Assembly: GCA_944378225.1 (NCBI GenBank)
Contig: CALWGE010000003.1
Location: forward strand, 5,455-69,454
DNA: 64,000 nt
Reading direction: 5' to 3'
Origin: an uncultured Merdimonas sp.
Lineage (GTDB): Bacteria; Bacillota; Clostridia; Lachnospirales; Lachnospiraceae
Position numbers and translations under genes: made by a program. Below the pieces are notes generated by a model. It worked only from the letters and a program-made list of their open reading frames with translations. It was not told the DNA's origin and did no database searches. Below are positions 1-64,000 of the stretch, one piece after another. Within the stretch, counting starts at the first letter, position 1; the number at the start of each line of letters is the position of its first letter.

Positions 1-19
1 CGGCTCTATTCCGGGGATC

Positions 20-1741
20 ATGCGTAAAGTCCGCAGTAAGATGCAGGAGCGCAGGAATATGAAACGCCACGGTACGGCCAGTTTTCCTTCTCCGGAAGAA
101 GCGAAGCGCCAGAGAGAAGCAGTTTTTCCGAATATGGTGAAATTCAGCATTCTGACGCCGCTTTATAATACACCGGAAAAATTTCTTACAGAACTTCTGG
201 ACTGTGTACAGGCTCAGACTTATCAGAACTGGGAACTGTGCCTGGCGGATGGAAGTGATCAGGAGCATTCTTATGTGGGAGAAATCTGCAGAAAGTATGC
301 TGCCGGGGATTCCCGTATTATTTATCATGTGCTGGATCATAATGAGGGTATTTCGGGAAATACGAACGCATGCCTGAAACTGGCTACCGGCGATTATATA
401 GCGCTTCTTGATCATGATGACATCCTGCATCCGGCTGTACTCTATGAGTATGTGAAGGCTATCAATGAAACGGGAGCCGATTATATATACTGTGACGAAA
501 TTACGTTTGAGGGTGACAGCATTGATCATATGATTGTCCTTCATTTCAAACCGGACTTTGCCATTGATAATTTAAGAGGAAATAATTACATCTGCCATTT
601 TTCAGCTTTTTCCAGACATCTGCTGGATGAGACAGGTGTATTCCGGAGTGAATACGACGGAAGTCAGGATCATGATATGATTCTGAGACTGACAGGAAAG
701 GCGAAAAAGGTATATCATGTGCCGAAGGCGCTCTACTACTGGCGCTCTCATAAGGCGTCCGTGGCTCAGGACATCAATGCGAAGACTTATGCGGTGGATG
801 CGGCCAAAAGAGCTGTTCATGATCACATACTGGATGTGTACGGTATGGAGGCAAAAGTGGAAAGTACACGCGCTTTTCCTACGATTTTCCGTATCCGTTA
901 TCCTCTGACAGAGCGGCCGCTGATTTCCATAGTGATCCCGAATAAGGATCATATGGAAGATCTGTCCCGCTGCGTGGAATCCATTATTAACAAATCCACC
1001 TATGAGAATTATGAGATTGTTATTGTAGAGAATAACAGTGAGACAAAGGAAATCTTTGATTATTACAAGGCTCTGGAGCACAATCCCAAGGTACGGGTTG
1101 TAAAATACGAGGGAGACTTCAACTATTCCCGTATCAATAACTTCGGCGTGACTTTTACGAATGGAAAGTATGTACTGCTGCTCAATAACGATATGAAGGT
1201 GATCACCCGGGAGTGGATGGAGGAGCTTCTTATGTATGCTCAGCGTCCGGATGTGGCTGCTGTGGGTGCAAAGCTTTATTATGCGGATAACACTATTCAG
1301 CATGCGGGTATTGTCATAGGCCTTGGAGCTCATCGGGCTGCGGGCCATACCCATTACAAGGATGACAAAATGCATCTGGGATATATGGGACGTCTCTGCT
1401 ATGCACAGGATGTGACAGCCGTAACAGGCGCCTGCCTGCTGGTCAGCCGTGCCCAGTATGATGAAGTGGGAGGCCTGGATGAGACCTTCAGCGTAGCCTT
1501 TAATGATGTAGACTTTTGCCTGAAACTGCGTCATGCGGGTTATCTGAATGTATTTACGCCTTTTGCAGAACTGTACCATTATGAGTCCAAGACGAGAGGT
1601 ATGGAAGAAGGAGAGAAGATGAAACGCTTCCAGCATGAGGTGGATCTGTTCCGTACAAAATGGAAGGCAGATCTGGATGCAGGAGATCCGTACTTTAACC
1701 CGAATTTTTCTCTGGACTATTCTGACTATACGATTAAATAG
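20..1741 (+). CDS. Two-domain family-2 glycosyltransferase (probably 5'-incomplete at the window edge)
   Basis: 573-aa ORF with two GT-A/GT2 cores ('FSILTPLYNTPEKFL...LLDHDD' and 'ISIVIPNKDHMEDL...LLNNDM'). The frame stays open back to nt 2. The residues before the first Met (GSIPGI-MRKVRSKMQERR) resemble 'GILSLYRKMKERQER' of the paralog at 27443, so the true start may lie upstream of the window. Confidence 0.8.
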   Translation: MRKVRSKMQERRNMKRHGTASFPSPEEAKRQREAVFPNMVKFSILTPLYNTPEKFLTELLDCVQAQTYQNWELCLADGSDQEHSYVGEICRKYAAGDSRIIYHVLDHNEGISGNTNACLKLATGDYIALLDHDDILHPAVLYEYVKAINETGADYIYCDEITFEGDSIDHMIVLHFKPDFAIDNLRGNNYICHFSAFSRHLLDETGVFRSEYDGSQDHDMILRLTGKAKKVYHVPKALYYWRSHKASVAQDINAKTYAVDAAKRAVHDHILDVYGMEAKVESTRAFPTIFRIRYPLTERPLISIVIPNKDHMEDLSRCVESIINKSTYENYEIVIVENNSETKEIFDYYKALEHNPKVRVVKYEGDFNYSRINNFGVTFTNGKYVLLLNNDMKVITREWMEELLMYAQRPDVAAVGAKLYYADNTIQHAGIVIGLGAHRAAGHTHYKDDKMHLGYMGRLCYAQDVTAVTGACLLVSRAQYDEVGGLDETFSVAFNDVDFCLKLRHAGYLNVFTPFAELYHYESKTRGMEEGEKMKRFQHEVDLFRTKWKADLDAGDPYFNPNFSLDYSDYTIK

Positions 1742-1753
1742 AAGACAATTTTC

Positions 1754-3667
1754 ATGAAATCAGGAGAGAGCATGGCAGAAAAGGGTGGATTCCGGGCAGG
1801 AACTATCGGAAATATCATAGCGGTAATTGCAGCTTTTCTGGCTGTCACAGGATTCAACCTGCTCTATCAGATACGCGGGGAGAGCACGCTGTTTTCCAAC
1901 AGTGTATTCTGCGGACTGGCATTTGGTGCTTTTCTGTATATCGGAATCCGTTTTTTTGCAGAAAGAATTTCAGAAAGGCTGCTTATTATTTCGCTGGCAG
2001 CCGGGATTGTTTTTGCAGCGATGACGGCCTTTGGCTTTTCTTTAAACTATACAGATACCATCTGGAATCCGCAGACATTTCCGGCACTTCTGTGTCTGAC
2101 TCCTTTTTTGGGAATCTGCACAGGTTTTGCGATACGCAGTCTGACGGAAGCTGACAGGCTTGAAAAGACAGACAGGAAAGAAAAAAAAGAGAACCGGTTC
2201 TGGCTCTGGCTTTCCGGCCTTTCTGATGGCAGATTTTATCTTGGGTGTGCAGGGATCCTGTTTCTGTGCTGGGTACCGGTGCTTCTGGCTGCCTGGCCGG
2301 GAATCTTTTCCTATGACTGCGGATGGCAGCTGGCAGCATTTGCAGATGGAGATGTCACAGGGCATCATCCGATTTTCCATACGGCGCTGCTGGGAATAAC
2401 GCGGATGATGGGAAGGTTTCTGTCCGGAACAGGACAGGAGGGAAATCAGACAGGAGCTTTGCTGTATTCGCTGATTCAGATGACAGCAATGGCATTCCTC
2501 TACGCAAGAGTCTGCCTGTTTCTGCGGCAGGAACGCGTTCCGCGCTGGCTTCAGGCCGGCACAGTGCTGTTCCTGGGACTTCATCCGGTGAACGGACTGA
2601 TGGCCCTCTGCGCCACCAAGGATTCTCTTTTTACAGCAGTATTTGCAGTATTCATTGTTCAGCTGTTCCGGATAACAGGCGATCAGGAAGCATTTTTTTC
2701 TTCCGGGAAAAGGCAGATCCTGTTCTGTGTCAATGTATTCTTTCTGTTTGCCCTGCGCAATAACGGATTTCACACATTTCTGATTACTGTACCGTTTCTG
2801 TTTCTGGCATTCCGACGGTTCTGGAAAAAACTGCTGCTGTTGACAGTTGTATGCCTGACGTTGTATGGAATTTACAACGGACCTGTTTACAGTGCGCTGG
2901 GAATTGAACCCGGAGATCCCCGGGAGATGTGCAGTGTACTGATGCAGTCAGCGGCCAGAGTATGGAATCTGGATAATCAGGGATTAACGGAAGAAGAGAA
3001 AGAAGCCTTTCTTTCCATTATTGACGAGGAAGGACTGAATACCTATCTGTCAAGATTTGCAGATCCGGTAAAAGCGTATTTTAACGGAGAAAAATTTGCA
3101 GAAGATCCTGTACCTTTTCTGCGGGCATGGTTTTCTGCCGGAATGCGGCATAAGAAAATGTATCTGGATTCTTTCCTGGCGAATACGTTCGGATACTGGT
3201 ATCCGGGAAATTCTATTGAAGATACAGAACAGGGAAGGGATTATTTTGAGTATTACTGCAAGGATTTCCGGGAAGATATAGATGTGGAGATGGAATCAAA
3301 ACTTCCGCAGCTCTCGGAGTTTTACAGGAAAATAGGAAATGAGTCTTCGTTTCAAAAAATTCCGGTGGCAGCGGCCTTGTTTAATCTTGGAGTATATACC
3401 TGGTTATGGATATTTACAGGTTTTCTGCTTCTATACAGAAAACAGTGGGGAAAGCTTTTGGTGCTGGTTCCCTTTGGAGCTTATTTTCTGACAAATCTTC
3501 TTGGACCTGTAGTGAAAATGCGTTATCATTACCCGTTTATTGCCTGCGCGCCGTTACTGTGCTGTCTTATATGGATGGTATGGAATGAACAGAAAAGGAA
3601 CAGTCAACCGGACGGCAGCATAGGGGGCAATCAGAAAAACGGGAAAAAGGAATGCAGCATATCATAG
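1754..3667 (+). CDS. Large polytopic membrane protein, candidate GT-C-type transferase/polymerase (function unknown)
   Basis: 637-aa ORF with many hydrophobic helices. An acidic loop 'YDCGWQLAAFADGDVTGHHP' follows an early helix, and there is a soluble-looking segment near the C-terminal third. Alternative start ATG 1772 lies behind GGAG. Sits between a GT2 and a polyprenyl-P sugar synthase. Confidence 0.55.
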   Translation: MKSGESMAEKGGFRAGTIGNIIAVIAAFLAVTGFNLLYQIRGESTLFSNSVFCGLAFGAFLYIGIRFFAERISERLLIISLAAGIVFAAMTAFGFSLNYTDTIWNPQTFPALLCLTPFLGICTGFAIRSLTEADRLEKTDRKEKKENRFWLWLSGLSDGRFYLGCAGILFLCWVPVLLAAWPGIFSYDCGWQLAAFADGDVTGHHPIFHTALLGITRMMGRFLSGTGQEGNQTGALLYSLIQMTAMAFLYARVCLFLRQERVPRWLQAGTVLFLGLHPVNGLMALCATKDSLFTAVFAVFIVQLFRITGDQEAFFSSGKRQILFCVNVFFLFALRNNGFHTFLITVPFLFLAFRRFWKKLLLLTVVCLTLYGIYNGPVYSALGIEPGDPREMCSVLMQSAARVWNLDNQGLTEEEKEAFLSIIDEEGLNTYLSRFADPVKAYFNGEKFAEDPVPFLRAWFSAGMRHKKMYLDSFLANTFGYWYPGNSIEDTEQGRDYFEYYCKDFREDIDVEMESKLPQLSEFYRKIGNESSFQKIPVAAALFNLGVYTWLWIFTGFLLLYRKQWGKLLVLVPFGAYFLTNLLGPVVKMRYHYPFIACAPLLCCLIWMVWNEQKRNSQPDGSIGGNQKNGKKECSIS

Positions 3668-3683
3668 ACGGAGGACATAGGAT

Positions 3684-4643
3684 ATGGATAAGATAGCGGT
3701 GCTTATCCCCTGCTATAATGAGAGTAAAACAGTAAAAAAAGTTGTAGAGGATTTCCGGAAGGCCCTGCCGGAGGCGGTAATCTACGTCTATGACAATAAT
3801 TCTACGGACGGGACGGCTGCGCTTGCTGAGGAAGCCGGCGCTGTAGTGCGTTATGAATATCAGCAGGGCAAGGGAAATGTCATACGCAGGATGTTCCGCG
3901 AAATAGACGCTCAGGTGTATGTGATGGTGGATGGAGACGACACATACCCGGCGGAAGCCGCGCCGGAGATGGTGCGTAAAGTCGTGGAGGAGCAATCAGA
4001 TATGGTGGTGGGCGACAGACTTTCTTCCACCTATTATACAGAAAACAAGCGACCCTTTCACAATTTTGGGAATTCTTTTGTGAAAAACTGTATCAATCGC
4101 TTTTTTGACACGAACATTCAGGATATCATGACGGGATACCGGGCTTTCAGCTATCAGTTTGTAAAGACCTTCCCGGTACTGTCCAGAGGATTTGAGATAG
4201 AGACTGAGATGAGTATCCATGCGGCAGACAAGCATATGCAGGTGGATCATGTGGTGATTGATTACAGGGATCGGCCGGAAGGCAGTGTTTCCAAGCTGAA
4301 TACGTTTTCGGACGGAATTAAGGTGCTCAGCCGGATTCTGAGTCTTTATAAGAACTATAAACCTCTGGCTTTCTTTTCCATGCTTTCAGGAGTGATGGCG
4401 GTACTTTCTGTAATCTTTCTGATTCCCATTCTGGTTGAATACTGGAAAACGGGGCTGGTTCCGCGTTTCCCGACTCTGATTGTCTGCGGTTTTGTCTTGA
4501 TTGCGGCTTTACAGTCTCTGTTTGCGGGCCTGGTGCTTCAGAGCATGGAACAGAAAAATAAACAGGATTTTGAGATGCGGCTGATTCAGGCTAAGGAATG
4601 CTTTGAGAGAACAAAAGCTTCTGAATCGGAGGAGCGTAAATGA
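3684..4643 (+). CDS. Polyprenyl-phosphate glycosyltransferase (GT2, GtrB/CsbB/DPM1-like)
   Basis: 319 aa. N-terminal GT2 core ('IAVLIPCYNESKTV...VYDNNSTDGT...MVDGDD') plus two C-terminal TM helices ('FFSMLSGVMAVLSVIFLIPIL', 'LIVCGFVLIAALQSLFAGLVL'), the architecture of Und-P-sugar synthases. Its stop overlaps the next start (ATGA at 4640). Confidence 0.75.
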   Translation: MDKIAVLIPCYNESKTVKKVVEDFRKALPEAVIYVYDNNSTDGTAALAEEAGAVVRYEYQQGKGNVIRRMFREIDAQVYVMVDGDDTYPAEAAPEMVRKVVEEQSDMVVGDRLSSTYYTENKRPFHNFGNSFVKNCINRFFDTNIQDIMTGYRAFSYQFVKTFPVLSRGFEIETEMSIHAADKHMQVDHVVIDYRDRPEGSVSKLNTFSDGIKVLSRILSLYKNYKPLAFFSMLSGVMAVLSVIFLIPILVEYWKTGLVPRFPTLIVCGFVLIAALQSLFAGLVLQSMEQKNKQDFEMRLIQAKECFERTKASESEERK

Positions 4644-6385
4644 AGAAAAGAAGTGTAAAGACAGGCGCGGCGCTGGCGGCGTCTGTTTTTCTTGTTTTTA
4701 TATGCGGCATTGCGATGTATCAGACTATGGGGTTTGTTTACGCAATTGCAGATGATGTTATCATGCGGGACATTGCGTCCGGAGCATTTACAGGAACGCC
4801 GGATGGACATCTGATTTTTGTAAAGTATGCACTGGGACTCGTCATCAGCTGTATGTATACCTGGAATTCGTCTGTAGACTGGTACGGTTTTTTTATGACC
4901 GGTGTCATCTTTCTTAGTCTGGCAGCTGTGATGTACCGGGGACTTTCCAGAGAAACGAGTCTGAAGTGGAAAGCTATGTATGCCGGAATTACGCTTGGAG
5001 TTTTCGGATGCGGAATGTTTTTTCATATCGCGCAGTTTGAGTGGACTGTCAGCGCGGCAGCCGCAGGAGCAGGAGCTCTGTATCTTTATGTTACGATGCG
5101 GACAGATGAAAACGGCGGGAAGCTTTTGGATGCCATTCTTATCTGGCTTTTGCTGACGTTGACTTATGGGATCAGAGATGACGTATTTCTGATGGTTCTT
5201 CCGGGCTTCGGAATTGCATTTCTGTGGAAATTTTTCCGTAAAGCAGAAGGAAAATTCCTGTTTGACTGGAAGCAGCTTTTGCTTCCGGCAGCAGTGTTTG
5301 GCACCATTGCAGTTATGATGCTGGCAGAACAGCAGGAATATCAGGGAAAAGAGTGGGAGGAATTCCGGACTTTTCAGTCGGCACGTTCTGATATCTACGA
5401 CTATTATGGAGTACCGGTCTATGAATCGAACCCGGCATTTTTTGATAAAATGGGCCTGAATGAGGCAGAGATTCGTAATCTCAGGCACTATGCTCTGTAT
5501 CTTGTGGAGGATATGGACGCGGAGCTTGTGAGAAGCCTTGCGGAAGAGGGAAAAAGACAGAGCGGTCAGCAGGGAGTGAAAGCAAAGATACGAAATGGCG
5601 TTCTTCTTGCGGCAAAGCAGGCTGTCGATAAAGAATATTTCACAGTCAGTATTCCTTTTCTTATTTTTCTGGCAGCTGTGCTTTATCTGATTTTCCGGTA
5701 TTACAGAAAAGCAGTCTGGCCTTTGCTGCTTTTTCTTGGAGCAGAAGGATGTCTGTGGCTGTATCTGGGAATTATGGGAAGACTTCCTGAGAGAGTGGCC
5801 TTTTCCATGCATCTGGTTACGCTTGCAGGAACGGCAGGAGCATTTCTGCACCTGTGGGGAAAATGGGAAGAGAGCGGCCGGAAAGGGGAAGGGTGTAAAA
5901 GAAAGCAGGTGTTTGTCACAGCTTTGCTGCTGTGTTCTCTTGCGGCAGCAGCCTGGCAGTGGAATGTTTCCTCTCAGGCAAATAAAGAAAAGCTGGCTAT
6001 GGATGGCAGTTATCAGCAGTTTAAACTGAGCTGCAAGGAGCAACCCGAAAATCTGTATTTTATAGAAACTTTTATGGCTGAGCCTGTAGGCGGCGCCCGT
6101 GTCAGCACACAGTATTCGGCACAAATCAATAATTGCCTGACTTTGGGAGACTGGTACAGTACGTCGCCTCTGGATGAACAGCGCATGAAAAAACTGGGAA
6201 TTCAGAATGTGGAAGATACGATTCTGCATAATCCGAATGCCTATCTGGTAGTTCGGGATGTAGAGAATCCGGGTTTTCTGAAAGATTATTTCGAGGAAAA
6301 GTATCCGCAGTGCAGTCTGGTTATGCGAAGAAGTGAGACAGTGGGAGGCAGGACTTATTTTCTGTATCAGATAAGCGGTGATTAA
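4640..6385 (+). CDS. Polytopic membrane protein, paralog 1 of a triplicated uncharacterised family (GT-C-like candidate)
   Basis: 581 aa. Shares 'A-DDVIMRDIASGAFTG.PD.HLIFVKY', 'VDWYG', 'FEWTVSAAAAGAG', 'RDDVFLM' and 'EWEEFR.FQSARSDIYDYYGVP.YE' with the next two ORFs. Confidence 0.6.
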   Translation: MKKRSVKTGAALAASVFLVFICGIAMYQTMGFVYAIADDVIMRDIASGAFTGTPDGHLIFVKYALGLVISCMYTWNSSVDWYGFFMTGVIFLSLAAVMYRGLSRETSLKWKAMYAGITLGVFGCGMFFHIAQFEWTVSAAAAGAGALYLYVTMRTDENGGKLLDAILIWLLLTLTYGIRDDVFLMVLPGFGIAFLWKFFRKAEGKFLFDWKQLLLPAAVFGTIAVMMLAEQQEYQGKEWEEFRTFQSARSDIYDYYGVPVYESNPAFFDKMGLNEAEIRNLRHYALYLVEDMDAELVRSLAEEGKRQSGQQGVKAKIRNGVLLAAKQAVDKEYFTVSIPFLIFLAAVLYLIFRYYRKAVWPLLLFLGAEGCLWLYLGIMGRLPERVAFSMHLVTLAGTAGAFLHLWGKWEESGRKGEGCKRKQVFVTALLLCSLAAAAWQWNVSSQANKEKLAMDGSYQQFKLSCKEQPENLYFIETFMAEPVGGARVSTQYSAQINNCLTLGDWYSTSPLDEQRMKKLGIQNVEDTILHNPNAYLVVRDVENPGFLKDYFEEKYPQCSLVMRRSETVGGRTYFLYQISGD

Positions 6386-6424
6386 TGTGCCGGACCGGAA
6401 ATGGACAGGGAAGGAGAAAAGGTG

Positions 6425-8212
6425 ATGAAGCAGATAAATGAAAAAATCAGGGTATTGTCTGTACTCTTTTTGTCTCTTGTGATTATGGGGCTTTATTTTC
6501 TGCTGCTGTATGGCCGCTTCCCATTTATCTATGATATTAATGACGACGTGGCTATGCGAAATGTGGCTGCGGGAGTCATTACAGGGGAACCGGACGCGCA
6601 TCTGATCCATATTAAATATATTCTGGGACTTTTTATCAGTGGATTATACAGAATTCTGCCTGGATTTGACTGGTACGGTCTGACCATGACAGGTATTATA
6701 CTTGTGGCTTTCGCCATGATTCTGTATCGAGGGCTGATATCAAAAAAAAGTGTGCTCTGGAAAGCGGGATACATAATAGTTTCACTTTTACTGTTCACCT
6801 GTGTGGGACTTCAGCATATCACGGCATTTCAGTGGACAGTAACGGCGGCCATTGCAGGCGCGGGCGGAATATATCTTTTTTATACATCCGGAGAGGGAGA
6901 AAAATTTCAGATCGTTCTGGAAGAAGGAATTGCGGTATGCCTGATCCTCCTTTCTCTGATGGTGCGAGATGATGTTTTTCTGATGATGCTTCCTCCTGCA
7001 GGACTTTGTTTCTGCTGGAGATATATATCTTTTCAGAGAAAAGGAAAACTTCCGTTTTCAATGCGGCATGTGGGAGTGCCGTTGGGATTGCTTATCGGGA
7101 CACTTACAATTCTTGGAATTGAGGCTTTTGCGTACCGTTCACCGGAATGGAGAGAATTCCTGGCTTATAATCAGGATCGGGAAGCAATTATGGATTATTA
7201 TGGGCTGGCTTCTTATGAGGAGGATTCCGAATTTTACGATTCTCTTGGGATAACGCCCGAGGAAGCCGAAAATATGCAGAGATATTCGCTGTATCTTGTG
7301 GATGGACTGTACAGTGAAAAGATGCATGCGCTTGCAGAACGCTCCAGAGAGCTTTATATTGCGCAGCATTCCACAAAAGCACGGATTGTGGAAGCGGCAG
7401 AAAGTATTTATGAGCATTGGTGCAAGGATACTTATCGCGGTACAAATCTGATTTGTCTGGCTGTTGTGGCAGGGACTCTTGGTTTCTGCTATGTGAAAGA
7501 CAGAAAACAATGGAACCTCGCCTGGTGTCTGACAGCAGTGACAGGTCTGTACTGGCTGTACCTGGGATACCGCGACCGGATTCTGGAACGGGTTGGTTTT
7601 GCGCTTTATCTTCTGCTGATTTTTGCCCTGCTTGCAGTCTGGTACCGGACAGCATTCCTGGAAACAGTGGAAGAGTTACCGGTGCGAGAAAAAAAGCACA
7701 CGGAGCTTATAAAGGCTCTGCCGGGTGCTGCGGTCTGGGCAGCGTCCTGCCTGGCGCTTACTCTGGCAGCCTTCAGCATCTGGAAAGGCGTAAAAGAGAA
7801 TAATTCCTGGCGCAGCAGTTACAATGAGGAATTTCTGGATGTAAACCGGTATATGGCGGAGCATATGGAAAATGTATATTTTATGACGACGTTTTCCATT
7901 GAGACTTATACGGATAATTTCACGATTCGAAGAGATTTTGAGTTCAGTAATCTGCTTTCTGTAGGAGGATGGCATACATTTTCTCCTCTTGAGAATGAAA
8001 AGGATGAGAAGCTGGGGATTCATGATCCGAAACGGGATATCGCTGAGAAAGAGAATGTCTATGTAATTTCATTGGAGAATGTAAATCTGCGGTATATGGA
8101 TCGGTATTTTACCAGTATATACGGAGAGAACTATCTGGGAAGAGAACTTACAGACGCGCTTGACTATGGGGAAAGGGTGTTTGAAGTGTACAATTTTGAG
8201 GTGGCGGAATGA
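6425..8212 (+). CDS. Polytopic membrane protein, paralog 2 of the triplicated family
   Basis: The ORF track starts at 6401, but ATG 6425 sits behind GAAGGAGAAAAGG. Motifs 'INDDVAMRNVAAGVITGEPDAHLIHIKY', 'FDWYG', 'FQWTVTAAIAGAG', 'RDDVFLMM' and 'EWREFLAYNQDREAIMDYYG'. Confidence 0.6.
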   Translation: MKQINEKIRVLSVLFLSLVIMGLYFLLLYGRFPFIYDINDDVAMRNVAAGVITGEPDAHLIHIKYILGLFISGLYRILPGFDWYGLTMTGIILVAFAMILYRGLISKKSVLWKAGYIIVSLLLFTCVGLQHITAFQWTVTAAIAGAGGIYLFYTSGEGEKFQIVLEEGIAVCLILLSLMVRDDVFLMMLPPAGLCFCWRYISFQRKGKLPFSMRHVGVPLGLLIGTLTILGIEAFAYRSPEWREFLAYNQDREAIMDYYGLASYEEDSEFYDSLGITPEEAENMQRYSLYLVDGLYSEKMHALAERSRELYIAQHSTKARIVEAAESIYEHWCKDTYRGTNLICLAVVAGTLGFCYVKDRKQWNLAWCLTAVTGLYWLYLGYRDRILERVGFALYLLLIFALLAVWYRTAFLETVEELPVREKKHTELIKALPGAAVWAASCLALTLAAFSIWKGVKENNSWRSSYNEEFLDVNRYMAEHMENVYFMTTFSIETYTDNFTIRRDFEFSNLLSVGGWHTFSPLENEKDEKLGIHDPKRDIAEKENVYVISLENVNLRYMDRYFTSIYGENYLGRELTDALDYGERVFEVYNFEVAE

Positions 8213-9918
8213 GAGAGAATATGAAAATGAAAAAGCTGTCGGCATTTGCTCTGTTTTTTCTTTTTTTGATAATTATTTTTTCTGTGCTCCCAGTAACTTA
8301 TGCCATTAATGATGACGTGGCCATGAGAGATATTGCATCAGGAGCTATGTCAGGACAGCCAGATTATCATCTTGTATTTGTAAAAGCGGTTCTTGGGCTT
8401 ATACTGCAGGCTATATATCTTCGTTTCCCGGGCATGGATTGGTACGGATTATTGTGGATGAGTTTTATTGTACTATCTGCTGCTTTGGTTTTATGGAATA
8501 TTCTTGCCATTTGTGAGAGAAAAAAGAAAAATTTGTTTATAGCTGCGGTTTTATTCCTGATGATATTTACTCTGACGGCTCTCGGACATCTGGTAAGTTT
8601 TCAGTTTACGGTGGTTGCCGGAATCCTGGCTGGAACAGCAATTTTTCTATACGGAGTGGATGAAAGCAAAGGGAAAAAAGAGTATCTGACAGCAGCATTG
8701 ATTATTTTTCTGATTTGGGCATCTTTTTGCGTCAGAGAAAATGTTCTCATGATGGCTGTCCCTTTTGGCGGTTTGATGATTCTGTATAAAACCGGAAGTG
8801 TAAAAAAGAAAGTGCTGATGGCTTTTATTGTGGTCATTGGTCTGGCAGGCATTATGCTGTTTGAACACATAGCATATTCCGGAGAAGAGTGGGAGACTTA
8901 TCGGTATTATAATTCAGCTCGTTCTGTGGTATATGATTATTATGGGGTGCCGCCGTATGAAGAGAATAAAGAGTTTTATAACAGTATCGGGTTCGAGGAA
9001 TATGATGTAGCAAATTTGGAGCGCTATCAGCTGGTTTTTGTGGATGAACTGGAAAATGGGAAAATGCAGCAGGTGGCGGAATATGCAAAACAGCAGTATA
9101 ATAAACAGAATACTTTGATTACCCGAATTAAATCCGGAATTAAGACAGCGATATTGGGAGAATGTGAAAAAGAAAATATTATTTTGAATCTTTTAGCCAA
9201 GCTATTGATTTTGTTTAATATGATATGGGGGATTCGACATAACAAAAAAAATTTTTTTATAATCAATGCAGGGTTTTTAGTATGTGAAGGAATACTGGTG
9301 CTTTATCTTGGATATGAAGGAAGACTGCCGGCCAGAGTGATGGCGGCATTGCTTCTGATAGAGTTTCTGTCGGCTTTGTCGGTCTGGTTTTCGAATCAAA
9401 GTGAGAGAGTGAAAACTGCAGAAGATAGAAAAGGGTACAGATGGAAAACGGCTTTTCTGTTCATAGCGTTATTGATTCTGTCCGGTTGTAAAATATCTGA
9501 GATATATGATTCTCAGACACAAAGATACAGAAGTAATCAAGAATACGAGCTTTTACAATCCTTTTATGTGAGTAACCCGGAAAACGTATATTATATTCCT
9601 GTTAATTGGACAGCGGCATATTCAAGTAATTTTTATATCAGGAAAGATGCCCAGGTTATTAATGGATTTAATCTGGGAGGCTGGACAAAACATCTTCCGG
9701 TTTATGAGAAAGGGTTGGAGAGATTCGGTATAGAGAATGAAGATACAGCTATTGTTGAAAATGAGAACGTATATTTGATTCTGAGTGCACCGTCCAGTAA
9801 AATCACGCCGCATTATGAAGAAAAGTATAAAGAAGTTCAATGGACACAGGTTGATACAGCTCCAGTCTACGGAATGGAGGTCCCTGTCTTTAAAATAACG
9901 GGAGGAGATAGAAAATGA
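8209..9918 (+). CDS. Polytopic membrane protein, paralog 3 of the triplicated family (AT-rich copy)
   Basis: 569 aa. Motifs 'INDDVAMRDIASGAMSGQPDYHLVFVK', 'MDWYG', 'FQFTVVAGILAG', 'RENVLMM' and 'EWETYRYYNSARSVVYDYYGVPPYE'. Start overlaps the upstream stop and the stop overlaps the wecE start. Visibly lower GC than paralogs 1 and 2. Confidence 0.6.
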   Translation: MRENMKMKKLSAFALFFLFLIIIFSVLPVTYAINDDVAMRDIASGAMSGQPDYHLVFVKAVLGLILQAIYLRFPGMDWYGLLWMSFIVLSAALVLWNILAICERKKKNLFIAAVLFLMIFTLTALGHLVSFQFTVVAGILAGTAIFLYGVDESKGKKEYLTAALIIFLIWASFCVRENVLMMAVPFGGLMILYKTGSVKKKVLMAFIVVIGLAGIMLFEHIAYSGEEWETYRYYNSARSVVYDYYGVPPYEENKEFYNSIGFEEYDVANLERYQLVFVDELENGKMQQVAEYAKQQYNKQNTLITRIKSGIKTAILGECEKENIILNLLAKLLILFNMIWGIRHNKKNFFIINAGFLVCEGILVLYLGYEGRLPARVMAALLLIEFLSALSVWFSNQSERVKTAEDRKGYRWKTAFLFIALLILSGCKISEIYDSQTQRYRSNQEYELLQSFYVSNPENVYYIPVNWTAAYSSNFYIRKDAQVINGFNLGGWTKHLPVYEKGLERFGIENEDTAIVENENVYLILSAPSSKITPHYEEKYKEVQWTQVDTAPVYGMEVPVFKITGGDRK

Positions 9919-11042
9919 TACCATTTAATGTGCCACCTTGTGTGGGAACAGAGTTACAGTATATCAAAGAGGCGATTGAGTCGCATAAAATATGCGGAGA
10001 CGGTGTTTTCACCAAAAAATGCAATGCGTGGCTGGAGGAGAGATTTCATGCGCAGAAAGTGCTCCTGACCACCAGTGGGACAACAGCTCTTGATATGGCA
10101 GCGTTGCTGTGTGAACTGCAGGAGGGAGACGAAGTAATTCTGCCAAGCTATACCTTTTCCAGTACAGCAACATCTGCAGTTCTGGGAGGAGCAAAGCTTG
10201 TATTTGTGGATATCCGTCCGGATACCATGAATATTGATGAAACAAAGATCGAAGAGGCCATTACAGAGAGGACGAAGGTTCTTATCGTTATGCATTATGC
10301 AGGAGTGGCCTGCAACATGGATGCAGTGATGGAGATTGCGCAAAGGCATAAACTGGTCGTGATAGAGGACGCTGCGCAGGGAGTCATGAGTACTTATAAA
10401 GGACGTGCGCTGGGAACCATTGGAGATTTCGGCTGCTATTCTTTTCACGAAACGAAAAACTACTCCATGGGAGAAGGCGGGGCGCTCGTCATCAATAATC
10501 CCAAATATAATGAGCGTGCGGAAATTTTGCGGGAAAAAGGAACTAATCGTTCAAAATTTTTCCGTGGTCAGGTAGATAAGTATACGTGGGTGGATTTTGG
10601 AGACAGTTACCTTCCCAGTGAACTGAATGCCGCTTATCTGTGGGCACAGCTTTGTGCTGCAGATGAGATTAATGATAATCGCATGGCGAGCTGGAATCAT
10701 TATTATCGTGAGCTGAAGGAGCTGGAAGATGAAGGGAAAATAGAACTGCCTGTCATTCCGAACGGTTGTGTACACAATGCGCATATGTTCTATATGAAAT
10801 GCAAGGATCTGGAGGAGAGAACGGCTCTTATTTCTTATTTGAAGAACAATGATATTTTGGCAGTATTCCATTATATTCCGCTTCATTCAGCTCCAGCGGG
10901 ATTGAAATATGGACGTTTTGTCGGAGAGGATATTTATACGACTATAGAAAGTGAACGTCTGGTACGGTTACCGCTGTATTACGGACTGGAATCGGAACAG
11001 GTAGATTTTGTTTGTGAGAAAATCAAGAATTTTTATGAATAA
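9915..11042 (+). CDS. wecE: dTDP-4-amino-4,6-dideoxy-D-galactose (Fuc4N) transaminase, DegT/WecE family
   Basis: 375 aa. Long blocks typical of WecE/RffA: 'SFHETKNYSMGEGGAL', 'REKGTNRSKFFRGQVDKYTWVD', 'AAYLWAQL', 'NAHMFYMK' and 'AVFHYIPLHSAPAG'. Confidence 0.85.
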   Translation: MIPFNVPPCVGTELQYIKEAIESHKICGDGVFTKKCNAWLEERFHAQKVLLTTSGTTALDMAALLCELQEGDEVILPSYTFSSTATSAVLGGAKLVFVDIRPDTMNIDETKIEEAITERTKVLIVMHYAGVACNMDAVMEIAQRHKLVVIEDAAQGVMSTYKGRALGTIGDFGCYSFHETKNYSMGEGGALVINNPKYNERAEILREKGTNRSKFFRGQVDKYTWVDFGDSYLPSELNAAYLWAQLCAADEINDNRMASWNHYYRELKELEDEGKIELPVIPNGCVHNAHMFYMKCKDLEERTALISYLKNNDILAVFHYIPLHSAPAGLKYGRFVGEDIYTTIESERLVRLPLYYGLESEQVDFVCEKIKNFYE

Positions 11043-11081
11043 GCGACTGTCTGAGGTAAAAAACAGAGAAAGGCGGAAAGA

Positions 11082-11807
11082 ATGAATATTGTAGATGCAT
11101 TCTGGGAAAAAAGGAATCTGGGCGTGGATGTGACGGAGATTCAATGTGAACTGACAGATCGGAAAGAAGATTTGAAGAAAGCACTTTCTGTGATTAAGAC
11201 GCCTTATTCTGTGTGCAAGATTCCCGGAGGAGCCGTGGAACTGCTTTTATGTGCGCAGGAACAGGGATATCAGGTGATAGAAATGAGTATTGGCCTGGAA
11301 GGGAAAGTAAAAGAACTGGCGCTTCCCACGATTTATAAACGGTTTGCTTCAGAAATTTCCATACGGGATGCTGAGCAGGATCAGATAGAGAAAGTATTGC
11401 GGGAAATAGAATCCGGAGACATTTTCAGTACAGATCGCATTGCACTGGATCCTCAGTTTGGGAAAAGAACAGCAGGAAAGAGATATGCGAACTGGACGCG
11501 GGACTTATTGCAGCAGGGAGCACGTCTGTGTATTGGCTATTATAAGGATAATCCGGTTGCTTTTGGAGTTAATAAAGATAAAGAAAGAGGTGTGTCAGAT
11601 GCTGTATTGGGAGGTGCCTTGGCCAGCGGAGCTGGAGTCGGACTAGGGTTCCTTTCCATATATGCAAATCTGGTATCGGGGATACAGCATGGAAATACAA
11701 AAATGAAAACACATGTTTCTTCAAATAATCCGCCTATTATCCATTTGCATCGTCAGTTTGGCTTTCATATCAGTGAGATGCAGTATGTATTAGTAAAACA
11801 TCAATAA
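11082..11807 (+). CDS. WecD-like dTDP-4-amino-4,6-dideoxyhexose N-acyltransferase (GNAT-type), tentative
   Basis: 241 aa directly after wecE. The layout resembles WecD/RffC as I recall it: an N-terminal 'FWEKRNLGVDV' block, a middle 'ELLLCAQEQGYQVIEMSIGLEG', and 'DRIALDPQFGKRTAGKRYANWTRDLL'. Assignment is by position plus a remembered pattern only. Confidence 0.5.
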   Translation: MNIVDAFWEKRNLGVDVTEIQCELTDRKEDLKKALSVIKTPYSVCKIPGGAVELLLCAQEQGYQVIEMSIGLEGKVKELALPTIYKRFASEISIRDAEQDQIEKVLREIESGDIFSTDRIALDPQFGKRTAGKRYANWTRDLLQQGARLCIGYYKDNPVAFGVNKDKERGVSDAVLGGALASGAGVGLGFLSIYANLVSGIQHGNTKMKTHVSSNNPPIIHLHRQFGFHISEMQYVLVKHQ

Positions 11808-11833
11808 AACATATTGAAGAGTGGCATTATGAA

Positions 11834-11862
11834 TTGACACTAAATAAAAATATAGGTAAAAT
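11834..11862 (+). promoter_or_regulatory. Sigma-A-type promoter (TTGACA-N17-TAAAAT) in front of the SDR-transketolase-ACP-ligase-LuxE-LuxC cassette
   Basis: TTGACA at 11834-11839, a 17-nt spacer, then TAAAAT at 11857-11862. Lies in the 106-nt AT-rich gap ~50 nt upstream of the GAAGGAGG RBS of the SDR gene. Confidence 0.55.
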
Positions 11863-11913
11863 CATACTGAGTCTGAAAGAAGTGTATTTATAGCGTTATT
11901 GAAGGAGGAAAAT

Positions 11914-12657
11914 ATGCTTACGAATAAAAACATAGTGGTTACAGGAGCAAATAGAGGAATTGGTAAAATGATTCTCCAGAAATGCGCTGAAAATCATGCT
12001 AATATCTGGGCATTGACGAGACATATTGATGATGAGATGCTTGGATTTTGGAAAACGCTAGAGAGCCAATATCATGTCTGGATTACTCCGGTAAAGATAG
12101 ATATGCAGAATGAAGATAGTGTAATAAGCAGTGCCAAAGAAATTTTAACAAGAAAAGAAGCTATTTGGGGAATTGTAAATAATGCGGGAATTACCGGAGA
12201 AAATCGATTGTTTGCTATGACTTCACAGGATGAACTTAGGAAAGTGTTTCAGACAAATTTCTTTTCTCCTATGTTGTTAACACAGAAACTGCTTAGAAAT
12301 ATGATTAAAAACAGAAAGGGCAGTATTGTAAATATATCTTCAGTGGCAGCTTTAGATGGAGAACCTGCTCAGTTTGCTTATGTGACAAGTAAGGCGTCTT
12401 TAGTAGGTGCCACAAAGAAACTCTCAAGCGAGCTTGCGGCAATAGGAATTCGTGTAAATGCAGTTGCTCCGGGAATGACAAATACCGGAATGATTGAACA
12501 GATGCAGGAAGAACTGAAGCAGAAGAGCCTGGAAAATATTCCCATGAAAAGACTTGCGAGACCGGAAGAAATCGCGGATACAGTAGTATTCTTGCTGTCA
12601 GAAAAAAGCAGTTTTATCACAGGTCAGGTCATCAGGGTAGATGGAGGAAAAATATGA
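11914..12657 (+). CDS. Short-chain dehydrogenase/reductase (FabG-like)
   Basis: ATG 11914 sits 6 nt after GAAGGAGG; the ORF track begins at TTG 11899. Motifs 'VVTGANRGIGK', 'NNAG', 'SS..A...........Y..SKA' and 'ITGQVIRVDGG'. Confidence 0.85.
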   Translation: MLTNKNIVVTGANRGIGKMILQKCAENHANIWALTRHIDDEMLGFWKTLESQYHVWITPVKIDMQNEDSVISSAKEILTRKEAIWGIVNNAGITGENRLFAMTSQDELRKVFQTNFFSPMLLTQKLLRNMIKNRKGSIVNISSVAALDGEPAQFAYVTSKASLVGATKKLSSELAAIGIRVNAVAPGMTNTGMIEQMQEELKQKSLENIPMKRLARPEEIADTVVFLLSEKSSFITGQVIRVDGGKI

Positions 12658-13463
12658 ATACAGAATTAATTGCGTGTATGAAAAAGGCTGCCGGAAATAT
12701 GCGCAGGAATATGCTGGAAATGACACTGCATGCAGGAGCCAACGGAGCTCATATAGGCGGTGCTTTGTCTGCAGCGGATCTTATGGCTGTGCTTTATTGC
12801 GGTATTATGGACAGAAAAGGCAAAGGCGATCATTTTGTTCTGAGCAAAGGACACTGTGCTTTGGTTCAGTATGCGGCGTTGTGTGAGACAGGAGCCATTT
12901 CGAAAGAGGAATTAATGACCTTTGAGGATAACGGGGGAATTTTTCCGGCTCATCCAGTGATGAATGACGCCATTGGAATTGAATTATCGAGCGGCAGCCT
13001 GGGTCTGGGTCTGGGATTTGGCATTGGCCTGGCACTGGCGGATAAGAAGAAACATACGGAAGCGAGAACGTACGTTCTGTTGGGAAATGGCGAGTGCAAT
13101 GAAGGAAGTATATGGGAAGCAGTCATGCAGGCTCCTAAATTGAAACTGGATAATCTGATAGGAATTCTGGATAATAATCATTTGCAGCTGGATGGTGCAC
13201 CAGAATCTATCGTTCCGCAATCTAATATTGCAGAAAATTTTCGTTCTTTTGGCTGGGAAGTTATCGAGATTGACGGACATGACATCAGGACTATTTATGA
13301 GACACTTTCACATTTGGAACAGGATGGCAGGCCCAAAATGATTGTGGCGGATACCATAAAAGGAAAAGGAGTTTCTTTTATGGAAAATCAGGTAAGATAT
13401 CATCATGCAGGTCTGACACAGGAGCAGTTTGAGCAGGCAATGGAGGAATTGAATAATGACTAA
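12654..13463 (+). CDS. Transketolase, N-terminal (ThDP/PP-binding) subunit
   Basis: 269 aa. Motifs 'GAHIGGALSAADL', 'DHFVLSKGH', 'GSLGLGLGFGIGLA' and 'GNGECNEGSIWEA'. ATG overlaps the SDR stop. Confidence 0.85.
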   Translation: MNTELIACMKKAAGNMRRNMLEMTLHAGANGAHIGGALSAADLMAVLYCGIMDRKGKGDHFVLSKGHCALVQYAALCETGAISKEELMTFEDNGGIFPAHPVMNDAIGIELSSGSLGLGLGFGIGLALADKKKHTEARTYVLLGNGECNEGSIWEAVMQAPKLKLDNLIGILDNNHLQLDGAPESIVPQSNIAENFRSFGWEVIEIDGHDIRTIYETLSHLEQDGRPKMIVADTIKGKGVSFMENQVRYHHAGLTQEQFEQAMEELNND

Positions 13464-14433
13464 TATTTCTAATGAAAACGTTGCTCTCTGGTCGAGAATA
13501 AGTTCAAGAAAAACTTTTGGTCTGGTTTTGGATGAACTAGCCTATGAACATCCGGAACTGATGGTACTTGTGGCCGATGTGGCGGATTCTGCTGGTCTGG
13601 GAGATTTTGAGAAACATCATCCGGAGCAATTTCTTAATGTAGGTATTGCGGAGCAGAATATGATTGCCATAGCAGCCGGACTGGCAAAATCAGGATATAA
13701 AGTGTTCGCGGTTTCCTTTGCGCCGTTTGCGTCCATGCGTTGTTTTGAAGTTCTTCGTACGTATCTGGGATATATGAATCTGGACGTCACAGTTGTGGGG
13801 ATTGCCAGTGGCCTGAGTATGGGGACAGGCGGAAATACTCATTACGGTCTGGAAGATCTGGCCCTTCCGAGAACGATTCCCAATATGACAGTCGTATCCC
13901 CGGCAGACTGCACGGAGACAGTGAAAGCAACAGAGGCGCTGCTGGAGCATAAAGGACCTGCGTACCTGCGACTGACCGGTGTAAACGGTAATCAGCCTGT
14001 ATATAAAGAAGATTATGATTTCCGGCTTGGCAAGGCAGCAAAAGTCAGAGAAGGCACGGACGTGGCGATTATCGCCACAGGCACTATGGTATACGAGTCG
14101 CTTCGCGCTACCAGAAAGCTGCAGAAAGAAGGAATTTCCTGCGCCATTCTGGATATGAGTACCGTGAAACCTCTGGATGAAGAGGCTTTGGAAGAAGCGT
14201 TTGATTCTTATAGGCTGGTTGTGACAGTAGAAGAACATACGCTTATTGGCGGTCTGGGTTCCGCGGCGGCAGAATATAAAGCACGGTATGGTAAGAAAAC
14301 AAAACTGGAAATGATAGGTCTGCCGGACAGCTTTGAAAAGGCAGGGACTTACGCATGGATGCTGGATAATCAGCGGCTGTCTGCAAGACATCTCGCGGAC
14401 AGGATTCTGGAAGTATATAAAACATTAGGTTAA
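13456..14433 (+). CDS. Transketolase, C-terminal (Pyr-binding) subunit
   Basis: 325 aa. Motifs 'FLNVGIAEQNMIAIAAGLA', 'FAPFASMRCFE', 'HYGLEDLALPRTIPNMTVVSPAD' and 'VTVEEHTLIGGLGS'. Overlaps the N-subunit by 8 nt. Confidence 0.85.
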   Translation: MTNISNENVALWSRISSRKTFGLVLDELAYEHPELMVLVADVADSAGLGDFEKHHPEQFLNVGIAEQNMIAIAAGLAKSGYKVFAVSFAPFASMRCFEVLRTYLGYMNLDVTVVGIASGLSMGTGGNTHYGLEDLALPRTIPNMTVVSPADCTETVKATEALLEHKGPAYLRLTGVNGNQPVYKEDYDFRLGKAAKVREGTDVAIIATGTMVYESLRATRKLQKEGISCAILDMSTVKPLDEEALEEAFDSYRLVVTVEEHTLIGGLGSAAAEYKARYGKKTKLEMIGLPDSFEKAGTYAWMLDNQRLSARHLADRILEVYKTLG

Positions 14434-14453
14434 CATTTAGGAGGGAAAATAAC

Positions 14454-14693
14454 ATGACAAACAAGGAAAAATATGTGAACGCGTTTACAGAGACTTTTGA
14501 CATTACAGAGGAAGAGACAAAGGGCCTTCAGTATTCCGGAATCTCCGCATGGGATTCTGTAGGACATATGTCCCTCGTGGCGGCTCTGGAAGATGCTTTT
14601 GATATTATGATGGACACGGATGATATTATTGATTTCAGCTCTTTTGAAAAGGGAATGGAAATACTGAGTGAGAAATATGATGTGGAATTTTAA
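14454..14693 (+). CDS. Acyl/peptidyl carrier protein (DltC-sized, 79 aa)
   Basis: A 'WDSVGHMSLVAALEDAF' phosphopantetheine-site-like DS motif in a 79-aa acidic protein, placed immediately before an adenylating ligase. Confidence 0.7.
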   Translation: MTNKEKYVNAFTETFDITEEETKGLQYSGISAWDSVGHMSLVAALEDAFDIMMDTDDIIDFSSFEKGMEILSEKYDVEF

Positions 14694-16089
14694 TAAATTT
14701 TCAGAAAATACTGCGCTGCAGTCCGATGACGGAACGCAGCTGACTTACAGAGAATTAGAGGAAGAGACAGGGCGGCTTGCGACAGCTATTGGAGAACGCT
14801 GCCTTGTTTTTTCCATGTGCAGCAATACGATAGGTTCTGTAATCGGTTACACAGCTTTCATACAGCACAGGATTGTTCCGGTTCTTCTGAATGCCCATCT
14901 GGATCCGGAACTACTTTCCGGTCTTCTTAAAACTTACTGCCCGGCATACCTGTGGATGCCGGATTTTATGACGGAGAAATATTCTGACTGGCAGAAGATA
15001 TATACAAGCAAAGGATACACATTGCTGAAAACAGATTATGAAAAAGTTTATCCGCTATATGAGGAACTGGGGCTTCTTTTGACTACCTCTGGTTCTACAG
15101 GCAGTCCCAAATTTGTAAGACAAAGTTATAAGAATATAGAAGCGAATACCAGGCAGATAGCGGAATATCTGGAACTGAATCAGGAGGAAAGACCCATTAC
15201 CACCCTTCCTATGAATTATACCTATGGTCTTTCCATCATCAACAGCCACCTTCTGGTGGGCGCCCGGATTCTTCTTACTGACAAAACCATGATGGAGAGG
15301 GGGTTCTGGTCATTTATGAAAGAACAGAAAGCAACCTCCTTTGGCGGAGTACCTTATACCTATGAGATGTTGGACAAACTACGGTTTTTCCGAATGGATC
15401 TTCCGGATTTGAAGACGATGACGCAGGCCGGCGGCAAACTGATTCCGGAGCTTCATAAGAAATTCGCGGAGTATGCGGCGGAAAAGGGAAAGAATTTTGT
15501 GGTGATGTACGGTCAGTGCGAGGCTACCGCCCGTATGGGATATCTTCCTGCAAAAAAAGCTGTGGAAAAATGTGGCTCCATGGGTATTGCAATTCCGGGG
15601 GGAATTTTCCATCTGATAGATGTAAATGGGGAAACAATTACAGAGCCACATGTGACCGGAGAGCTTGTGTACGAGGGAGAAAATGTGACCCTTGGATATG
15701 CTGAGTGCGGAGAAGACCTGATAAAAGGGGACGAAAGAAAGGGCATTCTCCAGACAGGCGATATGGCGCAGTTTGACGAGGACGGTTATTATTACATTGT
15801 AGGACGAAGAAAGCGATTTCTGAAAATATATGGAAACCGTGTGAACCTGGATGAAGTAGACCGGATGATTAAAGGAAAATTTGAAAATCTGGAATGCGCA
15901 AGTACCGGAGTGGACGATCATATGTATCTCTTTGTGACAGATGAAGCCTGCGCGGATCAGGTGAAAGAATTTGTGGTTGCGAAGACGGGGCTGAATCAGG
16001 CGGCGTTTCAGGTGATTGTGATAGACAGTATCCCGAAAAATGATTCCGGGAAAACACTTTACAGGGAACTGGAAAAGTATTACAAATAG
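14668..16089 (+). CDS. AMP-dependent (adenylate-forming) ligase, carrier-protein loading enzyme candidate
   Basis: 473 aa. AMP-binding signature 'LLTTSGSTGSPKFV', then 'YGQCEAT', 'TGDMAQFDEDGYYYIVGRRKRFLKIYGNRV' and a C-terminal 'GK'. The start is ambiguous (14668/14677/14680) and overlaps the end of the carrier gene. Confidence 0.8.
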   Translation: MRNMMWNFNKFSENTALQSDDGTQLTYRELEEETGRLATAIGERCLVFSMCSNTIGSVIGYTAFIQHRIVPVLLNAHLDPELLSGLLKTYCPAYLWMPDFMTEKYSDWQKIYTSKGYTLLKTDYEKVYPLYEELGLLLTTSGSTGSPKFVRQSYKNIEANTRQIAEYLELNQEERPITTLPMNYTYGLSIINSHLLVGARILLTDKTMMERGFWSFMKEQKATSFGGVPYTYEMLDKLRFFRMDLPDLKTMTQAGGKLIPELHKKFAEYAAEKGKNFVVMYGQCEATARMGYLPAKKAVEKCGSMGIAIPGGIFHLIDVNGETITEPHVTGELVYEGENVTLGYAECGEDLIKGDERKGILQTGDMAQFDEDGYYYIVGRRKRFLKIYGNRVNLDEVDRMIKGKFENLECASTGVDDHMYLFVTDEACADQVKEFVVAKTGLNQAAFQVIVIDSIPKNDSGKTLYRELEKYYK

Positions 16090-16127
16090 TCAGTTATGTC
16101 TATGTATGGGAAATAAGGGAGCGAAAC

Positions 16128-17219
16128 ATGAATTTTGAGGAAATGCTTCAGAGAACCCCCTATTCTTTTTCGAAAGAGGAAAAAGAAGCGGTGTTAACGG
16201 AGAGACTATCAGAACTTACTGAAAAGCACAGGGTATCCTGCCCTCCGTATGGAAATATATTGAGAAGCGCCGGATATGAGCGGGGAAGAATCGGCAGTTA
16301 TAAGGAACTGCCGTTCCTTCCTGTCCGTCTGTTTAAAGAACTGGAGCTGAAGAGCGTTCCGGATGACCAGATTGTAAAAACCATGACATCTTCCGGGACA
16401 ACTGGACAGGCGGTTTCAAAAATCTATCTGGATCGCGTTACATCTGCAAATCAACAGAAGGTAATGGTGAAGATAGTCTCCGATTTTACCGGAAGCAGCA
16501 GGATGCCTATGATTATACTGGATTGTCCTTCTGTGGTGAAAAACCGTCTGATGTTTTCAGCCAGAGGAGCGGGAATTCTGGGATTCTCCATTTTCGGGGC
16601 AAAAAGAATATACGCTCTGGATGACGATATGAAGCTGAATGTGGAAGGACTGAAGGCATTTCTGGATAAATACCGGGGGCAGAGAATTTTCCTGTTCGGC
16701 TTTACCTTTATGATCTGGCAGCATTTTTACAAGGAACTTGTCCGGCTGAAACAGGAAGGCATCACATTTGACCTGTCTGACGGTGTCCTGATTCATGGAG
16801 GCGGCTGGAAAAAACTTATCAGTGAAGCGGTAAGCCCGGAAGAATTTAAACGCTGTCTTACAGATGTCTGCGGTCTGAGCCATGTACATGATTATTATGG
16901 TATGGTGGAGCAGACAGGATGTATTTATATGGAATGTGAGTGCGGTCATCTGCATGCCAGTATTTTTTCCGATGTGATCATGAGGCGTCCTCTGGACTTT
17001 TCGGAATGTGAAGTTGGAGAAAAAGGAATCATTCAGGTGGTTTCCACTTTGCCCGAATCCTATCCCGGACATTCGCTGCTTACAGAGGATGAAGGAATTG
17101 TGCTGGGAGAGGATGACTGTCCCTGCGGCAGAAAAGGGAAATATTTCAAGGTGATCGGCAGGCTGAAAAATGCGGAGATACGGGGGTGCAGCGATACCTA
17201 TGCAGAAAAGTTTAGATAG
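16128..17219 (+). CDS. LuxE-like acyl-protein synthetase
   Basis: 363 aa. 'MTSSGTTGQAVSKIYLD' nucleotide-binding motif and a Cys in 'IRGCSDTYAEKFR' 11 residues from the C-terminus, the position of the acylated Cys in LuxE. Paired with a LuxC-like gene. Confidence 0.6.
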   Translation: MNFEEMLQRTPYSFSKEEKEAVLTERLSELTEKHRVSCPPYGNILRSAGYERGRIGSYKELPFLPVRLFKELELKSVPDDQIVKTMTSSGTTGQAVSKIYLDRVTSANQQKVMVKIVSDFTGSSRMPMIILDCPSVVKNRLMFSARGAGILGFSIFGAKRIYALDDDMKLNVEGLKAFLDKYRGQRIFLFGFTFMIWQHFYKELVRLKQEGITFDLSDGVLIHGGGWKKLISEAVSPEEFKRCLTDVCGLSHVHDYYGMVEQTGCIYMECECGHLHASIFSDVIMRRPLDFSECEVGEKGIIQVVSTLPESYPGHSLLTEDEGIVLGEDDCPCGRKGKYFKVIGRLKNAEIRGCSDTYAEKFR

Positions 17220-18414
17220 AGAACAGTTACAGGGAATACAGTATCTGGTGGGCAGTGAAGAAATCCTCGCGCGGCTGCCGCAGGCAAAAGCCAGAGAACC
17301 TTTTGATGAAAAAATACAGGAATTTTTAAATGCTCTTTCCAGAGCGCTGCTTTCCATGCCAGAGGCAAAATTTTATCCGGATGTTGTGACATTCGCGTTC
17401 TGGATTCGCAAATCCTCCTTAAAAAAACTGGCAGAACGTTTTGCGTCCGGGAACAGTCTGATTCAGCTGGGAAGGGGAACAGCCTTTCACATTGCCCCTT
17501 CCAATGTGGCAGTAAATTATGCATACTCCTTTGCGGCAGGTTTTATGACTGGAAACGCAAATGTGGTGCGCGTTCCGTCAAAGGATTTCCCGCAGATCGC
17601 CGTGATCAACAGGGCGGTCAATGCGGTTCTTGAGCAGTATCCGGATCAGAAGCCTTATATTTGCTTTGTGCGCTATGGGAGAGAACAGCGGATTAACGAC
17701 GTCCTTTCTGCAATCGCAGATGTCAGAATTGTCTGGGGCGGAGATAGGACCATTGCGGAGTTGAGAAAATCACCGTTAGGTCCCAGGGCATCGGAAATTA
17801 CCTTTGCAGATCGGTATTCTCTGGCCGTGATTGACAGCGATATCTATATGGCTGCGGAGAATCCGGGACGAATTGCGGATGATTTCTATAACGATACGTA
17901 CCTGACCGATCAGAATGCATGTACCAGTCCCAGAATCGTTGTATGGTATGGATCGCGGATTAGCGAGGCGAAGGAGCGTTTCTGGTCTCTTCTCCTGGAA
18001 AAGGTGCAGAAAAAATACGAATTTCAGCCAATTCAGGGAGTAAACAAACTGACAAATGTCTATCTGGCTTCAGCAGGTCACGAAGGGCTTCACGCCATTT
18101 ACTGTGGAGACAATCGTCTGGTTCGGGTCTCTCTGGAGCGTCTTTTTGAAGACCTGATGGACTTTCGGGGAGATTCCGGCTATTTTTATGAATACGACTG
18201 TCAGGATCTTCTGCAACTGCAAAACATTTGCGACGATACCCGTTGTCAGACGGTCTCCTATATCGGAGACCCCAGTATGTTCCTGCCGCTTGTAAAATCC
18301 GGCATTGCCGGAATAGATCGGATTGTTCCCATAGGCAAAACCATGGATTTTGATATGATCTGGGATGGGTATAACCTGTATGAGAGACTGACCAGGACGA
18401 TAAGCCTTATATAA
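17170..18414 (+). CDS. LuxC-like acyl-CoA/acyl-protein reductase (aldehyde-forming)
   Basis: 414 aa (404 aa if the start is ATG 17200). ALDH-superfamily-like with the candidate catalytic Cys in 'YLTDQNACTSPRIVVW'. Overlaps the LuxE-like stop by 20-50 nt. Confidence 0.6.
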   Translation: MRRYGGAAIPMQKSLDREQLQGIQYLVGSEEILARLPQAKAREPFDEKIQEFLNALSRALLSMPEAKFYPDVVTFAFWIRKSSLKKLAERFASGNSLIQLGRGTAFHIAPSNVAVNYAYSFAAGFMTGNANVVRVPSKDFPQIAVINRAVNAVLEQYPDQKPYICFVRYGREQRINDVLSAIADVRIVWGGDRTIAELRKSPLGPRASEITFADRYSLAVIDSDIYMAAENPGRIADDFYNDTYLTDQNACTSPRIVVWYGSRISEAKERFWSLLLEKVQKKYEFQPIQGVNKLTNVYLASAGHEGLHAIYCGDNRLVRVSLERLFEDLMDFRGDSGYFYEYDCQDLLQLQNICDDTRCQTVSYIGDPSMFLPLVKSGIAGIDRIVPIGKTMDFDMIWDGYNLYERLTRTISLI

Positions 18415-18444
18415 AGCAGCAAGAGAAACGGAAGGTACTGTAGA

Positions 18445-19140
18445 ATGAAACTGAAAAAATGCAGGCAGGATTTTACGTGATCTGGATTCTGATTCCCCTT
18501 TTATGGGTTTTATGTATTCTGTTTTGTAATGGGTATAAATTTGAATTATCGATTCTGATGCCTGTCTGGAACGATGAAATTGAATGGCATAAATTACAAT
18601 AGGCTATTCTATGACGTCTATGTCGGAAGGATTATGGTATGAGCTGGCGATTATACTGACGGGCAGTCTGATATGGATGGAACGTCATACAGAAAAACAG
18701 ATAAGTATTCAGGAAAGGAACTATGTGCCTATATAATTCTTGCATTTCTTCTCTTGTATGTAATTCAGGTTTATTCGATTCGACGATTACAACTATCTTT
18801 AGACAAATTGCCGAAAATGGATTCTATCATGGATTTTGTTTTTTTTCTGTAAAACTTTTTCGAAATCTGCGGACTGTAGATTTATTTTCCATATTCTTTG
18901 CAGCAACGGACACTTATGGTAAACTATCTGGTTATATTTTTTCTCCTCTTGTTTGATGTTGTTAAGAACAGGGAGCACCTTATGAACAACAGGAGTTATT
19001 ATCACGAAGCGGCATATTTTATGACAGGTTTTCTGATTGGCTACTGTACTCTCTATACAGGACAGGAATTGACGCCGGGCAGGGGAATTGAGAAAGAAAA
19101 AAGAATTCTTCAGGAGGGTTTTGGCTGAATAGGGATGCAG
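18445..19140 (+). pseudogene. AT-rich spacer carrying only short broken ORFs that encode hydrophobic peptides; likely decayed membrane-protein gene(s)
   Basis: No ORF longer than 80 aa with an RBS. Consecutive + strand fragments in different frames include 'VIWILIPLLWVLCILFCNGYKFELSILMPVWNDEIEWHKLQ*', 'MTSMSEGLWYELAIILTGSLIWMERH..*', '..LFSIFFAATDTYGKLSGYIFSPLV*' and '..NYLVIFFLLLFDVVKN..YFMTGFLIGYCTLYTGQ..*'. This is the only large non-coding gap in the window. Confidence 0.35.
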
Positions 19141-19368
19141 AACGGCGGCAGAGTCCTGTAGCCACATAGGGCAATGTAGATTTCAGATATCTTGTTTTGC
19201 CGGTGGGCTATGGCTCAAATTATATGGTAGATATTCAAATCGGTGAAACAGCAGGTTATGCAGTGATAAACTAGGGAGAGGAATATACAGAAAATCTCAC
19301 AGATGGCGGATCTAGAGTTCTTCTGGAAGATGAGTGGTTTGTGGTTTTACAGAATGAGAGGCGGAGTA

Positions 19369-20550
19369 ATGGTGAAGAATGAAAAGAAAAATCTGGTTAT
19401 AACAGTTTTTTTTGCCGTATTTCTGTTTGTGATTACCTATCAGGTTATCATGGGAGCGATTAGAAATCCATACAGCGATTATCTGGGGCATGCGGAAAAC
19501 GCGGAGTTACTTCTGAATTCCGGACTTGGGGCAGTGCTACATGAAATAGGATATCCTTTATGGGCCTTACTTACTGCGGGGATCATGAAAATATCCAGAG
19601 CACCGGCTTATGAAGCTTCCGCGATTGCGGGCGGAATTCTGAATGTTCTGACCTATGCGCTGATCTACATGTATCTGATAAAAGACCATAAGGAAGAAAA
19701 ATTTTGGATTGCTGCGTTAAGCTGGCTTCTGCTTTTGGCAGGGCCGTTTTATATTCCCTGGTATAATTCAGAGATATATGCGGGGCAGGTGACGCCAAAT
19801 ATCTGGCACAATCCCACGACTATCTGTGTCCGGCCCTTTGCTTTCGTGGCTTTTCTGACGATTCTGAAACTTTTGGAAGAATATGAGGAAGAGCAGAAAA
19901 AACTTACTGTCAGGGACTGGCTTCTGCTGGCTCTTGCCCTTGTATTTTGCAATCTGGCAAAGCCCAGTTTTGTACAGATAGCTGTTCCCGGGCTGGCGGT
20001 TTATTTAATTGTTTTGCTGATTCGCACCAGAGGAAAAGCTTTTAGCTTCTGTTTTCAGACTGCGTCAGCTTTTGTGCCCTGTGTCCTCGTGATGTTATGG
20101 CAGTTGCTGGTTTCTTTTGGAACATCCAGTTCTGCGGATGGGGGAATTGAAATAGCCTGGTTTGATGTGATGGGCGCGTCATCGCCAAGTATTCCGTTTT
20201 CCATGCTGCTGAGTTATCTTTTCCCTGTTTATGTTCTCCTGACTAATATCAGAATTGTCAGGGAGCGAGACATTCAGGTGACGTTTTTTATGTGGCTTGG
20301 CGGATTCCTGGAAGCAGCCATGCTGGCGGAGACAGGCTATCGGCGTTACCATGGAAACTTTGGATGGGGATATGTGCTGGCAACCTTTCTGGTCTATGTG
20401 GTGACTTTCCGGTATTTCCTGAAGCGCAATCAGGAATACGATTATGAAAATGTAAAAGATAGAATTCTTGTTATGGGGGGCTGGGTGATTTTTTTACTGC
20501 AGTTTGCTATAGGAATTTATTATATAAGCACGTTTTTTATTCCTGTGTAA
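19369..20550 (+). CDS. Polytopic membrane protein, ArnT/GT-C-like candidate acceptor transferase
   Basis: The ORF track starts at 19303, but ATG 19369 follows GAGAGGCGGAG. About 393 aa, very hydrophobic, with a first-loop motif 'NPYSDYLGHAENAE'. Sits directly upstream of the ArnC-like, ArnE/F-like and GtrA genes. Confidence 0.55.
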   Translation: MVKNEKKNLVITVFFAVFLFVITYQVIMGAIRNPYSDYLGHAENAELLLNSGLGAVLHEIGYPLWALLTAGIMKISRAPAYEASAIAGGILNVLTYALIYMYLIKDHKEEKFWIAALSWLLLLAGPFYIPWYNSEIYAGQVTPNIWHNPTTICVRPFAFVAFLTILKLLEEYEEEQKKLTVRDWLLLALALVFCNLAKPSFVQIAVPGLAVYLIVLLIRTRGKAFSFCFQTASAFVPCVLVMLWQLLVSFGTSSSADGGIEIAWFDVMGASSPSIPFSMLLSYLFPVYVLLTNIRIVRERDIQVTFFMWLGGFLEAAMLAETGYRRYHGNFGWGYVLATFLVYVVTFRYFLKRNQEYDYENVKDRILVMGGWVIFLLQFAIGIYYISTFFIPV

Positions 20551-20574
20551 CATTCTGGTAAAGGAGAGAAGAAA

Positions 20575-21516
20575 ATGGACATATCGTTTGTGATACCATG
20601 TTATGGTTCGGAACATACCATAGAGAAGGTTGTGACTGAACTGAGGAATACTATGGCCGGAAGGCCTGAATACAGCTATGAAATTATTCTGGTCAATGAT
20701 AATTCTCCGGACCAGGTCTGGGGCGTGATTCAGAAGCTGGCGAAGACGTATGATAATATAAAAGGAATCTCACTTGCCCGTAATTTTGGTCAGCATGCGG
20801 CTCTGATGGCCGGTTACAGGAACTGTAAGGGTGAGATTGTGGTTTCCCTCGATGATGACGGACAGACTCCGGCGGACGAGGCATTCCTTCTGATTGATAA
20901 AATTAAGGAAGGGTATGATGTGGTTTACGGATATTATCCGGAAATCAGGCAGTCACATTTCCGGATATTCGGCAGCTGGGTAAATGAGAAAATGATAGAA
21001 ATACTTCTGGGAAAACCGAAAAAGCTGAAGTGTACCAGCTATTATGCGGCCAGAAGATTTATTATTGAGGAGATGCTGCGGTATAAGAATTCCTATCCTT
21101 ATGTAGGCGGACTGGTACTGCGCAGTACAAAAAATATTGGAAATGTTCCTGTACACCATCGTGCAAGAATGGAGGGAAATTCCGGATATTCCATGGGGAA
21201 ACTGCTGGCGTTGTGGTTTAACGGATTTACAGCCTTTTCTGTGAAACCGCTTCGTCTGGCTACTGTGGTAGGCTTTTTGTGCGCTGTTGCAGGTTTTATT
21301 TATGGTCTGATTATGGTTGTGCGCAAACTGATGGGATTTACTACGGTTCTGGGTTATAGCTCTCTGATTACAGTGATTCTGTTTATTGGTGGTATTATCA
21401 TGGTTTTGCTTGGAATTATAGGAGAGTATATCGGACGGATTTATATCAGTCTGAATAACGCTCCTCAGTATGTGATTCGGGAAACGATAGGAGGCAGTGA
21501 TGAGAAAACTGACTAA
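20575..21516 (+). CDS. Polyprenyl-phosphate glycosyltransferase (GT2, ArnC/GtrB-like)
   Basis: 313 aa. Motifs 'ISFVIPCYGSEHTI', 'ILVNDNSPD', 'RNFGQHAALMAG' and 'VSLDDDGQTP', plus two C-terminal TM helices ending 'GIIGEYIGRIYISLNNAPQYVIRE'. Confidence 0.8.
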   Translation: MDISFVIPCYGSEHTIEKVVTELRNTMAGRPEYSYEIILVNDNSPDQVWGVIQKLAKTYDNIKGISLARNFGQHAALMAGYRNCKGEIVVSLDDDGQTPADEAFLLIDKIKEGYDVVYGYYPEIRQSHFRIFGSWVNEKMIEILLGKPKKLKCTSYYAARRFIIEEMLRYKNSYPYVGGLVLRSTKNIGNVPVHHRARMEGNSGYSMGKLLALWFNGFTAFSVKPLRLATVVGFLCAVAGFIYGLIMVVRKLMGFTTVLGYSSLITVILFIGGIIMVLLGIIGEYIGRIYISLNNAPQYVIRETIGGSDEKTD

Positions 21517-21859
21517 ATCGGAAAAGAAGACATTTTTGGGATTGCAGCTCCTGCTGTTGTTTTATTCACTGGGCGGTATCTGTTCCAAAATGGCGGCCGG
21601 GCAGCCGTTCCTGTCTCCAAAATATATTTTATATTATGGAATGGTGCTTTTTATCCTTGCTGTTTACGCAATCGGGTGGCAGCAGGTAATTAAGAGGCTG
21701 CCGCTGATTACCGCATATGCGTCCAAGGCAGTTACCGTCATCTGGGGAGTTGTCTGGGGAATGCTTGTTTTTAAAGAAAAAATTACCGTGACTAATGTGG
21801 CAGGCGCCGTTGTAATTATTGCGGGAATTCTTTTGGTTGTGTCGGAAGAGGAGAAATAA
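21500..21859 (+). CDS. Small 4-TM DMT/SMR-like protein (ArnE/ArnF-like flippase subunit candidate)
   Basis: About 119 aa. ATG 21500 lies 5 nt after GGAGG. Hydrophobic, EamA-half-like ('AGAVVIIAGILLV'). Immediately followed by a second protein of the same kind. Confidence 0.65.
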   Translation: MRKLTKSEKKTFLGLQLLLLFYSLGGICSKMAAGQPFLSPKYILYYGMVLFILAVYAIGWQQVIKRLPLITAYASKAVTVIWGVVWGMLVFKEKITVTNVAGAVVIIAGILLVVSEEEK

Positions 21860-21860
21860 C

Positions 21861-22190
21861 ATGGGAATTGTAATCTTTCTGGGCTCTGTGCTGGTGGCTT
21901 CGATTTCCCAGATTATGCTGAAAAAGAGTGCTGATCGAAAATACGACAGATGGATAGATGAGTATCTGAATTTCAGAGTGATTTTTGCCTATGGACTGTT
22001 CTTTTTATCCAGTCTGATGACCGTTTACGCCTATAAATTTGTTCCGCTTTCTTTAGGACCCGTACTTGAGGCCAGTGGATATATTTTTGTTTCTGTTATG
22101 GGATATTTAATTCTGAAAGAGAAGATTGGAAGAAAAAAATTGCTGGGACTTATTGTGATCATAGCAGGAATTATACTTTTTAATGTGTAA
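21861..22190 (+). CDS. Small 4-TM DMT/SMR-like protein (second ArnE/ArnF-like subunit candidate)
   Basis: About 109 aa from ATG 21861, behind GGAAGAGGAG (the ORF track starts at TTG 21819). Contains 'LGLIVIIAGIILFNV'. Confidence 0.65.
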   Translation: MGIVIFLGSVLVASISQIMLKKSADRKYDRWIDEYLNFRVIFAYGLFFLSSLMTVYAYKFVPLSLGPVLEASGYIFVSVMGYLILKEKIGRKKLLGLIVIIAGIILFNV

Positions 22191-22234
22191 AGTCTGAGGT
22201 CGCAATATATTAAGAAAACGGAGATTGAGATATT

Positions 22235-22663
22235 ATGAAAAAACTATTCGCGCAGATCATCAAATTCGGAGCCGTAGGGTTCCTGTGTTTCTTTATCGAT
22301 TATGCCATCATGGTAGGCCTGACAGAATTTGCAGGAATTCCATCCTTAGTATCCAGCGGCTGTTCCTATACCATTTCTACGGTTGTAAACTATATTCTGA
22401 GTGTCACTGTCGTGTTTGACGCGGATAAAGAAGCAAACAAGATGGTACAGTTTGTTGTGTTTGTGGTTCTGAGTCTCATTGGACTCGGTATTAATCAGCT
22501 CTGCATGTGGGGCGGCACGGCATGGCTGGAGCAGCTGATGGAGCAGAGCAGGCTTCTGGCAGGCTATTCACGTTATGCTTACATGGTAGTAAAAATCTTT
22601 GCGACTGCAGTGGTAATGGTATATAATTTCATTACAAGAAAGATTTTTATCGAGAAACACTGA
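22235..22663 (+). CDS. GtrA-family membrane protein (lipid-linked sugar translocation)
   Basis: 142 aa. 'IKFGAVGFLCFFIDYAIMVGL' and a C-terminal 'VMVYNFITRKIFI' are typical of the GtrA/GtcA family. Confidence 0.8.
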   Translation: MKKLFAQIIKFGAVGFLCFFIDYAIMVGLTEFAGIPSLVSSGCSYTISTVVNYILSVTVVFDADKEANKMVQFVVFVVLSLIGLGINQLCMWGGTAWLEQLMEQSRLLAGYSRYAYMVVKIFATAVVMVYNFITRKIFIEKH

Positions 22664-22684
22664 AAAAGCGGAAAGGAGCGGAAC

Positions 22685-24277
22685 ATGCGGAATCGAAGGA
22701 CAGCTCTTGGAATCGGACTGCTCCTGCTTATCTGCGGATGTCTGCGGTTTGTGCTTTTTCCACTGAAACTGCCTGATATGGGGACACAGACTTTGAGCGG
22801 GCAGGAGGCGGAGGCATTGATGGAAAGCCGGACTGTCACAGAGGATGAACTTCTTTCAGGACTTTTATTTGCCGGAGAGGAGCTTCCGTGGGACAGGCCT
22901 TCGGGTACCTTTTATCTGCCGGTGGACATGGATGAACCTTCCTGGGAAACAGGAACGTTCCAGGCGGCAGATTCCGGCGTGAAGATCTGGCTTCTGGATA
23001 ACCCTGCCGAGGATGATAAACAGGAGGCCGTCCGGGAGGGAAAAAGCTACAGGATTCTGGCAGTGAGCAAAAACAGTTATCGGGAATATCGTATCGTATT
23101 TACCGGACTGCCTGTTCTGACCCTGGACACGGATTCAGGAGCAGAAATCCGTTATGAAGAAATCCATGGAACCATGCGTTTTTATAAAGCAGATTCCAAG
23201 ACAGACTGGGTAACTGAAAGCGTTATGAGCGCGCATATCCGGGGAGGAAGCAGCCGCCTGAATCCGAAGAAATCCTATAAGATGACGCTGTATAAAGAGA
23301 ATCAGACAGGAAGCGGGAGCCTGCGCCAGAATCAGATGTCTTTTCTTGGAATGCGGGAGGACGACGAATGGCTTCTCTATGCCATGTACAGTGAGGATAC
23401 CAAGGTACGGGATAAGCTTTCACTGGATATCTGGAATGAGTCGGGAGCTTTACAGATTGACTCAGAAGGCTTTTACGGGTATCATATGGAATATATTGAG
23501 GTTTTCCAGAATGGCGAATACTATGGAATCTACGGACTGATGGAGCCTGTGGATTATAAGCAGCTGGAACTGACAAAGGAAAATGAGGCTCAGCCGGTGG
23601 AATATCTGTACAAGCAGAAAGATCCCGGAGTCTTTGAACTGAAAGGAAGCTGGACAGAGCAGACAGAAGAAGATTTTGATATGCTGAATACATATCTGGC
23701 GTATCTGGAGGCAGATGATGTGGAATTTGCAGAAATGATGCCCCAGCTTATTAATGTGGATAATGCGCTGGATGTCTGGCTGTATCTGCAGGCAGTTATC
23801 GGCATGGATAATATAGAGAGAAACATTTTTTATCCGACTGTCTGGGAAGAGGGAGAGTACCGGATACAGTTTATGCCCTGGGACATGGATTATACCTGGG
23901 GAAATGTACATGATTTTGACGCGGGCAACCGGACACGTTTTTCAGAAGAGATTCTGACCATGCGTATTGCCTGGAAGCTTGGAGATCGTCTGATCCTTCT
24001 GAATGTGGAAGGGGCCAGGGAAAAGATAAAGGCCCGGTGGAAGGAACTGCGTCAGACGGTGTATTCGGATGAGTGGCTGACGGAACATATAGATGCGTAT
24101 GCGCACCAGGTGGTGGATTCAGGAGCCTTTGAGAGGGATGGGGTTCGCTGGGTTAACAGCGGACATAACGGTGATTATGAGAGTCTGAAGAAACTGGTCT
24201 GTGAGAGAATGGCGTTTCTGGATGAACAGTTTGAGAATCCACTGGCCTATCTGGATTTGAAGGAGTATGTAGAGTGA
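22685..24277 (+). CDS. CotH-like (atypical kinase fold) protein with N-terminal membrane anchor, copy 1
   Basis: 530 aa. Anchor 'ALGIGLLLLICGCLRFVLF'. CotH-like blocks 'IRGGSSRLNPKKSYKM', 'DDEWLLYAMYSEDTKVRDKLSLDIWNE', 'YIEVFQNGEYYGIYGLMEPVDYKQL' and 'MPWDMDYTWG'. Confidence 0.75.
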   Translation: MRNRRTALGIGLLLLICGCLRFVLFPLKLPDMGTQTLSGQEAEALMESRTVTEDELLSGLLFAGEELPWDRPSGTFYLPVDMDEPSWETGTFQAADSGVKIWLLDNPAEDDKQEAVREGKSYRILAVSKNSYREYRIVFTGLPVLTLDTDSGAEIRYEEIHGTMRFYKADSKTDWVTESVMSAHIRGGSSRLNPKKSYKMTLYKENQTGSGSLRQNQMSFLGMREDDEWLLYAMYSEDTKVRDKLSLDIWNESGALQIDSEGFYGYHMEYIEVFQNGEYYGIYGLMEPVDYKQLELTKENEAQPVEYLYKQKDPGVFELKGSWTEQTEEDFDMLNTYLAYLEADDVEFAEMMPQLINVDNALDVWLYLQAVIGMDNIERNIFYPTVWEEGEYRIQFMPWDMDYTWGNVHDFDAGNRTRFSEEILTMRIAWKLGDRLILLNVEGAREKIKARWKELRQTVYSDEWLTEHIDAYAHQVVDSGAFERDGVRWVNSGHNGDYESLKKLVCERMAFLDEQFENPLAYLDLKEYVE

Positions 24278-25917
24278 AGAGACGGACGGCTCTTTTTCTG
24301 AATTTAATTCTGGCAGCATGCTGCCTGACATTTCTGTTTTTGTGGCCTTTGATTTGCGGGCCGATTGGCTATCGTGCAGGCACAGAGGACGAGATTAAAG
24401 AGCTTCTTGCCACACATACGGAAGCAGAAGAACCCTTTTTTACCGGCCTGGCTTTTTCAGGCGAGCAGCTTCCTTATGACATTGAGACAGCGACCTTTTA
24501 TCTTCCCCTGGATATGGACACAGATAAGTGGGAGACAGGGGAGCTGACAAGTACAGCTTCTGATGTGAGTTTGCTGTTTGAAGAGGAGTTTACCGCTTTT
24601 GAAAAACAGGAGGCTATCAAAAACGGCACACGATTTCTGTTTTATGCTGTGCGGGGACAGGAATATCAGAAATGCTGGCTGACAGCCACAGGTCTTCCGG
24701 TGATTTCGATTGAAACAGAGGCTTCGGCTGATATGGAGGTGTTTGGCGGAAGCGCGTATTTCTGGGATAGTCAGACAAAAAAAGACTGGACTTCTTCCAG
24801 CATTCTGGAAGCCAATATCCGGGGAAATACCAGCCGTACCTATGAGAAAAAAGGATATAAGCTGAATCTGAAAAAGCAGAACAAAAAAGGAGAGATAGTA
24901 GAGGATAAGAAGTCTCTTTTTGGACTCAGAAATGATGATGAATGGTTTCTGAATGCCATGTACAGTGATTCTTCCAAAATCCGGGATAAACTGAGCGCAG
25001 ATCTGTGGTCTCAGATTGGAGCTGTACAGGAGGAATTTCCGGAAGCTTATTTTGGTACCCGGATGACATATGTAGAAGTATTTTTCAACCATGAATACTG
25101 GGGATTGTATGTCCTGATGGAGCCGGTAGATTCCAAACAGCTTGACCGGACGCAGGAGGGAGCAGGAGCCGAGGAGGAATACTCCTATAAGTCTGTAACT
25201 CCTCAGAGCGAGGCGACGGAAGAACTTCTGGATCAGGAAACTTATGGTGAAACTCTTTCAGGATTTGAACTGAAGGGGACTTATTCTGTAACAGACAGGA
25301 GTTCCTGGGAGCCGTTGCTGTCTTATCTGGAACTGAGAGATCTGACCAGTGATCAGGAATTTGCTGAAAAAGCACCTGAGCTTGTGGATCAGGAGGGGGC
25401 TCTGGATATCTGGATCTATCTCCAGGCGGTTTTGGGTATCGACAATCGCGGAAAAAACATGTATTATGTGGCTAAGAACCGAGGAAATTTCCGGAAAATT
25501 TATTTTGCGCCCTGGGACATGGATATTACATGGGGCGATGCTCTGAGTGAGGGTACAGACGGAAAGATTTGGGATATAAGTCTCTATACGCCGCTTTATT
25601 CTGAGCGAATCAACTGGAGCTTTGGTGATCGCCTGCTTGAACTTGATGTGAGCAATTCCCGGGCTTATGTAAGTGAAAGATGGAAAGAACTTCGCAGCGG
25701 AGTTCTTTCAGATGAAACTCTCACAGATACAATAGACAGTCTGCTTCATCAGGTGCGTGATTCAGGTGCGCTGACCCGGGATGGACAGCGCTGGCCCGAC
25801 AGTAATTCCGGGCAGGATTACGAATTGTTTAAACGTATGGCGCTTTACCGGATGGGAATTCTGGATTATTATTTTGACGGAAATCTGGAAGAATACCTGG
25901 GACTGGGGTATGAGTAG
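24274..25917 (+). CDS. CotH-like protein with N-terminal membrane anchor, copy 2
   Basis: 547 aa. The GTG start overlaps the upstream stop. Anchor 'ALFLNLILAACCLTFLFLWPLI'. Blocks 'IRGNTSRTYEKKGYKL', 'DDEWFLNAMYSDSSKIRDKLSADLW', 'YVEVFFNHEYWGLYVLMEPVDSKQL' and 'APWDMDITWG'. Confidence 0.75.
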   Translation: MKRRTALFLNLILAACCLTFLFLWPLICGPIGYRAGTEDEIKELLATHTEAEEPFFTGLAFSGEQLPYDIETATFYLPLDMDTDKWETGELTSTASDVSLLFEEEFTAFEKQEAIKNGTRFLFYAVRGQEYQKCWLTATGLPVISIETEASADMEVFGGSAYFWDSQTKKDWTSSSILEANIRGNTSRTYEKKGYKLNLKKQNKKGEIVEDKKSLFGLRNDDEWFLNAMYSDSSKIRDKLSADLWSQIGAVQEEFPEAYFGTRMTYVEVFFNHEYWGLYVLMEPVDSKQLDRTQEGAGAEEEYSYKSVTPQSEATEELLDQETYGETLSGFELKGTYSVTDRSSWEPLLSYLELRDLTSDQEFAEKAPELVDQEGALDIWIYLQAVLGIDNRGKNMYYVAKNRGNFRKIYFAPWDMDITWGDALSEGTDGKIWDISLYTPLYSERINWSFGDRLLELDVSNSRAYVSERWKELRSGVLSDETLTDTIDSLLHQVRDSGALTRDGQRWPDSNSGQDYELFKRMALYRMGILDYYFDGNLEEYLGLGYE

Positions 25918-25974
25918 AAAGAGCAGGAACAGGGGAAACCAGACAGGTTTCCTGCGCCGGAAGGGAGAGAGAGC

Positions 25975-26670
25975 GTGGAGTATCGGAACGAACTTAAATA
26001 TGTAGTGTCGGAAACACAGCTTGTACTTCTGGAGAATCGGATTCGGAATCTGATCCGGCCAGACAGACATGCAGGCTCAGACGGCACATATCGAATCCGC
26101 AGCCTGTATTTTGATGACTGCGAAAATACCTGTTATCAGGAAAATGAAATGGGAACAGATCCACGGGAGAAATTCCGCATTCGTATTTATAACAGCGATG
26201 CGGGGAGAATCAGTCTGGAACTGAAGAAGAAGCAGCACAGCATGACGCAGAAAATTTCCTGCTTTCTGACGGAGGAGCAATGCAGAGAACTGATGGCAGG
26301 TCGGCCTCTTCCGGTAGATCCGTCTTATCCGCCGGTACTGCAGAAACTGAATCTGCTGATGCGGACCAGACTGATGAAGCCGCGGGTGATAGTGGAATAT
26401 GACAGAACTCCTTTTGTGGAGAAGCTTGGAAATACAAGAGTGACTCTGGATCGGAATATCCGATCTTCAGACGCCGTGTTGTCATTTCTGGAAAAGGACA
26501 TTCCGGGGCGGCCGGTGATGCCTGTGGGGAAACAGATTCTGGAGGTCAAGTACGATGAATTTCTGCCGGATCATCTGTACCGGAACCTGCAGCTTTCCAG
26601 CATGAGACAGACAGCTTTTTCAAAATATTATCTTTGCAGAAGGTTTTCGCTTACCGGAATTCGAGCCTGA
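25975..26670 (+). CDS. VTC-domain (polyphosphate-polymerase / triphosphate-tunnel-like) protein
   Basis: 231 aa, GTG start behind GGAAGGGAGAGAGAG. Motifs 'EYRNELKYVV', 'YRIRSLYFDD', 'REKFRIRIYN', 'ISLELKKK', 'VEYDRTPF', 'RVTLDRNI' and 'ILEVKYDEFLP' give the alternating basic beta-strand pattern of the VTC/CYTH tunnel. Confidence 0.7.
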   Translation: MEYRNELKYVVSETQLVLLENRIRNLIRPDRHAGSDGTYRIRSLYFDDCENTCYQENEMGTDPREKFRIRIYNSDAGRISLELKKKQHSMTQKISCFLTEEQCRELMAGRPLPVDPSYPPVLQKLNLLMRTRLMKPRVIVEYDRTPFVEKLGNTRVTLDRNIRSSDAVLSFLEKDIPGRPVMPVGKQILEVKYDEFLPDHLYRNLQLSSMRQTAFSKYYLCRRFSLTGIRA

Positions 26671-26758
26671 ATCGGAAAGCCGGGAGCTGAAATGTGGAAT
26701 AACCACTGTAGAAAATACAGTGTATATTCATAGAGAGAAATGGGAGGAACAATGAATA

Positions 26759-27433
26759 ATGGGATTTCAGGATGTATTTAAAAATTCATTTCTTGAGGGT
26801 TTTACAGGTATGGACATATCAGCCGGACGAATTATGGCTACCTTTACGGTAACCTGCATTCTCGCCTGCTATATTTTCCTTATTTACCGACTGATGACAA
26901 GAAGAGCCTTCTATTCCAAGAGCTTTAATGTATCAATGGCAGCTATCGCTGTGATTACGGCAGCAATTATTCTGGCTATGCAGTCTAATCTGGTGATTTC
27001 TCTTGGTATGGTCGGTGCATTGTCTATTGTCCGTTTCCGTACGGCAATTAAGGATCCTATGGACCTGGCATTCCTGTTCTGGTCTATCAGTGTGGGTATC
27101 ATCTGCGGTGCAGGCCTTTATGAGGTAGCTCTTCTGACCTGTCTGGTTGTGACGGTTCTTGTACTTGTGCTGGAAAATATTCCTGCGTCCAGAGCTCCGA
27201 TGATGCTGGTGGTAAATCTTTCAGATGCGGATCAGGAGTCCCGGGTACTGGATATAGCAAAAAAGTACAGCCGCTTTTATAAAGTGCGTTCCCGCAATAT
27301 TTCCGGGGGAAGTATGGATATGATTGTAGAGGTACGGGTGAAGGAAGAAAGTGCGCTGATAAAAGAAGTCTGCGCCCTTCCTGTGGTACAGTCCGCATCC
27401 CTGATCGCTCATGACGGCGAAGTGACCTTCTAG
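26759..27433 (+). CDS. DUF4956-like membrane protein (partner of the VTC-domain protein)
   Basis: 224 aa. Four or five TM helices followed by a soluble C-terminal domain. Signature-like 'LSIVRFRTAIKDPMDLAFLFWSISVGIICGAGLY'. Confidence 0.65.
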   Translation: MGFQDVFKNSFLEGFTGMDISAGRIMATFTVTCILACYIFLIYRLMTRRAFYSKSFNVSMAAIAVITAAIILAMQSNLVISLGMVGALSIVRFRTAIKDPMDLAFLFWSISVGIICGAGLYEVALLTCLVVTVLVLVLENIPASRAPMMLVVNLSDADQESRVLDIAKKYSRFYKVRSRNISGGSMDMIVEVRVKEESALIKEVCALPVVQSASLIAHDGEVTF

Positions 27434-27442
27434 GAGGCTTTT

Positions 27443-28897
27443 ATGGGAAATCTGACCGGACTATGGGGACGCGGCTGGCGTTTCGTGAGGAAGTACGGAA
27501 TTCTGAGCCTTTATCGAAAGATGAAGGAAAGGCAGGAGCGGAACCGGGCGGAGAAAGGGTATGAATCCTGGCTTTTTCAGAAACTTCCGGGAGAGGAAGA
27601 GACGCAGAGCCAGAGAAAAAGAGAATTTCCATTTGCGCCTGTGATCAGCGTGCTTGTGCCTGTTTATGAGACGCCGGAAAATTTTCTGCGCCAGATGCTG
27701 GAGTCTGTGCTGAAGCAGAGTTATGAAAAACTGGAACTGTGCATCACGGATGGCAGCCCCTCGGATCGTGTGAGACGGGTTGTGGAAGAATATGCTCTGC
27801 AGGATTCAAGGATACGGTATCAGAAGCTTGAAAAAAATCTGGGCATTGCCGGAAATACAAATGCAGCTCTGGAGCAGGCAGCAGGAGCTTATGTGGGTCT
27901 TCTGGATCATGACGATCTGCTGCTTCCGGGAGCTCTGTATGAAATTGTACAGGCTTTGAATGAGGGAGAACCGGCTGATGCAGTCTATACGGATGAGGAT
28001 AAGCTTGATCCGGAAAATAACCGGCATTTTCAGCCGCACTTTAAACCTGATTTCAATCCGGAATATTTAAGAAGCAATAATTATATCTGCCACTTCTTTG
28101 TGGTGAAACGGGAGATAGCTCTCAGGACAGGCGGATTTCGTGAAGAGTTTGACGGGGCGCAGGATCATGATTTTATTTTCCGGTGTACAGAACAGTCGCG
28201 AAAAGTGATTCATATTCCGAAGGTTCTTTATTCCTGGCGATGTCATGCCGCATCTACGGCGTCCAATCCTGAGAGCAAACTTTATGCTTATGAGGCAGGA
28301 AGACGGGCAGTGGCAGCTCATCTGGACAGAACAGGACGTACCGGCAGAGTTCTGAATACGGAAAATTATGGATTTTTTCGGGCGCAGTATCCCGGGAGTT
28401 CCGAATTATTAATAAAATCTTTCGAAAATTTTGATGGACATGCAGATGTAAATGTTGTATATTATGATAAGGCATGTAATAATTCTGTAACAATTTCTGG
28501 GAAGAAGAATTATGTGCTTTTTACCTGTGTCCGCGACGCGAAAGTGAATGCAGGTTTCTTTTCTGAACTTATGGCCTGCTGTAACCGGCCGGAAACAGGA
28601 CTGGCCTGTGCGAGGGTTTACGGAAAGAACAGACGGCTTTGCGGAGATATTCGTATGGCCGGTGTACAGGATCCGTTTTCAGAAGGAATGAGAGGAAAAA
28701 AAGCAGGATACTCTGGTTATTTTCACAGAATTCTTCTGCAGCAGGAACTGGAAAGACCTACGGACTGTTTCATGATTCGCAGGGAGCTTCTGGGAGAAAA
28801 TAAAGAGGTGTCAGTTCCTGAGTTGTGGAAACAGCTGAAGAAGGAAGGATACTTCATCTATTACGAGCCCTGGGCGGTGATGTATGAGAGCAGATAG
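27443..28897 (+). CDS. Family-2 glycosyltransferase (paralog of the N-terminal half of ORF 20-1741)
   Basis: 484 aa. Motifs 'ISVLVPVYETPENFLRQMLESVLKQSY', 'LLDHDD', 'NYICHFFVV' and 'GAQDHDFIFR'. Confidence 0.8.
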   Translation: MGNLTGLWGRGWRFVRKYGILSLYRKMKERQERNRAEKGYESWLFQKLPGEEETQSQRKREFPFAPVISVLVPVYETPENFLRQMLESVLKQSYEKLELCITDGSPSDRVRRVVEEYALQDSRIRYQKLEKNLGIAGNTNAALEQAAGAYVGLLDHDDLLLPGALYEIVQALNEGEPADAVYTDEDKLDPENNRHFQPHFKPDFNPEYLRSNNYICHFFVVKREIALRTGGFREEFDGAQDHDFIFRCTEQSRKVIHIPKVLYSWRCHAASTASNPESKLYAYEAGRRAVAAHLDRTGRTGRVLNTENYGFFRAQYPGSSELLIKSFENFDGHADVNVVYYDKACNNSVTISGKKNYVLFTCVRDAKVNAGFFSELMACCNRPETGLACARVYGKNRRLCGDIRMAGVQDPFSEGMRGKKAGYSGYFHRILLQQELERPTDCFMIRRELLGENKEVSVPELWKQLKKEGYFIYYEPWAVMYESR

Positions 28898-29843
28898 CAG
28901 TGTATCTATCGTGATACCTAATTATAATGGGATAAAGTTCATCCAGAAATGCCTGGAAGCATTGCTCGCAGATGCGCCCCAGGCTGAAATTCTGGTAGTG
29001 GATAATGGTTCTGCAGATGGAAGCCGTCAGCTGGTGGAAGAGAAGTTCCCCGGGGTACGGCTTATCGCTCTTGATCAGAATTATGGTTTTCCCCGTGCAG
29101 TGAATGAGGGAATTCAGGCATCATCCCGTCCCTATGTGATTCTGCTGAATAATGATACACAGGTTCTCCCGGGATTTACAGATGCGCTTACGGATGCGCT
29201 GACAACGGACAGACATGCATTTTCAGCTCAGGCAAAGCTTCTTTGCCTTTCTGATCCGGAGAAAATTGATGATGCAGGAAATTTTTACTGCGCTCTGGGC
29301 TGGGCTTATGCGAGAGGAAAAGACAAGCCGGCGGCATACTATGAAGAACCGGGAGAAGTGTTTGCGTCCTGTGCAGGAGCAGCAATTTACCGGAAAGAGC
29401 TTTTTGAAATAACAGGCTTTTTTGATGAAGCGCATTTTGCTTATCTGGAAGATATTGATGTGGGATGGAAAGCCAGAATTGCAGGGTACAGGAATCTGTA
29501 CGTTCCGGCTGCAAAAGTTCTCCATGCAGGGAGCGGCACCAGCGGATCCCGGTATAATGAATTTAAGGTGCGTTTAAGTTCGCGAAATAATATTTATCTG
29601 ATTTGGAAAAATATGCCGATTTTGCAGATAATACTGAATTTTCCTTTTCTTCTGGCGGGATTTGGAGTGAAGACTCTTTTCTTTTCAAGAAAGGGAATGG
29701 GAGGAATCTATGTCAGAGGACTGGGGGAAGGTTTTCGTCTGTGCAGGAGAGGGCGGAAAGTGAAGTTCCGCTGGAAAAACCTCCCCGCTTATGGAAAAAT
29801 CCAGATGGAATTATGGTTCAATACAGGAAAGAGATTTGGGTGA
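28884..29843 (+). CDS. Family-2 glycosyltransferase
   Basis: 319 aa. Motifs 'VSIVIPNYNG', 'VVDNGSADGS', 'LLNNDT' and 'YLEDIDVGWKARIAGY'. Overlaps the upstream gene by 14 nt. Confidence 0.8.
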   Translation: MRADSSVSIVIPNYNGIKFIQKCLEALLADAPQAEILVVDNGSADGSRQLVEEKFPGVRLIALDQNYGFPRAVNEGIQASSRPYVILLNNDTQVLPGFTDALTDALTTDRHAFSAQAKLLCLSDPEKIDDAGNFYCALGWAYARGKDKPAAYYEEPGEVFASCAGAAIYRKELFEITGFFDEAHFAYLEDIDVGWKARIAGYRNLYVPAAKVLHAGSGTSGSRYNEFKVRLSSRNNIYLIWKNMPILQIILNFPFLLAGFGVKTLFFSRKGMGGIYVRGLGEGFRLCRRGRKVKFRWKNLPAYGKIQMELWFNTGKRFG

Positions 29844-29849
29844 GAAAGA

Positions 29850-31259
29850 TTGATTAAGGACAACCAGCGTCATTTTAACAGGCTGCATGTGGTGCTGGAC
29901 GCATTTGTTATCGCTGCGTCTTATATGCTGGCCTGGTGGGTGCGATTCCCTCTTCAGAATAATATATCGGGTATTGTATTCCGGCATTACATGAGCATGC
30001 TGCCCTTTTTGTTTGTGCTTTATATAGGACTGTACGCTTTGTTTGGTCTTTATACGACAAAGAGCGTGCGCCGTAAGAGGGTTGAAGCCGAGAAGATTGT
30101 ACAGGCCAATACGATTGGTCTGGTTCTGTTCATGGCCGCGCTGTTCTTCTCCCGGGAAAATACAGAGTTTACGACAAACTATTCCCGAATGATGCTGGCA
30201 TGGTTTTATGTTTTCAATATCGGTCTGGAATGCCTGTTTCGCAATTTTATCCGTCTGGCTCTCCGCCATATCCGGGAAAAGGGCTTCAATCAGAAACATA
30301 TGATTCTGGTAGGATACAGTCGGGCGGCGGAAGAATATATTGACCGTATCAAGGCTAATCCGGAATGGGGCTATGATATTATGGGAATCCTGGACGATAA
30401 TGTTCAGCCAGGCATGAAATATCGTGGCGTGGAGGTCTTTGGACGGACAGAAGGAATTGAAGAGACACTGGAGAATGCCAAACCGGATGAGATTGCCATT
30501 ACTCTGGGATTGAGTGAATACTCGAAACTGGAGCATATTGTGGCAGTATGTGAGAAATCCGGCGTGCATACAAAGTTTATTCCGGATTACAATAACATTA
30601 TACCGACACGTCCTTATACAGAGGATCTGATGGGACTGCCGGTCATTAACATCCGACACGTCCCGTTGACAAACACGTTTAACGCTTTTCTGAAGCGTTC
30701 CATGGATTTGGCTGGGAGTGTCTGTGCTATTATACTGTTTTCGCCCGTAATGCTTCTGACGGCCGTGGCTGTCAAAATGACTTCGCCAGGCCCGCTTATA
30801 TATACCCAGGAGCGTGTAGGACTTCATAACAAGACATTCCGGATGTATAAATTCCGCTCTATGGATGTCCAGTCTCCCAAAAAGGAGAGAGGCGCCTGGA
30901 CGGTACCGGACGATCCGAGAGTGACAAAAGTGGGAAAAATCATACGGAAGACGAGCATTGACGAGCTTCCGCAGCTGTTTAATATATTAAAAGGGGATAT
31001 GAGCCTGGTAGGCCCGCGGCCGGAGCGTCCGTTTTTTGTGGAAAAGTTCCGGGAAGAGATCCCGCGTTACATGATTAAACACCAGGTGCGTCCGGGTATG
31101 ACCGGCTGGGCACAAATCAATGGCTACAGAGGAAACACCTCAATTCGAAAGCGAATCGAGTATGATCTCTATTACATTGAAAACTGGACGCTGGGGTTTG
31201 ATATAAAAATCTTATTTCTGACAATTTTCAAGGGCTTTATTAACAAAAATGCCTATTAA
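29850..31259 (+). CDS. Priming polyprenyl-phosphate hexose-1-phosphate transferase (WbaP/WcaJ/EpsL-type bacterial sugar transferase)
   Basis: 469 aa, TTG start. N-terminal TM helices, a central NAD-like linker, and a C-terminal catalytic block: 'KRSMDLAGS', 'FRMYKFRSM', '[40 protein letters not shown]', '[11 protein letters not shown]' and 'DLYYIENW'. Confidence 0.88.
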
Positions 31260-31286
31260 ATGTTGGGAAACAGAAAGGGTTATATT

Positions 31287-32504
31287 ATGGCAACCAATAC
31301 GAAAGGCAGAAATGCAGGAAAAAGAAACTCGGGAAACGGAAGACATAAGGAACATAGAACGCACAGAGAGCGGGATGAGTATGGCGAGTATAAACTCAGC
31401 CGGAAAGAGCAGAAACGTCTTAAGAAGGCAAAACGCAGAAGAAAGCTGATTGCCATCCTGGCTGTGGAATTTGTATTGATTCTTTTTCTGGGTATGGGCG
31501 TGTTTGCTTTGAGCAAGCTGGGCAAACTTCAGGATCTTGGTGTAAACCCGGATGACATTGGTATGAATGAGGATATTGATGAGGATACTGCAGAGCTCCT
31601 GAGCGGATATACCAATATTGCTCTCTTTGGTCTTGGCTCGAGAACGCCGGGAAGCCTTGGAGCGGGCGAATTGAGCGATACGATTATTATCGCCAGTATC
31701 AACAATGAGACCAAGGAAGTAAGGATGATATCTGTCTACCGTGATACTTATCTGAACCGTGCAGACGATACTTATGGTAAATGTAATGCTGCCTATTCCA
31801 AAGGCGGTCCCAAACAGGCCATTGAGATGCTGAATACCAATCTTGATCTGAACATCAAGTATTATGTCAGCATAGACTTTACTGCACTGATAAAAACCGT
31901 CGACCTGCTTGGCGGTGTGGAGATAGATGTTAAACCGGAAGAAGTTGACGCAATCAACGGATATATGTACGAGACTACAGAGATTGCCGAGAAAGCAGAC
32001 GATGACTCTATCAATCCTTACAACAGCTTTATCGAAGAACCGGGACTTCAGACACTGTATGGCGTTCAGGCTACAGCTTACTGCCGGATTCGTAAGGTCG
32101 GAAATAATGACTATGAAAGAACCGAGCGTCAGCGCCGCGTCATTGAGCAGATTGTAGAGAAGTCCAGAACAGCGGGACTTGGCAAGATTAATGCAATGAT
32201 TGATGAGGTATTTCCGCTGGTGGCAACAAATATACCCAAGACGACTCTGATCGGTATGGCAGCCAGCATGATGTCTTATGAACTGGGCGAGACAAGCGGT
32301 TTCCCCACATACAGAGTGGATAATATGAAGATGGATGGCCAGGCTGTGGTTATCCCTGCAGATCTGGTGGCAAATGTAACCGAGCTTCATCGGTTCCTCT
32401 TTGATGAAGAGGATTATTATCCGTCACCGACCGTTCTGGATATCAATGAGAAAATCATTTCGGATACGGGTGTAAAAGCACAGGAAACAGCCGGTACAGA
32501 ATAA
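31287..32504 (+). CDS. LytR-CpsA-Psr (LCP) family glycopolymer-peptidoglycan ligase
   Basis: ATG 31287 sits behind GAAAGGG (the ORF track starts at 31260). Basic cytoplasmic tail, one TM helix, and an LCP core: 'NIALFGLGSR', 'SDTIIIASIN', 'ISVYRDTY' and 'RIRKVGNNDYERTERQRRVI'. Confidence 0.85.
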   Translation: MATNTKGRNAGKRNSGNGRHKEHRTHRERDEYGEYKLSRKEQKRLKKAKRRRKLIAILAVEFVLILFLGMGVFALSKLGKLQDLGVNPDDIGMNEDIDEDTAELLSGYTNIALFGLGSRTPGSLGAGELSDTIIIASINNETKEVRMISVYRDTYLNRADDTYGKCNAAYSKGGPKQAIEMLNTNLDLNIKYYVSIDFTALIKTVDLLGGVEIDVKPEEVDAINGYMYETTEIAEKADDDSINPYNSFIEEPGLQTLYGVQATAYCRIRKVGNNDYERTERQRRVIEQIVEKSRTAGLGKINAMIDEVFPLVATNIPKTTLIGMAASMMSYELGETSGFPTYRVDNMKMDGQAVVIPADLVANVTELHRFLFDEEDYYPSPTVLDINEKIISDTGVKAQETAGTE

Positions 32505-32516
32505 GGCCGAATATAA

Positions 32517-32551
32517 ATGGACGGGGAAGAGATCTGCCTCGTCCATTTTTT
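32517..32551 (+). terminator. Rho-independent terminator closing the glycan operon
   Basis: ATGGACGGGG (32517-32526) pairs with CCTCGTCCAT (32537-32546), including one G-U pair. A TTTTTT run follows. Confidence 0.7.
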
Positions 32552-32572
32552 CTTGAAGGATGGGAGAATAGA

Positions 32573-33508
32573 ATGAAAATAGATGTAATCATACCGGTTC
32601 ACAGACCGGGACCGGAATTTGAAGAGCTTCTGAAGAGACTGGAAAACCAGACTCTTCCGGTTCACAGGATTCTGATTATGAATACCCGGTCAGAGGTGGA
32701 TGTGGAAAAAATGACGGCAGACCACCCTAAGGTGGTGACAGTATCACTGGAAAAGAAAGAATTTGATCACGGAGGTACGCGGGACCGGGCAGCAAGATTA
32801 TCGGATGCCGAGTATCTGCTGTTCCTGACGCAGGATGCTTTGCCGGCGGATGAGTTTCTGGTGGAACGTCTTTTTGCGCCTTTTGCGGATAAGAGAGTAA
32901 AGGCTGCTTATGGAAGGCAGCTTCCAAGGGAAAACTGCAGAGAACTGGAGCGATATACGAGGGACTTTAATTACCCCGAGAAAAGCCGGATTAAGACGGC
33001 AGAGGATCTTCCGGTTCTGGGAATTAAGACCTTTTTCTGCTCCAACGTCTGTGCCATGTATGAGAGAGAGACGTATCTGGCACAGGGCGGGTTCCCTGCC
33101 CGTACCATTTTTAATGAAGACATGATTTATGCAGGCGGTCTGATTCAGAATGGGTGGGCAATCGCCTATGCGGCCGATGCAAGGGTGATTCATTCTCACA
33201 ACTACAGCGGCAGGCAGCAGTTCCATCGGAATTTTGATCTGGCAGTTTCTCAGGCGGAGCATCCGGAAATTTTCGGCGGTATCGCTTCGGAGAGTGAAGG
33301 AATCCGGCTGGTAAAAAAAACGGCGAAGCACTGTCTGAGCATCGGAAAGCTCTGGCTCATCCCTGTTCTTATCTGGCAGAGCGTATGCAAATATCTGGGC
33401 TACCGACTGGGAAAATTCTATCGGAAGCTTCCGGAGAGCATAATACTGGCATGTACTATGAACCGGGGTTACTGGAAGAAGAAAAATTCGGAGAATAACA
33501 GAAACTAG
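32573..33508 (+). CDS. Family-2 glycosyltransferase (rhamnosyltransferase-like)
   Basis: 311 aa. Motifs 'IDVIIPVHRPGPEFEELLKRLENQT', 'FLTQDALP' and 'FCSNVCAMYER'. Confidence 0.7.
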   Translation: MKIDVIIPVHRPGPEFEELLKRLENQTLPVHRILIMNTRSEVDVEKMTADHPKVVTVSLEKKEFDHGGTRDRAARLSDAEYLLFLTQDALPADEFLVERLFAPFADKRVKAAYGRQLPRENCRELERYTRDFNYPEKSRIKTAEDLPVLGIKTFFCSNVCAMYERETYLAQGGFPARTIFNEDMIYAGGLIQNGWAIAYAADARVIHSHNYSGRQQFHRNFDLAVSQAEHPEIFGGIASESEGIRLVKKTAKHCLSIGKLWLIPVLIWQSVCKYLGYRLGKFYRKLPESIILACTMNRGYWKKKNSENNRN

Positions 33509-33520
33509 AAGGAGAACGTT

Positions 33521-34762
33521 TTGACAGATTTATATGAAAATCAGGACGCAAAGGAAAAGGTCATTTTAATCGGGGTGAGTACCAGGGAAGATGAGGATGT
33601 GGAAGCTTCCCTGGATGAGCTGGAAGAACTGGCAGATACGGCAGGAGCCGAAGTCCTGGGACGTGTGATTCAAAACCGGGAGTCTGTGCATCCCGGTACT
33701 TATATCGGAAAGGGAAAGATAGAAGAAGTACGCTGCCTCGCGCAGGAAACAGGGGCTGACGGAGTCATCTGCGACGATGAACTGACGCCGGCTCAGCTTC
33801 GGGGGCTGGAAGAAAGACTGGAACTGAAGATTATGGATCGGACTCTGGTGATTCTTGACATTTTTGCCAGGCACGCCTCTACCAGCGAAGGAAAACTGCA
33901 GGTGGAGATGGCTCAGCTCAGTTACCGTCTTGCAAGGCTTTCCGGAATGGGAAAGAGTCTTTCCCGTCTTGGAGGAGGAATCGGAACGAGAGGACCGGGA
34001 GAGAAAAAGCTGGAAACAGACCGGAGACTTATCCGAAGCCGCATGGCAAGGCTGCGCCGGGAACTTGGGGAGATGCAGCTTCACCGGGATACAGCGCGGA
34101 AACAGAGAATGGAGCATTCTGTGCCTGTGGCAGCTATTGTAGGGTATACGAATGCAGGAAAATCCACACTGCTGAACTCCCTGACAGGAGCAGGAATCCT
34201 GGCACAGGATCAGCTTTTCGCCACACTGGATCCCACCACCCGGCGTATGACTCTGCCTGGAGGACAGGAACTTCTTCTCACAGATACGGTAGGCTTTATC
34301 CGTAAGCTCCCGCACCATCTGGTAGAAGCTTTTAAAAGCACACTGGAAGAAGCTCGCTATGCAGATTTTATTCTTCATGTGGCAGACAGTTCCAATCCTC
34401 AGATGGAGGTGCAGATGGAAACTGTTTATGAGACCCTTTCGGAACTTGGTGTTACGGGAAAGACGGTAATCACTCTGTTTAACAAGAAGGATTTGACAGA
34501 GGGAGAGGAGATGCCGAAAGATCTGATAGCCAGCAGGACGCTGGCTATCTCTGCAGTTACCGGCGAGGGGCTTGAGGAACTGAAGAATCTTCTGGAAAAG
34601 GTTTTACAGGAAAGCCGCGTGCTGATGGAGAAAGTATATCCGTATGCGCAGGCAGGAGATATCGCCCGCATACGAAAATACGGTCAGGTTGTGGAGGAAG
34701 AATATCGGGAAGACGGGATTTATATCAAAGCATTTCTTCCCCGAACAGAAAAGGATTTGTGA
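33521..34762 (+). CDS. hflX: GTPase HflX
   Basis: 413 aa, TTG start after AAGGAGAA. Motifs 'ILDIFARHA.T.EGKLQVE.AQL.Y', 'GGGIGTRGPGEKKLE.DRR', 'VGYTNAGKSTLLN' and 'DTVGFI'. Confidence 0.9.
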   Translation: MTDLYENQDAKEKVILIGVSTREDEDVEASLDELEELADTAGAEVLGRVIQNRESVHPGTYIGKGKIEEVRCLAQETGADGVICDDELTPAQLRGLEERLELKIMDRTLVILDIFARHASTSEGKLQVEMAQLSYRLARLSGMGKSLSRLGGGIGTRGPGEKKLETDRRLIRSRMARLRRELGEMQLHRDTARKQRMEHSVPVAAIVGYTNAGKSTLLNSLTGAGILAQDQLFATLDPTTRRMTLPGGQELLLTDTVGFIRKLPHHLVEAFKSTLEEARYADFILHVADSSNPQMEVQMETVYETLSELGVTGKTVITLFNKKDLTEGEEMPKDLIASRTLAISAVTGEGLEELKNLLEKVLQESRVLMEKVYPYAQAGDIARIRKYGQVVEEEYREDGIYIKAFLPRTEKDL

Positions 34763-34838
34763 TCTTTTGGTAGCATGAAGCGGGTTCCCGTGTTACAATG
34801 AAAGGAAATTAAGAAAATATTCCAAGGAGGATATCATC

Positions 34839-35765
34839 ATGATAAACAAACTGGTTGCAAAAATTCAGAAGACAAAAGCTCCCATCGTGGTGGGATTGGA
34901 TCCTATGCTTTCCTATATTCCGGAGCATATCCAGAAGAAAGCATTTGAGGAATACGGCGAAACACTGGAAGGAGCTGCAGAGGCTATCTGGCAGTTTAAT
35001 AAGGAAATCGTAGACAAGACCTACGATCTGATTCCGGCTGTTAAGCCGCAGATTGCCATGTATGAGCAGTTTGGAATTGAAGGCCTGAAGGCATATAAAA
35101 AGACCATAGATTACTGCAAGTCCAAGGATCTGGTGGTAATCGGTGATATCAAGCGCGGAGATATCGGATCTACCTCTGCGGCTTACGCGGTAGGCCATCT
35201 GGGAAAGGTTCAGGTGGGAAGCAAGTGTTTTGTACCATTTGACGAGGATTTTGCCACAGTAAATCCGTATCTGGGAAGCGACGGCGTGAAACCGTTTATG
35301 GAGGTATGTCAGGAGGAAGGAAAAGGTATCTTTGTACTCGTAAAAACCTCCAATCCGTCCAGCGGAGAGTTTCAGGATCGTCTGGTAGACGGTCGGCCGC
35401 TCTACGAGCTGGTGGGCGAAAAGGTTGCCCAGTGGGGTGAGGAGCATATGGGAGACAGCTACAGCTATGTGGGCGCTGTAGTCGGCGCCACCTATCCTGA
35501 AATGGGAGCGGTATTGAGAAAACTGATGCCGAAGACCTTTATTCTGGTTCCGGGCTATGGAGCGCAGGGAGGAAAAGGAAAGGATCTCGTAAACTTCTTT
35601 AATGAAGATGGACTGGGGGCTATCGTAAACTCTTCCAGAGGAATTATCGCTGCTTATAAGCAGGAAAAATATGCTTCCTTCGGCGCAGAGAATTTCGGAG
35701 ATGCATCCAGAGCGGCTGTGGAAGACATGGCAGAGGATATCCGTCAGGCGCTGGAAACACGTTAG
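34839..35765 (+). CDS. pyrF: Orotidine-5'-phosphate decarboxylase (long type 2)
   Basis: 308 aa. Motifs 'VGLDP', 'KPQIAMYE' and 'GDIKRGDIGSTS'. Sits in a pyr gene context. Confidence 0.88.
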   Translation: MINKLVAKIQKTKAPIVVGLDPMLSYIPEHIQKKAFEEYGETLEGAAEAIWQFNKEIVDKTYDLIPAVKPQIAMYEQFGIEGLKAYKKTIDYCKSKDLVVIGDIKRGDIGSTSAAYAVGHLGKVQVGSKCFVPFDEDFATVNPYLGSDGVKPFMEVCQEEGKGIFVLVKTSNPSSGEFQDRLVDGRPLYELVGEKVAQWGEEHMGDSYSYVGAVVGATYPEMGAVLRKLMPKTFILVPGYGAQGGKGKDLVNFFNEDGLGAIVNSSRGIIAAYKQEKYASFGAENFGDASRAAVEDMAEDIRQALETR

Positions 35766-35810
35766 ATTCTGTACCGTGGCTATACCAGGGTGAATAAAAA
35801 GGCGCATTCT

Positions 35811-35835
35811 CTTCCGGGAACAGGTTCCCGGGAAG
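35811..35835. repeat. GC-rich palindromic hairpin containing GTTCCCGGGAA (copy 1)
   Basis: CTTCCGGG-AACAGGTT-CCCGGGAAG lies between pyrF and pyrK. The 11-mer GTTCCCGGGAA (35824-35834) recurs at 38326-38336. Confidence 0.6.
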
Positions 35836-35863
35836 ACAGAAAATACGGCTAAAGGAGAGCTTT

Positions 35864-36634
35864 ATGAAATACAGAGAAACAGCTGTGATTCTGGAACAGC
35901 GGGAAATTTCAGAAAATATATACAGCCTGTGGCTGCATGCAGATGATATTGTAAGGGAAGCAAGACCCGGACAGTTTGTGTCCGTTTACTGTCAGGATGA
36001 GAGCCGTCTGCTGCCCCGTCCTATCAGTATCTGCGAACTGGATAAGGAGAGCGGAAGACTGCGTCTGGTGTACCGGGCAGCAGGAGCGGGAACACAGGAA
36101 TTTTCGGGCTATGGTCCCGGAGATACCCTGGAACTGGTGGGCCCTCTGGGAAATGGCTTCCCTCTGGATAAAGGGTATGAAAAGCCGCTTCTTGTTGGCG
36201 GCGGCATTGGAGTGCCTCCCATGGTAGAGCTTGCAAAATGGCTGCCGGGAGAGAAAACAGTAGTATCCGGTTATCGGAACAGCGATCTGTTCCTGAAGGA
36301 GGAACTGTCCAGGAATGCGGTCCTGTATGTTTCCACCGAGGATGGCAGCGCAGGAACAAAAGGAAACGTGCTGGATGCAATTCGGGAAAATCATCTGGAG
36401 ACGGACGCTATTTTTGCATGCGGACCATCTCCCATGCTGAGGGCTCTTAAGGCTTATGCTGCAGAGCAGGGAATTGACTGCTATCTTTCTCTGGAAGAAC
36501 GGATGGCCTGCGGAATCGGAGCCTGTCTGGCCTGTGTCTGCACTTCCAAAGATATAGATGCGCATACCAATGTAAAGAATAAGCGGATCTGCAAGGACGG
36601 TCCTGTCTTTGCGGCAGAGGAGATAGAGTTATGA
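35864..36634 (+). CDS. pyrK: Dihydroorotate dehydrogenase B electron-transfer subunit
   Basis: 256 aa. FAD/NAD-binding fold with a C-terminal 2Fe-2S Cys cluster 'MACGIGACLACVC...C'. Overlaps pyrD. Confidence 0.9.
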   Translation: MKYRETAVILEQREISENIYSLWLHADDIVREARPGQFVSVYCQDESRLLPRPISICELDKESGRLRLVYRAAGAGTQEFSGYGPGDTLELVGPLGNGFPLDKGYEKPLLVGGGIGVPPMVELAKWLPGEKTVVSGYRNSDLFLKEELSRNAVLYVSTEDGSAGTKGNVLDAIRENHLETDAIFACGPSPMLRALKAYAAEQGIDCYLSLEERMACGIGACLACVCTSKDIDAHTNVKNKRICKDGPVFAAEEIEL

Positions 36635-37536
36635 TGAATATGAGTGTGAATCTGGCCGGGGTGGAGTTCAAAAACCCGGTGATGACTGCGTCCGGAACCT
36701 TTGGGTCCAGCGCGGAGTATGGAGAATTCTATGATCTGGGATGCCTGGGAGCTGTTGTAACGAAAGGCGTGGCGAATGTTCCCTGGCCGGGCAATCCGGT
36801 GCCCCGCATTGCAGAGACAAAGAGCGGTATGCTGAATGCCATCGGTCTGCAGAATCCGGGAATTGATGTGTTTATTAAACGGGATCTGCCTCTTCTGAAA
36901 AAATATGATACAAAAATCATTGTGAACGTCTGCGGAAAGACTGTGGAAGATTACTGTGAAGTAGTGGAGCGGCTTTCTGATCAGCCGGTGGATATGCTGG
37001 AGATTAATGTTTCCTGCCCTAATGTAAAGGAAGGAGGCATTGCCTTTGGTCAGAAGCCGGATGCTCTGGAAGCAATCACGAAAGAAGTGAAGCGTCACGC
37101 AAAGCAGCCTGTTATTATGAAGCTGAGCCCCAATGTTACTGATATTACGGAGATGGCCCGGGCTGCCGAGGCCGGCGGTGCAGATGTACTTTCTCTGATC
37201 AATACGATCACAGGCATGAAAATCGATATTCACAGAAGAACCTTTGCGATTGCCAACAAAACGGGGGGTATGTCAGGACCTGCAGTAAAGCCGGTGGCTG
37301 TGCGTATGGTTTATCAGGTGGCGCACGCCGTATCTCTCCCCATTATTGGAATGGGCGGAATCATGAACGGTGACGATGCCATGGAATTTATCCTGGCAGG
37401 AGCTTCTGCCGTATCTGTGGGAACGGCGAATTTTGCCAATCCTTTTGCTGCAAAAGAAACGGCAGAGGGAATCCGTGCTTATATGGAAAAGTATCAGGTG
37501 GAAGATATCCGGGATCTGATCGGGGCTGTAGAGTGA
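36631..37536 (+). CDS. pyrD: Dihydroorotate dehydrogenase 1B catalytic subunit
   Basis: 301 aa. Motifs 'ASGTFG', 'GAVVTKG', 'NAIGLQNPG', 'NVSCPNVK' and 'GGMSGPAVKPVA'. Confidence 0.92.
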   Translation: MMNMSVNLAGVEFKNPVMTASGTFGSSAEYGEFYDLGCLGAVVTKGVANVPWPGNPVPRIAETKSGMLNAIGLQNPGIDVFIKRDLPLLKKYDTKIIVNVCGKTVEDYCEVVERLSDQPVDMLEINVSCPNVKEGGIAFGQKPDALEAITKEVKRHAKQPVIMKLSPNVTDITEMARAAEAGGADVLSLINTITGMKIDIHRRTFAIANKTGGMSGPAVKPVAVRMVYQVAHAVSLPIIGMGGIMNGDDAMEFILAGASAVSVGTANFANPFAAKETAEGIRAYMEKYQVEDIRDLIGAVE

Positions 37537-37640
37537 GACGAGGCTTCAGCCACAGGCTGGCGCTGTCTCCTTACATTGAAAAAACAGGAAACCTGTGTTA
37601 GAATTGGAAAGAAGAACGAAAAGCAGGAGGACAGACAGAG

Positions 37641-38321
37641 ATGGAACAGTATAAGCAGGAATTTATTGAATTTATGATAGACTGTCAGGCACTGAAATTT
37701 GGTGAATTTACATTAAAAAGCGGAAGAAAATCTCCGTTTTTCATGAATGCCGGAGCGTATGTGACCGGGTCTCAGCTGAAAAAGCTGGGAGAGTACTATG
37801 CAAAAGCTATACATAACACATATGGTGATGATTTTGATGTGCTGTTTGGACCGGCTTACAAAGGAATTCCTATCAGTGTGGTAACTGCAGTGGCTTACAG
37901 CGAGCTGTACGGAAAAGAAGTCCGCTACTGCTCTGACAGGAAGGAAGAGAAGGATCACGGTGCAGACAAGGGCAGCTTTCTCGGAAGCAGCTTAAAGGAC
38001 GGAGATCGTGTCATCATGATTGAGGATGTAACCACGTCCGGAAAATCCATGGAAGAGACAGTGCCCAAGGTAAAGGGCGCTGCTGATGTGGAGATTAAAG
38101 GTCTGATGGTATCCCTGAATCGCATGGAAGTAGGAAAGGGCGGAGTCAAAAGCGCTCTGGAGGAAATCAAGGAATTCTATGGCTTTGATGCAAACGCCAT
38201 TGTGACTATGGCAGATGTGGTGGAATATCTTCACAAGCGCCCCTATCAGGGAAAAGTTATCATTGATGACGCATTAAAGGCTGCGATTGACGCATACTAC
38301 GAACAATACGGAGTGAAATAA
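37641..38321 (+). CDS. pyrE: Orotate phosphoribosyltransferase
   Basis: 226 aa. 'FGEFTLKSGR.SP.F' and the PRPP loop 'VIMIEDVTTSGKS'. Confidence 0.9.
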   Translation: MEQYKQEFIEFMIDCQALKFGEFTLKSGRKSPFFMNAGAYVTGSQLKKLGEYYAKAIHNTYGDDFDVLFGPAYKGIPISVVTAVAYSELYGKEVRYCSDRKEEKDHGADKGSFLGSSLKDGDRVIMIEDVTTSGKSMEETVPKVKGAADVEIKGLMVSLNRMEVGKGGVKSALEEIKEFYGFDANAIVTMADVVEYLHKRPYQGKVIIDDALKAAIDAYYEQYGVK

Positions 38322-38326
38322 TTTTG

Positions 38327-38356
38327 TTCCCGGGAAAGGCACCGCCCTCCCGGGAA
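38327..38356. repeat. Palindromic hairpin containing GTTCCCGGGAA (copy 2); possible weak terminator after pyrE
   Basis: TTCCCGGGA (38327-38335) pairs with TCCCGGGAA (38348-38356) across a 12-nt loop. No T-run follows. Confidence 0.5.
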
Positions 38357-38379
38357 TAAAAGAAAAGAGAGCAGGAGGT

Positions 38380-38538
38380 ATGCAGATGAGCGAGAGGGCA
38401 TACAAGACGATGACAAGTACAGGAGCCGGCAGGCTGGTGCTGGGAATTATTCTTCTGGTGACAGGTTTTGCAGCGGGACTTCTGATGGTGATTAATGGAG
38501 CCAGGCTTCTGAAGTCCAGATCTGATCTGATATTTTAG
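38380..38538 (+). CDS. Small (52 aa) single-TM protein, below the cutoff of the ORF track
   Basis: ATG 38380 lies 1-2 nt after GCAGGAGG. Translation: 'MQMSERAYKTMTSTGAGRLVLGIILLVTGFAAGLLMVINGARLLKSRSDLIF*'. Confidence 0.4.
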   Translation: MQMSERAYKTMTSTGAGRLVLGIILLVTGFAAGLLMVINGARLLKSRSDLIF

Positions 38539-38555
38539 GGCAAAGGCAGGGCAGA

Positions 38556-39029
38556 ATGAGCAGAAATTCCATAAAGAAACTGAAGGCGGGGGGACGAGTG
38601 CTTCTGGTCCTTTATCTGGCGTGCCTGATTTACTTCATGTTTTTCTCGGAAAGCTATGGAAGAACCGAAGTTCATGCAGAATACAGATATAATCTGGTGC
38701 TTTTTCAGGAGATACGCCGTTTTCTGAAGTATCGGGATATTCTTGGCATGCCGTCAGTCTTGATCAACGTAGCAGGCAATGTGATAGTTTTTATTCCTTA
38801 TGGCTGTGGATTGCCGCTGCTGTTTGAACGTCTCCAGAATTTTTTCAGGGTTGCGGTTTTGTCTTTCGGGGCCAGTCTGCTGGCTGAGACCATGCAGCTG
38901 ATTCTCAAAGTGGGCTGCTTTGATGTAGACGATCTGCTGCTGAACACTGTCGGCGGATGCATCGGGTATTTTATGTTCCTGTGGATTCGGCGATACTGGA
39001 GGAATCGATATGGCAAGAAGAAATTATAA
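38556..39029 (+). CDS. VanZ-family membrane protein
   Basis: 157 aa. 'NVAGNVIVFIPYGCGLP' and 'DVDDLLLNTVGGCIGY' are typical VanZ blocks. Confidence 0.75.
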   Translation: MSRNSIKKLKAGGRVLLVLYLACLIYFMFFSESYGRTEVHAEYRYNLVLFQEIRRFLKYRDILGMPSVLINVAGNVIVFIPYGCGLPLLFERLQNFFRVAVLSFGASLLAETMQLILKVGCFDVDDLLLNTVGGCIGYFMFLWIRRYWRNRYGKKKL

Positions 39030-39321
39030 ATTTACAGATAAAAAGCATACCAGACAGGGGATTATGTCCCTGGCGCTTGGTGCGGCAGCCCTGATCCTGA
39101 CTGCGGTATCCCTGTCTATGGCTTACCGTCTTTCCGGCGGAGCGGGAAGCGCTGTAGGATTGATGGGGATTCTGGCACTGCTGTGCAGTATCACAGGTTT
39201 TGTTCTGGCAGTCAGAGGATTTCAGGAAGATGATGTTTATTATATTTCGTCCCAGACAGGTGCACTTCTGAATGGCGTTCTGTTTATCGGCTGGGCGATA
39301 GTAGGTATCATAGGAATGTAG
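39010..39321 (+). CDS. Small membrane protein (3 TM), unknown function
   Basis: 103 aa. Begins 'MARRNYKFTDKKHTRQG', then three hydrophobic helices. Overlaps the VanZ stop. Confidence 0.55.
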   Translation: MARRNYKFTDKKHTRQGIMSLALGAAALILTAVSLSMAYRLSGGAGSAVGLMGILALLCSITGFVLAVRGFQEDDVYYISSQTGALLNGVLFIGWAIVGIIGM

Positions 39322-39332
39322 GAGGCATAAGG

Positions 39333-41423
39333 ATGGGGGTTGAGACAGACTGCATGGAAGAGACAGAAGAAATTCAGGAGCGGTACGGACTCGCATCGGA
39401 GCGAATACGGGCGATGAAGGAGGAGACGGCGGTGTCGGCTCCTTTTTATGAATATTTTCAGAGAACAGCAGACTTTATTCTGGAAGCCCAGCGTCTGGCG
39501 GAGGATGTGCGTCAGGGACGGCAGAAGGAGATGACGCTTGCAGAGCTTCAGGCACAGAACCAGAGGCTTTATGCGGATGTTGCGGGAGATGCTTATGAAG
39601 AAAGCTTTGCAAATCCAGCATTTGCAGTCCGAATGCTGGGAAATGAATACGGACAGATGCTTAGCTTCCTTTATACAGAGATCAGAGGAATGACAGCCTG
39701 GGCCGCAGAACAGCGGTACGAGGATATGACAATAGCATCTGAACTGTTTCTTGAGGTATATAATGCCTTTGAAGTAGAGGAGATTCCCTCGGCAAAAAGT
39801 CTGCGACAGATTATTTACTGGTATATCAGTGATTACTGTGAAATATTTATTCCACAGAGAGTTCGGGAACAGCTGGATCCTTCTCTTACTTTCGCGAAAG
39901 ACATTATCTGTGGGTCGGATCTTTCAGATCCCCGGTATCTGTACAGGTTCGGGGAATATATTACAGAAAACGAGCTTGGCACAAGCCGGTTTCTGGCAGA
40001 GCTTCCCCAGCGGGAAATTGAAGCGATGGCCTCTACTTTTACAGAGGGATATCGGATTGGATTTGTAAATGCGGGAATTGATCTCAGTAAAAAAAAGACG
40101 GTAAATATCCGTTGGTCTCTGGGATTTGAGAGGGTAGTCCGCGAAGCGATTGCCCAGTTTGAACGGATGGGGCTTCAGAGCATTCTTTATCGGGAAGCCC
40201 GCCATAGTCTGAACCGCAGACCTCAGGGGAATCCCGGATATGGAAGCACGCCGCCCAGCAAACAGTTTGTATTTGATCATAAGGAAGATTCCGCATTGTG
40301 GATGGATAAAAATCTGGTTGAGCGGCGTCTCTCAGTTCTTCATGGAGCCTATGAGCAGTATAAGGAGCTGGCGGCTGTTCATGCGGGGCCTGCCGTGATG
40401 GAGATATTCGGAGAGAAACCATTCCTTCCGGAGAACTGCAAAGAGGCTCTGAAACTGGATGAAAAGCAGAGAGAGCTGAGTGTCTTCTATAACAGCGAAG
40501 CAGGACAGCTGGTAAACCGCTATATTCCAGGGGACGAGCGGAGCTTTACGATTATAGCCTGGCCAATCCCGGAGATTGGCGAAAATTTCAGAGAGATTTT
40601 TGCTGAGACTGTAAAAATCAACAATCTGGATTATCATCTGTATCAGGGAATTCAGCAGAAACTGATTGATGCTCTGGATCAGGGAGAATATGTACAGATT
40701 CTGGGAGCAGGTTCCAATCGGACAGATATGCGGGTACAGCTCTGGCAGCCTGAAGATCCGGAAAAGGAGACAAGCTTCGAAAACTGCGTGGCAGATGTGA
40801 ACATTCCTGTGGGCGAAGTGTTTACTTCTCCCCGGCTTACAGGTACGAATGGTACTCTGCATGTAAGCGAGGTATATCTGAATGATCTGAAGTACCTGGA
40901 TCTGGAACTGACCTTCCGTGACGGAAAAATTGAAGATTTTTCCTGCAGGAATTTCGATGATCCTGAGGAAAACAGGAAATTCATCAAAAACAACGTGCTT
41001 TTCAACCATGATACGCTGCCGCTGGGAGAATTTGCTGTAGGAACAAATACTACGGCATATATGATGGCAAAAAAATATGATATCGGATCCAAGCTTCCTA
41101 TTCTGATTGCAGAGAAGATGGGTCCCCATTTTGCTGTAGGGGATACCTGTTATTCCTGGTCAGAAGACAGTATCACTTATAATCCGGACGGAAAGAAAAT
41201 CACTGCAAAGGATAATGAATGTTCTCTGCTCAGAAAGACTGATATTTCAAAAGCATATTTTAACTGCCATACGGATATTACGATTCCTTATGATGAACTG
41301 GACAGCATTACAGTGGTCCGGCCTGACGGAAGCAGGATTCCTCTGATTGAGAAAGGACGTTTTGTGCTTCCGGGAACAGAAGAACTGAATCGGCCTTTTG
41401 AGAAAGATGCCGATGTGGGCTGA
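39333..41423 (+). CDS. M29 (aminopeptidase T/PepS)-like aminopeptidase with a long N-terminal extension
   Basis: 696 aa, AGGAGG 8 nt upstream. C-terminal blocks 'NIPVGEVFTSP', 'LGEFAVGTN' and 'GPHFAVGD' resemble thermophilic metalloprotease M29. Confidence 0.6.
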   Translation: MGVETDCMEETEEIQERYGLASERIRAMKEETAVSAPFYEYFQRTADFILEAQRLAEDVRQGRQKEMTLAELQAQNQRLYADVAGDAYEESFANPAFAVRMLGNEYGQMLSFLYTEIRGMTAWAAEQRYEDMTIASELFLEVYNAFEVEEIPSAKSLRQIIYWYISDYCEIFIPQRVREQLDPSLTFAKDIICGSDLSDPRYLYRFGEYITENELGTSRFLAELPQREIEAMASTFTEGYRIGFVNAGIDLSKKKTVNIRWSLGFERVVREAIAQFERMGLQSILYREARHSLNRRPQGNPGYGSTPPSKQFVFDHKEDSALWMDKNLVERRLSVLHGAYEQYKELAAVHAGPAVMEIFGEKPFLPENCKEALKLDEKQRELSVFYNSEAGQLVNRYIPGDERSFTIIAWPIPEIGENFREIFAETVKINNLDYHLYQGIQQKLIDALDQGEYVQILGAGSNRTDMRVQLWQPEDPEKETSFENCVADVNIPVGEVFTSPRLTGTNGTLHVSEVYLNDLKYLDLELTFRDGKIEDFSCRNFDDPEENRKFIKNNVLFNHDTLPLGEFAVGTNTTAYMMAKKYDIGSKLPILIAEKMGPHFAVGDTCYSWSEDSITYNPDGKKITAKDNECSLLRKTDISKAYFNCHTDITIPYDELDSITVVRPDGSRIPLIEKGRFVLPGTEELNRPFEKDADVG

Positions 41424-41459
41424 AAAAGAAGAAATATGAATATCCATGCACTTTACGGG

Positions 41460-41488
41460 TTGACAGACAGAACTTTGGACTGTAAACT
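41460..41488 (+). promoter_or_regulatory. Candidate sigma-A promoter of the pur cluster (TTGACA-N17-TAAACT)
   Basis: TTGACA at 41460-41465, a 17-nt spacer, then TAAACT at 41483-41488. Lies ~90 nt upstream of purE. Confidence 0.35.
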
Positions 41489-41576
41489 CATTTATAAGCA
41501 CAGACATAAAAAATAAGGCTAGTTATAAGAAAAACTAATAAATATTAATCAATTACAAATGACAGGGAGGTACTCT

Positions 41577-42077
41577 ATGGCTAAGGTAGGTATTGTAATG
41601 GGCAGCGATTCGGATATGCCTGTGATGAAGAAGGCAGCTGAGGTGCTGGAGCAGCTGGGAGTGGATTTTGAGATGACTATCATTTCTGCTCACAGAGAGC
41701 CGGATGTATTTTTCGAGTATGCGAAAAGTGCAGAGAGTAAAGGATTTAAGGTAATCATTGCCGGAGCAGGTATGGCGGCCCATCTGCCTGGTATGTGTGC
41801 AGCAATCTTTCCGATGCCGGTTATCGGTATTCCGATGCATACCACATCTCTGGGAGGAAGGGATTCCCTGTACTCCATTGTACAGATGCCTTCCGGTATT
41901 CCGGTAGCGACAGTAGCTATAAACGGCGGAGTGAATGCTGGACTGCTGGCTGCCAAGATTCTGGCAACTTCTGATCCGGAGCTTCTGGCACGGCTGAAAT
42001 CCTATGCCGAGGGGCTGAAGGAGCAGGTGGAAAAGAAGGCAGAGCGTCTTGCAGAGGTAGGCTATCAGAACTACTAA
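41577..42077 (+). CDS. purE: N5-carboxyaminoimidazole ribonucleotide mutase
   Basis: ATG 41577 lies 6 nt after GGGAGG (the ORF track starts at 41559). Motifs '[10 protein letters not shown]', 'SAHR.P' and '[13 protein letters not shown]'. Confidence 0.9.
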
Positions 42078-42105
42078 AAGGATAATCAGGGAGGGAAATA
42101 ACAGG

Positions 42106-43131
42106 ATGGATTATAAGAATGCTGGTGTAGATATTGAGGCCGGTTACCGGTCAGTAGAACTGATGAAGGAACACGTAAAGAGAACCATGCGTCCGGAAGT
42201 ACTTACAGGTCTGGGCGGATTTTCCGGAGCCTTTTCTATGGAAGCATACAAAAACATGGAGAAGCCGACGCTGGTATCCGGTACAGATGGCGTGGGAACA
42301 AAGCTGAAACTGGCGTTTCTGATGAATAAGCACGATACCGTAGGAATTGACTGTGTGGCTATGTGCGTCAATGACATTGCCTGCGCAGGAGGAGAGCCTC
42401 TGTTTTTCCTGGACTATATTGCCTGCGGAAGAAATATTCCGGAGCGGATTGCGACTATCGTAAGCGGTGTGGCAGAAGGCTGCCGTCAGGCAGGAGCAGC
42501 CCTGATTGGCGGTGAAACGGCAGAGATGCCAGGATTTTATCCGGTAGACGAATACGATCTGGCAGGTTTTGCAGTGGGAATTGTGGATCAGAAAAATCTG
42601 ATCACGGGTGCAGACATTAAAGCAGGAGATGTACTGGTAGGTATGGCCTCCTCCGGTGTGCACAGTAACGGATTCTCTCTGGTGCGCAAAGTGTTTACCA
42701 TGAAAGAGGAATACCTGAATACATATTTTGAAAGTCTGGGAAGAACTCTGGGAGAGGCCTTGATTGAGCCTACAAAGATTTATGTGAAGGCTCTTCAGAC
42801 AGTGAAAAACGCCGGTGTAAATATTAAGGGCTGCAGCCATATCACAGGCGGAGGCTTCTATGAAAATATTCCGCGTATGCTGCCGGACGGCATGCGTGCG
42901 GTTATTAAGAAAGACAGCTATGAAGTGCCCATGATATTCCGGATGCTGAAGGAAGACGGACGTATCGAGGAGCAGATGATGTATAACACGTTTAACATGG
43001 GAATCGGTATGGTCCTGGCTGTGGATCCCTCTCAGGCAGATGCCTGCGTGGCAGCCATTCGGGAGTCCGGCGAAACACCGTATATTCTGGGAGAAGTCCA
43101 GGCCGGTGAAAAGGGAGTGACATTATGCTGA
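42106..43131 (+). CDS. purM: Phosphoribosylformylglycinamidine cyclo-ligase (AIR synthetase)
   Basis: 341 aa. Motifs 'YKNAGVDI', '[10 protein letters not shown]', '[12 protein letters not shown]' and 'GGETAEMPG'. Confidence 0.92.
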
Positions 43132-43721
43132 AAGTAGCAGTTCTCGTATCCGGCGGAGGAACAAATCTGCAGGCAATTCTGGATGCCGCGGAAACCGGAC
43201 GCGTCCGAAATGCGGAGATTGTGGCAGTGATCAGCAATAATCCGTCAGCATTTGCTCTGGAAAGAGCGAAGAAGCATGGAATACCTGCTGTATGCGTATC
43301 CAGAAAGGAATGCGGCACAAAGGAGGCGTTTGACCAGGCTCTTCTGGAAGCTATCAGGGAGAGCGGAGCGGATCTTGTGGTTCTGGCAGGATGTCTGGTG
43401 GTAATTCCCGAGAGTATTATACAGGAGTACAGGGGACGAATTATCAATATTCATCCTTCCCTCATCCCTTCTTTCTGTGGAACCGGATACTATGGTCTGA
43501 AGGTTCACGAGGCTGCGCTGGCCCGGGGTGTGAAAGTTACAGGGGCTACAGTGCATTTTGTAGACGAAGGGACGGATACAGGACCGATACTGCTGCAGAA
43601 AGCTGTAGAGGTAAAGGAAGGCGATACGCCTGAGATTCTGCAGAGACGCGTGATGGAAGAAGCAGAGTGGATTCTGCTTCCCAAAGCTATCGATATGCTG
43701 GCAAATAAGGAAAATCAGTAA
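43125..43721 (+). CDS. purN: Phosphoribosylglycinamide formyltransferase
   Basis: 198 aa. Motifs '[13 protein letters not shown]', 'INIHPSLIP', '[16 protein letters not shown]' and others. Confidence 0.9.
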
Positions 43722-43770
43722 ACATACAGAGAACAGGAAGAAACAGGAAACAGTACGGGGAGGTACGGCT

Positions 43771-45042
43771 ATGAAGATTTTGATCGTGGGTTCCGGCGGA
43801 CGCGAGCATGCTATTGCCTGGAAGATTGCCCAGAGTCCGAAAGCGGACAAAATATATTGCGCTCCGGGTAATGCAGGTATTGAAGAATATGCGGAATGCG
43901 TACCTATTGGTGCGATGGAATTCGAAAAGCTGGCGGCATTTGCCAAAGAAAAGGAAATCGATCTTACGGTAGTAGGTATGGATGATCCGCTGGTAGGCGG
44001 TATCGTAGACGTATTTGAAAAAGAGGGTCTGCGCGTTTTTGGGCCCCGTAAAAATGCTGCAATCCTGGAGGGCTCCAAAGCTTTTTCCAAAGATCTGATG
44101 AAGAAATACGGAATCCCGACAGCAGCTTATGAAAATTTTGATGATCCGGAAAAGGCGCTGGCCTACCTGGAAACAGCGGAGTTCCCGATTGTACTGAAGG
44201 CAGACGGACTTGCTCTGGGGAAAGGCGTACTGATTTGTAATACGCTGGAAGAGGCAAAAGATGGTGTACGTACGATTATGCTGGATAAACAGTTTGGCAC
44301 AGCAGGAAACCGTATGGTAATTGAAGAGTTTATGACAGGCCGTGAAGTGTCTGTTCTGAGCTTTGTAGATGGAAGCACTATTAAATGTATGACTTCTGCC
44401 CAGGATCATAAGCGGGCATTGGATGGCGACCAGGGACTGAACACCGGCGGAATGGGAACCTTTTCCCCCAGTCCTTTCTATACGCAGGAAGTGGATGAGT
44501 TCTGCCGGAAACATATTTACCAGGCTACAGTGGATGCCATGGCAGCAGAGGGGCGTCCTTTCAAAGGCGTGATTTTCTTTGGACTGATGCTTACCCCCAA
44601 GGGACCAAAGGTTCTGGAATATAATGCACGTTTTGGAGATCCGGAAGCCCAGGTAGTGCTTCCACGTATGAAAAATGACATTGTAGATGTGTTTGAAGCC
44701 TGCATAGACGGTACGCTTGATCAGATCGATCTGCAGTTTGAAGATAATGCAGCTGTCTGTGTTGTGCTGGCTTCCGGCGGATATCCGGTATCTTACGGAA
44801 AGGGATATCCCATCGAAGGACTGGAAAGTCTTAAAGGCAAAGAGGGCGTTTACGTCTTTCATGCCGGCACGAAAAAGGAAAACGGACAGTTTGTCACCAA
44901 TGGAGGCAGGGTGCTGGGTGTGACAGCCACAGGTCCTGATTTGAAGAAGGCCCGTGCCAACGCTTACGAGGCGGTAAAGCAGGTGACTTTCGAAAAAGCT
45001 TATTGCCGCAGCGACATTGGAAAGGCCATTGATGAGGCGTAG
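43771..45042 (+). CDS. purD: Phosphoribosylamine-glycine ligase
   Basis: 423 aa. Motifs 'MKILIVGSGGREHA', 'APGNAG', 'VLKADGLALGKGV', 'EYNARFGDPE' and 'GGRVLGV'. Confidence 0.92.
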   Translation: MKILIVGSGGREHAIAWKIAQSPKADKIYCAPGNAGIEEYAECVPIGAMEFEKLAAFAKEKEIDLTVVGMDDPLVGGIVDVFEKEGLRVFGPRKNAAILEGSKAFSKDLMKKYGIPTAAYENFDDPEKALAYLETAEFPIVLKADGLALGKGVLICNTLEEAKDGVRTIMLDKQFGTAGNRMVIEEFMTGREVSVLSFVDGSTIKCMTSAQDHKRALDGDQGLNTGGMGTFSPSPFYTQEVDEFCRKHIYQATVDAMAAEGRPFKGVIFFGLMLTPKGPKVLEYNARFGDPEAQVVLPRMKNDIVDVFEACIDGTLDQIDLQFEDNAAVCVVLASGGYPVSYGKGYPIEGLESLKGKEGVYVFHAGTKKENGQFVTNGGRVLGVTATGPDLKKARANAYEAVKQVTFEKAYCRSDIGKAIDEA

Positions 45043-45117
45043 CAAAAGGCAGAGATGCGCCTGCGCGGCGCAGACGGTGCAAAGGCGACGCCGATAAATG
45101 AGCTGCAGGAATGTAAG

Positions 45118-45162
45118 GAACAGAATGACTTGTAGGAATACAGGTGATTCTGTTCTTTTTTT
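45118..45162 (+). terminator. Rho-independent terminator after purD
   Basis: GAACAGAAT (45118-45126) pairs with ATTCTGTTC (45147-45155). Seven Ts follow (45156-45162). Confidence 0.7.
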
Positions 45163-45255
45163 GCAGTTTCCTGCAACTTTTTGTTTTCTTTTTTTATCTA
45201 TATAATAGAAAACGCAATAAGATACAGCGCTGTAATAATAAGGAAGGTGATTACC

Positions 45256-45748
45256 ATGACACAGAATTTATATGACAGAGTAGTCAGATGCGTCATAGAA
45301 AATCAGAATAAATTTTATCGACTGGCTTTCAGCTATGTACAGAATCAGGAGGACGCTCTTGACGCCGTACAGAGCGCGGTATGTAAGGCTCTGGAACATT
45401 ATGGGGATAAAGAACAGTGCGGCTGTAAAGACATGGATTTACCGGATTGTGGTAAATGAAAGTCTTTCCATTCTGCGGGAGCGGGGGAGAGAGGTATTGT
45501 CAGGAGAAGAATCACAGCCGGAAGAACCGTATGTGGAAAAGGGATTTGACCAGCCGGAAGAAGATTTGTACGGACATATAAACCGGCTGGAACCAGAGGT
45601 CCAGGAAATTATAAAATTGAGATTTTACGAGGAATTGTCCCTGCAGGAGATATCTCAGATTATGGAGATGAATCTGAATACAGTGAAATCAAAACTGTAT
45701 CGGGGACTGAAGGCATTGAGAATATCGATTCAGGAGGTGGGAGCATGA
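45256..45748 (+). pseudogene. ECF (sigma-70 family, SigV-like) RNA polymerase sigma factor interrupted by a 1-nt frameshift
   Basis: Region 2 ('DALDAVQSAVCKALEHY') is in the frame that starts at ATG 45256. Its continuation ('IKNSAAVKTWIYRIVVNESLSIL...', region 4 'LSLQEISQIMEMNLNTVKSKLYRG') is in the next frame. The switch maps to the GGGG run at 45403-45406. The total length of 493 nt is not a multiple of 3. Confidence 0.7.
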
Positions 45749-46620
45749 ACCGAATGGAGAATGCAAAAAAGAAATATGATGAGATTCCGATTCCGGAGGA
45801 ATTATCGCAACGTATTATGTGGGAAGTAGAAAAGGCAAATCAGAAGAAAAAAATGTCCGGGGCCCGGAAGAGCAAACATCTGCGTTCATGGCAGAAGGGG
45901 CTTGTGGCGGCAGCGGCAGTTATGGCAGTTTTTGTGACGGCATTGAATACCAGCACAGCATTTGCACAGAATATGGGAGAACTTCCGGTCATTGGGGCCT
46001 TTGCCAGAGTTCTTACCTTCCGTTCCTATGAAACAGAGACAGAAGATGATCTGAAAATTTCTGTGGAGATTCCGACTATTGAGATGATAGCGGAGGGAAC
46101 CGGTAACCTGGCAGATTCCGTGAATGAAGAGATTCTTGCTATGTGTGAACAGTTTGCAGATGAGGCAGTAGAGCGTGCGAAAGAATACAGGACCGCGTTT
46201 CTGGAGACAGGCGGTACCGAGGAAGAATGGGCAGCTCATAATATTGAAATTTACGTGGGTTATGAGGTTAAAGCCCAGACGGACAAATATCTGTCTGTAA
46301 TAGTGACAGGCAGCGAAAACTGGTCAAACGCTTATGCCGAAACACGGTATTACAATTTTGATCTGGAAAAAGGACGACAGGTGACACTGGAAGATCTCCT
46401 GGGCGCTGACTATAAGGAAATCGCAGATGAGGCTATATTAAGCCAGATTCCCGAGAAAGAAGCTCAGAGTGGAATGGATTACTGGGAAGAAGATTTTACA
46501 GGTGTAACAGAAGATACGAATTTTTATGTAAATGAGGCCGGTAATCCGGTAATTGTGTTTGGACAATATGAGATTGCCCCTGGAGCAGCCGGAGAACCTG
46601 AGTTTGAAATCGTGAGGTGA
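45745..46620 (+). CDS. RsiV-like anti-sigma factor (N-terminal anti-sigma segment, one TM, extracytoplasmic DUF4163/DUF3298-like domain)
   Basis: 291 aa. The start overlaps the sigma stop. TM helix 'GLVAAAAVMAVFVTAL'. C-terminal part contains 'YLSVIVTGSENWSNAYAETRYYNFDLEKG' and 'PVIVFGQYEIAPGAAGEPEFEI'. Confidence 0.6.
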   Translation: MNRMENAKKKYDEIPIPEELSQRIMWEVEKANQKKKMSGARKSKHLRSWQKGLVAAAAVMAVFVTALNTSTAFAQNMGELPVIGAFARVLTFRSYETETEDDLKISVEIPTIEMIAEGTGNLADSVNEEILAMCEQFADEAVERAKEYRTAFLETGGTEEEWAAHNIEIYVGYEVKAQTDKYLSVIVTGSENWSNAYAETRYYNFDLEKGRQVTLEDLLGADYKEIADEAILSQIPEKEAQSGMDYWEEDFTGVTEDTNFYVNEAGNPVIVFGQYEIAPGAAGEPEFEIVR

Positions 46621-47216
46621 GAAAAATGACGGGAGCAGGATATAAAAAGATAATTTTACTGTGCACAGCAGTGTTCCTGCTCTCGGGATGTACTCTTTCA
46701 CCGGGCAGAAAAACTCTGGCTGATACAGTACTTACGGGAGTGCAGAAAGCAGAGGCGGCAGGAATAGAAGAAGACAGCAGAAGAGTTCTTGAAACCCTGT
46801 GGAAAATTCCCGGAATGAAGGATGAACAGACAGCGGAGCTGCTGGGAGGCGGCGAAGAGAACTGGACAGAAGACGGAACTCTGTATATCGGAAGAATCTA
46901 TCAGACGGAGCTGTTTGGAGAAAAATGTAAGGTCCTCACTTCGTGCAGTAATGACAGAATTGTAAAAGCTGTAACCGTCTGGGTTGTTCATGGAGAGAGG
47001 GAAGTCAGCGAGGAAGAAGCCAGGCTGTGGACAGAACGGATTTCAGACATGATGAATGCAGATCCTGTCTGCCGGTATCAGCTTCTGGAGTATCGTTCTC
47101 TGGAATCAGGAGCCAGAAGCTGGAAATGGATTCAGGATGATCTTTCCGTCAGCATGTGTCAGATGAAAGATATATTGAGCATAAGCTTTCAGCCGGCAGA
47201 CAGCACATGGAAGTGA
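46617..47216 (+). CDS. Lipoprotein, unknown function
   Basis: Lipobox 'VFLLSGC' after a short basic N-terminus. The start may be GTG 46617 or ATG 46626. Confidence 0.6.
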   Translation: MRKMTGAGYKKIILLCTAVFLLSGCTLSPGRKTLADTVLTGVQKAEAAGIEEDSRRVLETLWKIPGMKDEQTAELLGGGEENWTEDGTLYIGRIYQTELFGEKCKVLTSCSNDRIVKAVTVWVVHGEREVSEEEARLWTERISDMMNADPVCRYQLLEYRSLESGARSWKWIQDDLSVSMCQMKDILSISFQPADSTWK

Positions 47217-47242
47217 GAAAACAAACAGGAGGATTTAAGAAA

Positions 47243-47809
47243 ATGAGAATTACGAAACTGCTTGCTGCGGCAGGTTTGACTGCAGTGATGATAATGAGTG
47301 GCTGCGGACAAGAGAAAACAGAGGAAATGACTGTACAGGAGACCACTCAGACTACTGAACAGGGAACAGAATCAGTTCAAGAAGAAATTTCTGCGGGTGC
47401 AGAGGAAACAGAAGAGGAAGCTGACAATGAGCAGGAGATGAGCTCCGGTACAGAACCGGTTTATGAGGACAATTTTGCCGTTGGGCAGGAAGCGGCAGCG
47501 GCCTTTTGTGAAAAAGTAAAGGAGGCAGCAGCGGCAGAGGATCTTGAGGCTCTGGCAGAACTGACATCTTTCCCTGTCTATGTAGGACTGCCGGATACGG
47601 ACGGAATTGTGGAGACAAAGGAAGATTTTATTAATCTGGGTGCGGAAAAAATCTTTACTGAAGAAATGCTTTCTGCTGTGTCAGAAGCGGACGTCAGTGG
47701 ACAGGAACCCAGTATGGCAGGTTTTGTAATGGAAGGCGAAAGCGGAAGACCGAATATTATTTTTGGTGTCGTGGAAGGAAAACTGGCGATAACGGGAATG
47801 AATTACTGA
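47243..47809 (+). CDS. Lipoprotein with an acidic linker, unknown function
   Basis: ATG 47243 sits behind ACAGGAGGA (the ORF track starts at 47156). Begins 'MRITKLLAAAGLTAVMIMSGC', a lipobox. Confidence 0.65.
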   Translation: MRITKLLAAAGLTAVMIMSGCGQEKTEEMTVQETTQTTEQGTESVQEEISAGAEETEEEADNEQEMSSGTEPVYEDNFAVGQEAAAAFCEKVKEAAAAEDLEALAELTSFPVYVGLPDTDGIVETKEDFINLGAEKIFTEEMLSAVSEADVSGQEPSMAGFVMEGESGRPNIIFGVVEGKLAITGMNY

Positions 47810-47830
47810 TAAAGCAGATTTTGACTGAAA

Positions 47831-47885
47831 AACAGAAGCCCCTGAGCTGCGGATTTGTTTTGCCTGCAGCTCAGGGGCTTCTGTT
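47831..47885. terminator. Bidirectional intrinsic terminator between convergent genes
   Basis: A perfect 20-bp inverted repeat, AACAGAAGCCCCTGAGCTGC (47831-47850) and GCAGCTCAGGGGCTTCTGTT (47866-47885), with a 15-nt loop. Flanked by an A-run on the left and a T-run on the right. Confidence 0.8.
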
Positions 47886-47891
47886 TTCAGG

Positions 47892-50369
47892 TTATCCTGT
47901 CAGGATTCGCATGCTCTGTGCGATGAGAAAACACAGAATTAATCCTGTTCCAGTGGGAAGAGCCGCGGCGAGAAAAGACCATTTCCAGGAACCGGTCTCC
48001 CGGCGGATAGTCAGAAGCGTTGCGGCACAGGGCCAGTGAAAGAGCATGAAGATGAGAGTACATATGGCGGTAACGGCAGTCCACCCATTAGACATAAGGA
48101 TGGATGCCAGATCCGGGAACGAATTCGTTTCCAGGAGTATTCCCTGCTGAAGATAAGCAGACAGCATAATAGGCACTACGATTTCGTTGGCAGGAAGACC
48201 AAGGATGAAAGCCATCAGGATTACGCCGTCAAGTCCGAAGGGTGTGGCCAGAGGATCCATTACTCCGGCACACAGGGACAGGAGACTGGTATCGTTTACA
48301 TAAATGTTTGCCAGCAGCCATATCAGAACGCCGGCCGGAACTGCAGCTGTTACAGCTCTGCCCAGAACAAAAAAAGTTCTGTCCAGAAGAGAGCGGATGA
48401 TAATCTTTCCAGGCTGAGGCCTCCGGTAAGGGGGAAGCTCCAGGGTAAAGGCGGAAGGAAGTCCCCGGAGAAGCGTTACCGACAAAAGGCGGGAAATCAG
48501 CAGAGCTGTACCTGCGGCCAGGATCATTACAGCAGTCAGAAGCAGTGCAGGAAACAGAAAAGCAGCCGCAGGATTCTTTCCCATATTGTTGCAGACAGTA
48601 CCGGAAAGAAAGGTAAGGAACAGAAAAATCAGAGTAATCAGGGCAGGAAAACGACCGTTGCATGGGATAAAGCCGGCGGTCAGAATCGCAATCATCCGTT
48701 CCCGTGGTGATTCAATGATCCTGCATCCGGTAACCCCCACAGCGTTGCATCCGAAGCTCATGCAGAGAGTCAGGGCCTGTTTCCCGCAGGAACGGCAGCG
48801 CTGAAAAGCATGGTCCAGATTATAGGCAATTCGCGGAAGGTAACCGGTATCTTCCAGAAACGTAAACAGCGGAAAGAAAATTGCCATGGGCGGAAGCATG
48901 ACAGAGACGACCCAGGCCAGGACACGATAGGCACCGTCTGTCAGCATGCTGCAAAGCCAGGCAGGAGTCCTGAGCTGCACAAGGACAGAGGACAAGATAT
49001 CCTGGAAGCTGAACAGAATCCGCGACAGCAGTTCCGATGGATAGTTGGCTCCTGCAATAGTCAGCCAGAGAATAAAAGCCAATAAAAACAGCATAACAGG
49101 GTAGGCGGAAAAACGGCCGGTCAGAATACGGTCAAGAAAGCGTTCTTTTTTCTGTACGGCCAGACTGTCTGTCTGTACGGCTTTATGAGCGATTTCTCCG
49201 GCCCGGTTCAGAATGCTCTCGGCTACTGCGTCAGAAAGAGTTTCGTTTTCATCAGATTCAGCATGGCTTTTCAGCCCGGCTGCATACAGTACGGAATTGG
49301 CCTCTCCGAGGGCAGACTGAACAGAAAAATTATTTTTAAGATGGAATCCCAGGTGTTTTTCGAGACCGGCCTCCAGGGAACGGTCCTCTTCCAGAAGCCG
49401 CAGCGCAAGCCATCTGGCAGGCAGAAGACTGTCTGTAAGTTTATGAATCGGATTTTCAAGAATCTGTATGGCAGCCTCCAGAGGAGCCGGGTAGGGGACG
49501 GGAGAGGCCGGACGCATGCCGGGACCGTCAAGAAGCTTATCCAGAGCCTCTGTGAGTCTGCTGAGAGTGGTTTTATCCCGGGCAGTAATACCGACCACAG
49601 GAACTCCGAGATCGGCGGACAGTGTTTTCAGATTGATGTGAATACTGCGTTTTGCAGCTTCATCCATCATATTTATACAGACGACGGTTCTTGGACAAAG
49701 CTCAAGAATCTGAAGAACAAGATTGAGATTCCGTTCAAGGCAGCAGGCATCGCAGACGGCGATAACCGCTTCTGCGCCGCCAAAACACAGAAAATCCCTT
49801 GTGATTTCTTCTTCAGGGGAGCGGGGAGACAGAGAATAGGCGCCAGGTGTGTCGGTCAGGCGGTATCGGTGAAGAACAGTTTCAAAAGTTCCGGAAGCCT
49901 GTTCTATTGTTTTTCCGGGCCAGTTCCCAGTGTGCTGATGCAGACCGGTCAGACCGTTGAAAACGGTGCTCTTTCCTACATTGGGATTGCCGGCCAAAGC
50001 CACAGACCGGAAAGAACGCCCGGGTTCAGTCTGTTCCACAACAATCTGCCTGCTGTCACGGTCCCGAAGCGCAATAACGGTTCCGCGTATCAGAAAGGCG
50101 GCAGGGTCGCCTGCAGGACTGCGCCCTACGCAGGAAACAGGAGCGTGGGAACCAAGCCCCAGATCCAAAAATCTTCGTCTCAGGTTTCCACTGCATAGAA
50201 TTCTCCGGACTCTGGCACTCTGTCCGGGTTTCAGTTCATTTAAGGTACTGTATTTGGAAAGCAATAGATTCACCCCGTGCAGAATTGCGTTTTCCCGGTT
50301 TCGGCAATGCACTGACCCGGGGAAGCGCAGTTTATAATCCACAATATGCAAGAATCTGTTATTTGACAA
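47892..50369 (-). CDS. feoB: Ferrous iron transporter FeoB with an N-terminally fused FeoA domain
   Basis: FeoA-like 'LNELKPGQSARVRRI...GLGSHAPVSCVGRSPAGDPAAFLIRGTVIALR', then the G-domain 'VALAGNPNVGKSTVFNGLTG...HTGNWPGKT' and a polytopic permease. The 5' end is uncertain: a TTG at 50369 with no clear RBS. Confidence 0.88.
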   Translation of the reverse strand: MSNNRFLHIVDYKLRFPGSVHCRNRENAILHGVNLLLSKYSTLNELKPGQSARVRRILCSGNLRRRFLDLGLGSHAPVSCVGRSPAGDPAAFLIRGTVIALRDRDSRQIVVEQTEPGRSFRSVALAGNPNVGKSTVFNGLTGLHQHTGNWPGKTIEQASGTFETVLHRYRLTDTPGAYSLSPRSPEEEITRDFLCFGGAEAVIAVCDACCLERNLNLVLQILELCPRTVVCINMMDEAAKRSIHINLKTLSADLGVPVVGITARDKTTLSRLTEALDKLLDGPGMRPASPVPYPAPLEAAIQILENPIHKLTDSLLPARWLALRLLEEDRSLEAGLEKHLGFHLKNNFSVQSALGEANSVLYAAGLKSHAESDENETLSDAVAESILNRAGEIAHKAVQTDSLAVQKKERFLDRILTGRFSAYPVMLFLLAFILWLTIAGANYPSELLSRILFSFQDILSSVLVQLRTPAWLCSMLTDGAYRVLAWVVSVMLPPMAIFFPLFTFLEDTGYLPRIAYNLDHAFQRCRSCGKQALTLCMSFGCNAVGVTGCRIIESPRERMIAILTAGFIPCNGRFPALITLIFLFLTFLSGTVCNNMGKNPAAAFLFPALLLTAVMILAAGTALLISRLLSVTLLRGLPSAFTLELPPYRRPQPGKIIIRSLLDRTFFVLGRAVTAAVPAGVLIWLLANIYVNDTSLLSLCAGVMDPLATPFGLDGVILMAFILGLPANEIVVPIMLSAYLQQGILLETNSFPDLASILMSNGWTAVTAICTLIFMLFHWPCAATLLTIRRETGSWKWSFLAAALPTGTGLILCFLIAQSMRILTG

Positions 50370-50477
50370 CGCAGGCCTCAGCGATTATAATAAGGTAAGC
50401 ATGATATGCATAAAAATCAATATCATGAGGTACAGTATTTCATTTAACCACAAGATATATGATGATGGAGGATAATA

Positions 50478-51656
50478 ATGATGAAGAGACTTTGCCGGAA
50501 ACGGGGAGTTTGGAAATACATGGGAGGATTGGCCTTATGTGGGGCCTGTGTACTGTTCCTGAGTATGGGACTTGGAGGAAAAGCTGCGCGTACAGGTACA
50601 GTATCTGTGGAGAGCGCGCGTGTGCGTGCCGAAGCATCCACAGGTGCGGATGTAGCAGGCTCCCTGGCATCGGGAGATACGGTTGATGTGATAGGTGAGA
50701 CGGAAAGCGGCGGAAGTACCTGGTATCAGGTTCAGTATACACAGGACGGAGAACAGATAACGGGATGGCTTCGTTCCGATTTGCTTTCTGTCAGCGGAAC
50801 TGAAGAAGAACCTCGGGAACCCGAAGAAACAGGTGAAACAGAGGAGACGGAATCTTCTTCAGCAGCCTTTACGATTCTGGAACCGACGATAGCGCCAACT
50901 GCCGAATATCTGACAGAGACCACAGTTCAGGTGGGTGAGACATCCTTTACCGCCTGGCAGGCAAATGCAGATTCAGCTGTTTATCTGGTATGGGCAGCGG
51001 CAGCAGACGGTACAGAGGGCTGGTACTGGTATGATCCGGCTCAGGGGACTTTTCAGCAGGATCTGGGACAGTTTGGCGCAGAGGGTCTGGTAGATGCTCT
51101 TCAGGACGAATTGACATCCCTGAAGGAATCCAGTGCAAAGGATCTGAGCATGCGTCTCTATATTATAATAGGGCTTGGGGTTCTGAGCGTAATTCTTCTT
51201 GTTCTTGTCATTATATTTGCTGTAAAGAGCAGAAATGTGGAATACGAATATGATGATGGCGATGAGGAAGACGAAGACGATACTGCAGAAGATGACGATG
51301 ATTATGAGGATGAGAAACCCAGAAAAAGAGGCGGATTTTTCAGAAAACGGAAAGAGGAAGAAGACGACGAGGAAGACGACTTTGATGAGTTTGTCGAAGC
51401 TGTAAGAAGAAAAAAGGCAGCTGATGCAGCTGCGGAAAAAGACTTTGACGCAGACGAAGAAACAGAAGAAGAGGAAGAAGAAAAGATCGATCTGACTTTG
51501 ACAGCAAATCTTCCTCAGATTGATATGACTGAGGTGGATGAGATAGAGAAAGAAGCGGGAAAGACATCTGAAAAATCGGAACAGGCTCGAAAAGTGAAGG
51601 ATGAGGAAGAGGATTTCGATATTGAGATTTTTGATTTGGAAGATCTGAATCTGTAG
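50478..51656 (+). CDS. SH3b-domain membrane protein with a polyacidic cytoplasmic tail
   Basis: GGAGG 6 nt upstream. Signal/anchor 'GGLALCGACVLFLSMGL'. SH3b-like 'VESARVRAEASTGADVAGSLASGDTVDVIGE...WYQVQY...GWLRSDLL'. TM helix 'LYIIIGLGVLSVILLVLVIIFAV'. About 150 residues dominated by D/E follow. Confidence 0.7.
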   Translation: MMKRLCRKRGVWKYMGGLALCGACVLFLSMGLGGKAARTGTVSVESARVRAEASTGADVAGSLASGDTVDVIGETESGGSTWYQVQYTQDGEQITGWLRSDLLSVSGTEEEPREPEETGETEETESSSAAFTILEPTIAPTAEYLTETTVQVGETSFTAWQANADSAVYLVWAAAADGTEGWYWYDPAQGTFQQDLGQFGAEGLVDALQDELTSLKESSAKDLSMRLYIIIGLGVLSVILLVLVIIFAVKSRNVEYEYDDGDEEDEDDTAEDDDDYEDEKPRKRGGFFRKRKEEEDDEEDDFDEFVEAVRRKKAADAAAEKDFDADEETEEEEEEKIDLTLTANLPQIDMTEVDEIEKEAGKTSEKSEQARKVKDEEEDFDIEIFDLEDLNL

Positions 51657-51748
51657 AGCTGAGCAGTATATAAGCCGGAAATCTGATATACTTAAGAAAA
51701 GAGAAGGGCGGGGTGACGAACCTCGCCCCTTGTAACAGGAGGAAATGT

Positions 51749-54190
51749 ATGTTTGAGAATTATACCGATAAGGCGGCAAGAGTTCTGAAGCAGGCTGTAA
51801 AGGCATCCAGAGAACTCGGCCAGAATTATACAGGTACAGAGCATATCCTGCTGGCCATTCTGCGGGAGAAGGACTGTGCTGCAGCACGGCTTCTGGCAGA
51901 ACGGAAGGCAGATGAAAAGACAGTGACAGAGCTCATCCGGGATTTGATCTCTCCGGAAAATGGAGTAGTTCTGGCAGAGAGAGAGGGATTTACTCCGAGA
52001 GCAGAAAAGGTTCTGGAGGATGCCTGTCAGGAAGCGGTTCGTTTTCACGAGAAAAAGGCGGGAACTGAGCATATTCTGATTGCCATACTTAAAGATGTGG
52101 AATGTGCTGCCAGCCGTCTGCTGAATACCATGAATGTGAACGCGAAAGAATTGTATACGGCTATGCTGAATTCCATGGGGAAGACGGGGCAGGCATACCG
52201 TGAGGAGGCTGCGCGGAGCGGACGTGCTCAGGGACAGGGAAAGAGCACACAGACTCTGGAGCAGTACAGCCGGGATCTGACGGAGCTGGCCAGAGAGCGG
52301 AGACTGGAGCCCTGCATCGGAAGGGAAAAGGAGATTCGTCGTCTGATTCAGACCTTAAGCCGGAGGACAAAGAATAATCCCTGTCTGATAGGGGAACCCG
52401 GCGTAGGAAAAACAGCAATTGTGGAAGGGCTGGCAGAGCGTATTGTGGAAGGAGCAGTGCCTGATTCAGTAAAAGGAAAGAGGGTCCTGACTCTTGATTT
52501 GTCCGGTATGGTGGCAGGAACCAAGTATCGGGGTGAATTTGAAGAGCGGATAAAAAACGTCATGGAGGAGGTCATTCATGCCGGAGATGTGCTGCTTTTC
52601 ATCGATGAACTGCATACACTGATAGGAGCCGGCGGAGCAGAAGGCGCCATGGATGCGGCAAATATTCTGAAGCCGGCTCTCTCAAGAGGCGAGCTTCAGG
52701 TAATTGGAGCCACTACTGTAGAGGAGTACCGGAAGCATATAGAAAAGGATGCAGCTCTGGAACGCCGGTTTCAGCCGATTATGGTGGAAGAACCTACAGA
52801 AGAAGAAACGGTGGAAATTTTAAAAGGTCTGCGTGAAAATTATGAAAAGCATCATCAGGTAGTAATCGCGGATGAAGCGCTGGAGGCAGCTGTCAAACTG
52901 TCAAAACGGTATATCAGCGATCGCTTTCTTCCGGATAAAGCGATAGATCTGGTAGATGAAGCCTGCGCCCGCGTACGGCTGGGCGGAACGCAGCTCCTGA
53001 ATCTGTCATCAGGACTGGAACAGCAGAGCGCAGCACTGCTGGAAGAGATTGAAGAGGCAGTCCTGCAGCAGAATTTTGAGCGGGCAGCAGAGCTTCGGAA
53101 GGAACGGGTGCAGATAGAAGAAAAACTGGCGAAGGAAAAGCAGAAGACAGGACGCGGCCGGGGCAGAAAGGCGCTGTCTGTAGGAGAAAATGAAATTGCC
53201 CAGGTAGTGGCAGAGTGGACAAAGATTCCGGTCAGCAAGCTGGCAGAGACGGAGACCCAGAGACTGCAGAAACTGGAAAAAATTCTTCACAAACGTGTGA
53301 TTGCGCAGAATGAGGCGGTGGAAGCGGTAGCCAGAGCTGTACGCCGGGGACGTGTGGGTCTGAAGGATCCGAAGCGGCCTATCGGTTCTTTCCTGTTTCT
53401 CGGTCCTACCGGTGTGGGCAAGACAGAGCTGTCCAAGGCTCTTGCAGAGGTTCTGTTTGGCCGTGAGGAGGCTATGATCCGTGTTGATATGTCGGAATAT
53501 ATGGAGAAACACAGTGTTTCCAGACTTATTGGAGCGCCTCCGGGATATGTGGGACATGATGATGGCGGACAGCTTTCCGAAAAAGTCCGGAGAAATCCTT
53601 ATACCGTAATTCTTTTTGATGAGATTGAAAAGGCTCATCCGGATATTTTTAATATTCTTCTTCAGGTTCTGGATGACGGACGGATTACGGATTCTCAGGG
53701 AAGAACTGTGGATTTCAAAAATACTGTGATTATTATGACTTCAAATGCGGGAGCAGGCTCCATTATTTCTCCCAAAAAGCTTGGTTTTGCATCTTCTGAT
53801 GATGAAAAACAGAATTATGAGGCTATGAAATCCAGTGTAATGGAAGAAGTGCGGCGGATGTTTAAACCGGAATTTCTGAACCGTATCGATGAGATTATTG
53901 TTTTCCATTCTCTGAACAAAGAGCAGATGAAGCATATTGTAACCATACTGTTCAAAGAACTGTCAGATCGCTGCAGAGAGCAGATGGGTATTACGCTGAA
54001 AATACGGGACAGTGTGAAAACTCATATTGTTGACAGCGCTTATGATGTAAAGTACGGAGCGCGTCCGTTAAAGCGGGCGATTCAGACACAGGTAGAGGAT
54101 CCGCTTGCAGATGCCCTGCTTTCAGGGACTATTCACAAGGGCGGGGATGTAACGGTTACCATGCGGAAAGGGAAGGTTACGTTTATCTGA
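51749..54190 (+). CDS. clpC: ATP-dependent Clp protease ATP-binding subunit ClpC
   Basis: ATG 51749 follows ACAGGAGGAAA (the ORF track starts at 51713). Two Clp_N repeats, Walker A 'GEPGVGKTA' and 'GPTGVGKTE', and a UVR-like linker '[22 protein letters not shown]'. Confidence 0.9.
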
Positions 54191-54306
54191 CGGCGCTGGC
54201 GCGGTCAGCGCCCCGTGCCTTACGAATTACAAAAAAAGTCTGGAAATACAGAACCGGATCGTTTATAATCAAGGCATCACAAGATCCATTTGGGAGGACG
54301 AAAGAA

Positions 54307-54720
54307 ATGGCAGCAGTAAAAGAATTAATCCGTGCGGAAGAAGACGGCAGTATCAGCTTTGGCGATTATGAGCTGGCATCCAAGACGAAGAAGCAGGATT
54401 TCGAATATCAGGGAGATATTTACAAAGTAAAGACCTTTCGTGAGATTACGAAACTGGAAAGGAACGAGATGTTCGTATATGAGTCTGTACCGGGGACGGC
54501 AGTGGAACACTTCCGGGCGGATGCGAACAGTGTGGAATTTCAGGTAGACGGACCGGAGGACGCACAGATTACGCTTGGTATGGAGGATGATACCGAATAC
54601 CTGACGCTGGTGAACGGTGTGAGCACAGGCGCGATTAAAACGGGACTGGGAGGCAAGCTGGTACTGAGTGTAGAGCTTGGAAATACAGACGCAGTCACAG
54701 TAAAGATTCTGAAGGCATAG
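54307..54720 (+). CDS. Hypothetical soluble protein (137 aa)
   Basis: Clean ORF between clpC and radA. I recognise no family. Acidic and beta-rich-looking. Confidence 0.55.
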   Translation: MAAVKELIRAEEDGSISFGDYELASKTKKQDFEYQGDIYKVKTFREITKLERNEMFVYESVPGTAVEHFRADANSVEFQVDGPEDAQITLGMEDDTEYLTLVNGVSTGAIKTGLGGKLVLSVELGNTDAVTVKILKA

Positions 54721-54729
54721 GAAGAGCGT

Positions 54730-56094
54730 ATGGCAAAAAGCAGGACAACGGTATTTTTCTGTCAGAATTGCGGATACGAGTCTCCGAAATGGATGGGACA
54801 GTGTCCGGGATGCCGGGAGTGGAATACCTTTGTGGAAGAGACTGTTGACAAAAAAAGCACCGGTAAGGTGAAAGATGAGAGAAAGGCAGCCGCAGCGCCG
54901 GTCTGCCTTTCTTCTGTTAAGATGGAAGAGGAAGAGAGGATCAGCTCCGGTCTGGAAGAACTGGATCGGGTACTGGGAGGCGGAATTGTGCCGGGGTCGC
55001 TGGTTCTGGTGGGAGGAGATCCGGGGATTGGGAAATCCACGCTTCTGCTTCAGGTGTGCAGGAAGCTTGCCGGAGACAGCCGGGAGGTTCTGTACATATC
55101 GGGTGAGGAATCTTTAAAACAGATTAAAATGCGGGCGGCCCGGATTGGCAGCTTTTCAGATCAGTTCCGCCTGTTCTGTGAGACGAATCTGGATGTGATT
55201 CAGGATACAATTCGCGCTTCTGTGCCTCAGGCAGTTGTGATAGATTCCATTCAGACCATGTACAGTGAAAATGTCAGTTCTGCACCGGGCAGTGTCTCTC
55301 AGGTAAGAGAAGCCACAGCAGTATTTCTGCAGCTGGCCAAGGGATTGGGCACTTCTGTATTTATCGTTGGTCATGTGACCAAGGAAGGAACTGTGGCGGG
55401 GCCCAGAGTGCTGGAACATATGGTGGATACGGTGCTTTATTTTGAGGGGGATCGTCATGCATCTTATCGCATTTTAAGAGCTGTAAAAAATCGTTTTGGC
55501 TCAACGAACGAGATTGGTGTTTTCGAAATGCGTGAGAGTGGGCTGGAGGAGGTACAGAATCCTTCGGAATTTATGCTGAACGGAAGACCGGAAGATTCCT
55601 CCGGATCGATTGTGGCCTGTTCGGTGGAAGGAACCCGTCCGATTCTTCTGGAGATTCAGGCTCTCGTCACGAGAAGCCCTCTGGCTGTGCCCAGACGGAC
55701 CGCGGCAGGCATGGATTACAACAGGGTAAATCTTCTGCTGGCAGTACTGGAAAAAAGGCTTCATCTGCAGCTTTCAGGCAGTGATGTTTATATTAATATT
55801 GCGGGCGGTCTGCGTATCAGTGAGCCGGCGATTGATCTGGCTGTCGTGCTTGCTGTGGTATCCAGCGCCCGTGACAGGGCGATTGATGAAAAAACGCTGG
55901 CGTTTGGCGAGGTAGGCTTAAGCGGCGAGGTAAGAGCAGTCAGTCAGGCTGCTCAGCGCGTGCAGGAGGCGAAGAAGCTGGGATTTACCACTGTAATTCT
56001 TCCCCAGGCCTGCCGGGAACAGATTGGCGATGTCAAAGGAATCCGGCTGTGCGGTGTCCGCACGGTGGCGGAGGCAGTAGGGGTGATTCTGTAA
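54730..56094 (+). CDS. radA: DNA repair protein RadA/Sms
   Basis: Zn-finger 'FCQNCGYESPKWMGQCPGCREWN', Walker A 'GGDPGIGKSTLLLQ', 'KNRFG' and a Lon-like C-terminal domain. Confidence 0.92.
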   Translation: MAKSRTTVFFCQNCGYESPKWMGQCPGCREWNTFVEETVDKKSTGKVKDERKAAAAPVCLSSVKMEEEERISSGLEELDRVLGGGIVPGSLVLVGGDPGIGKSTLLLQVCRKLAGDSREVLYISGEESLKQIKMRAARIGSFSDQFRLFCETNLDVIQDTIRASVPQAVVIDSIQTMYSENVSSAPGSVSQVREATAVFLQLAKGLGTSVFIVGHVTKEGTVAGPRVLEHMVDTVLYFEGDRHASYRILRAVKNRFGSTNEIGVFEMRESGLEEVQNPSEFMLNGRPEDSSGSIVACSVEGTRPILLEIQALVTRSPLAVPRRTAAGMDYNRVNLLLAVLEKRLHLQLSGSDVYINIAGGLRISEPAIDLAVVLAVVSSARDRAIDEKTLAFGEVGLSGEVRAVSQAAQRVQEAKKLGFTTVILPQACREQIGDVKGIRLCGVRTVAEAVGVIL

Positions 56095-56876
56095 TGCGTT
56101 TTCGGCCGTGTATTGATATTCACAATGGAAAAGTAAAACAAATTGTAGGAGGCAGTCTTGCGGATCGGGATGATTCTGCGGAGGAGAATTTTGTATCACA
56201 GCAGACGGCTGCCTGGTATGCTTCCCTGTATCGGAAAGACGGACTGACCGGCGGCCATGTAATTCTGCTGAACGGGGCGGATTCGCCCTATTTTGAGGAG
56301 ACAAGGCAGCAGGCGCTGGAAGCTCTGCGGGCATATCCGGACGGACTTCAGCTGGGAGGCGGGGTGACGCCGGAGAATGCCTGTGAGTATCTGGATGCAG
56401 GAGCTTCCCATGTGATTGTTACCTCTTATGTATTCCGGAATGGACAGATTCAGTATGATAATCTGGAGAAAATGAGGAATACTGTAGGAAAAGAGAAACT
56501 GGTACTGGATCTCAGCTGCCGAAAGAAAAAGGGGGAGAACGGGGAAGCTTATTTTGTAGTGACAGACCGCTGGCAGAAATGGACGGATGTTGAGGTTTCT
56601 CCTGCCCTGCTGGAGGAGCTTTCGCGAAGCTGCAGTGAATTTCTGATTCATGCAGTGGATGTGGAAGGGAAGGCATCCGGTGTGGAACGTGAACTGGTTC
56701 AGATGCTGGGAAAATGGGAAGGGATTCCTGTTACATATGCCGGAGGAGTGGGCAGTACAGCGGATCTGGAGATTCTGCGGACACTGGGCCGGGGCCGGGT
56801 AGATGTGACGATTGGAAGCGCGCTTGACCTTTTTGGCGGTTGTATCCCCTACCGGAATGTGGTATACTTGAACTAG
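56094..56876 (+). CDS. His6/eukaryote-type HisA-family isomerase (ProFAR isomerase-like), orphan
   Basis: The ATG shares the TAATG overlap with the radA stop (the ORF track starts at 56049). Motifs 'MRFRPCIDIHNGKVKQIVGGSL', 'LQLGGGV', 'IHAVDVEGK' and 'TYAGGV'. Confidence 0.7.
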   Translation: MRFRPCIDIHNGKVKQIVGGSLADRDDSAEENFVSQQTAAWYASLYRKDGLTGGHVILLNGADSPYFEETRQQALEALRAYPDGLQLGGGVTPENACEYLDAGASHVIVTSYVFRNGQIQYDNLEKMRNTVGKEKLVLDLSCRKKKGENGEAYFVVTDRWQKWTDVEVSPALLEELSRSCSEFLIHAVDVEGKASGVERELVQMLGKWEGIPVTYAGGVGSTADLEILRTLGRGRVDVTIGSALDLFGGCIPYRNVVYLN

Positions 56877-56903
56877 TAAAAAAAACGTAAAGGAGTTGAG
56901 TCT

Positions 56904-57428
56904 ATGCGTTATATTATCAGCGGAAAGAACATCGATGTGACAGAAGGGCTTCGGACGGCGATTACAGACAAGCTTGGGAAGCTGGAGCGCTATTTTACTC
57001 CTGACACAGAGGTACAGGTAACCTTAAGTGTCGAAAAAGAGAGGCAGAAAATCGAAGTGACGATTCCTGTAAAGGGCACAGTGATTCGCTCTGAGCAGGT
57101 AAGCAATGATATGTATGTATCCATTGATCTGGTGGAAGAAGTCATTGAGCGTCAGCTGCGCAAGTATAAGAATAAGATCGTGCAGCGCGAGCAGGGCGGA
57201 GGCAGTTTCCGTCAGGAGTTTATCGATAGAGAGGCAGAGGATGAGGAGGTTCGCATCATCCGTACAAAACAGTATGACCTGAAGCCGCTGTATCCTGAAG
57301 ATGCATGCGTGCAGATGGAGATGCTGGGACACAGCTTCTACGTATTTGTGAACGCAGAGACGGATCAGGTAAATGTGGTTTATAAGAGAAAGGGAAATAC
57401 CTACGGACTTCTGGAGCCTGAGAAATAA
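56904..57428 (+). CDS. hpf: Ribosome hibernation promoting factor (long HPF)
   Basis: 174 aa. An 'I.GKNI.VT..LR' N-terminal domain plus the C-terminal dimerisation domain 'MEMLGHSFYVFVNAETDQVNVVYKRKGNTYGLLEP'. Confidence 0.9.
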   Translation: MRYIISGKNIDVTEGLRTAITDKLGKLERYFTPDTEVQVTLSVEKERQKIEVTIPVKGTVIRSEQVSNDMYVSIDLVEEVIERQLRKYKNKIVQREQGGGSFRQEFIDREAEDEEVRIIRTKQYDLKPLYPEDACVQMEMLGHSFYVFVNAETDQVNVVYKRKGNTYGLLEPEK

Positions 57429-57494
57429 GAGGAAATGCTTTGCGGCCGGCAGATTAGGGCAGGGCAGATTTTCCTGTAAATAAAGAGAAAAGAG

Positions 57495-57550
57495 CGGGGA
57501 TGACGGACTGGTGAACAGCCGGCTGTCATCCCCGGTTTATTGCTGTTTTT
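57495..57550 (+). terminator. Intrinsic terminator after hpf
   Basis: CGGGGATGAC (57495-57504) pairs with GTCATCCCCG (57525-57534). A T-rich tail ending TGTTTTT follows. Confidence 0.6.
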
Positions 57551-57581
57551 ACCTGTTTTTTCCGGCTGCATATTTCTTTTC

Positions 57582-57610
57582 TTGAATAATCCTCCGTATA
57601 GTGCTAAAAT
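57582..57610 (+). promoter_or_regulatory. Candidate secA promoter (TTGAAT-N17-TAAAAT)
   Basis: TTGAAT at 57582-57587, a 17-nt spacer, then TAAAAT at 57605-57610. Confidence 0.45.
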
Positions 57611-57703
57611 ACAAAACGGAGTATTGTCTGAATTAAAAAAATGCAGGCTGCGGGGCGGAACAGCCGTTTTTAAATGCAGCAGCACAGAGATTGGAGTAAT
57701 CAG

Positions 57704-60274
57704 ATGGGTTTTTTGACAAAGGTTTTCGGCACGCATTCTGAGCGTGAATTAAAACTGATCTATCCCCTGGTGGATAAAATCGAAGCTCTCCGGCCGGAGA
57801 TGATGAAGCTTTCGGACGAGGAGCTGAAAGGAAAGACGAGGGAGTTTAAGCAGCGCCTGGCAAATGGCGAGACACTGGATGATCTGCTGGTGGATGCTTT
57901 TGCGGCAGTCCGCGAGGCGGCAAGACGTGTTCTTGGTATGGAGCATTACCGGGTACAGCTGATTGGCGGAATTATCCTGCATCAGGGACGTATTGCCGAG
58001 ATGAAGACGGGTGAAGGAAAGACGCTTGTGTCTACGCTGCCTGCATATCTGAACGCTCTGGAAGGCAAGGGAGTTCATATCGTGACAGTCAACGATTACC
58101 TGGCACATCGTGACTCAGAATGGATGGGAAAAGTACACGAAGCTCTGGGACTGACGGTAGGCGTGGTTCTGAATGGAAACACAAATGATGAGCGCCGGGC
58201 TGCCTATGCCTGCGATATTACCTATGTAACAAATAATGAGCTTGGTTTCGACTATCTGCGTGATAACATGGTTATCTATAAAGAGCAGCTGGTACAGAGA
58301 GAGCTCCATTATGCCATTATCGATGAGGTGGACTCGGTTCTGATCGACGAGGCCAGAACCCCCCTGATTATTTCCGGTCAGAGCGGAAAATCCACAAAGC
58401 TTTATGAGGTTTGTGACGCGCTGGCAAAGACCATGAAGCGTGGAGAAGCCAGCGGTGAATTTTCCAAAATGAATGCCATTATGGGCGAGGAGATTACAGA
58501 GACCGGTGAATTCATTGTTAATGAAAAGGATAAGATTGTAAATCTGACTGCCGACGGAGTAAAGCGGGTAGAGCAGTACTTCCATATTGAAAATCTGGCA
58601 GATCCGGAGAATCTGGAGATTCAGCATAATATGATTCTGGCTCTGCGGGCCAATTATCTGATGTTCCGGGATCAGGACTATGTGGTAAAGGATGATCAGG
58701 TTCTGATCGTAGATGAGTTTACAGGTCGTATCATGCCGGGACGCCGCTATTCCGATGGTCTCCATCAGGCTATTGAGGCGAAGGAACATGTAAAGGTGAA
58801 GCGGGAGAGCAAAACTCTGGCGAATATCACCTTCCAGAATTTCTTTAACAAATATGACAAGAAGGCCGGTATGACAGGTACGGCATTGACGGAAGAGAAG
58901 GAGTTCCGGGAGATCTACGGTATGGATGTTATCGAAATTCCCACGAACCGTCCTGTAATCCGTAAAGACCTGGACGACGCCGTATATAAAACGAAAAAAG
59001 AAAAATTCCACGCAGTGGTAGAGTCTATCAAGGAAGCTCACGCGAAAGGGCAGCCGGTTCTGGTAGGCACGATTACGATTGAGACTTCAGAGTATCTGAG
59101 CGGACTTCTGCGGAAGCAGGGAATCCCTCATGAAGTACTGAACGCAAAGTTCCATGAACGTGAGGCAGAAATCGTCGCTCTGGCCGGACAGCACGGTGCC
59201 GTAACGATTGCCACCAATATGGCTGGTCGTGGTACGGATATCAAGCTGGATGATGAGGCGAAAGCGGCAGGAGGTCTGAAAATCATCGGTACGGAACGTC
59301 ATGAGGCGAGACGTATTGACAATCAGCTGCGCGGTCGTTCCGGACGCCAGGGAGATCCGGGTGAATCCCGTTTTTATATTTCTCTGGAGGACGATCTGAT
59401 GCGTCTGTTCGGATCTGAACGTCTGATGAGTATTTTTAACGCACTGGGTGTACCTGAGAATGAGCAGATAGAACACAAGATGCTGTCTGATGCCATTGAA
59501 AAGGCTCAGAAGAAGATTGAGAGCAATAACTTTGGTATCCGTAAAAACCTGCTGGAATATGATCAGGTTATGAACGAGCAGCGTGAAATTATCTACGCGG
59601 AGCGTCGGCGTGTACTGAATGGTGAGAGTATGCGTGATGCTGTATACAAGATGATTACCGACACGGTGGAGAATGTTGTCGACAGTCTGATTGGAGATGA
59701 CCAGGACAAGGCGGACTGGGATCTGTTAGGACTTAATGAGACTCTTCTGCGAACGATTCCTCTTGAGCCTGTTACACCGGAACGCATTGGAGATAAGAAG
59801 AATAAGAACGAGCTGAAACATATGCTGAAGGAAGAGGCTGTGAAGCTTTATGAGCTGAAAGAGTCTGAATTCCCGAATCCGGAAATGCTTCGTGAACTGG
59901 AGCGTGTATTCCTTCTGAAGGTTATTGACCGGAAGTGGATGGATCATATCGACGATATGGATCAGCTGCGTCAGGGTATCGGACTTCAGGCTTTTGCTCA
60001 GCGTGATCCGCTGGTAGAATATAAACTGAGCGGATATGAAATGTTCTCGGCCATGACAGCCAGCATTCAGGAAGAGACAGTACGGATCCTGATGCATGTG
60101 CGTGTGGAGGAAAAGGCAGAGCGTGAGCAGGTTGCCAAGGTAACCGGTACGAATAAGGATACTTCCCTGGCAAGTGCGCCGAAAAAGCGGGAAGCGGCAA
60201 AAGTATATCCAAACGATCCCTGTCCCTGTGGAAGCGGCAAAAAATATAAACAGTGCTGCGGAAGAAAGGCATAG
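57704..60274 (+). CDS. secA: Preprotein translocase ATPase SecA
   Basis: ATG 57704 follows GGAG (the ORF track starts at 57674). Motifs '[10 protein letters not shown]', '[10 protein letters not shown]', '[17 protein letters not shown]' and '[10 protein letters not shown]', plus the C-terminal Zn motif '[14 protein letters not shown]'. Confidence 0.95.
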
Positions 60275-60315
60275 AAGACAGAGGCGTAAGAGAGACTGAA
60301 GGAAAATTTGGAAAG

Positions 60316-60376
60316 CCCCCTTTCAGAAAGGCAAGCGGATCAGGAAAGCTTGTTATCTGAAAGGGGGTATGTTTTT
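60316..60376 (+). terminator. Terminator-like hairpin after secA
   Basis: CCCCCTTTCAG (60316-60326) pairs with CTGAAAGGGGG (60357-60367), with an inner CAAGC/GCTTG pairing. TATGTTTTT follows. Confidence 0.55.
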
Positions 60377-60421
60377 ACGAAAGAATACTTGATTCTGTTA
60401 TAGCAGCGGGGAGATTGAAAA

Positions 60422-61069
60422 ATGGAATTTATAAAGATTGACAGAAACGCCTGGATCCGGGAGGAATATTTTGAACATTATATTTCACGTGTTCCCTGTA
60501 CTTACAGCATGACTGTAAAACTGGACATTACTGCTCTGAAAAGCAGGGGTCAGAAGCTGTATCCTGCCATGCTGTATTACCTTTCGACCATCGTAAATCG
60601 CCATCCGGAGTTCAGAACGGCATTTAACAAACAAGGCGAACTGGGGATTTACAGTGAAATGGTACCGTCTTATACCGTGTTTCATAAAGATACAGAAACA
60701 TTTTCGGAACTCTGGACAGTTTATAAAGAAGACTATGAAAGCTTCTGCTCAGAATATGAAAAGGATATTCTTCAATATGGAAACTGTAAAGGTCTGACGG
60801 GAAAACCCGATGTTCCGGAAAATGTCTTTCCTGTGTCGATGATTCCATGGTTTTCATTTGAAGGATTTAATCTGAATCTGAAAAAAGACGGTGATTACCT
60901 GCTCCCCATCTTTACCATGGGAAAATATTACGAAGAAAATGGACGGATTAAACTTCCTCTTGCTATTCAGGTTCATCATGCTGCCGCAAAAGTATTTATA
61001 TCCGCTTTCTTCAGATGCATCTGGGAGTGGAGCCGGAGGAGATTGGTTTTAATCAGCCCAAGGGAATGA
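60422..61069 (+). CDS. Type-A chloramphenicol acetyltransferase-like (CatA-like) O-acetyltransferase with an aberrant C-terminus
   Basis: 215 aa. Classical CAT blocks 'VPCTYSMTVKLDIT', 'LYPAMLYY', 'PSYTVFH', 'VSMIPW.SF.GFNLN', 'PIFTMGKYY' and 'LPLAIQVHHA'. The expected 'HHAVCDG' reads 'HHAAAKV', and the tail is an atypical W/R-rich sequence. Confidence 0.8.
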   Translation: MEFIKIDRNAWIREEYFEHYISRVPCTYSMTVKLDITALKSRGQKLYPAMLYYLSTIVNRHPEFRTAFNKQGELGIYSEMVPSYTVFHKDTETFSELWTVYKEDYESFCSEYEKDILQYGNCKGLTGKPDVPENVFPVSMIPWFSFEGFNLNLKKDGDYLLPIFTMGKYYEENGRIKLPLAIQVHHAAAKVFISAFFRCIWEWSRRRLVLISPRE

Positions 61070-61117
61070 TGTATCCCACAGAGAATCCATTTGCGTAAAA
61101 CACAGGCAAGTATTTGT

Positions 61118-61145
61118 TTGTATGTTCTGACACAGATGCTATAAT
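61118..61145 (+). promoter_or_regulatory. Candidate xylB promoter with extended -10 (TTGTAT-N16-TGcTATAAT)
   Basis: TATAAT at 61140-61145 preceded by TGC. TTGTAT at 61118-61123. Confidence 0.35.
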
Positions 61146-61232
61146 GGACTCAGAGACAATTCAGGGACGCCCCGTCTGAGCGGGGCATCCCTGTCTGAAT
61201 TTCAAAAACAGGGAAGATGTAGGAGAAAACAT

Positions 61233-62702
61233 ATGCTGTATGTAGGAATTGATTTGGGAACTTCTGCGGTAAAGCTGCTTCTGATGGACGGAGCCGGAAA
61301 GATACAGAAAATTGTGTCGAAAGAATATCCGCTGTATTTTCCCAACCCCGGATGGTCGGAGCAGAATCCGGAGGACTGGTATAACCAGAGCATGGAAGGT
61401 TTAAAGGAGCTTCTTTCAGACTGCGACAAATCTCAGGTGGCAGGAATCGGTTTCGGCGGTCAGATGCATGGCCTGGTAATTCTGGATAAAGAGGATCAGG
61501 TAATTCGTCCGGCGATCCTGTGGAACGACGGACGTACCGGAGAAGAGACAGACTATCTGAATGAAGTGGTTGGAAAGGAGAAACTGTCAGCCTGGACTGC
61601 AAATATTGCTTTTGCCGGATTTACGGCTCCGAAGATTCTCTGGGTAAAAAAGCATGAACCTGAAAACTTTGCAAAGATCGAGAAAATCATGCTGCCGAAG
61701 GACTATCTGGCGTACCGCCTGAGCGGAACCTTCTGCACAGATGTATCCGACGCTTCCGGCATGCTGCTTTTTGACGTGGAGCATAAATGCTGGTCAAAGG
61801 AAATGATGGAGATCTGCGGTGTGGAAGAAAGACAGATGCCGGAAATCTTTGAAAGCTATGAGGCGGTGGGAACCCTGAAACCGGAGCTTGCCCAGGAACT
61901 GGGACTTCCGCCGGAGGTGAAAATTGCGGCTGGTGCGGGGGATAACGCGGCAGCCGCCGTAGGAACGGGAACAGTCGGAGACGGAGCCTGCAACATTTCT
62001 CTGGGAACGTCAGGAACCATCTTTATTTCCAGCGAAAATTTTGGAGTGGATGAGCACAACGCCCTTCATTCTTTTGCCCACGCAGATGGACATTACCATC
62101 TGATGGGGTGTATGCTGAGCGCAGCTTCCTGCAATAAATGGTGGATGGATGAAATACTGCGCACCGGAGATTACTCCGGGGAGCAGAAGGATATACGGAT
62201 GGATGAGCTTGGGAAGAATCCGGTATTTTTCCTGCCTTATCTGATGGGAGAGCGCAGTCCTCACAATGATCCCAATGTGCGCGGAACTTTTATCGGTATG
62301 AGTATGGATACCACCAGGGAGCAGATGACGCAGGCGGTGCTGGAAGGCGTTATCTTCGGTCTCCGGGACTCTTTTGAGGTGGCAAAATCGCTTGGAATCC
62401 GGATCAGCCGGACGAAAATATGCGGAGGCGGAGCAAAAAGTCCCCTGTGGCGTCAGATGACAGCTGATATCCTGAATATTAAGGTGGATATTCCCGAGAG
62501 CGAGGAAGGACCCGCCATGGGAGGGGCCATGCTGGCGGCTGTAGCCTGCGGGGAGTATTCCAGTGTTGAGGAGGCTGCCGCGCGGATTGTAAAAGTTGTG
62601 GATACGGTAGAGCCTGTTCCGGAAAACGCTGCCCGCTATGAGGAGAAGTATCGGAAGTTCCGGAAGATTTATCCGGCAGTAAAAGAACTGTTTCCGATGT
62701 AA
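61233..62702 (+). CDS. xylB: Xylulokinase
   Basis: 489 aa. Motifs 'YVGIDLGTSAVK', 'GFGGQMHG', 'ILWNDGR', 'FTAPKILWV', 'LPKDYL', 'GAGDNAAAAVG' and 'PYL.GERSPH'. Confidence 0.88.
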   Translation: MLYVGIDLGTSAVKLLLMDGAGKIQKIVSKEYPLYFPNPGWSEQNPEDWYNQSMEGLKELLSDCDKSQVAGIGFGGQMHGLVILDKEDQVIRPAILWNDGRTGEETDYLNEVVGKEKLSAWTANIAFAGFTAPKILWVKKHEPENFAKIEKIMLPKDYLAYRLSGTFCTDVSDASGMLLFDVEHKCWSKEMMEICGVEERQMPEIFESYEAVGTLKPELAQELGLPPEVKIAAGAGDNAAAAVGTGTVGDGACNISLGTSGTIFISSENFGVDEHNALHSFAHADGHYHLMGCMLSAASCNKWWMDEILRTGDYSGEQKDIRMDELGKNPVFFLPYLMGERSPHNDPNVRGTFIGMSMDTTREQMTQAVLEGVIFGLRDSFEVAKSLGIRISRTKICGGGAKSPLWRQMTADILNIKVDIPESEEGPAMGGAMLAAVACGEYSSVEEAAARIVKVVDTVEPVPENAARYEEKYRKFRKIYPAVKELFPM

Positions 62703-62736
62703 GGGAAGCAAAGGCGTTTTGAATCGGGAAAGAACT

Positions 62737-62765
62737 GTATAATTTTGGATTTACAGGCCATACTC
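62737..62765 (+). promoter_or_regulatory. Possible forespore (sigma-G/F-type) promoter upstream of the SASP gene
   Basis: GTATA (62737-62741), a 17-nt spacer, then CATACTC (62759-62765). Compare my remembered consensus G-H-A-T-R ... CAT-x-H-TA. Weak match by eye only. Confidence 0.3.
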
Positions 62766-62828
62766 CTTTTAGCATGAGTTTCTCTGCCTGAGAGGCAGGG
62801 AGAATTGCGGAAAGGGGTATGGTTTTTT

Positions 62829-63065
62829 ATGGCAAAAAAGAAGATGACAGATTTAGCAAAACTGGAGCCGGAGGAACAGCTTAAATATGAAATTGCAGAG
62901 GAACTGGGACTGCTGGATAAAGTGATGTCTGAAGGATGGAAAGCTCTGTCTGCAAAAGAAACAGGACGTATCGGGGGATTGATGACGAAGAAAAAGAAGG
63001 AAATGAAAGAAAAACTTCAAAAAGAAGCCGAGGAACAGGAGAAACTGATGGAAGAACTGTTGTAA
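62829..63065 (+). CDS. Alpha/beta-type small acid-soluble spore protein (SASP)-like
   Basis: 78 aa from ATG 62829. 'LKYEIAEELGL' and 'TGRIGGLMTKK' match the two conserved SASP blocks. Unusual K/E-rich C-terminal extension. Confidence 0.65.
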   Translation: MAKKKMTDLAKLEPEEQLKYEIAEELGLLDKVMSEGWKALSAKETGRIGGLMTKKKKEMKEKLQKEAEEQEKLMEELL

Positions 63066-63110
63066 ATCTGACTGCGGAAATGAGAAAGCTTTGTGATTCG
63101 GAAATTGTGA

Positions 63111-63139
63111 TTGTGTTCTTCGGAGCGGACTGTTATAAT
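63111..63139 (+). promoter_or_regulatory. Candidate promoter with extended -10 (TTGTGT-N17-TGtTATAAT) driving the riboswitch leader
   Basis: TATAAT at 63134-63139 preceded by TGT. A weak -35, TTGTGT, at 63111-63116. Confidence 0.4.
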
Positions 63140-63165
63140 AATTATAACTAAATGATACCGGCAGA

Positions 63166-63452
63166 GGATGACCCTAGAGACTTTCATCTGTGCGCAGCAT
63201 ATATTGCAAAATATGGCGCTGCAGACAGAGGAGGCGCCGAAGAAGCAAATGAGAGAGCTCATCATTCTCTCGTGGAAACTGACAGGCAGAAGGAAGGTTA
63301 TCCGACGGAACTCTGGAGAGAGCGGAACAATCAGGCAAGGCTGAGGGAAAATGCAGTTTCAGCCGGTTTACTCCGCCGCCTACGTGGCTATAACCAACTG
63401 GTAAAAGGACAGAGAGACAGATGCAGAAGGCGTCCGTCTCCCTGTCCTTTTT
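63166..63452 (+). promoter_or_regulatory. Tandem glycine riboswitch (two aptamers plus an expression-platform terminator), ON-switch architecture
   Basis: Aptamer 1: P1 pairs GGAUGACC (63166-63173) with GGUUAUCC (63296-63303). Its core reads 'CUAGAGAC', 'GGCGCCGAAGAAGCAA' and 'CAGGCAGAAGGAA'. Aptamer 2: 'ACUCUGGAGAG' (63311-) ... 'CUGGUAAAAGGACAGAG' (-63414). The 3' strand of P1 in aptamer 2 is also the 5' arm of the terminator, as in the B. subtilis gcvT leader as I remember it. Confidence 0.7.
63406..63452 (+). terminator. Riboswitch-controlled intrinsic terminator
   Basis: AGGACAGAGAGAC (63406-63418) pairs with GTCTCCCTGTCCT (63436-63448) with one mismatch. A TTTTT run follows, ending 30 nt before the next ATG. 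Confidence 0.75.
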
Positions 63453-63482
63453 AGTTCAGAAAAGGAAAGGAGAGATTAAAAT

Positions 63483-64000
63483 ATGAGAATGATGCTGGTC
63501 GGCGCAGGAGCTGTGGGAGAATGTATTCTGAAAGTATTGAAAAAAAGGGACAGAGAGGGAGAATGGCTTTCTTTTGTGCTGATCTCCGATTATGACGGAG
63601 CACGGGCAGAAGAGGTGAGAAAGCATGTAACAGAAGAGGGAGCAGAAGGAATAAAGTTTGCTTCCGTACAGGCAGATGCTCATGACAGAGAAAAGCTGAC
63701 AGAATTGATGAGGCAATATGAAATAGATTTTGTCATGGACGCAGCATCGCCATTTGTCAGCAATTATATTTTTGACGCTGCCTATGAAGCAGGGGCTGAT
63801 TATGCAAGTATGGGCACCTGGTCTGTACCAAAGGAGAATCCCGCATTTGGCACAGGATTTGAAGGAAGCTATCTGGAACCTATGACAAAATATAATTTTG
63901 ATCGGCATGAGGCATGGAAGGCCAGAGGGCAGATGGCATGTATCTGTCTTGGGATTGATCCAGGAGTGGTCAATGTTTTTGCAAAATATGCAGCGGAATA
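63483..64000 (+). CDS. Saccharopine dehydrogenase-family NAD(P)-binding protein (3'-truncated by the window end)
   Basis: ATG 63483 sits behind AAAGGAAAGGAGAG. Rossmann N-terminus 'MRMMLVGAGAVGECILKVL', then 'DFVMDAASPFVSNYIFDAAYEAGADY' and 'GIDPGVVNVF'. Absent from the ORF track because it has no stop inside the window. Confidence 0.7.
   Translation, partial: MRMMLVGAGAVGECILKVLKKRDREGEWLSFVLISDYDGARAEEVRKHVTEEGAEGIKFASVQADAHDREKLTELMRQYEIDFVMDAASPFVSNYIFDAAYEAGADYASMGTWSVPKENPAFGTGFEGSYLEPMTKYNFDRHEAWKARGQMACICLGIDPGVVNVFAKYAAE

Follow-up and report, generated by a model that had tools for sequence, protein, structure and literature searches.

A VTC-domain protein paired with a DUF4956 membrane protein in a putative wall-glycopolymer operon: a candidate membrane-coupled polyphosphate polymerase

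Main finding

A cluster encoding two CotH-family kinases, a VTC-domain protein and a DUF4956 membrane protein was found in the 64-kb window (the whole stretch of DNA that was analyzed; Table 1). The best reading of this module is that of a common, ordinary member of a known and annotated gene set, present here in a non-Pel context. The soluble product belongs to the VTC family, its catalytic residues are intact, it is obligately paired with the DUF4956 protein, and the pair is frequently linked to CotH and is located here among envelope-polysaccharide genes. The function that we tentatively favor, with somewhat less than even confidence, is a membrane-coupled polyphosphate (polyP) polymerase, made up of the VTC and DUF4956 proteins and serving the cell envelope. 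The CotH kinases and the wall-glycopolymer operon, both of which were absent from the initial annotation of this DNA, are the main clues to function.

Table 1. Location and description of the genes discussed; positions are those of the window.
Feature	Coordinates	Strand	Description
415-aa polytopic membrane protein (no Pfam match), GT2, two half-size EamA proteins, GtrA-like protein	19303..22663	+	Pfam, hydropathy
CotH-family kinase 1 (CotH1)	22685..24277	+	530 aa, N-terminal anchor; Pfam CotH E=7.7e-39
CotH-family kinase 2 (CotH2)	24274..25917	+	547 aa, N-terminal anchor or signal sequence; Pfam CotH E=2.2e-42
VTC-domain protein, putative polyphosphate polymerase	25975..26670	+	GTG start, 231 aa, soluble, net basic
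DUF4956 membrane protein	26759..27433	+	ATG start, 224 aa, Pfam DUF4956
Two GT2 glycosyltransferases, polyprenyl-phosphate sugar transferase (Bac_transf), LCP (LytR-CpsA-Psr) wall ligase	27443..32504	+	Pfam

The VTC-domain protein

The initial annotation had assigned a VTC/triphosphate-tunnel domain to the 231-aa product and had given it no transmembrane segment, and both assignments hold. The protein matches Pfam VTC (PF09359) with E=4.3e-37 and 128.4 bits (cut-off 23). The match is full-length, from residue 4 to 220 of the protein and from position 2 to 229 of the 235-position HMM, and the assignment is far beyond chance. No hydrophobic segment was detected by hydropathy (maximum KD19 0.49). 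All of the tunnel motifs that had been quoted are present in this ORF, including ELKYVV (residues 6-11), YRIRSLYFDD (39-48), KFRIRIYN (66-73), LELKKK (81-86), RVTLDRNI (155-162), and LEVKYD (189-194). The GTG start is preceded by an SD-like purine-rich stretch (GGAAGGGAGAGAGAG), and the same gene calls are made for both this ORF and the DUF4956 ORF in public assemblies from several samples. Based on sequence analysis, the product is predicted to be a Vtc4-type triphosphate-tunnel enzyme. It consists of the VTC domain alone; neither an SPX domain nor Vtc1-type (DUF202) membrane helices were found in it by Pfam and hydropathy. No NCBIfam model matches the VTC ORF or the CotH ORFs. The VTC ORF is matched by 4,891 clusters at 50% identity.

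Catalytic residues and the tunnel

In yeast Vtc4, triphosphate is coordinated by K200, R264, R266, K281, Y359, R361, S457, and K458, and Mn2+ is bound by E426; mutation of the triphosphate- or Mn2+-binding residues leads to less polyP. The Vtc4 catalytic domain (3g3q) was matched by a bacterial family profile with E=1.5e-10. An hhalign comparison with a Vtc4 fragment taken from the HMMER output gave a probability of 96.5% for core residues 38-164, the termini not being confirmed. Conservation was assessed in a family alignment of 51 bacterial VTC sequences sharing 35-86% identity. Invariant positions include E6/K8, S43/Y45/D47, R68/R70, E82/K84, R155/D159, and E190/K192, and the quoted motifs are the predicted catalytic strands. 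Invariant K8, R68, R70, K84, Y142, and R144 correspond to Vtc4 K200, R264, R266, K281, Y359, and R361. Invariant E190, S216, and K217 correspond to E426, S457, and K458 when mapped via the LEVK and FSK[YF] motifs, a weak, motif-level stretch in HMMER that does not reach significance by itself. The position of K458 is occupied by Ile or Leu in the catalytically inactive Vtc2 and Vtc3; its equivalent, K217, is invariant across the 51 sequences. R4, K93, R155, and K192 align with the basic tunnel-exit residues R196, K294, R373, and K428 of Vtc4. Both the catalytic and the basic tunnel residues of Vtc4 are intact in the bacterial protein. By homology, the protein probably folds as an eight-stranded closed beta-tunnel; the single-sequence AF2 model of this ORF had a pLDDT of 37.

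We infer that such an enzyme would act as a polymerase rather than a hydrolase. It is improbable, in our estimate, that the VTC-domain protein is instead a triphosphate-tunnel hydrolase or some other transferase (such as a tripolyphosphatase, an NTP triphosphatase, or an enzyme whose substrate is a lipid or glycan intermediate carrying a triphosphate) that would handle envelope phosphate together with DUF4956. Near-identical tunnel centres in TTM proteins do go along with very different activities, and AtTTM3 is Vtc4-like yet a tripolyphosphatase. K458, however, is critical to the polymerase activity of Vtc4, whereas its equivalent is dispensable in the AtTTM3 hydrolase, and the bacterial family keeps this lysine without exception. 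The invariant E6 aligns with Glu-4 of AtTTM3. In TTM hydrolases this residue belongs to the second metal site, and Vtc4 has a Thr in its place. TTM hydrolases also carry an acidic patch at the region of the basic tunnel exit of Vtc4, but only one mappable position of this patch is acidic in the bacterial protein, and R4 and K192 share their basic character with Vtc4. At one distant locus, an inorganic pyrophosphatase gene follows directly downstream, which would suit a hydrolase; against this, Pfam places the protein in VTC and gives no CYTH match even at E<=10.

The DUF4956 membrane protein

The second ORF matches Pfam DUF4956 (PF16316) with E=4.5e-14 and 53 bits (cut-off 30.6). The DUF4956-like membrane partner of the initial annotation, with its four to five transmembrane helices and a soluble domain of about 80 aa, is confirmed in family and in outline. 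Hydropathy indicates that the protein is hydrophobic across residues 22-146. The AF2 model has five helices (22-46, 54-73, 77-93, 100-117, and 121-140) and a C-terminal beta-alpha-beta-beta-alpha-beta domain at 148-217. Its mean pLDDT is 68.8; the C-terminal domain reaches 82-88, and the membrane part has moderate values (55-77). The segment SIVRFRTAIKDPMDLAFLFW is found at residues 89-108, and the family has an invariant hairpin, SLGMVGALSIVRFRTAIKDPMDL-FLFW, with R92, R94, K98, P100, and D102 invariant in sets of 31 and 65 sequences. The basic loops at 47-53 and 94-99 are consistent with an N-out/C-in topology. The R92/R94/K98 basic hairpin is predicted to lie at the cytoplasmic face of the membrane, and the C-terminal ACT-like domain is predicted to be cytoplasmic.

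The initial annotation had also treated this protein as the counterpart of the transmembrane channel of yeast VTC. This proposal was not supported by sequence, profile or fold. No match was detected by sequence or profile to the chains of 7ytj and 8i6v, Pfam gave no DUF202/Vtc1-type match even at E<=10, and a search of the PDB with the DUF4956 sequence and profile returned nothing meaningful. Foldseek returned matches for the C-terminal domain only, all of them weak (E>=1e-3) and to generic alpha/beta sandwiches of the ACT/BMC/NikR type, including the ACT domain 3ibw and the NikR C-terminal domain; the membrane part, where the model is moderately confident, had no fold match. Since DUF4956 has no detectable relation to the yeast channel, the term "split VTC" is an analogy, and a translocase role is conjectural.

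DUF4956 looks like a distant relative of MgtC/SapB/YhiD with an ACT-like tail. The Pfam MgtC model scores 24.5 bits (E=3.7e-5), under its cut-off of 31.4, and the NCBIfam MgtC/SapB model PRK09977 scores 20.8 bits (E=2.4e-4) against a cut-off of 214. A precomputed PF02308 match is present in some close DUF4956 homologs. These sub-threshold matches, together with the MgtC architecture of the protein, point to an alternative that we rate as possible but on the unlikely side: polyP would stay in the cytoplasm, and DUF4956 would be an MgtC-like anchor and sensor whose ACT-like domain switches the polymerase in response to a bound metabolite. The linkage to CotH and polysaccharide genes would then reflect shared regulation or phosphate economy. 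MgtC is known to work by regulatory protein-protein interactions, not transport, and affects phosphate metabolism. The authors of the Streptococcus intermedius work have also proposed that polyP may remain cytoplasmic, and in about 10 of our 80 loci the pair has no adjacent CotH and is sited between housekeeping genes. Left unexplained by a cytoplasmic polymer are the tie, in every locus examined, between a soluble polymerase and a polytopic membrane protein with an invariant hairpin, and the outward-facing CotH kinases that accompany the pair in ~85% of loci.

Conservation of the gene pair

In all 80 genomic loci, which cover Lachnospiraceae and Oscillospiraceae, the VTC gene is followed by the DUF4956 gene; in 79 of them the two genes are directly adjacent and lie within 400 nt of each other. 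The same arrangement was found in all nine contigs of distant relatives (37-39% identity) and on two RefSeq plasmids (Planococcus and Pseudobutyrivibrio). The order of VTC followed by DUF4956 is kept amid many different flanking contexts, and loci L028 and L034 carry two copies of the pair. This shows that the invariant core is the VTC-DUF4956 pair, not the CotH trio, and that the two adjacent genes, as proposed in the initial annotation, are a real unit. Adjacency of two unrelated genes by chance within a polysaccharide locus is extremely improbable; with the order preserved in the 80 loci, in the distant contigs, on a Bacillales plasmid, and between varied flanks, the synteny data effectively refute it. 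Bacteria carry many stand-alone VTC-domain genes, and these were paired with DUF4956 at every locus sampled.

CotH kinases and operon context

The CotH-CotH-VTC-DUF4956 genes are contiguous over 22685-27433. CotH1 and CotH2 are tandem paralogs with 39% identity over their full length, and the stop of the first overlaps the start of the second by 4 nt. Each protein has a single hydrophobic segment, at residues 5-30 following RNRR in CotH1 and at 4-33 following KRR in CotH2; the catalytic domain of CotH2 is predicted to be outside the cell. CotH2 weakly matches Bacillus cereus CotH (5jd9), with the PWD-D-TWG motif included. The D-N...N and PWDMD-TWG motifs are kept in both paralogs, where they align to B. 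cereus CotH at the motif level. Across the 80 loci, a CotH gene is located at most four genes from the pair in 66 (directly adjacent in 65), and three more have truncated copies at contig ends, so that CotH is near the pair in ~69 loci. In 77 of 82 CotH neighbors, the only hydrophobic segment is a single N-terminal anchor.

Between 19.3 and 32.5 kb, every gene has the same orientation, the gaps measure 9-88 nt (9 nt between DUF4956 and the next gene), and there are no convincing terminators between the genes. The group upstream of CotH1 resembles an extracytoplasmic glycan-decoration module; the upstream gene order is the same in many of the loci L001-L025, and the downstream GT2/Bac_transf/LCP synteny is conserved in this set. 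We propose that the VTC-DUF4956 module lies within one long wall-linked glycopolymer operon. No pel genes (PelG, PelF-type GT4, or other pel families) were found among the ORFs scanned across the window, and no PPK1 or PPK2 was found within it. A defence-system reading of the locus gave no PADLOC match and was dropped.

Prior annotation

The two proteins are named in RefSeq as "polyphosphate polymerase domain-containing protein" and "DUF4956 domain-containing protein". The CotH/VTC/DUF4956 trio has been reported as accessory genes of Pel operons (bioRxiv 10.1101/768473, 2019; mBio 2025, PMC12345266), and deletion mutants of the trio have been studied in S. intermedius. Deletion of the DUF4956 or CotH ortholog altered the Pel level and aggregation; deletion of the VTC ortholog had no clear aggregation phenotype. 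The searchable literature contains no biochemical study of any bacterial VTC-domain protein or of DUF4956, and transcriptome papers on Bacteroides and S. mutans that mention DUF4956 offer no functional clue. The module had been described as uncharacterized in the initial annotation, which is correct for its biochemistry but not for a gene set that has been named, described as a trio, and deleted. The published claim that the trio is absent outside Pel loci does not hold, as it is contradicted by the present loci; the distant locus L085 was the one case of a true Pel context. The gain from the window is modest: it places the trio outside Pel loci, within an LCP-type wall-polysaccharide operon.

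Proposed function

Yeast VTC couples the synthesis of polyP with its transit through the membrane. In the membrane-coupled polymerase that we favor, the soluble 231-aa enzyme would most likely make inorganic polyP from ATP, with Mn2+/Mg2+. It would do so on the inner side of the membrane, bound to DUF4956. We infer that the two proteins would be in physical contact, DUF4956 serving as the anchor and gate of the polymerase. In the favored version, DUF4956 would also hand the nascent chain over to the outer side of the membrane. The outward-facing CotH kinases might then draw on the exported phosphate polymer, or attach it, to modify the wall polymer or surface proteins. Several observations were counted against this explanation: DUF4956 has no detectable relation to the VTC channel, its MgtC kin are regulatory, E6 is invariant, about 10 of the 80 loci are without adjacent CotH, and the VTC deletion in S. 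intermedius had the outcome described above.

A bolder extension, which we consider doubtful, is an energy line for extracellular phosphorylation: polyP made by the VTC enzyme would be threaded out by a DUF4956 oligomer and would replace ATP as the donor for CotH, which could use it to add phosphate or polyphosphate to the wall glycopolymer or to surface proteins. If true, bacteria would have a polyP synthase/exporter of the VTC type that relies on a non-homologous channel, and this would explain the phosphoryl donor of secreted CotH kinases outside the cell. A recent review still assigns prokaryotic polyP synthesis to the PPK type and eukaryotic synthesis to the VTC type (2025, PMC12526157). 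If the pair makes polyP, it would represent a second, unrecognized bacterial route to this polymer. Were polyP exported as well, the pair might supply the envelope, which would give a concrete function to the secreted CotH kinases and to DUF4956.

Comparison with known systems

The catalytic domain of yeast Vtc4 (3g3q, 7ytj, 8i6v) belongs to the same Pfam VTC family, and this enzyme is likewise tied to a membrane protein. The residues that bind triphosphate and Mn2+ are shared by the two, the K458 equivalent among them, and the four aligned tunnel-exit positions are basic in both. Unlike Vtc4, the window protein is a stand-alone enzyme of 231 aa with no SPX and no fused membrane domain, it has the extra invariant Glu (E6) in strand 1, and its partner is encoded by a separate gene of a different family, not Vtc1-type. 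PPK1 and PPK2 would have the same product (polyP from a nucleoside triphosphate); their folds and families are unrelated.

With MgtC/SapB/YhiD, DUF4956 shares an N-terminal membrane domain of ~5 helices, a small cytoplasmic ACT-like domain, and weak HMM similarity. Unlike MgtC, it scores under the family cut-offs, is marked by an invariant motif of its own (RFRTAIKDP), and has an obligate VTC neighbor; MgtC is without a known tunnel-enzyme partner.

The S. intermedius genes SIR_1594/1593/1592 represent the same three families in the same order of CotH, VTC, and DUF4956. The Pel-operon trio and the window genes have in common a CotH that is predicted to be secreted, an ACT domain on the membrane protein, and an envelope polysaccharide locus. 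They differ in that the window locus is a GT2/Bac_transf/LCP wall-glycopolymer operon with no pel genes in 64 kb, has two tandem CotH paralogs, and has no DUF4832 hydrolase. In Clostridium perfringens NELoc-2 and in a Planococcus plasmid cluster, VTC and DUF4956 are found with CotH, a large hypothetical protein, and a HEAT-repeat protein; the DUF4956 genes of NELoc-2 were mis-annotated as "tubulin/FtsZ" in a 2010 paper. Unlike in the window, CotH is downstream in these clusters, and the accessory genes are different. The C. perfringens pair is duplicated, as in the two loci noted above, and both clusters share with the window a VTC-DUF4956 pair linked to CotH.

Conservation of the VTC-DUF4956 gene pair

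The gene calls of the VTC and DUF4956 ORFs were identical in public assemblies from several samples. Residues 4-220 of the VTC protein form a complete Pfam VTC domain; the NCBIfam scan of this protein gave no match. Both domain assignments of the initial annotation were confirmed by Pfam, and all the VTC motifs it had listed were found, corresponding to conserved catalytic strands in a 51-sequence alignment. The VTC protein is net basic and hydropathy analysis detected no hydrophobic segment in it, in agreement with the earlier claim that it lacks a transmembrane segment.

Genes of the wall-polymer locus and its upstream region (window coordinates)
Feature	Position	Strand	Evidence
More GT2s, DUF6020 protein	further upstream of 19.3 kb		Pfam
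DegT/EryC1 aminotransferase, SDR, AMP-binding enzyme	within 9915-18414		Pfam
Transketolase split into two genes (N half, C half)	within 9915-18414		Pfam
LuxE-like acyl-protein synthetase, LuxC-like acyl-CoA reductase	within 9915-18414		Pfam
415-aa polytopic protein	within 19303-22663, first	+	no Pfam match
GT2	within 19303-22663, second	+	Pfam
Two half-size EamA proteins	within 19303-22663, third	+	Pfam
GtrA-like protein	within 19303-22663, fourth	+	Pfam
CotH-CotH-VTC-DUF4956 run (the four genes listed next)	22685-27433, after GtrA-like	+	Pfam
CotH-family kinase 1 (CotH1)	22685-24277	+	Pfam CotH, E=7.7e-39
CotH-family kinase 2 (CotH2)	24274-25917	+	Pfam CotH, E=2.2e-42
VTC-domain protein, 231 aa, GTG start	25975-26670	+	PF09359, E=4.3e-37
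DUF4956 protein, 224 aa	26759-27433	+	PF16316, E=4.5e-14
Two GT2s	after DUF4956	+	Pfam
Bac_transf priming transferase	after two GT2s	+	Pfam
LCP ligase	last of 19.3-32.5 kb run	+	Pfam

Pairing was surveyed in 80 loci (one genome per species; 47-86% identity) drawn from Lachnospiraceae, Oscillospiraceae and other Clostridia. In all 80 the VTC gene is followed on its strand by a DUF4956 gene, at a distance of 400 nt or less in 79, and for six VTC representatives at 37-39% identity the pair was kept in nine of nine places on contigs. Chance adjacency of the two genes can be given next to no weight. The pair is also present on RefSeq plasmids of Pseudobutyrivibrio and Planococcus (31.5% identity, Bacillales), annotated as 'polyphosphate polymerase domain-containing protein' and 'DUF4956 domain-containing protein'. 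CotH was detected within four genes in 66 of the 80 loci (directly adjacent in 65), with incomplete copies at contig ends in three more; about 10 loci lack CotH, and there the pair is flanked by mfd and a Bmp/ABC transporter. Since CotH is missing there and the pair is always kept, it is the pair that forms the invariant core, with CotH as a frequent third component.

More than 5,367 VTC and at least 8,000 DUF4956 homologs were counted. The VTC matches form 4,891 clusters at 50% identity; the best 150 of these are all stand-alone proteins, most of 220-250 aa and none above about 290 aa, and thus not fused to another domain. Some genomes carry two pairs, in tandem or close together (loci L028, 999-4028, and L034, 293-1641 and 5666-9384, the latter with an additional DUF4956 gene upstream of CotH), and the same duplication surrounds a resolvase gene in C. 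perfringens NELoc-2. In a distant locus (L081, 94-2335; 37% identity) an inorganic pyrophosphatase gene directly follows the pair, which fits phosphoanhydride chemistry.

The wall-polymer locus

Every gene between 19.3 and 32.5 kb lies on the + strand, gaps are short, and no convincing terminators were found between them. The core order GtrA-CotH(s)-VTC-DUF4956-two GT2s-Bac_transf-LCP ligase is kept in 25 related loci (L001-L025), and the genes upstream (415-aa protein to EamAs) in many, not all, of these. The row at 19303-22663 resembles a module for lipid-linked sugar flipping and glycosylation outside the membrane; the genes at 9915-18414 are a sugar or acyl modification set, unusual in a wall-polymer operon. 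Three consecutive large ORFs (4640-9918; 581, 603 and 569 aa) and a 241-aa ORF (11082-11807), none with a Pfam match at E<=0.1, lie among the glycosyltransferases. No ppk1, ppk2 or pel genes were found in the 64-kb window, where the genes outside the polysaccharide locus are housekeeping genes. Its sole clear minus-strand gene, a FeoA-FeoB fusion (47892-50369), lies in a region with the single dip in an otherwise strongly positive GC skew (0.096 vs ~0.2) and the highest GC content (0.517).

The two tandem CotH-family kinases directly upstream of the VTC gene, absent from the initial annotation, share 39% identity. Hydropathy shows one hydrophobic segment per protein, N-terminal and behind a basic stretch, and both are therefore predicted to face outward. 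The same anchor, with nothing else hydrophobic, was observed in 77 of 82 CotH neighbours in the survey.

Catalytic residues of the VTC protein

Across 51 family members (35-86% identity), E6, K8, D30, Y39, Y45, D47, G60, R68, R70, Y72, E82, K84, K93, Y142, R144, R155, D159, E190, K192, P198, S216 and K217 are invariant. A PDB search with the single sequence found nothing; the 51-member profile matched the catalytic domain of yeast Vtc4 (3g3q, E=1.5e-10), as well as 5iiq, 8i6v, 7ytj and Vtc2 (3g3o), and hhalign gave 96.5% probability against Vtc4 over the protein core. In the printed profile alignment K8 corresponds to Vtc4 K200, R68/R70 to R264/R266, K84 to K281, K93 to K294, Y142 to Y359, R144 to R361, R155 to R373 and K192 to K428; E190 (E426) and S216/K217 (S457/K458) are placed by motif agreement (LEVK, FSKY/F) in a C-terminal stretch that is non-significant by itself. 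It has been shown by cryo-EM that Vtc4 binds triphosphate through K200, R264, R266, K281, R361, K458, S457 and Y359, and Mn2+ through E426; mutation of triphosphate-binding residues lowers polyphosphate (polyP), and of all these residues only K458 is different in inactive Vtc2/3 (10.1101/2023.01.27.525886). Because these residues, including K458, are matched, the VTC protein appears to carry the 'active' Vtc4 set.

Hydrolases among the triphosphate-tunnel (TTM) enzymes have an acidic patch; the corresponding residues of Vtc4 are basic and guide the chain toward the exit (Martinez et al., PMC4641920). The VTC protein is like Vtc4 in that R4, K93, R155 and K192 are basic, and unlike it in the invariant E6, at the position of Glu-4 in AtTTM3, where Vtc4 has Thr. 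With E6 on one side and the Vtc4-like residues on the other, it is improbable that the enzyme is a hydrolase or has another TTM activity instead of being a polymerase.

The DUF4956 membrane partner

Residues 22-146 of the DUF4956 protein are hydrophobic (hydropathy). AF2 (65-sequence alignment; mean pLDDT 68.8) predicted five helices (22-46, 54-73, 77-93, 100-117, 121-140) and, with confidence, a beta-alpha-beta-beta-alpha-beta domain at 148-217, in line with the four to five TM helices and soluble tail of about 80 aa originally described; that observation is correct. Foldseek against the PDB matched the C-terminal domain alone, weakly, to generic alpha/beta sandwiches (BMC-H shell proteins, the RelA ACT domain, the NikR C-terminal domain). 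No solved relative was found by sequence or profile search, and no DUF202/Vtc1-type match in Pfam at E<=10; the protein is therefore not a homolog of the yeast VTC channel, the counterpart first proposed for it. MgtC matches were sub-threshold in Pfam (E=3.7e-5), as were all MgtC/SapB matches in NCBIfam. It resembles a remote MgtC relative, and the S. intermedius ortholog was read likewise (PMC12345266). The stretch SLGMVGALSIVRFRTAIKDPMDL-FLFW-IS-GIICGA is near-invariant across sequences just 50-60% identical overall. The short loops 47-53 and 94-99 are basic, which is compatible with an N-out/C-in topology; the ACT-like domain would then be cytoplasmic, as would R92, R94 and K98.

We tentatively favor, at somewhat below even chances, a Vtc4-type polyP polymerase that is coupled to the membrane and supplies the envelope. 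The VTC protein would polymerise polyP, DUF4956 would act as its dock and gate, possibly as conduit, and the product would benefit the wall glycopolymer and the CotH kinases predicted to face outward; polyP export and its use by CotH are what we infer. Somewhat less likely is a rival reading, to which the MgtC-type resemblance lends itself and the predicted outward CotH does not: the polyP would remain in the cytoplasm, with DUF4956 as an MgtC-like partner that serves regulation alone. For the polymerase reading, the original analogy with a polyP synthase/translocase is reasonable and partly supported: domains and pairing stand, yeast channel homology does not.

Comparison with known systems

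The gene set is widespread, with this locus as an ordinary example. The set was initially considered uncharacterised; no enzymology of bacterial VTC/DUF4956 members was found in the literature searched, but the set is already annotated in RefSeq and described as CotH, 'poly-phosphate polymerase' and DUF4956, an accessory set of Gram-positive pel operons (10.1101/768473). The S. intermedius orthologs SIR_1594, SIR_1593 and SIR_1592 have been modelled and deleted: loss of SIR_1592 or SIR_1594 altered Pel level and aggregation, and loss of SIR_1593 gave no clear phenotype (PMC12345266). The same study held that the trio is absent outside Pel loci. This is contradicted by the window (22685-27433) and by L001-L025, L087 and L095, where the trio is part of exopolysaccharide loci, LCP-type or other, that lack pel genes. 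New here are this non-Pel wall-polymer context and the VTC-DUF4956 pair as invariant core.

In C. perfringens NELoc-2, two pairs of VTC and membrane protein, the latter mis-annotated as 'tubulin/FtsZ' at the time, adjoin CotH (PMC2879425). A Planococcus maritimus plasmid locus (L094, 4989-10690; NZ_CP059541.1, Bacillales) encodes VTC, DUF4956, CotH, a large hypothetical protein and a HEAT-repeat protein. NELoc-2 shares this five-gene order, a sign that the module has a second conserved form, which may be mobile.
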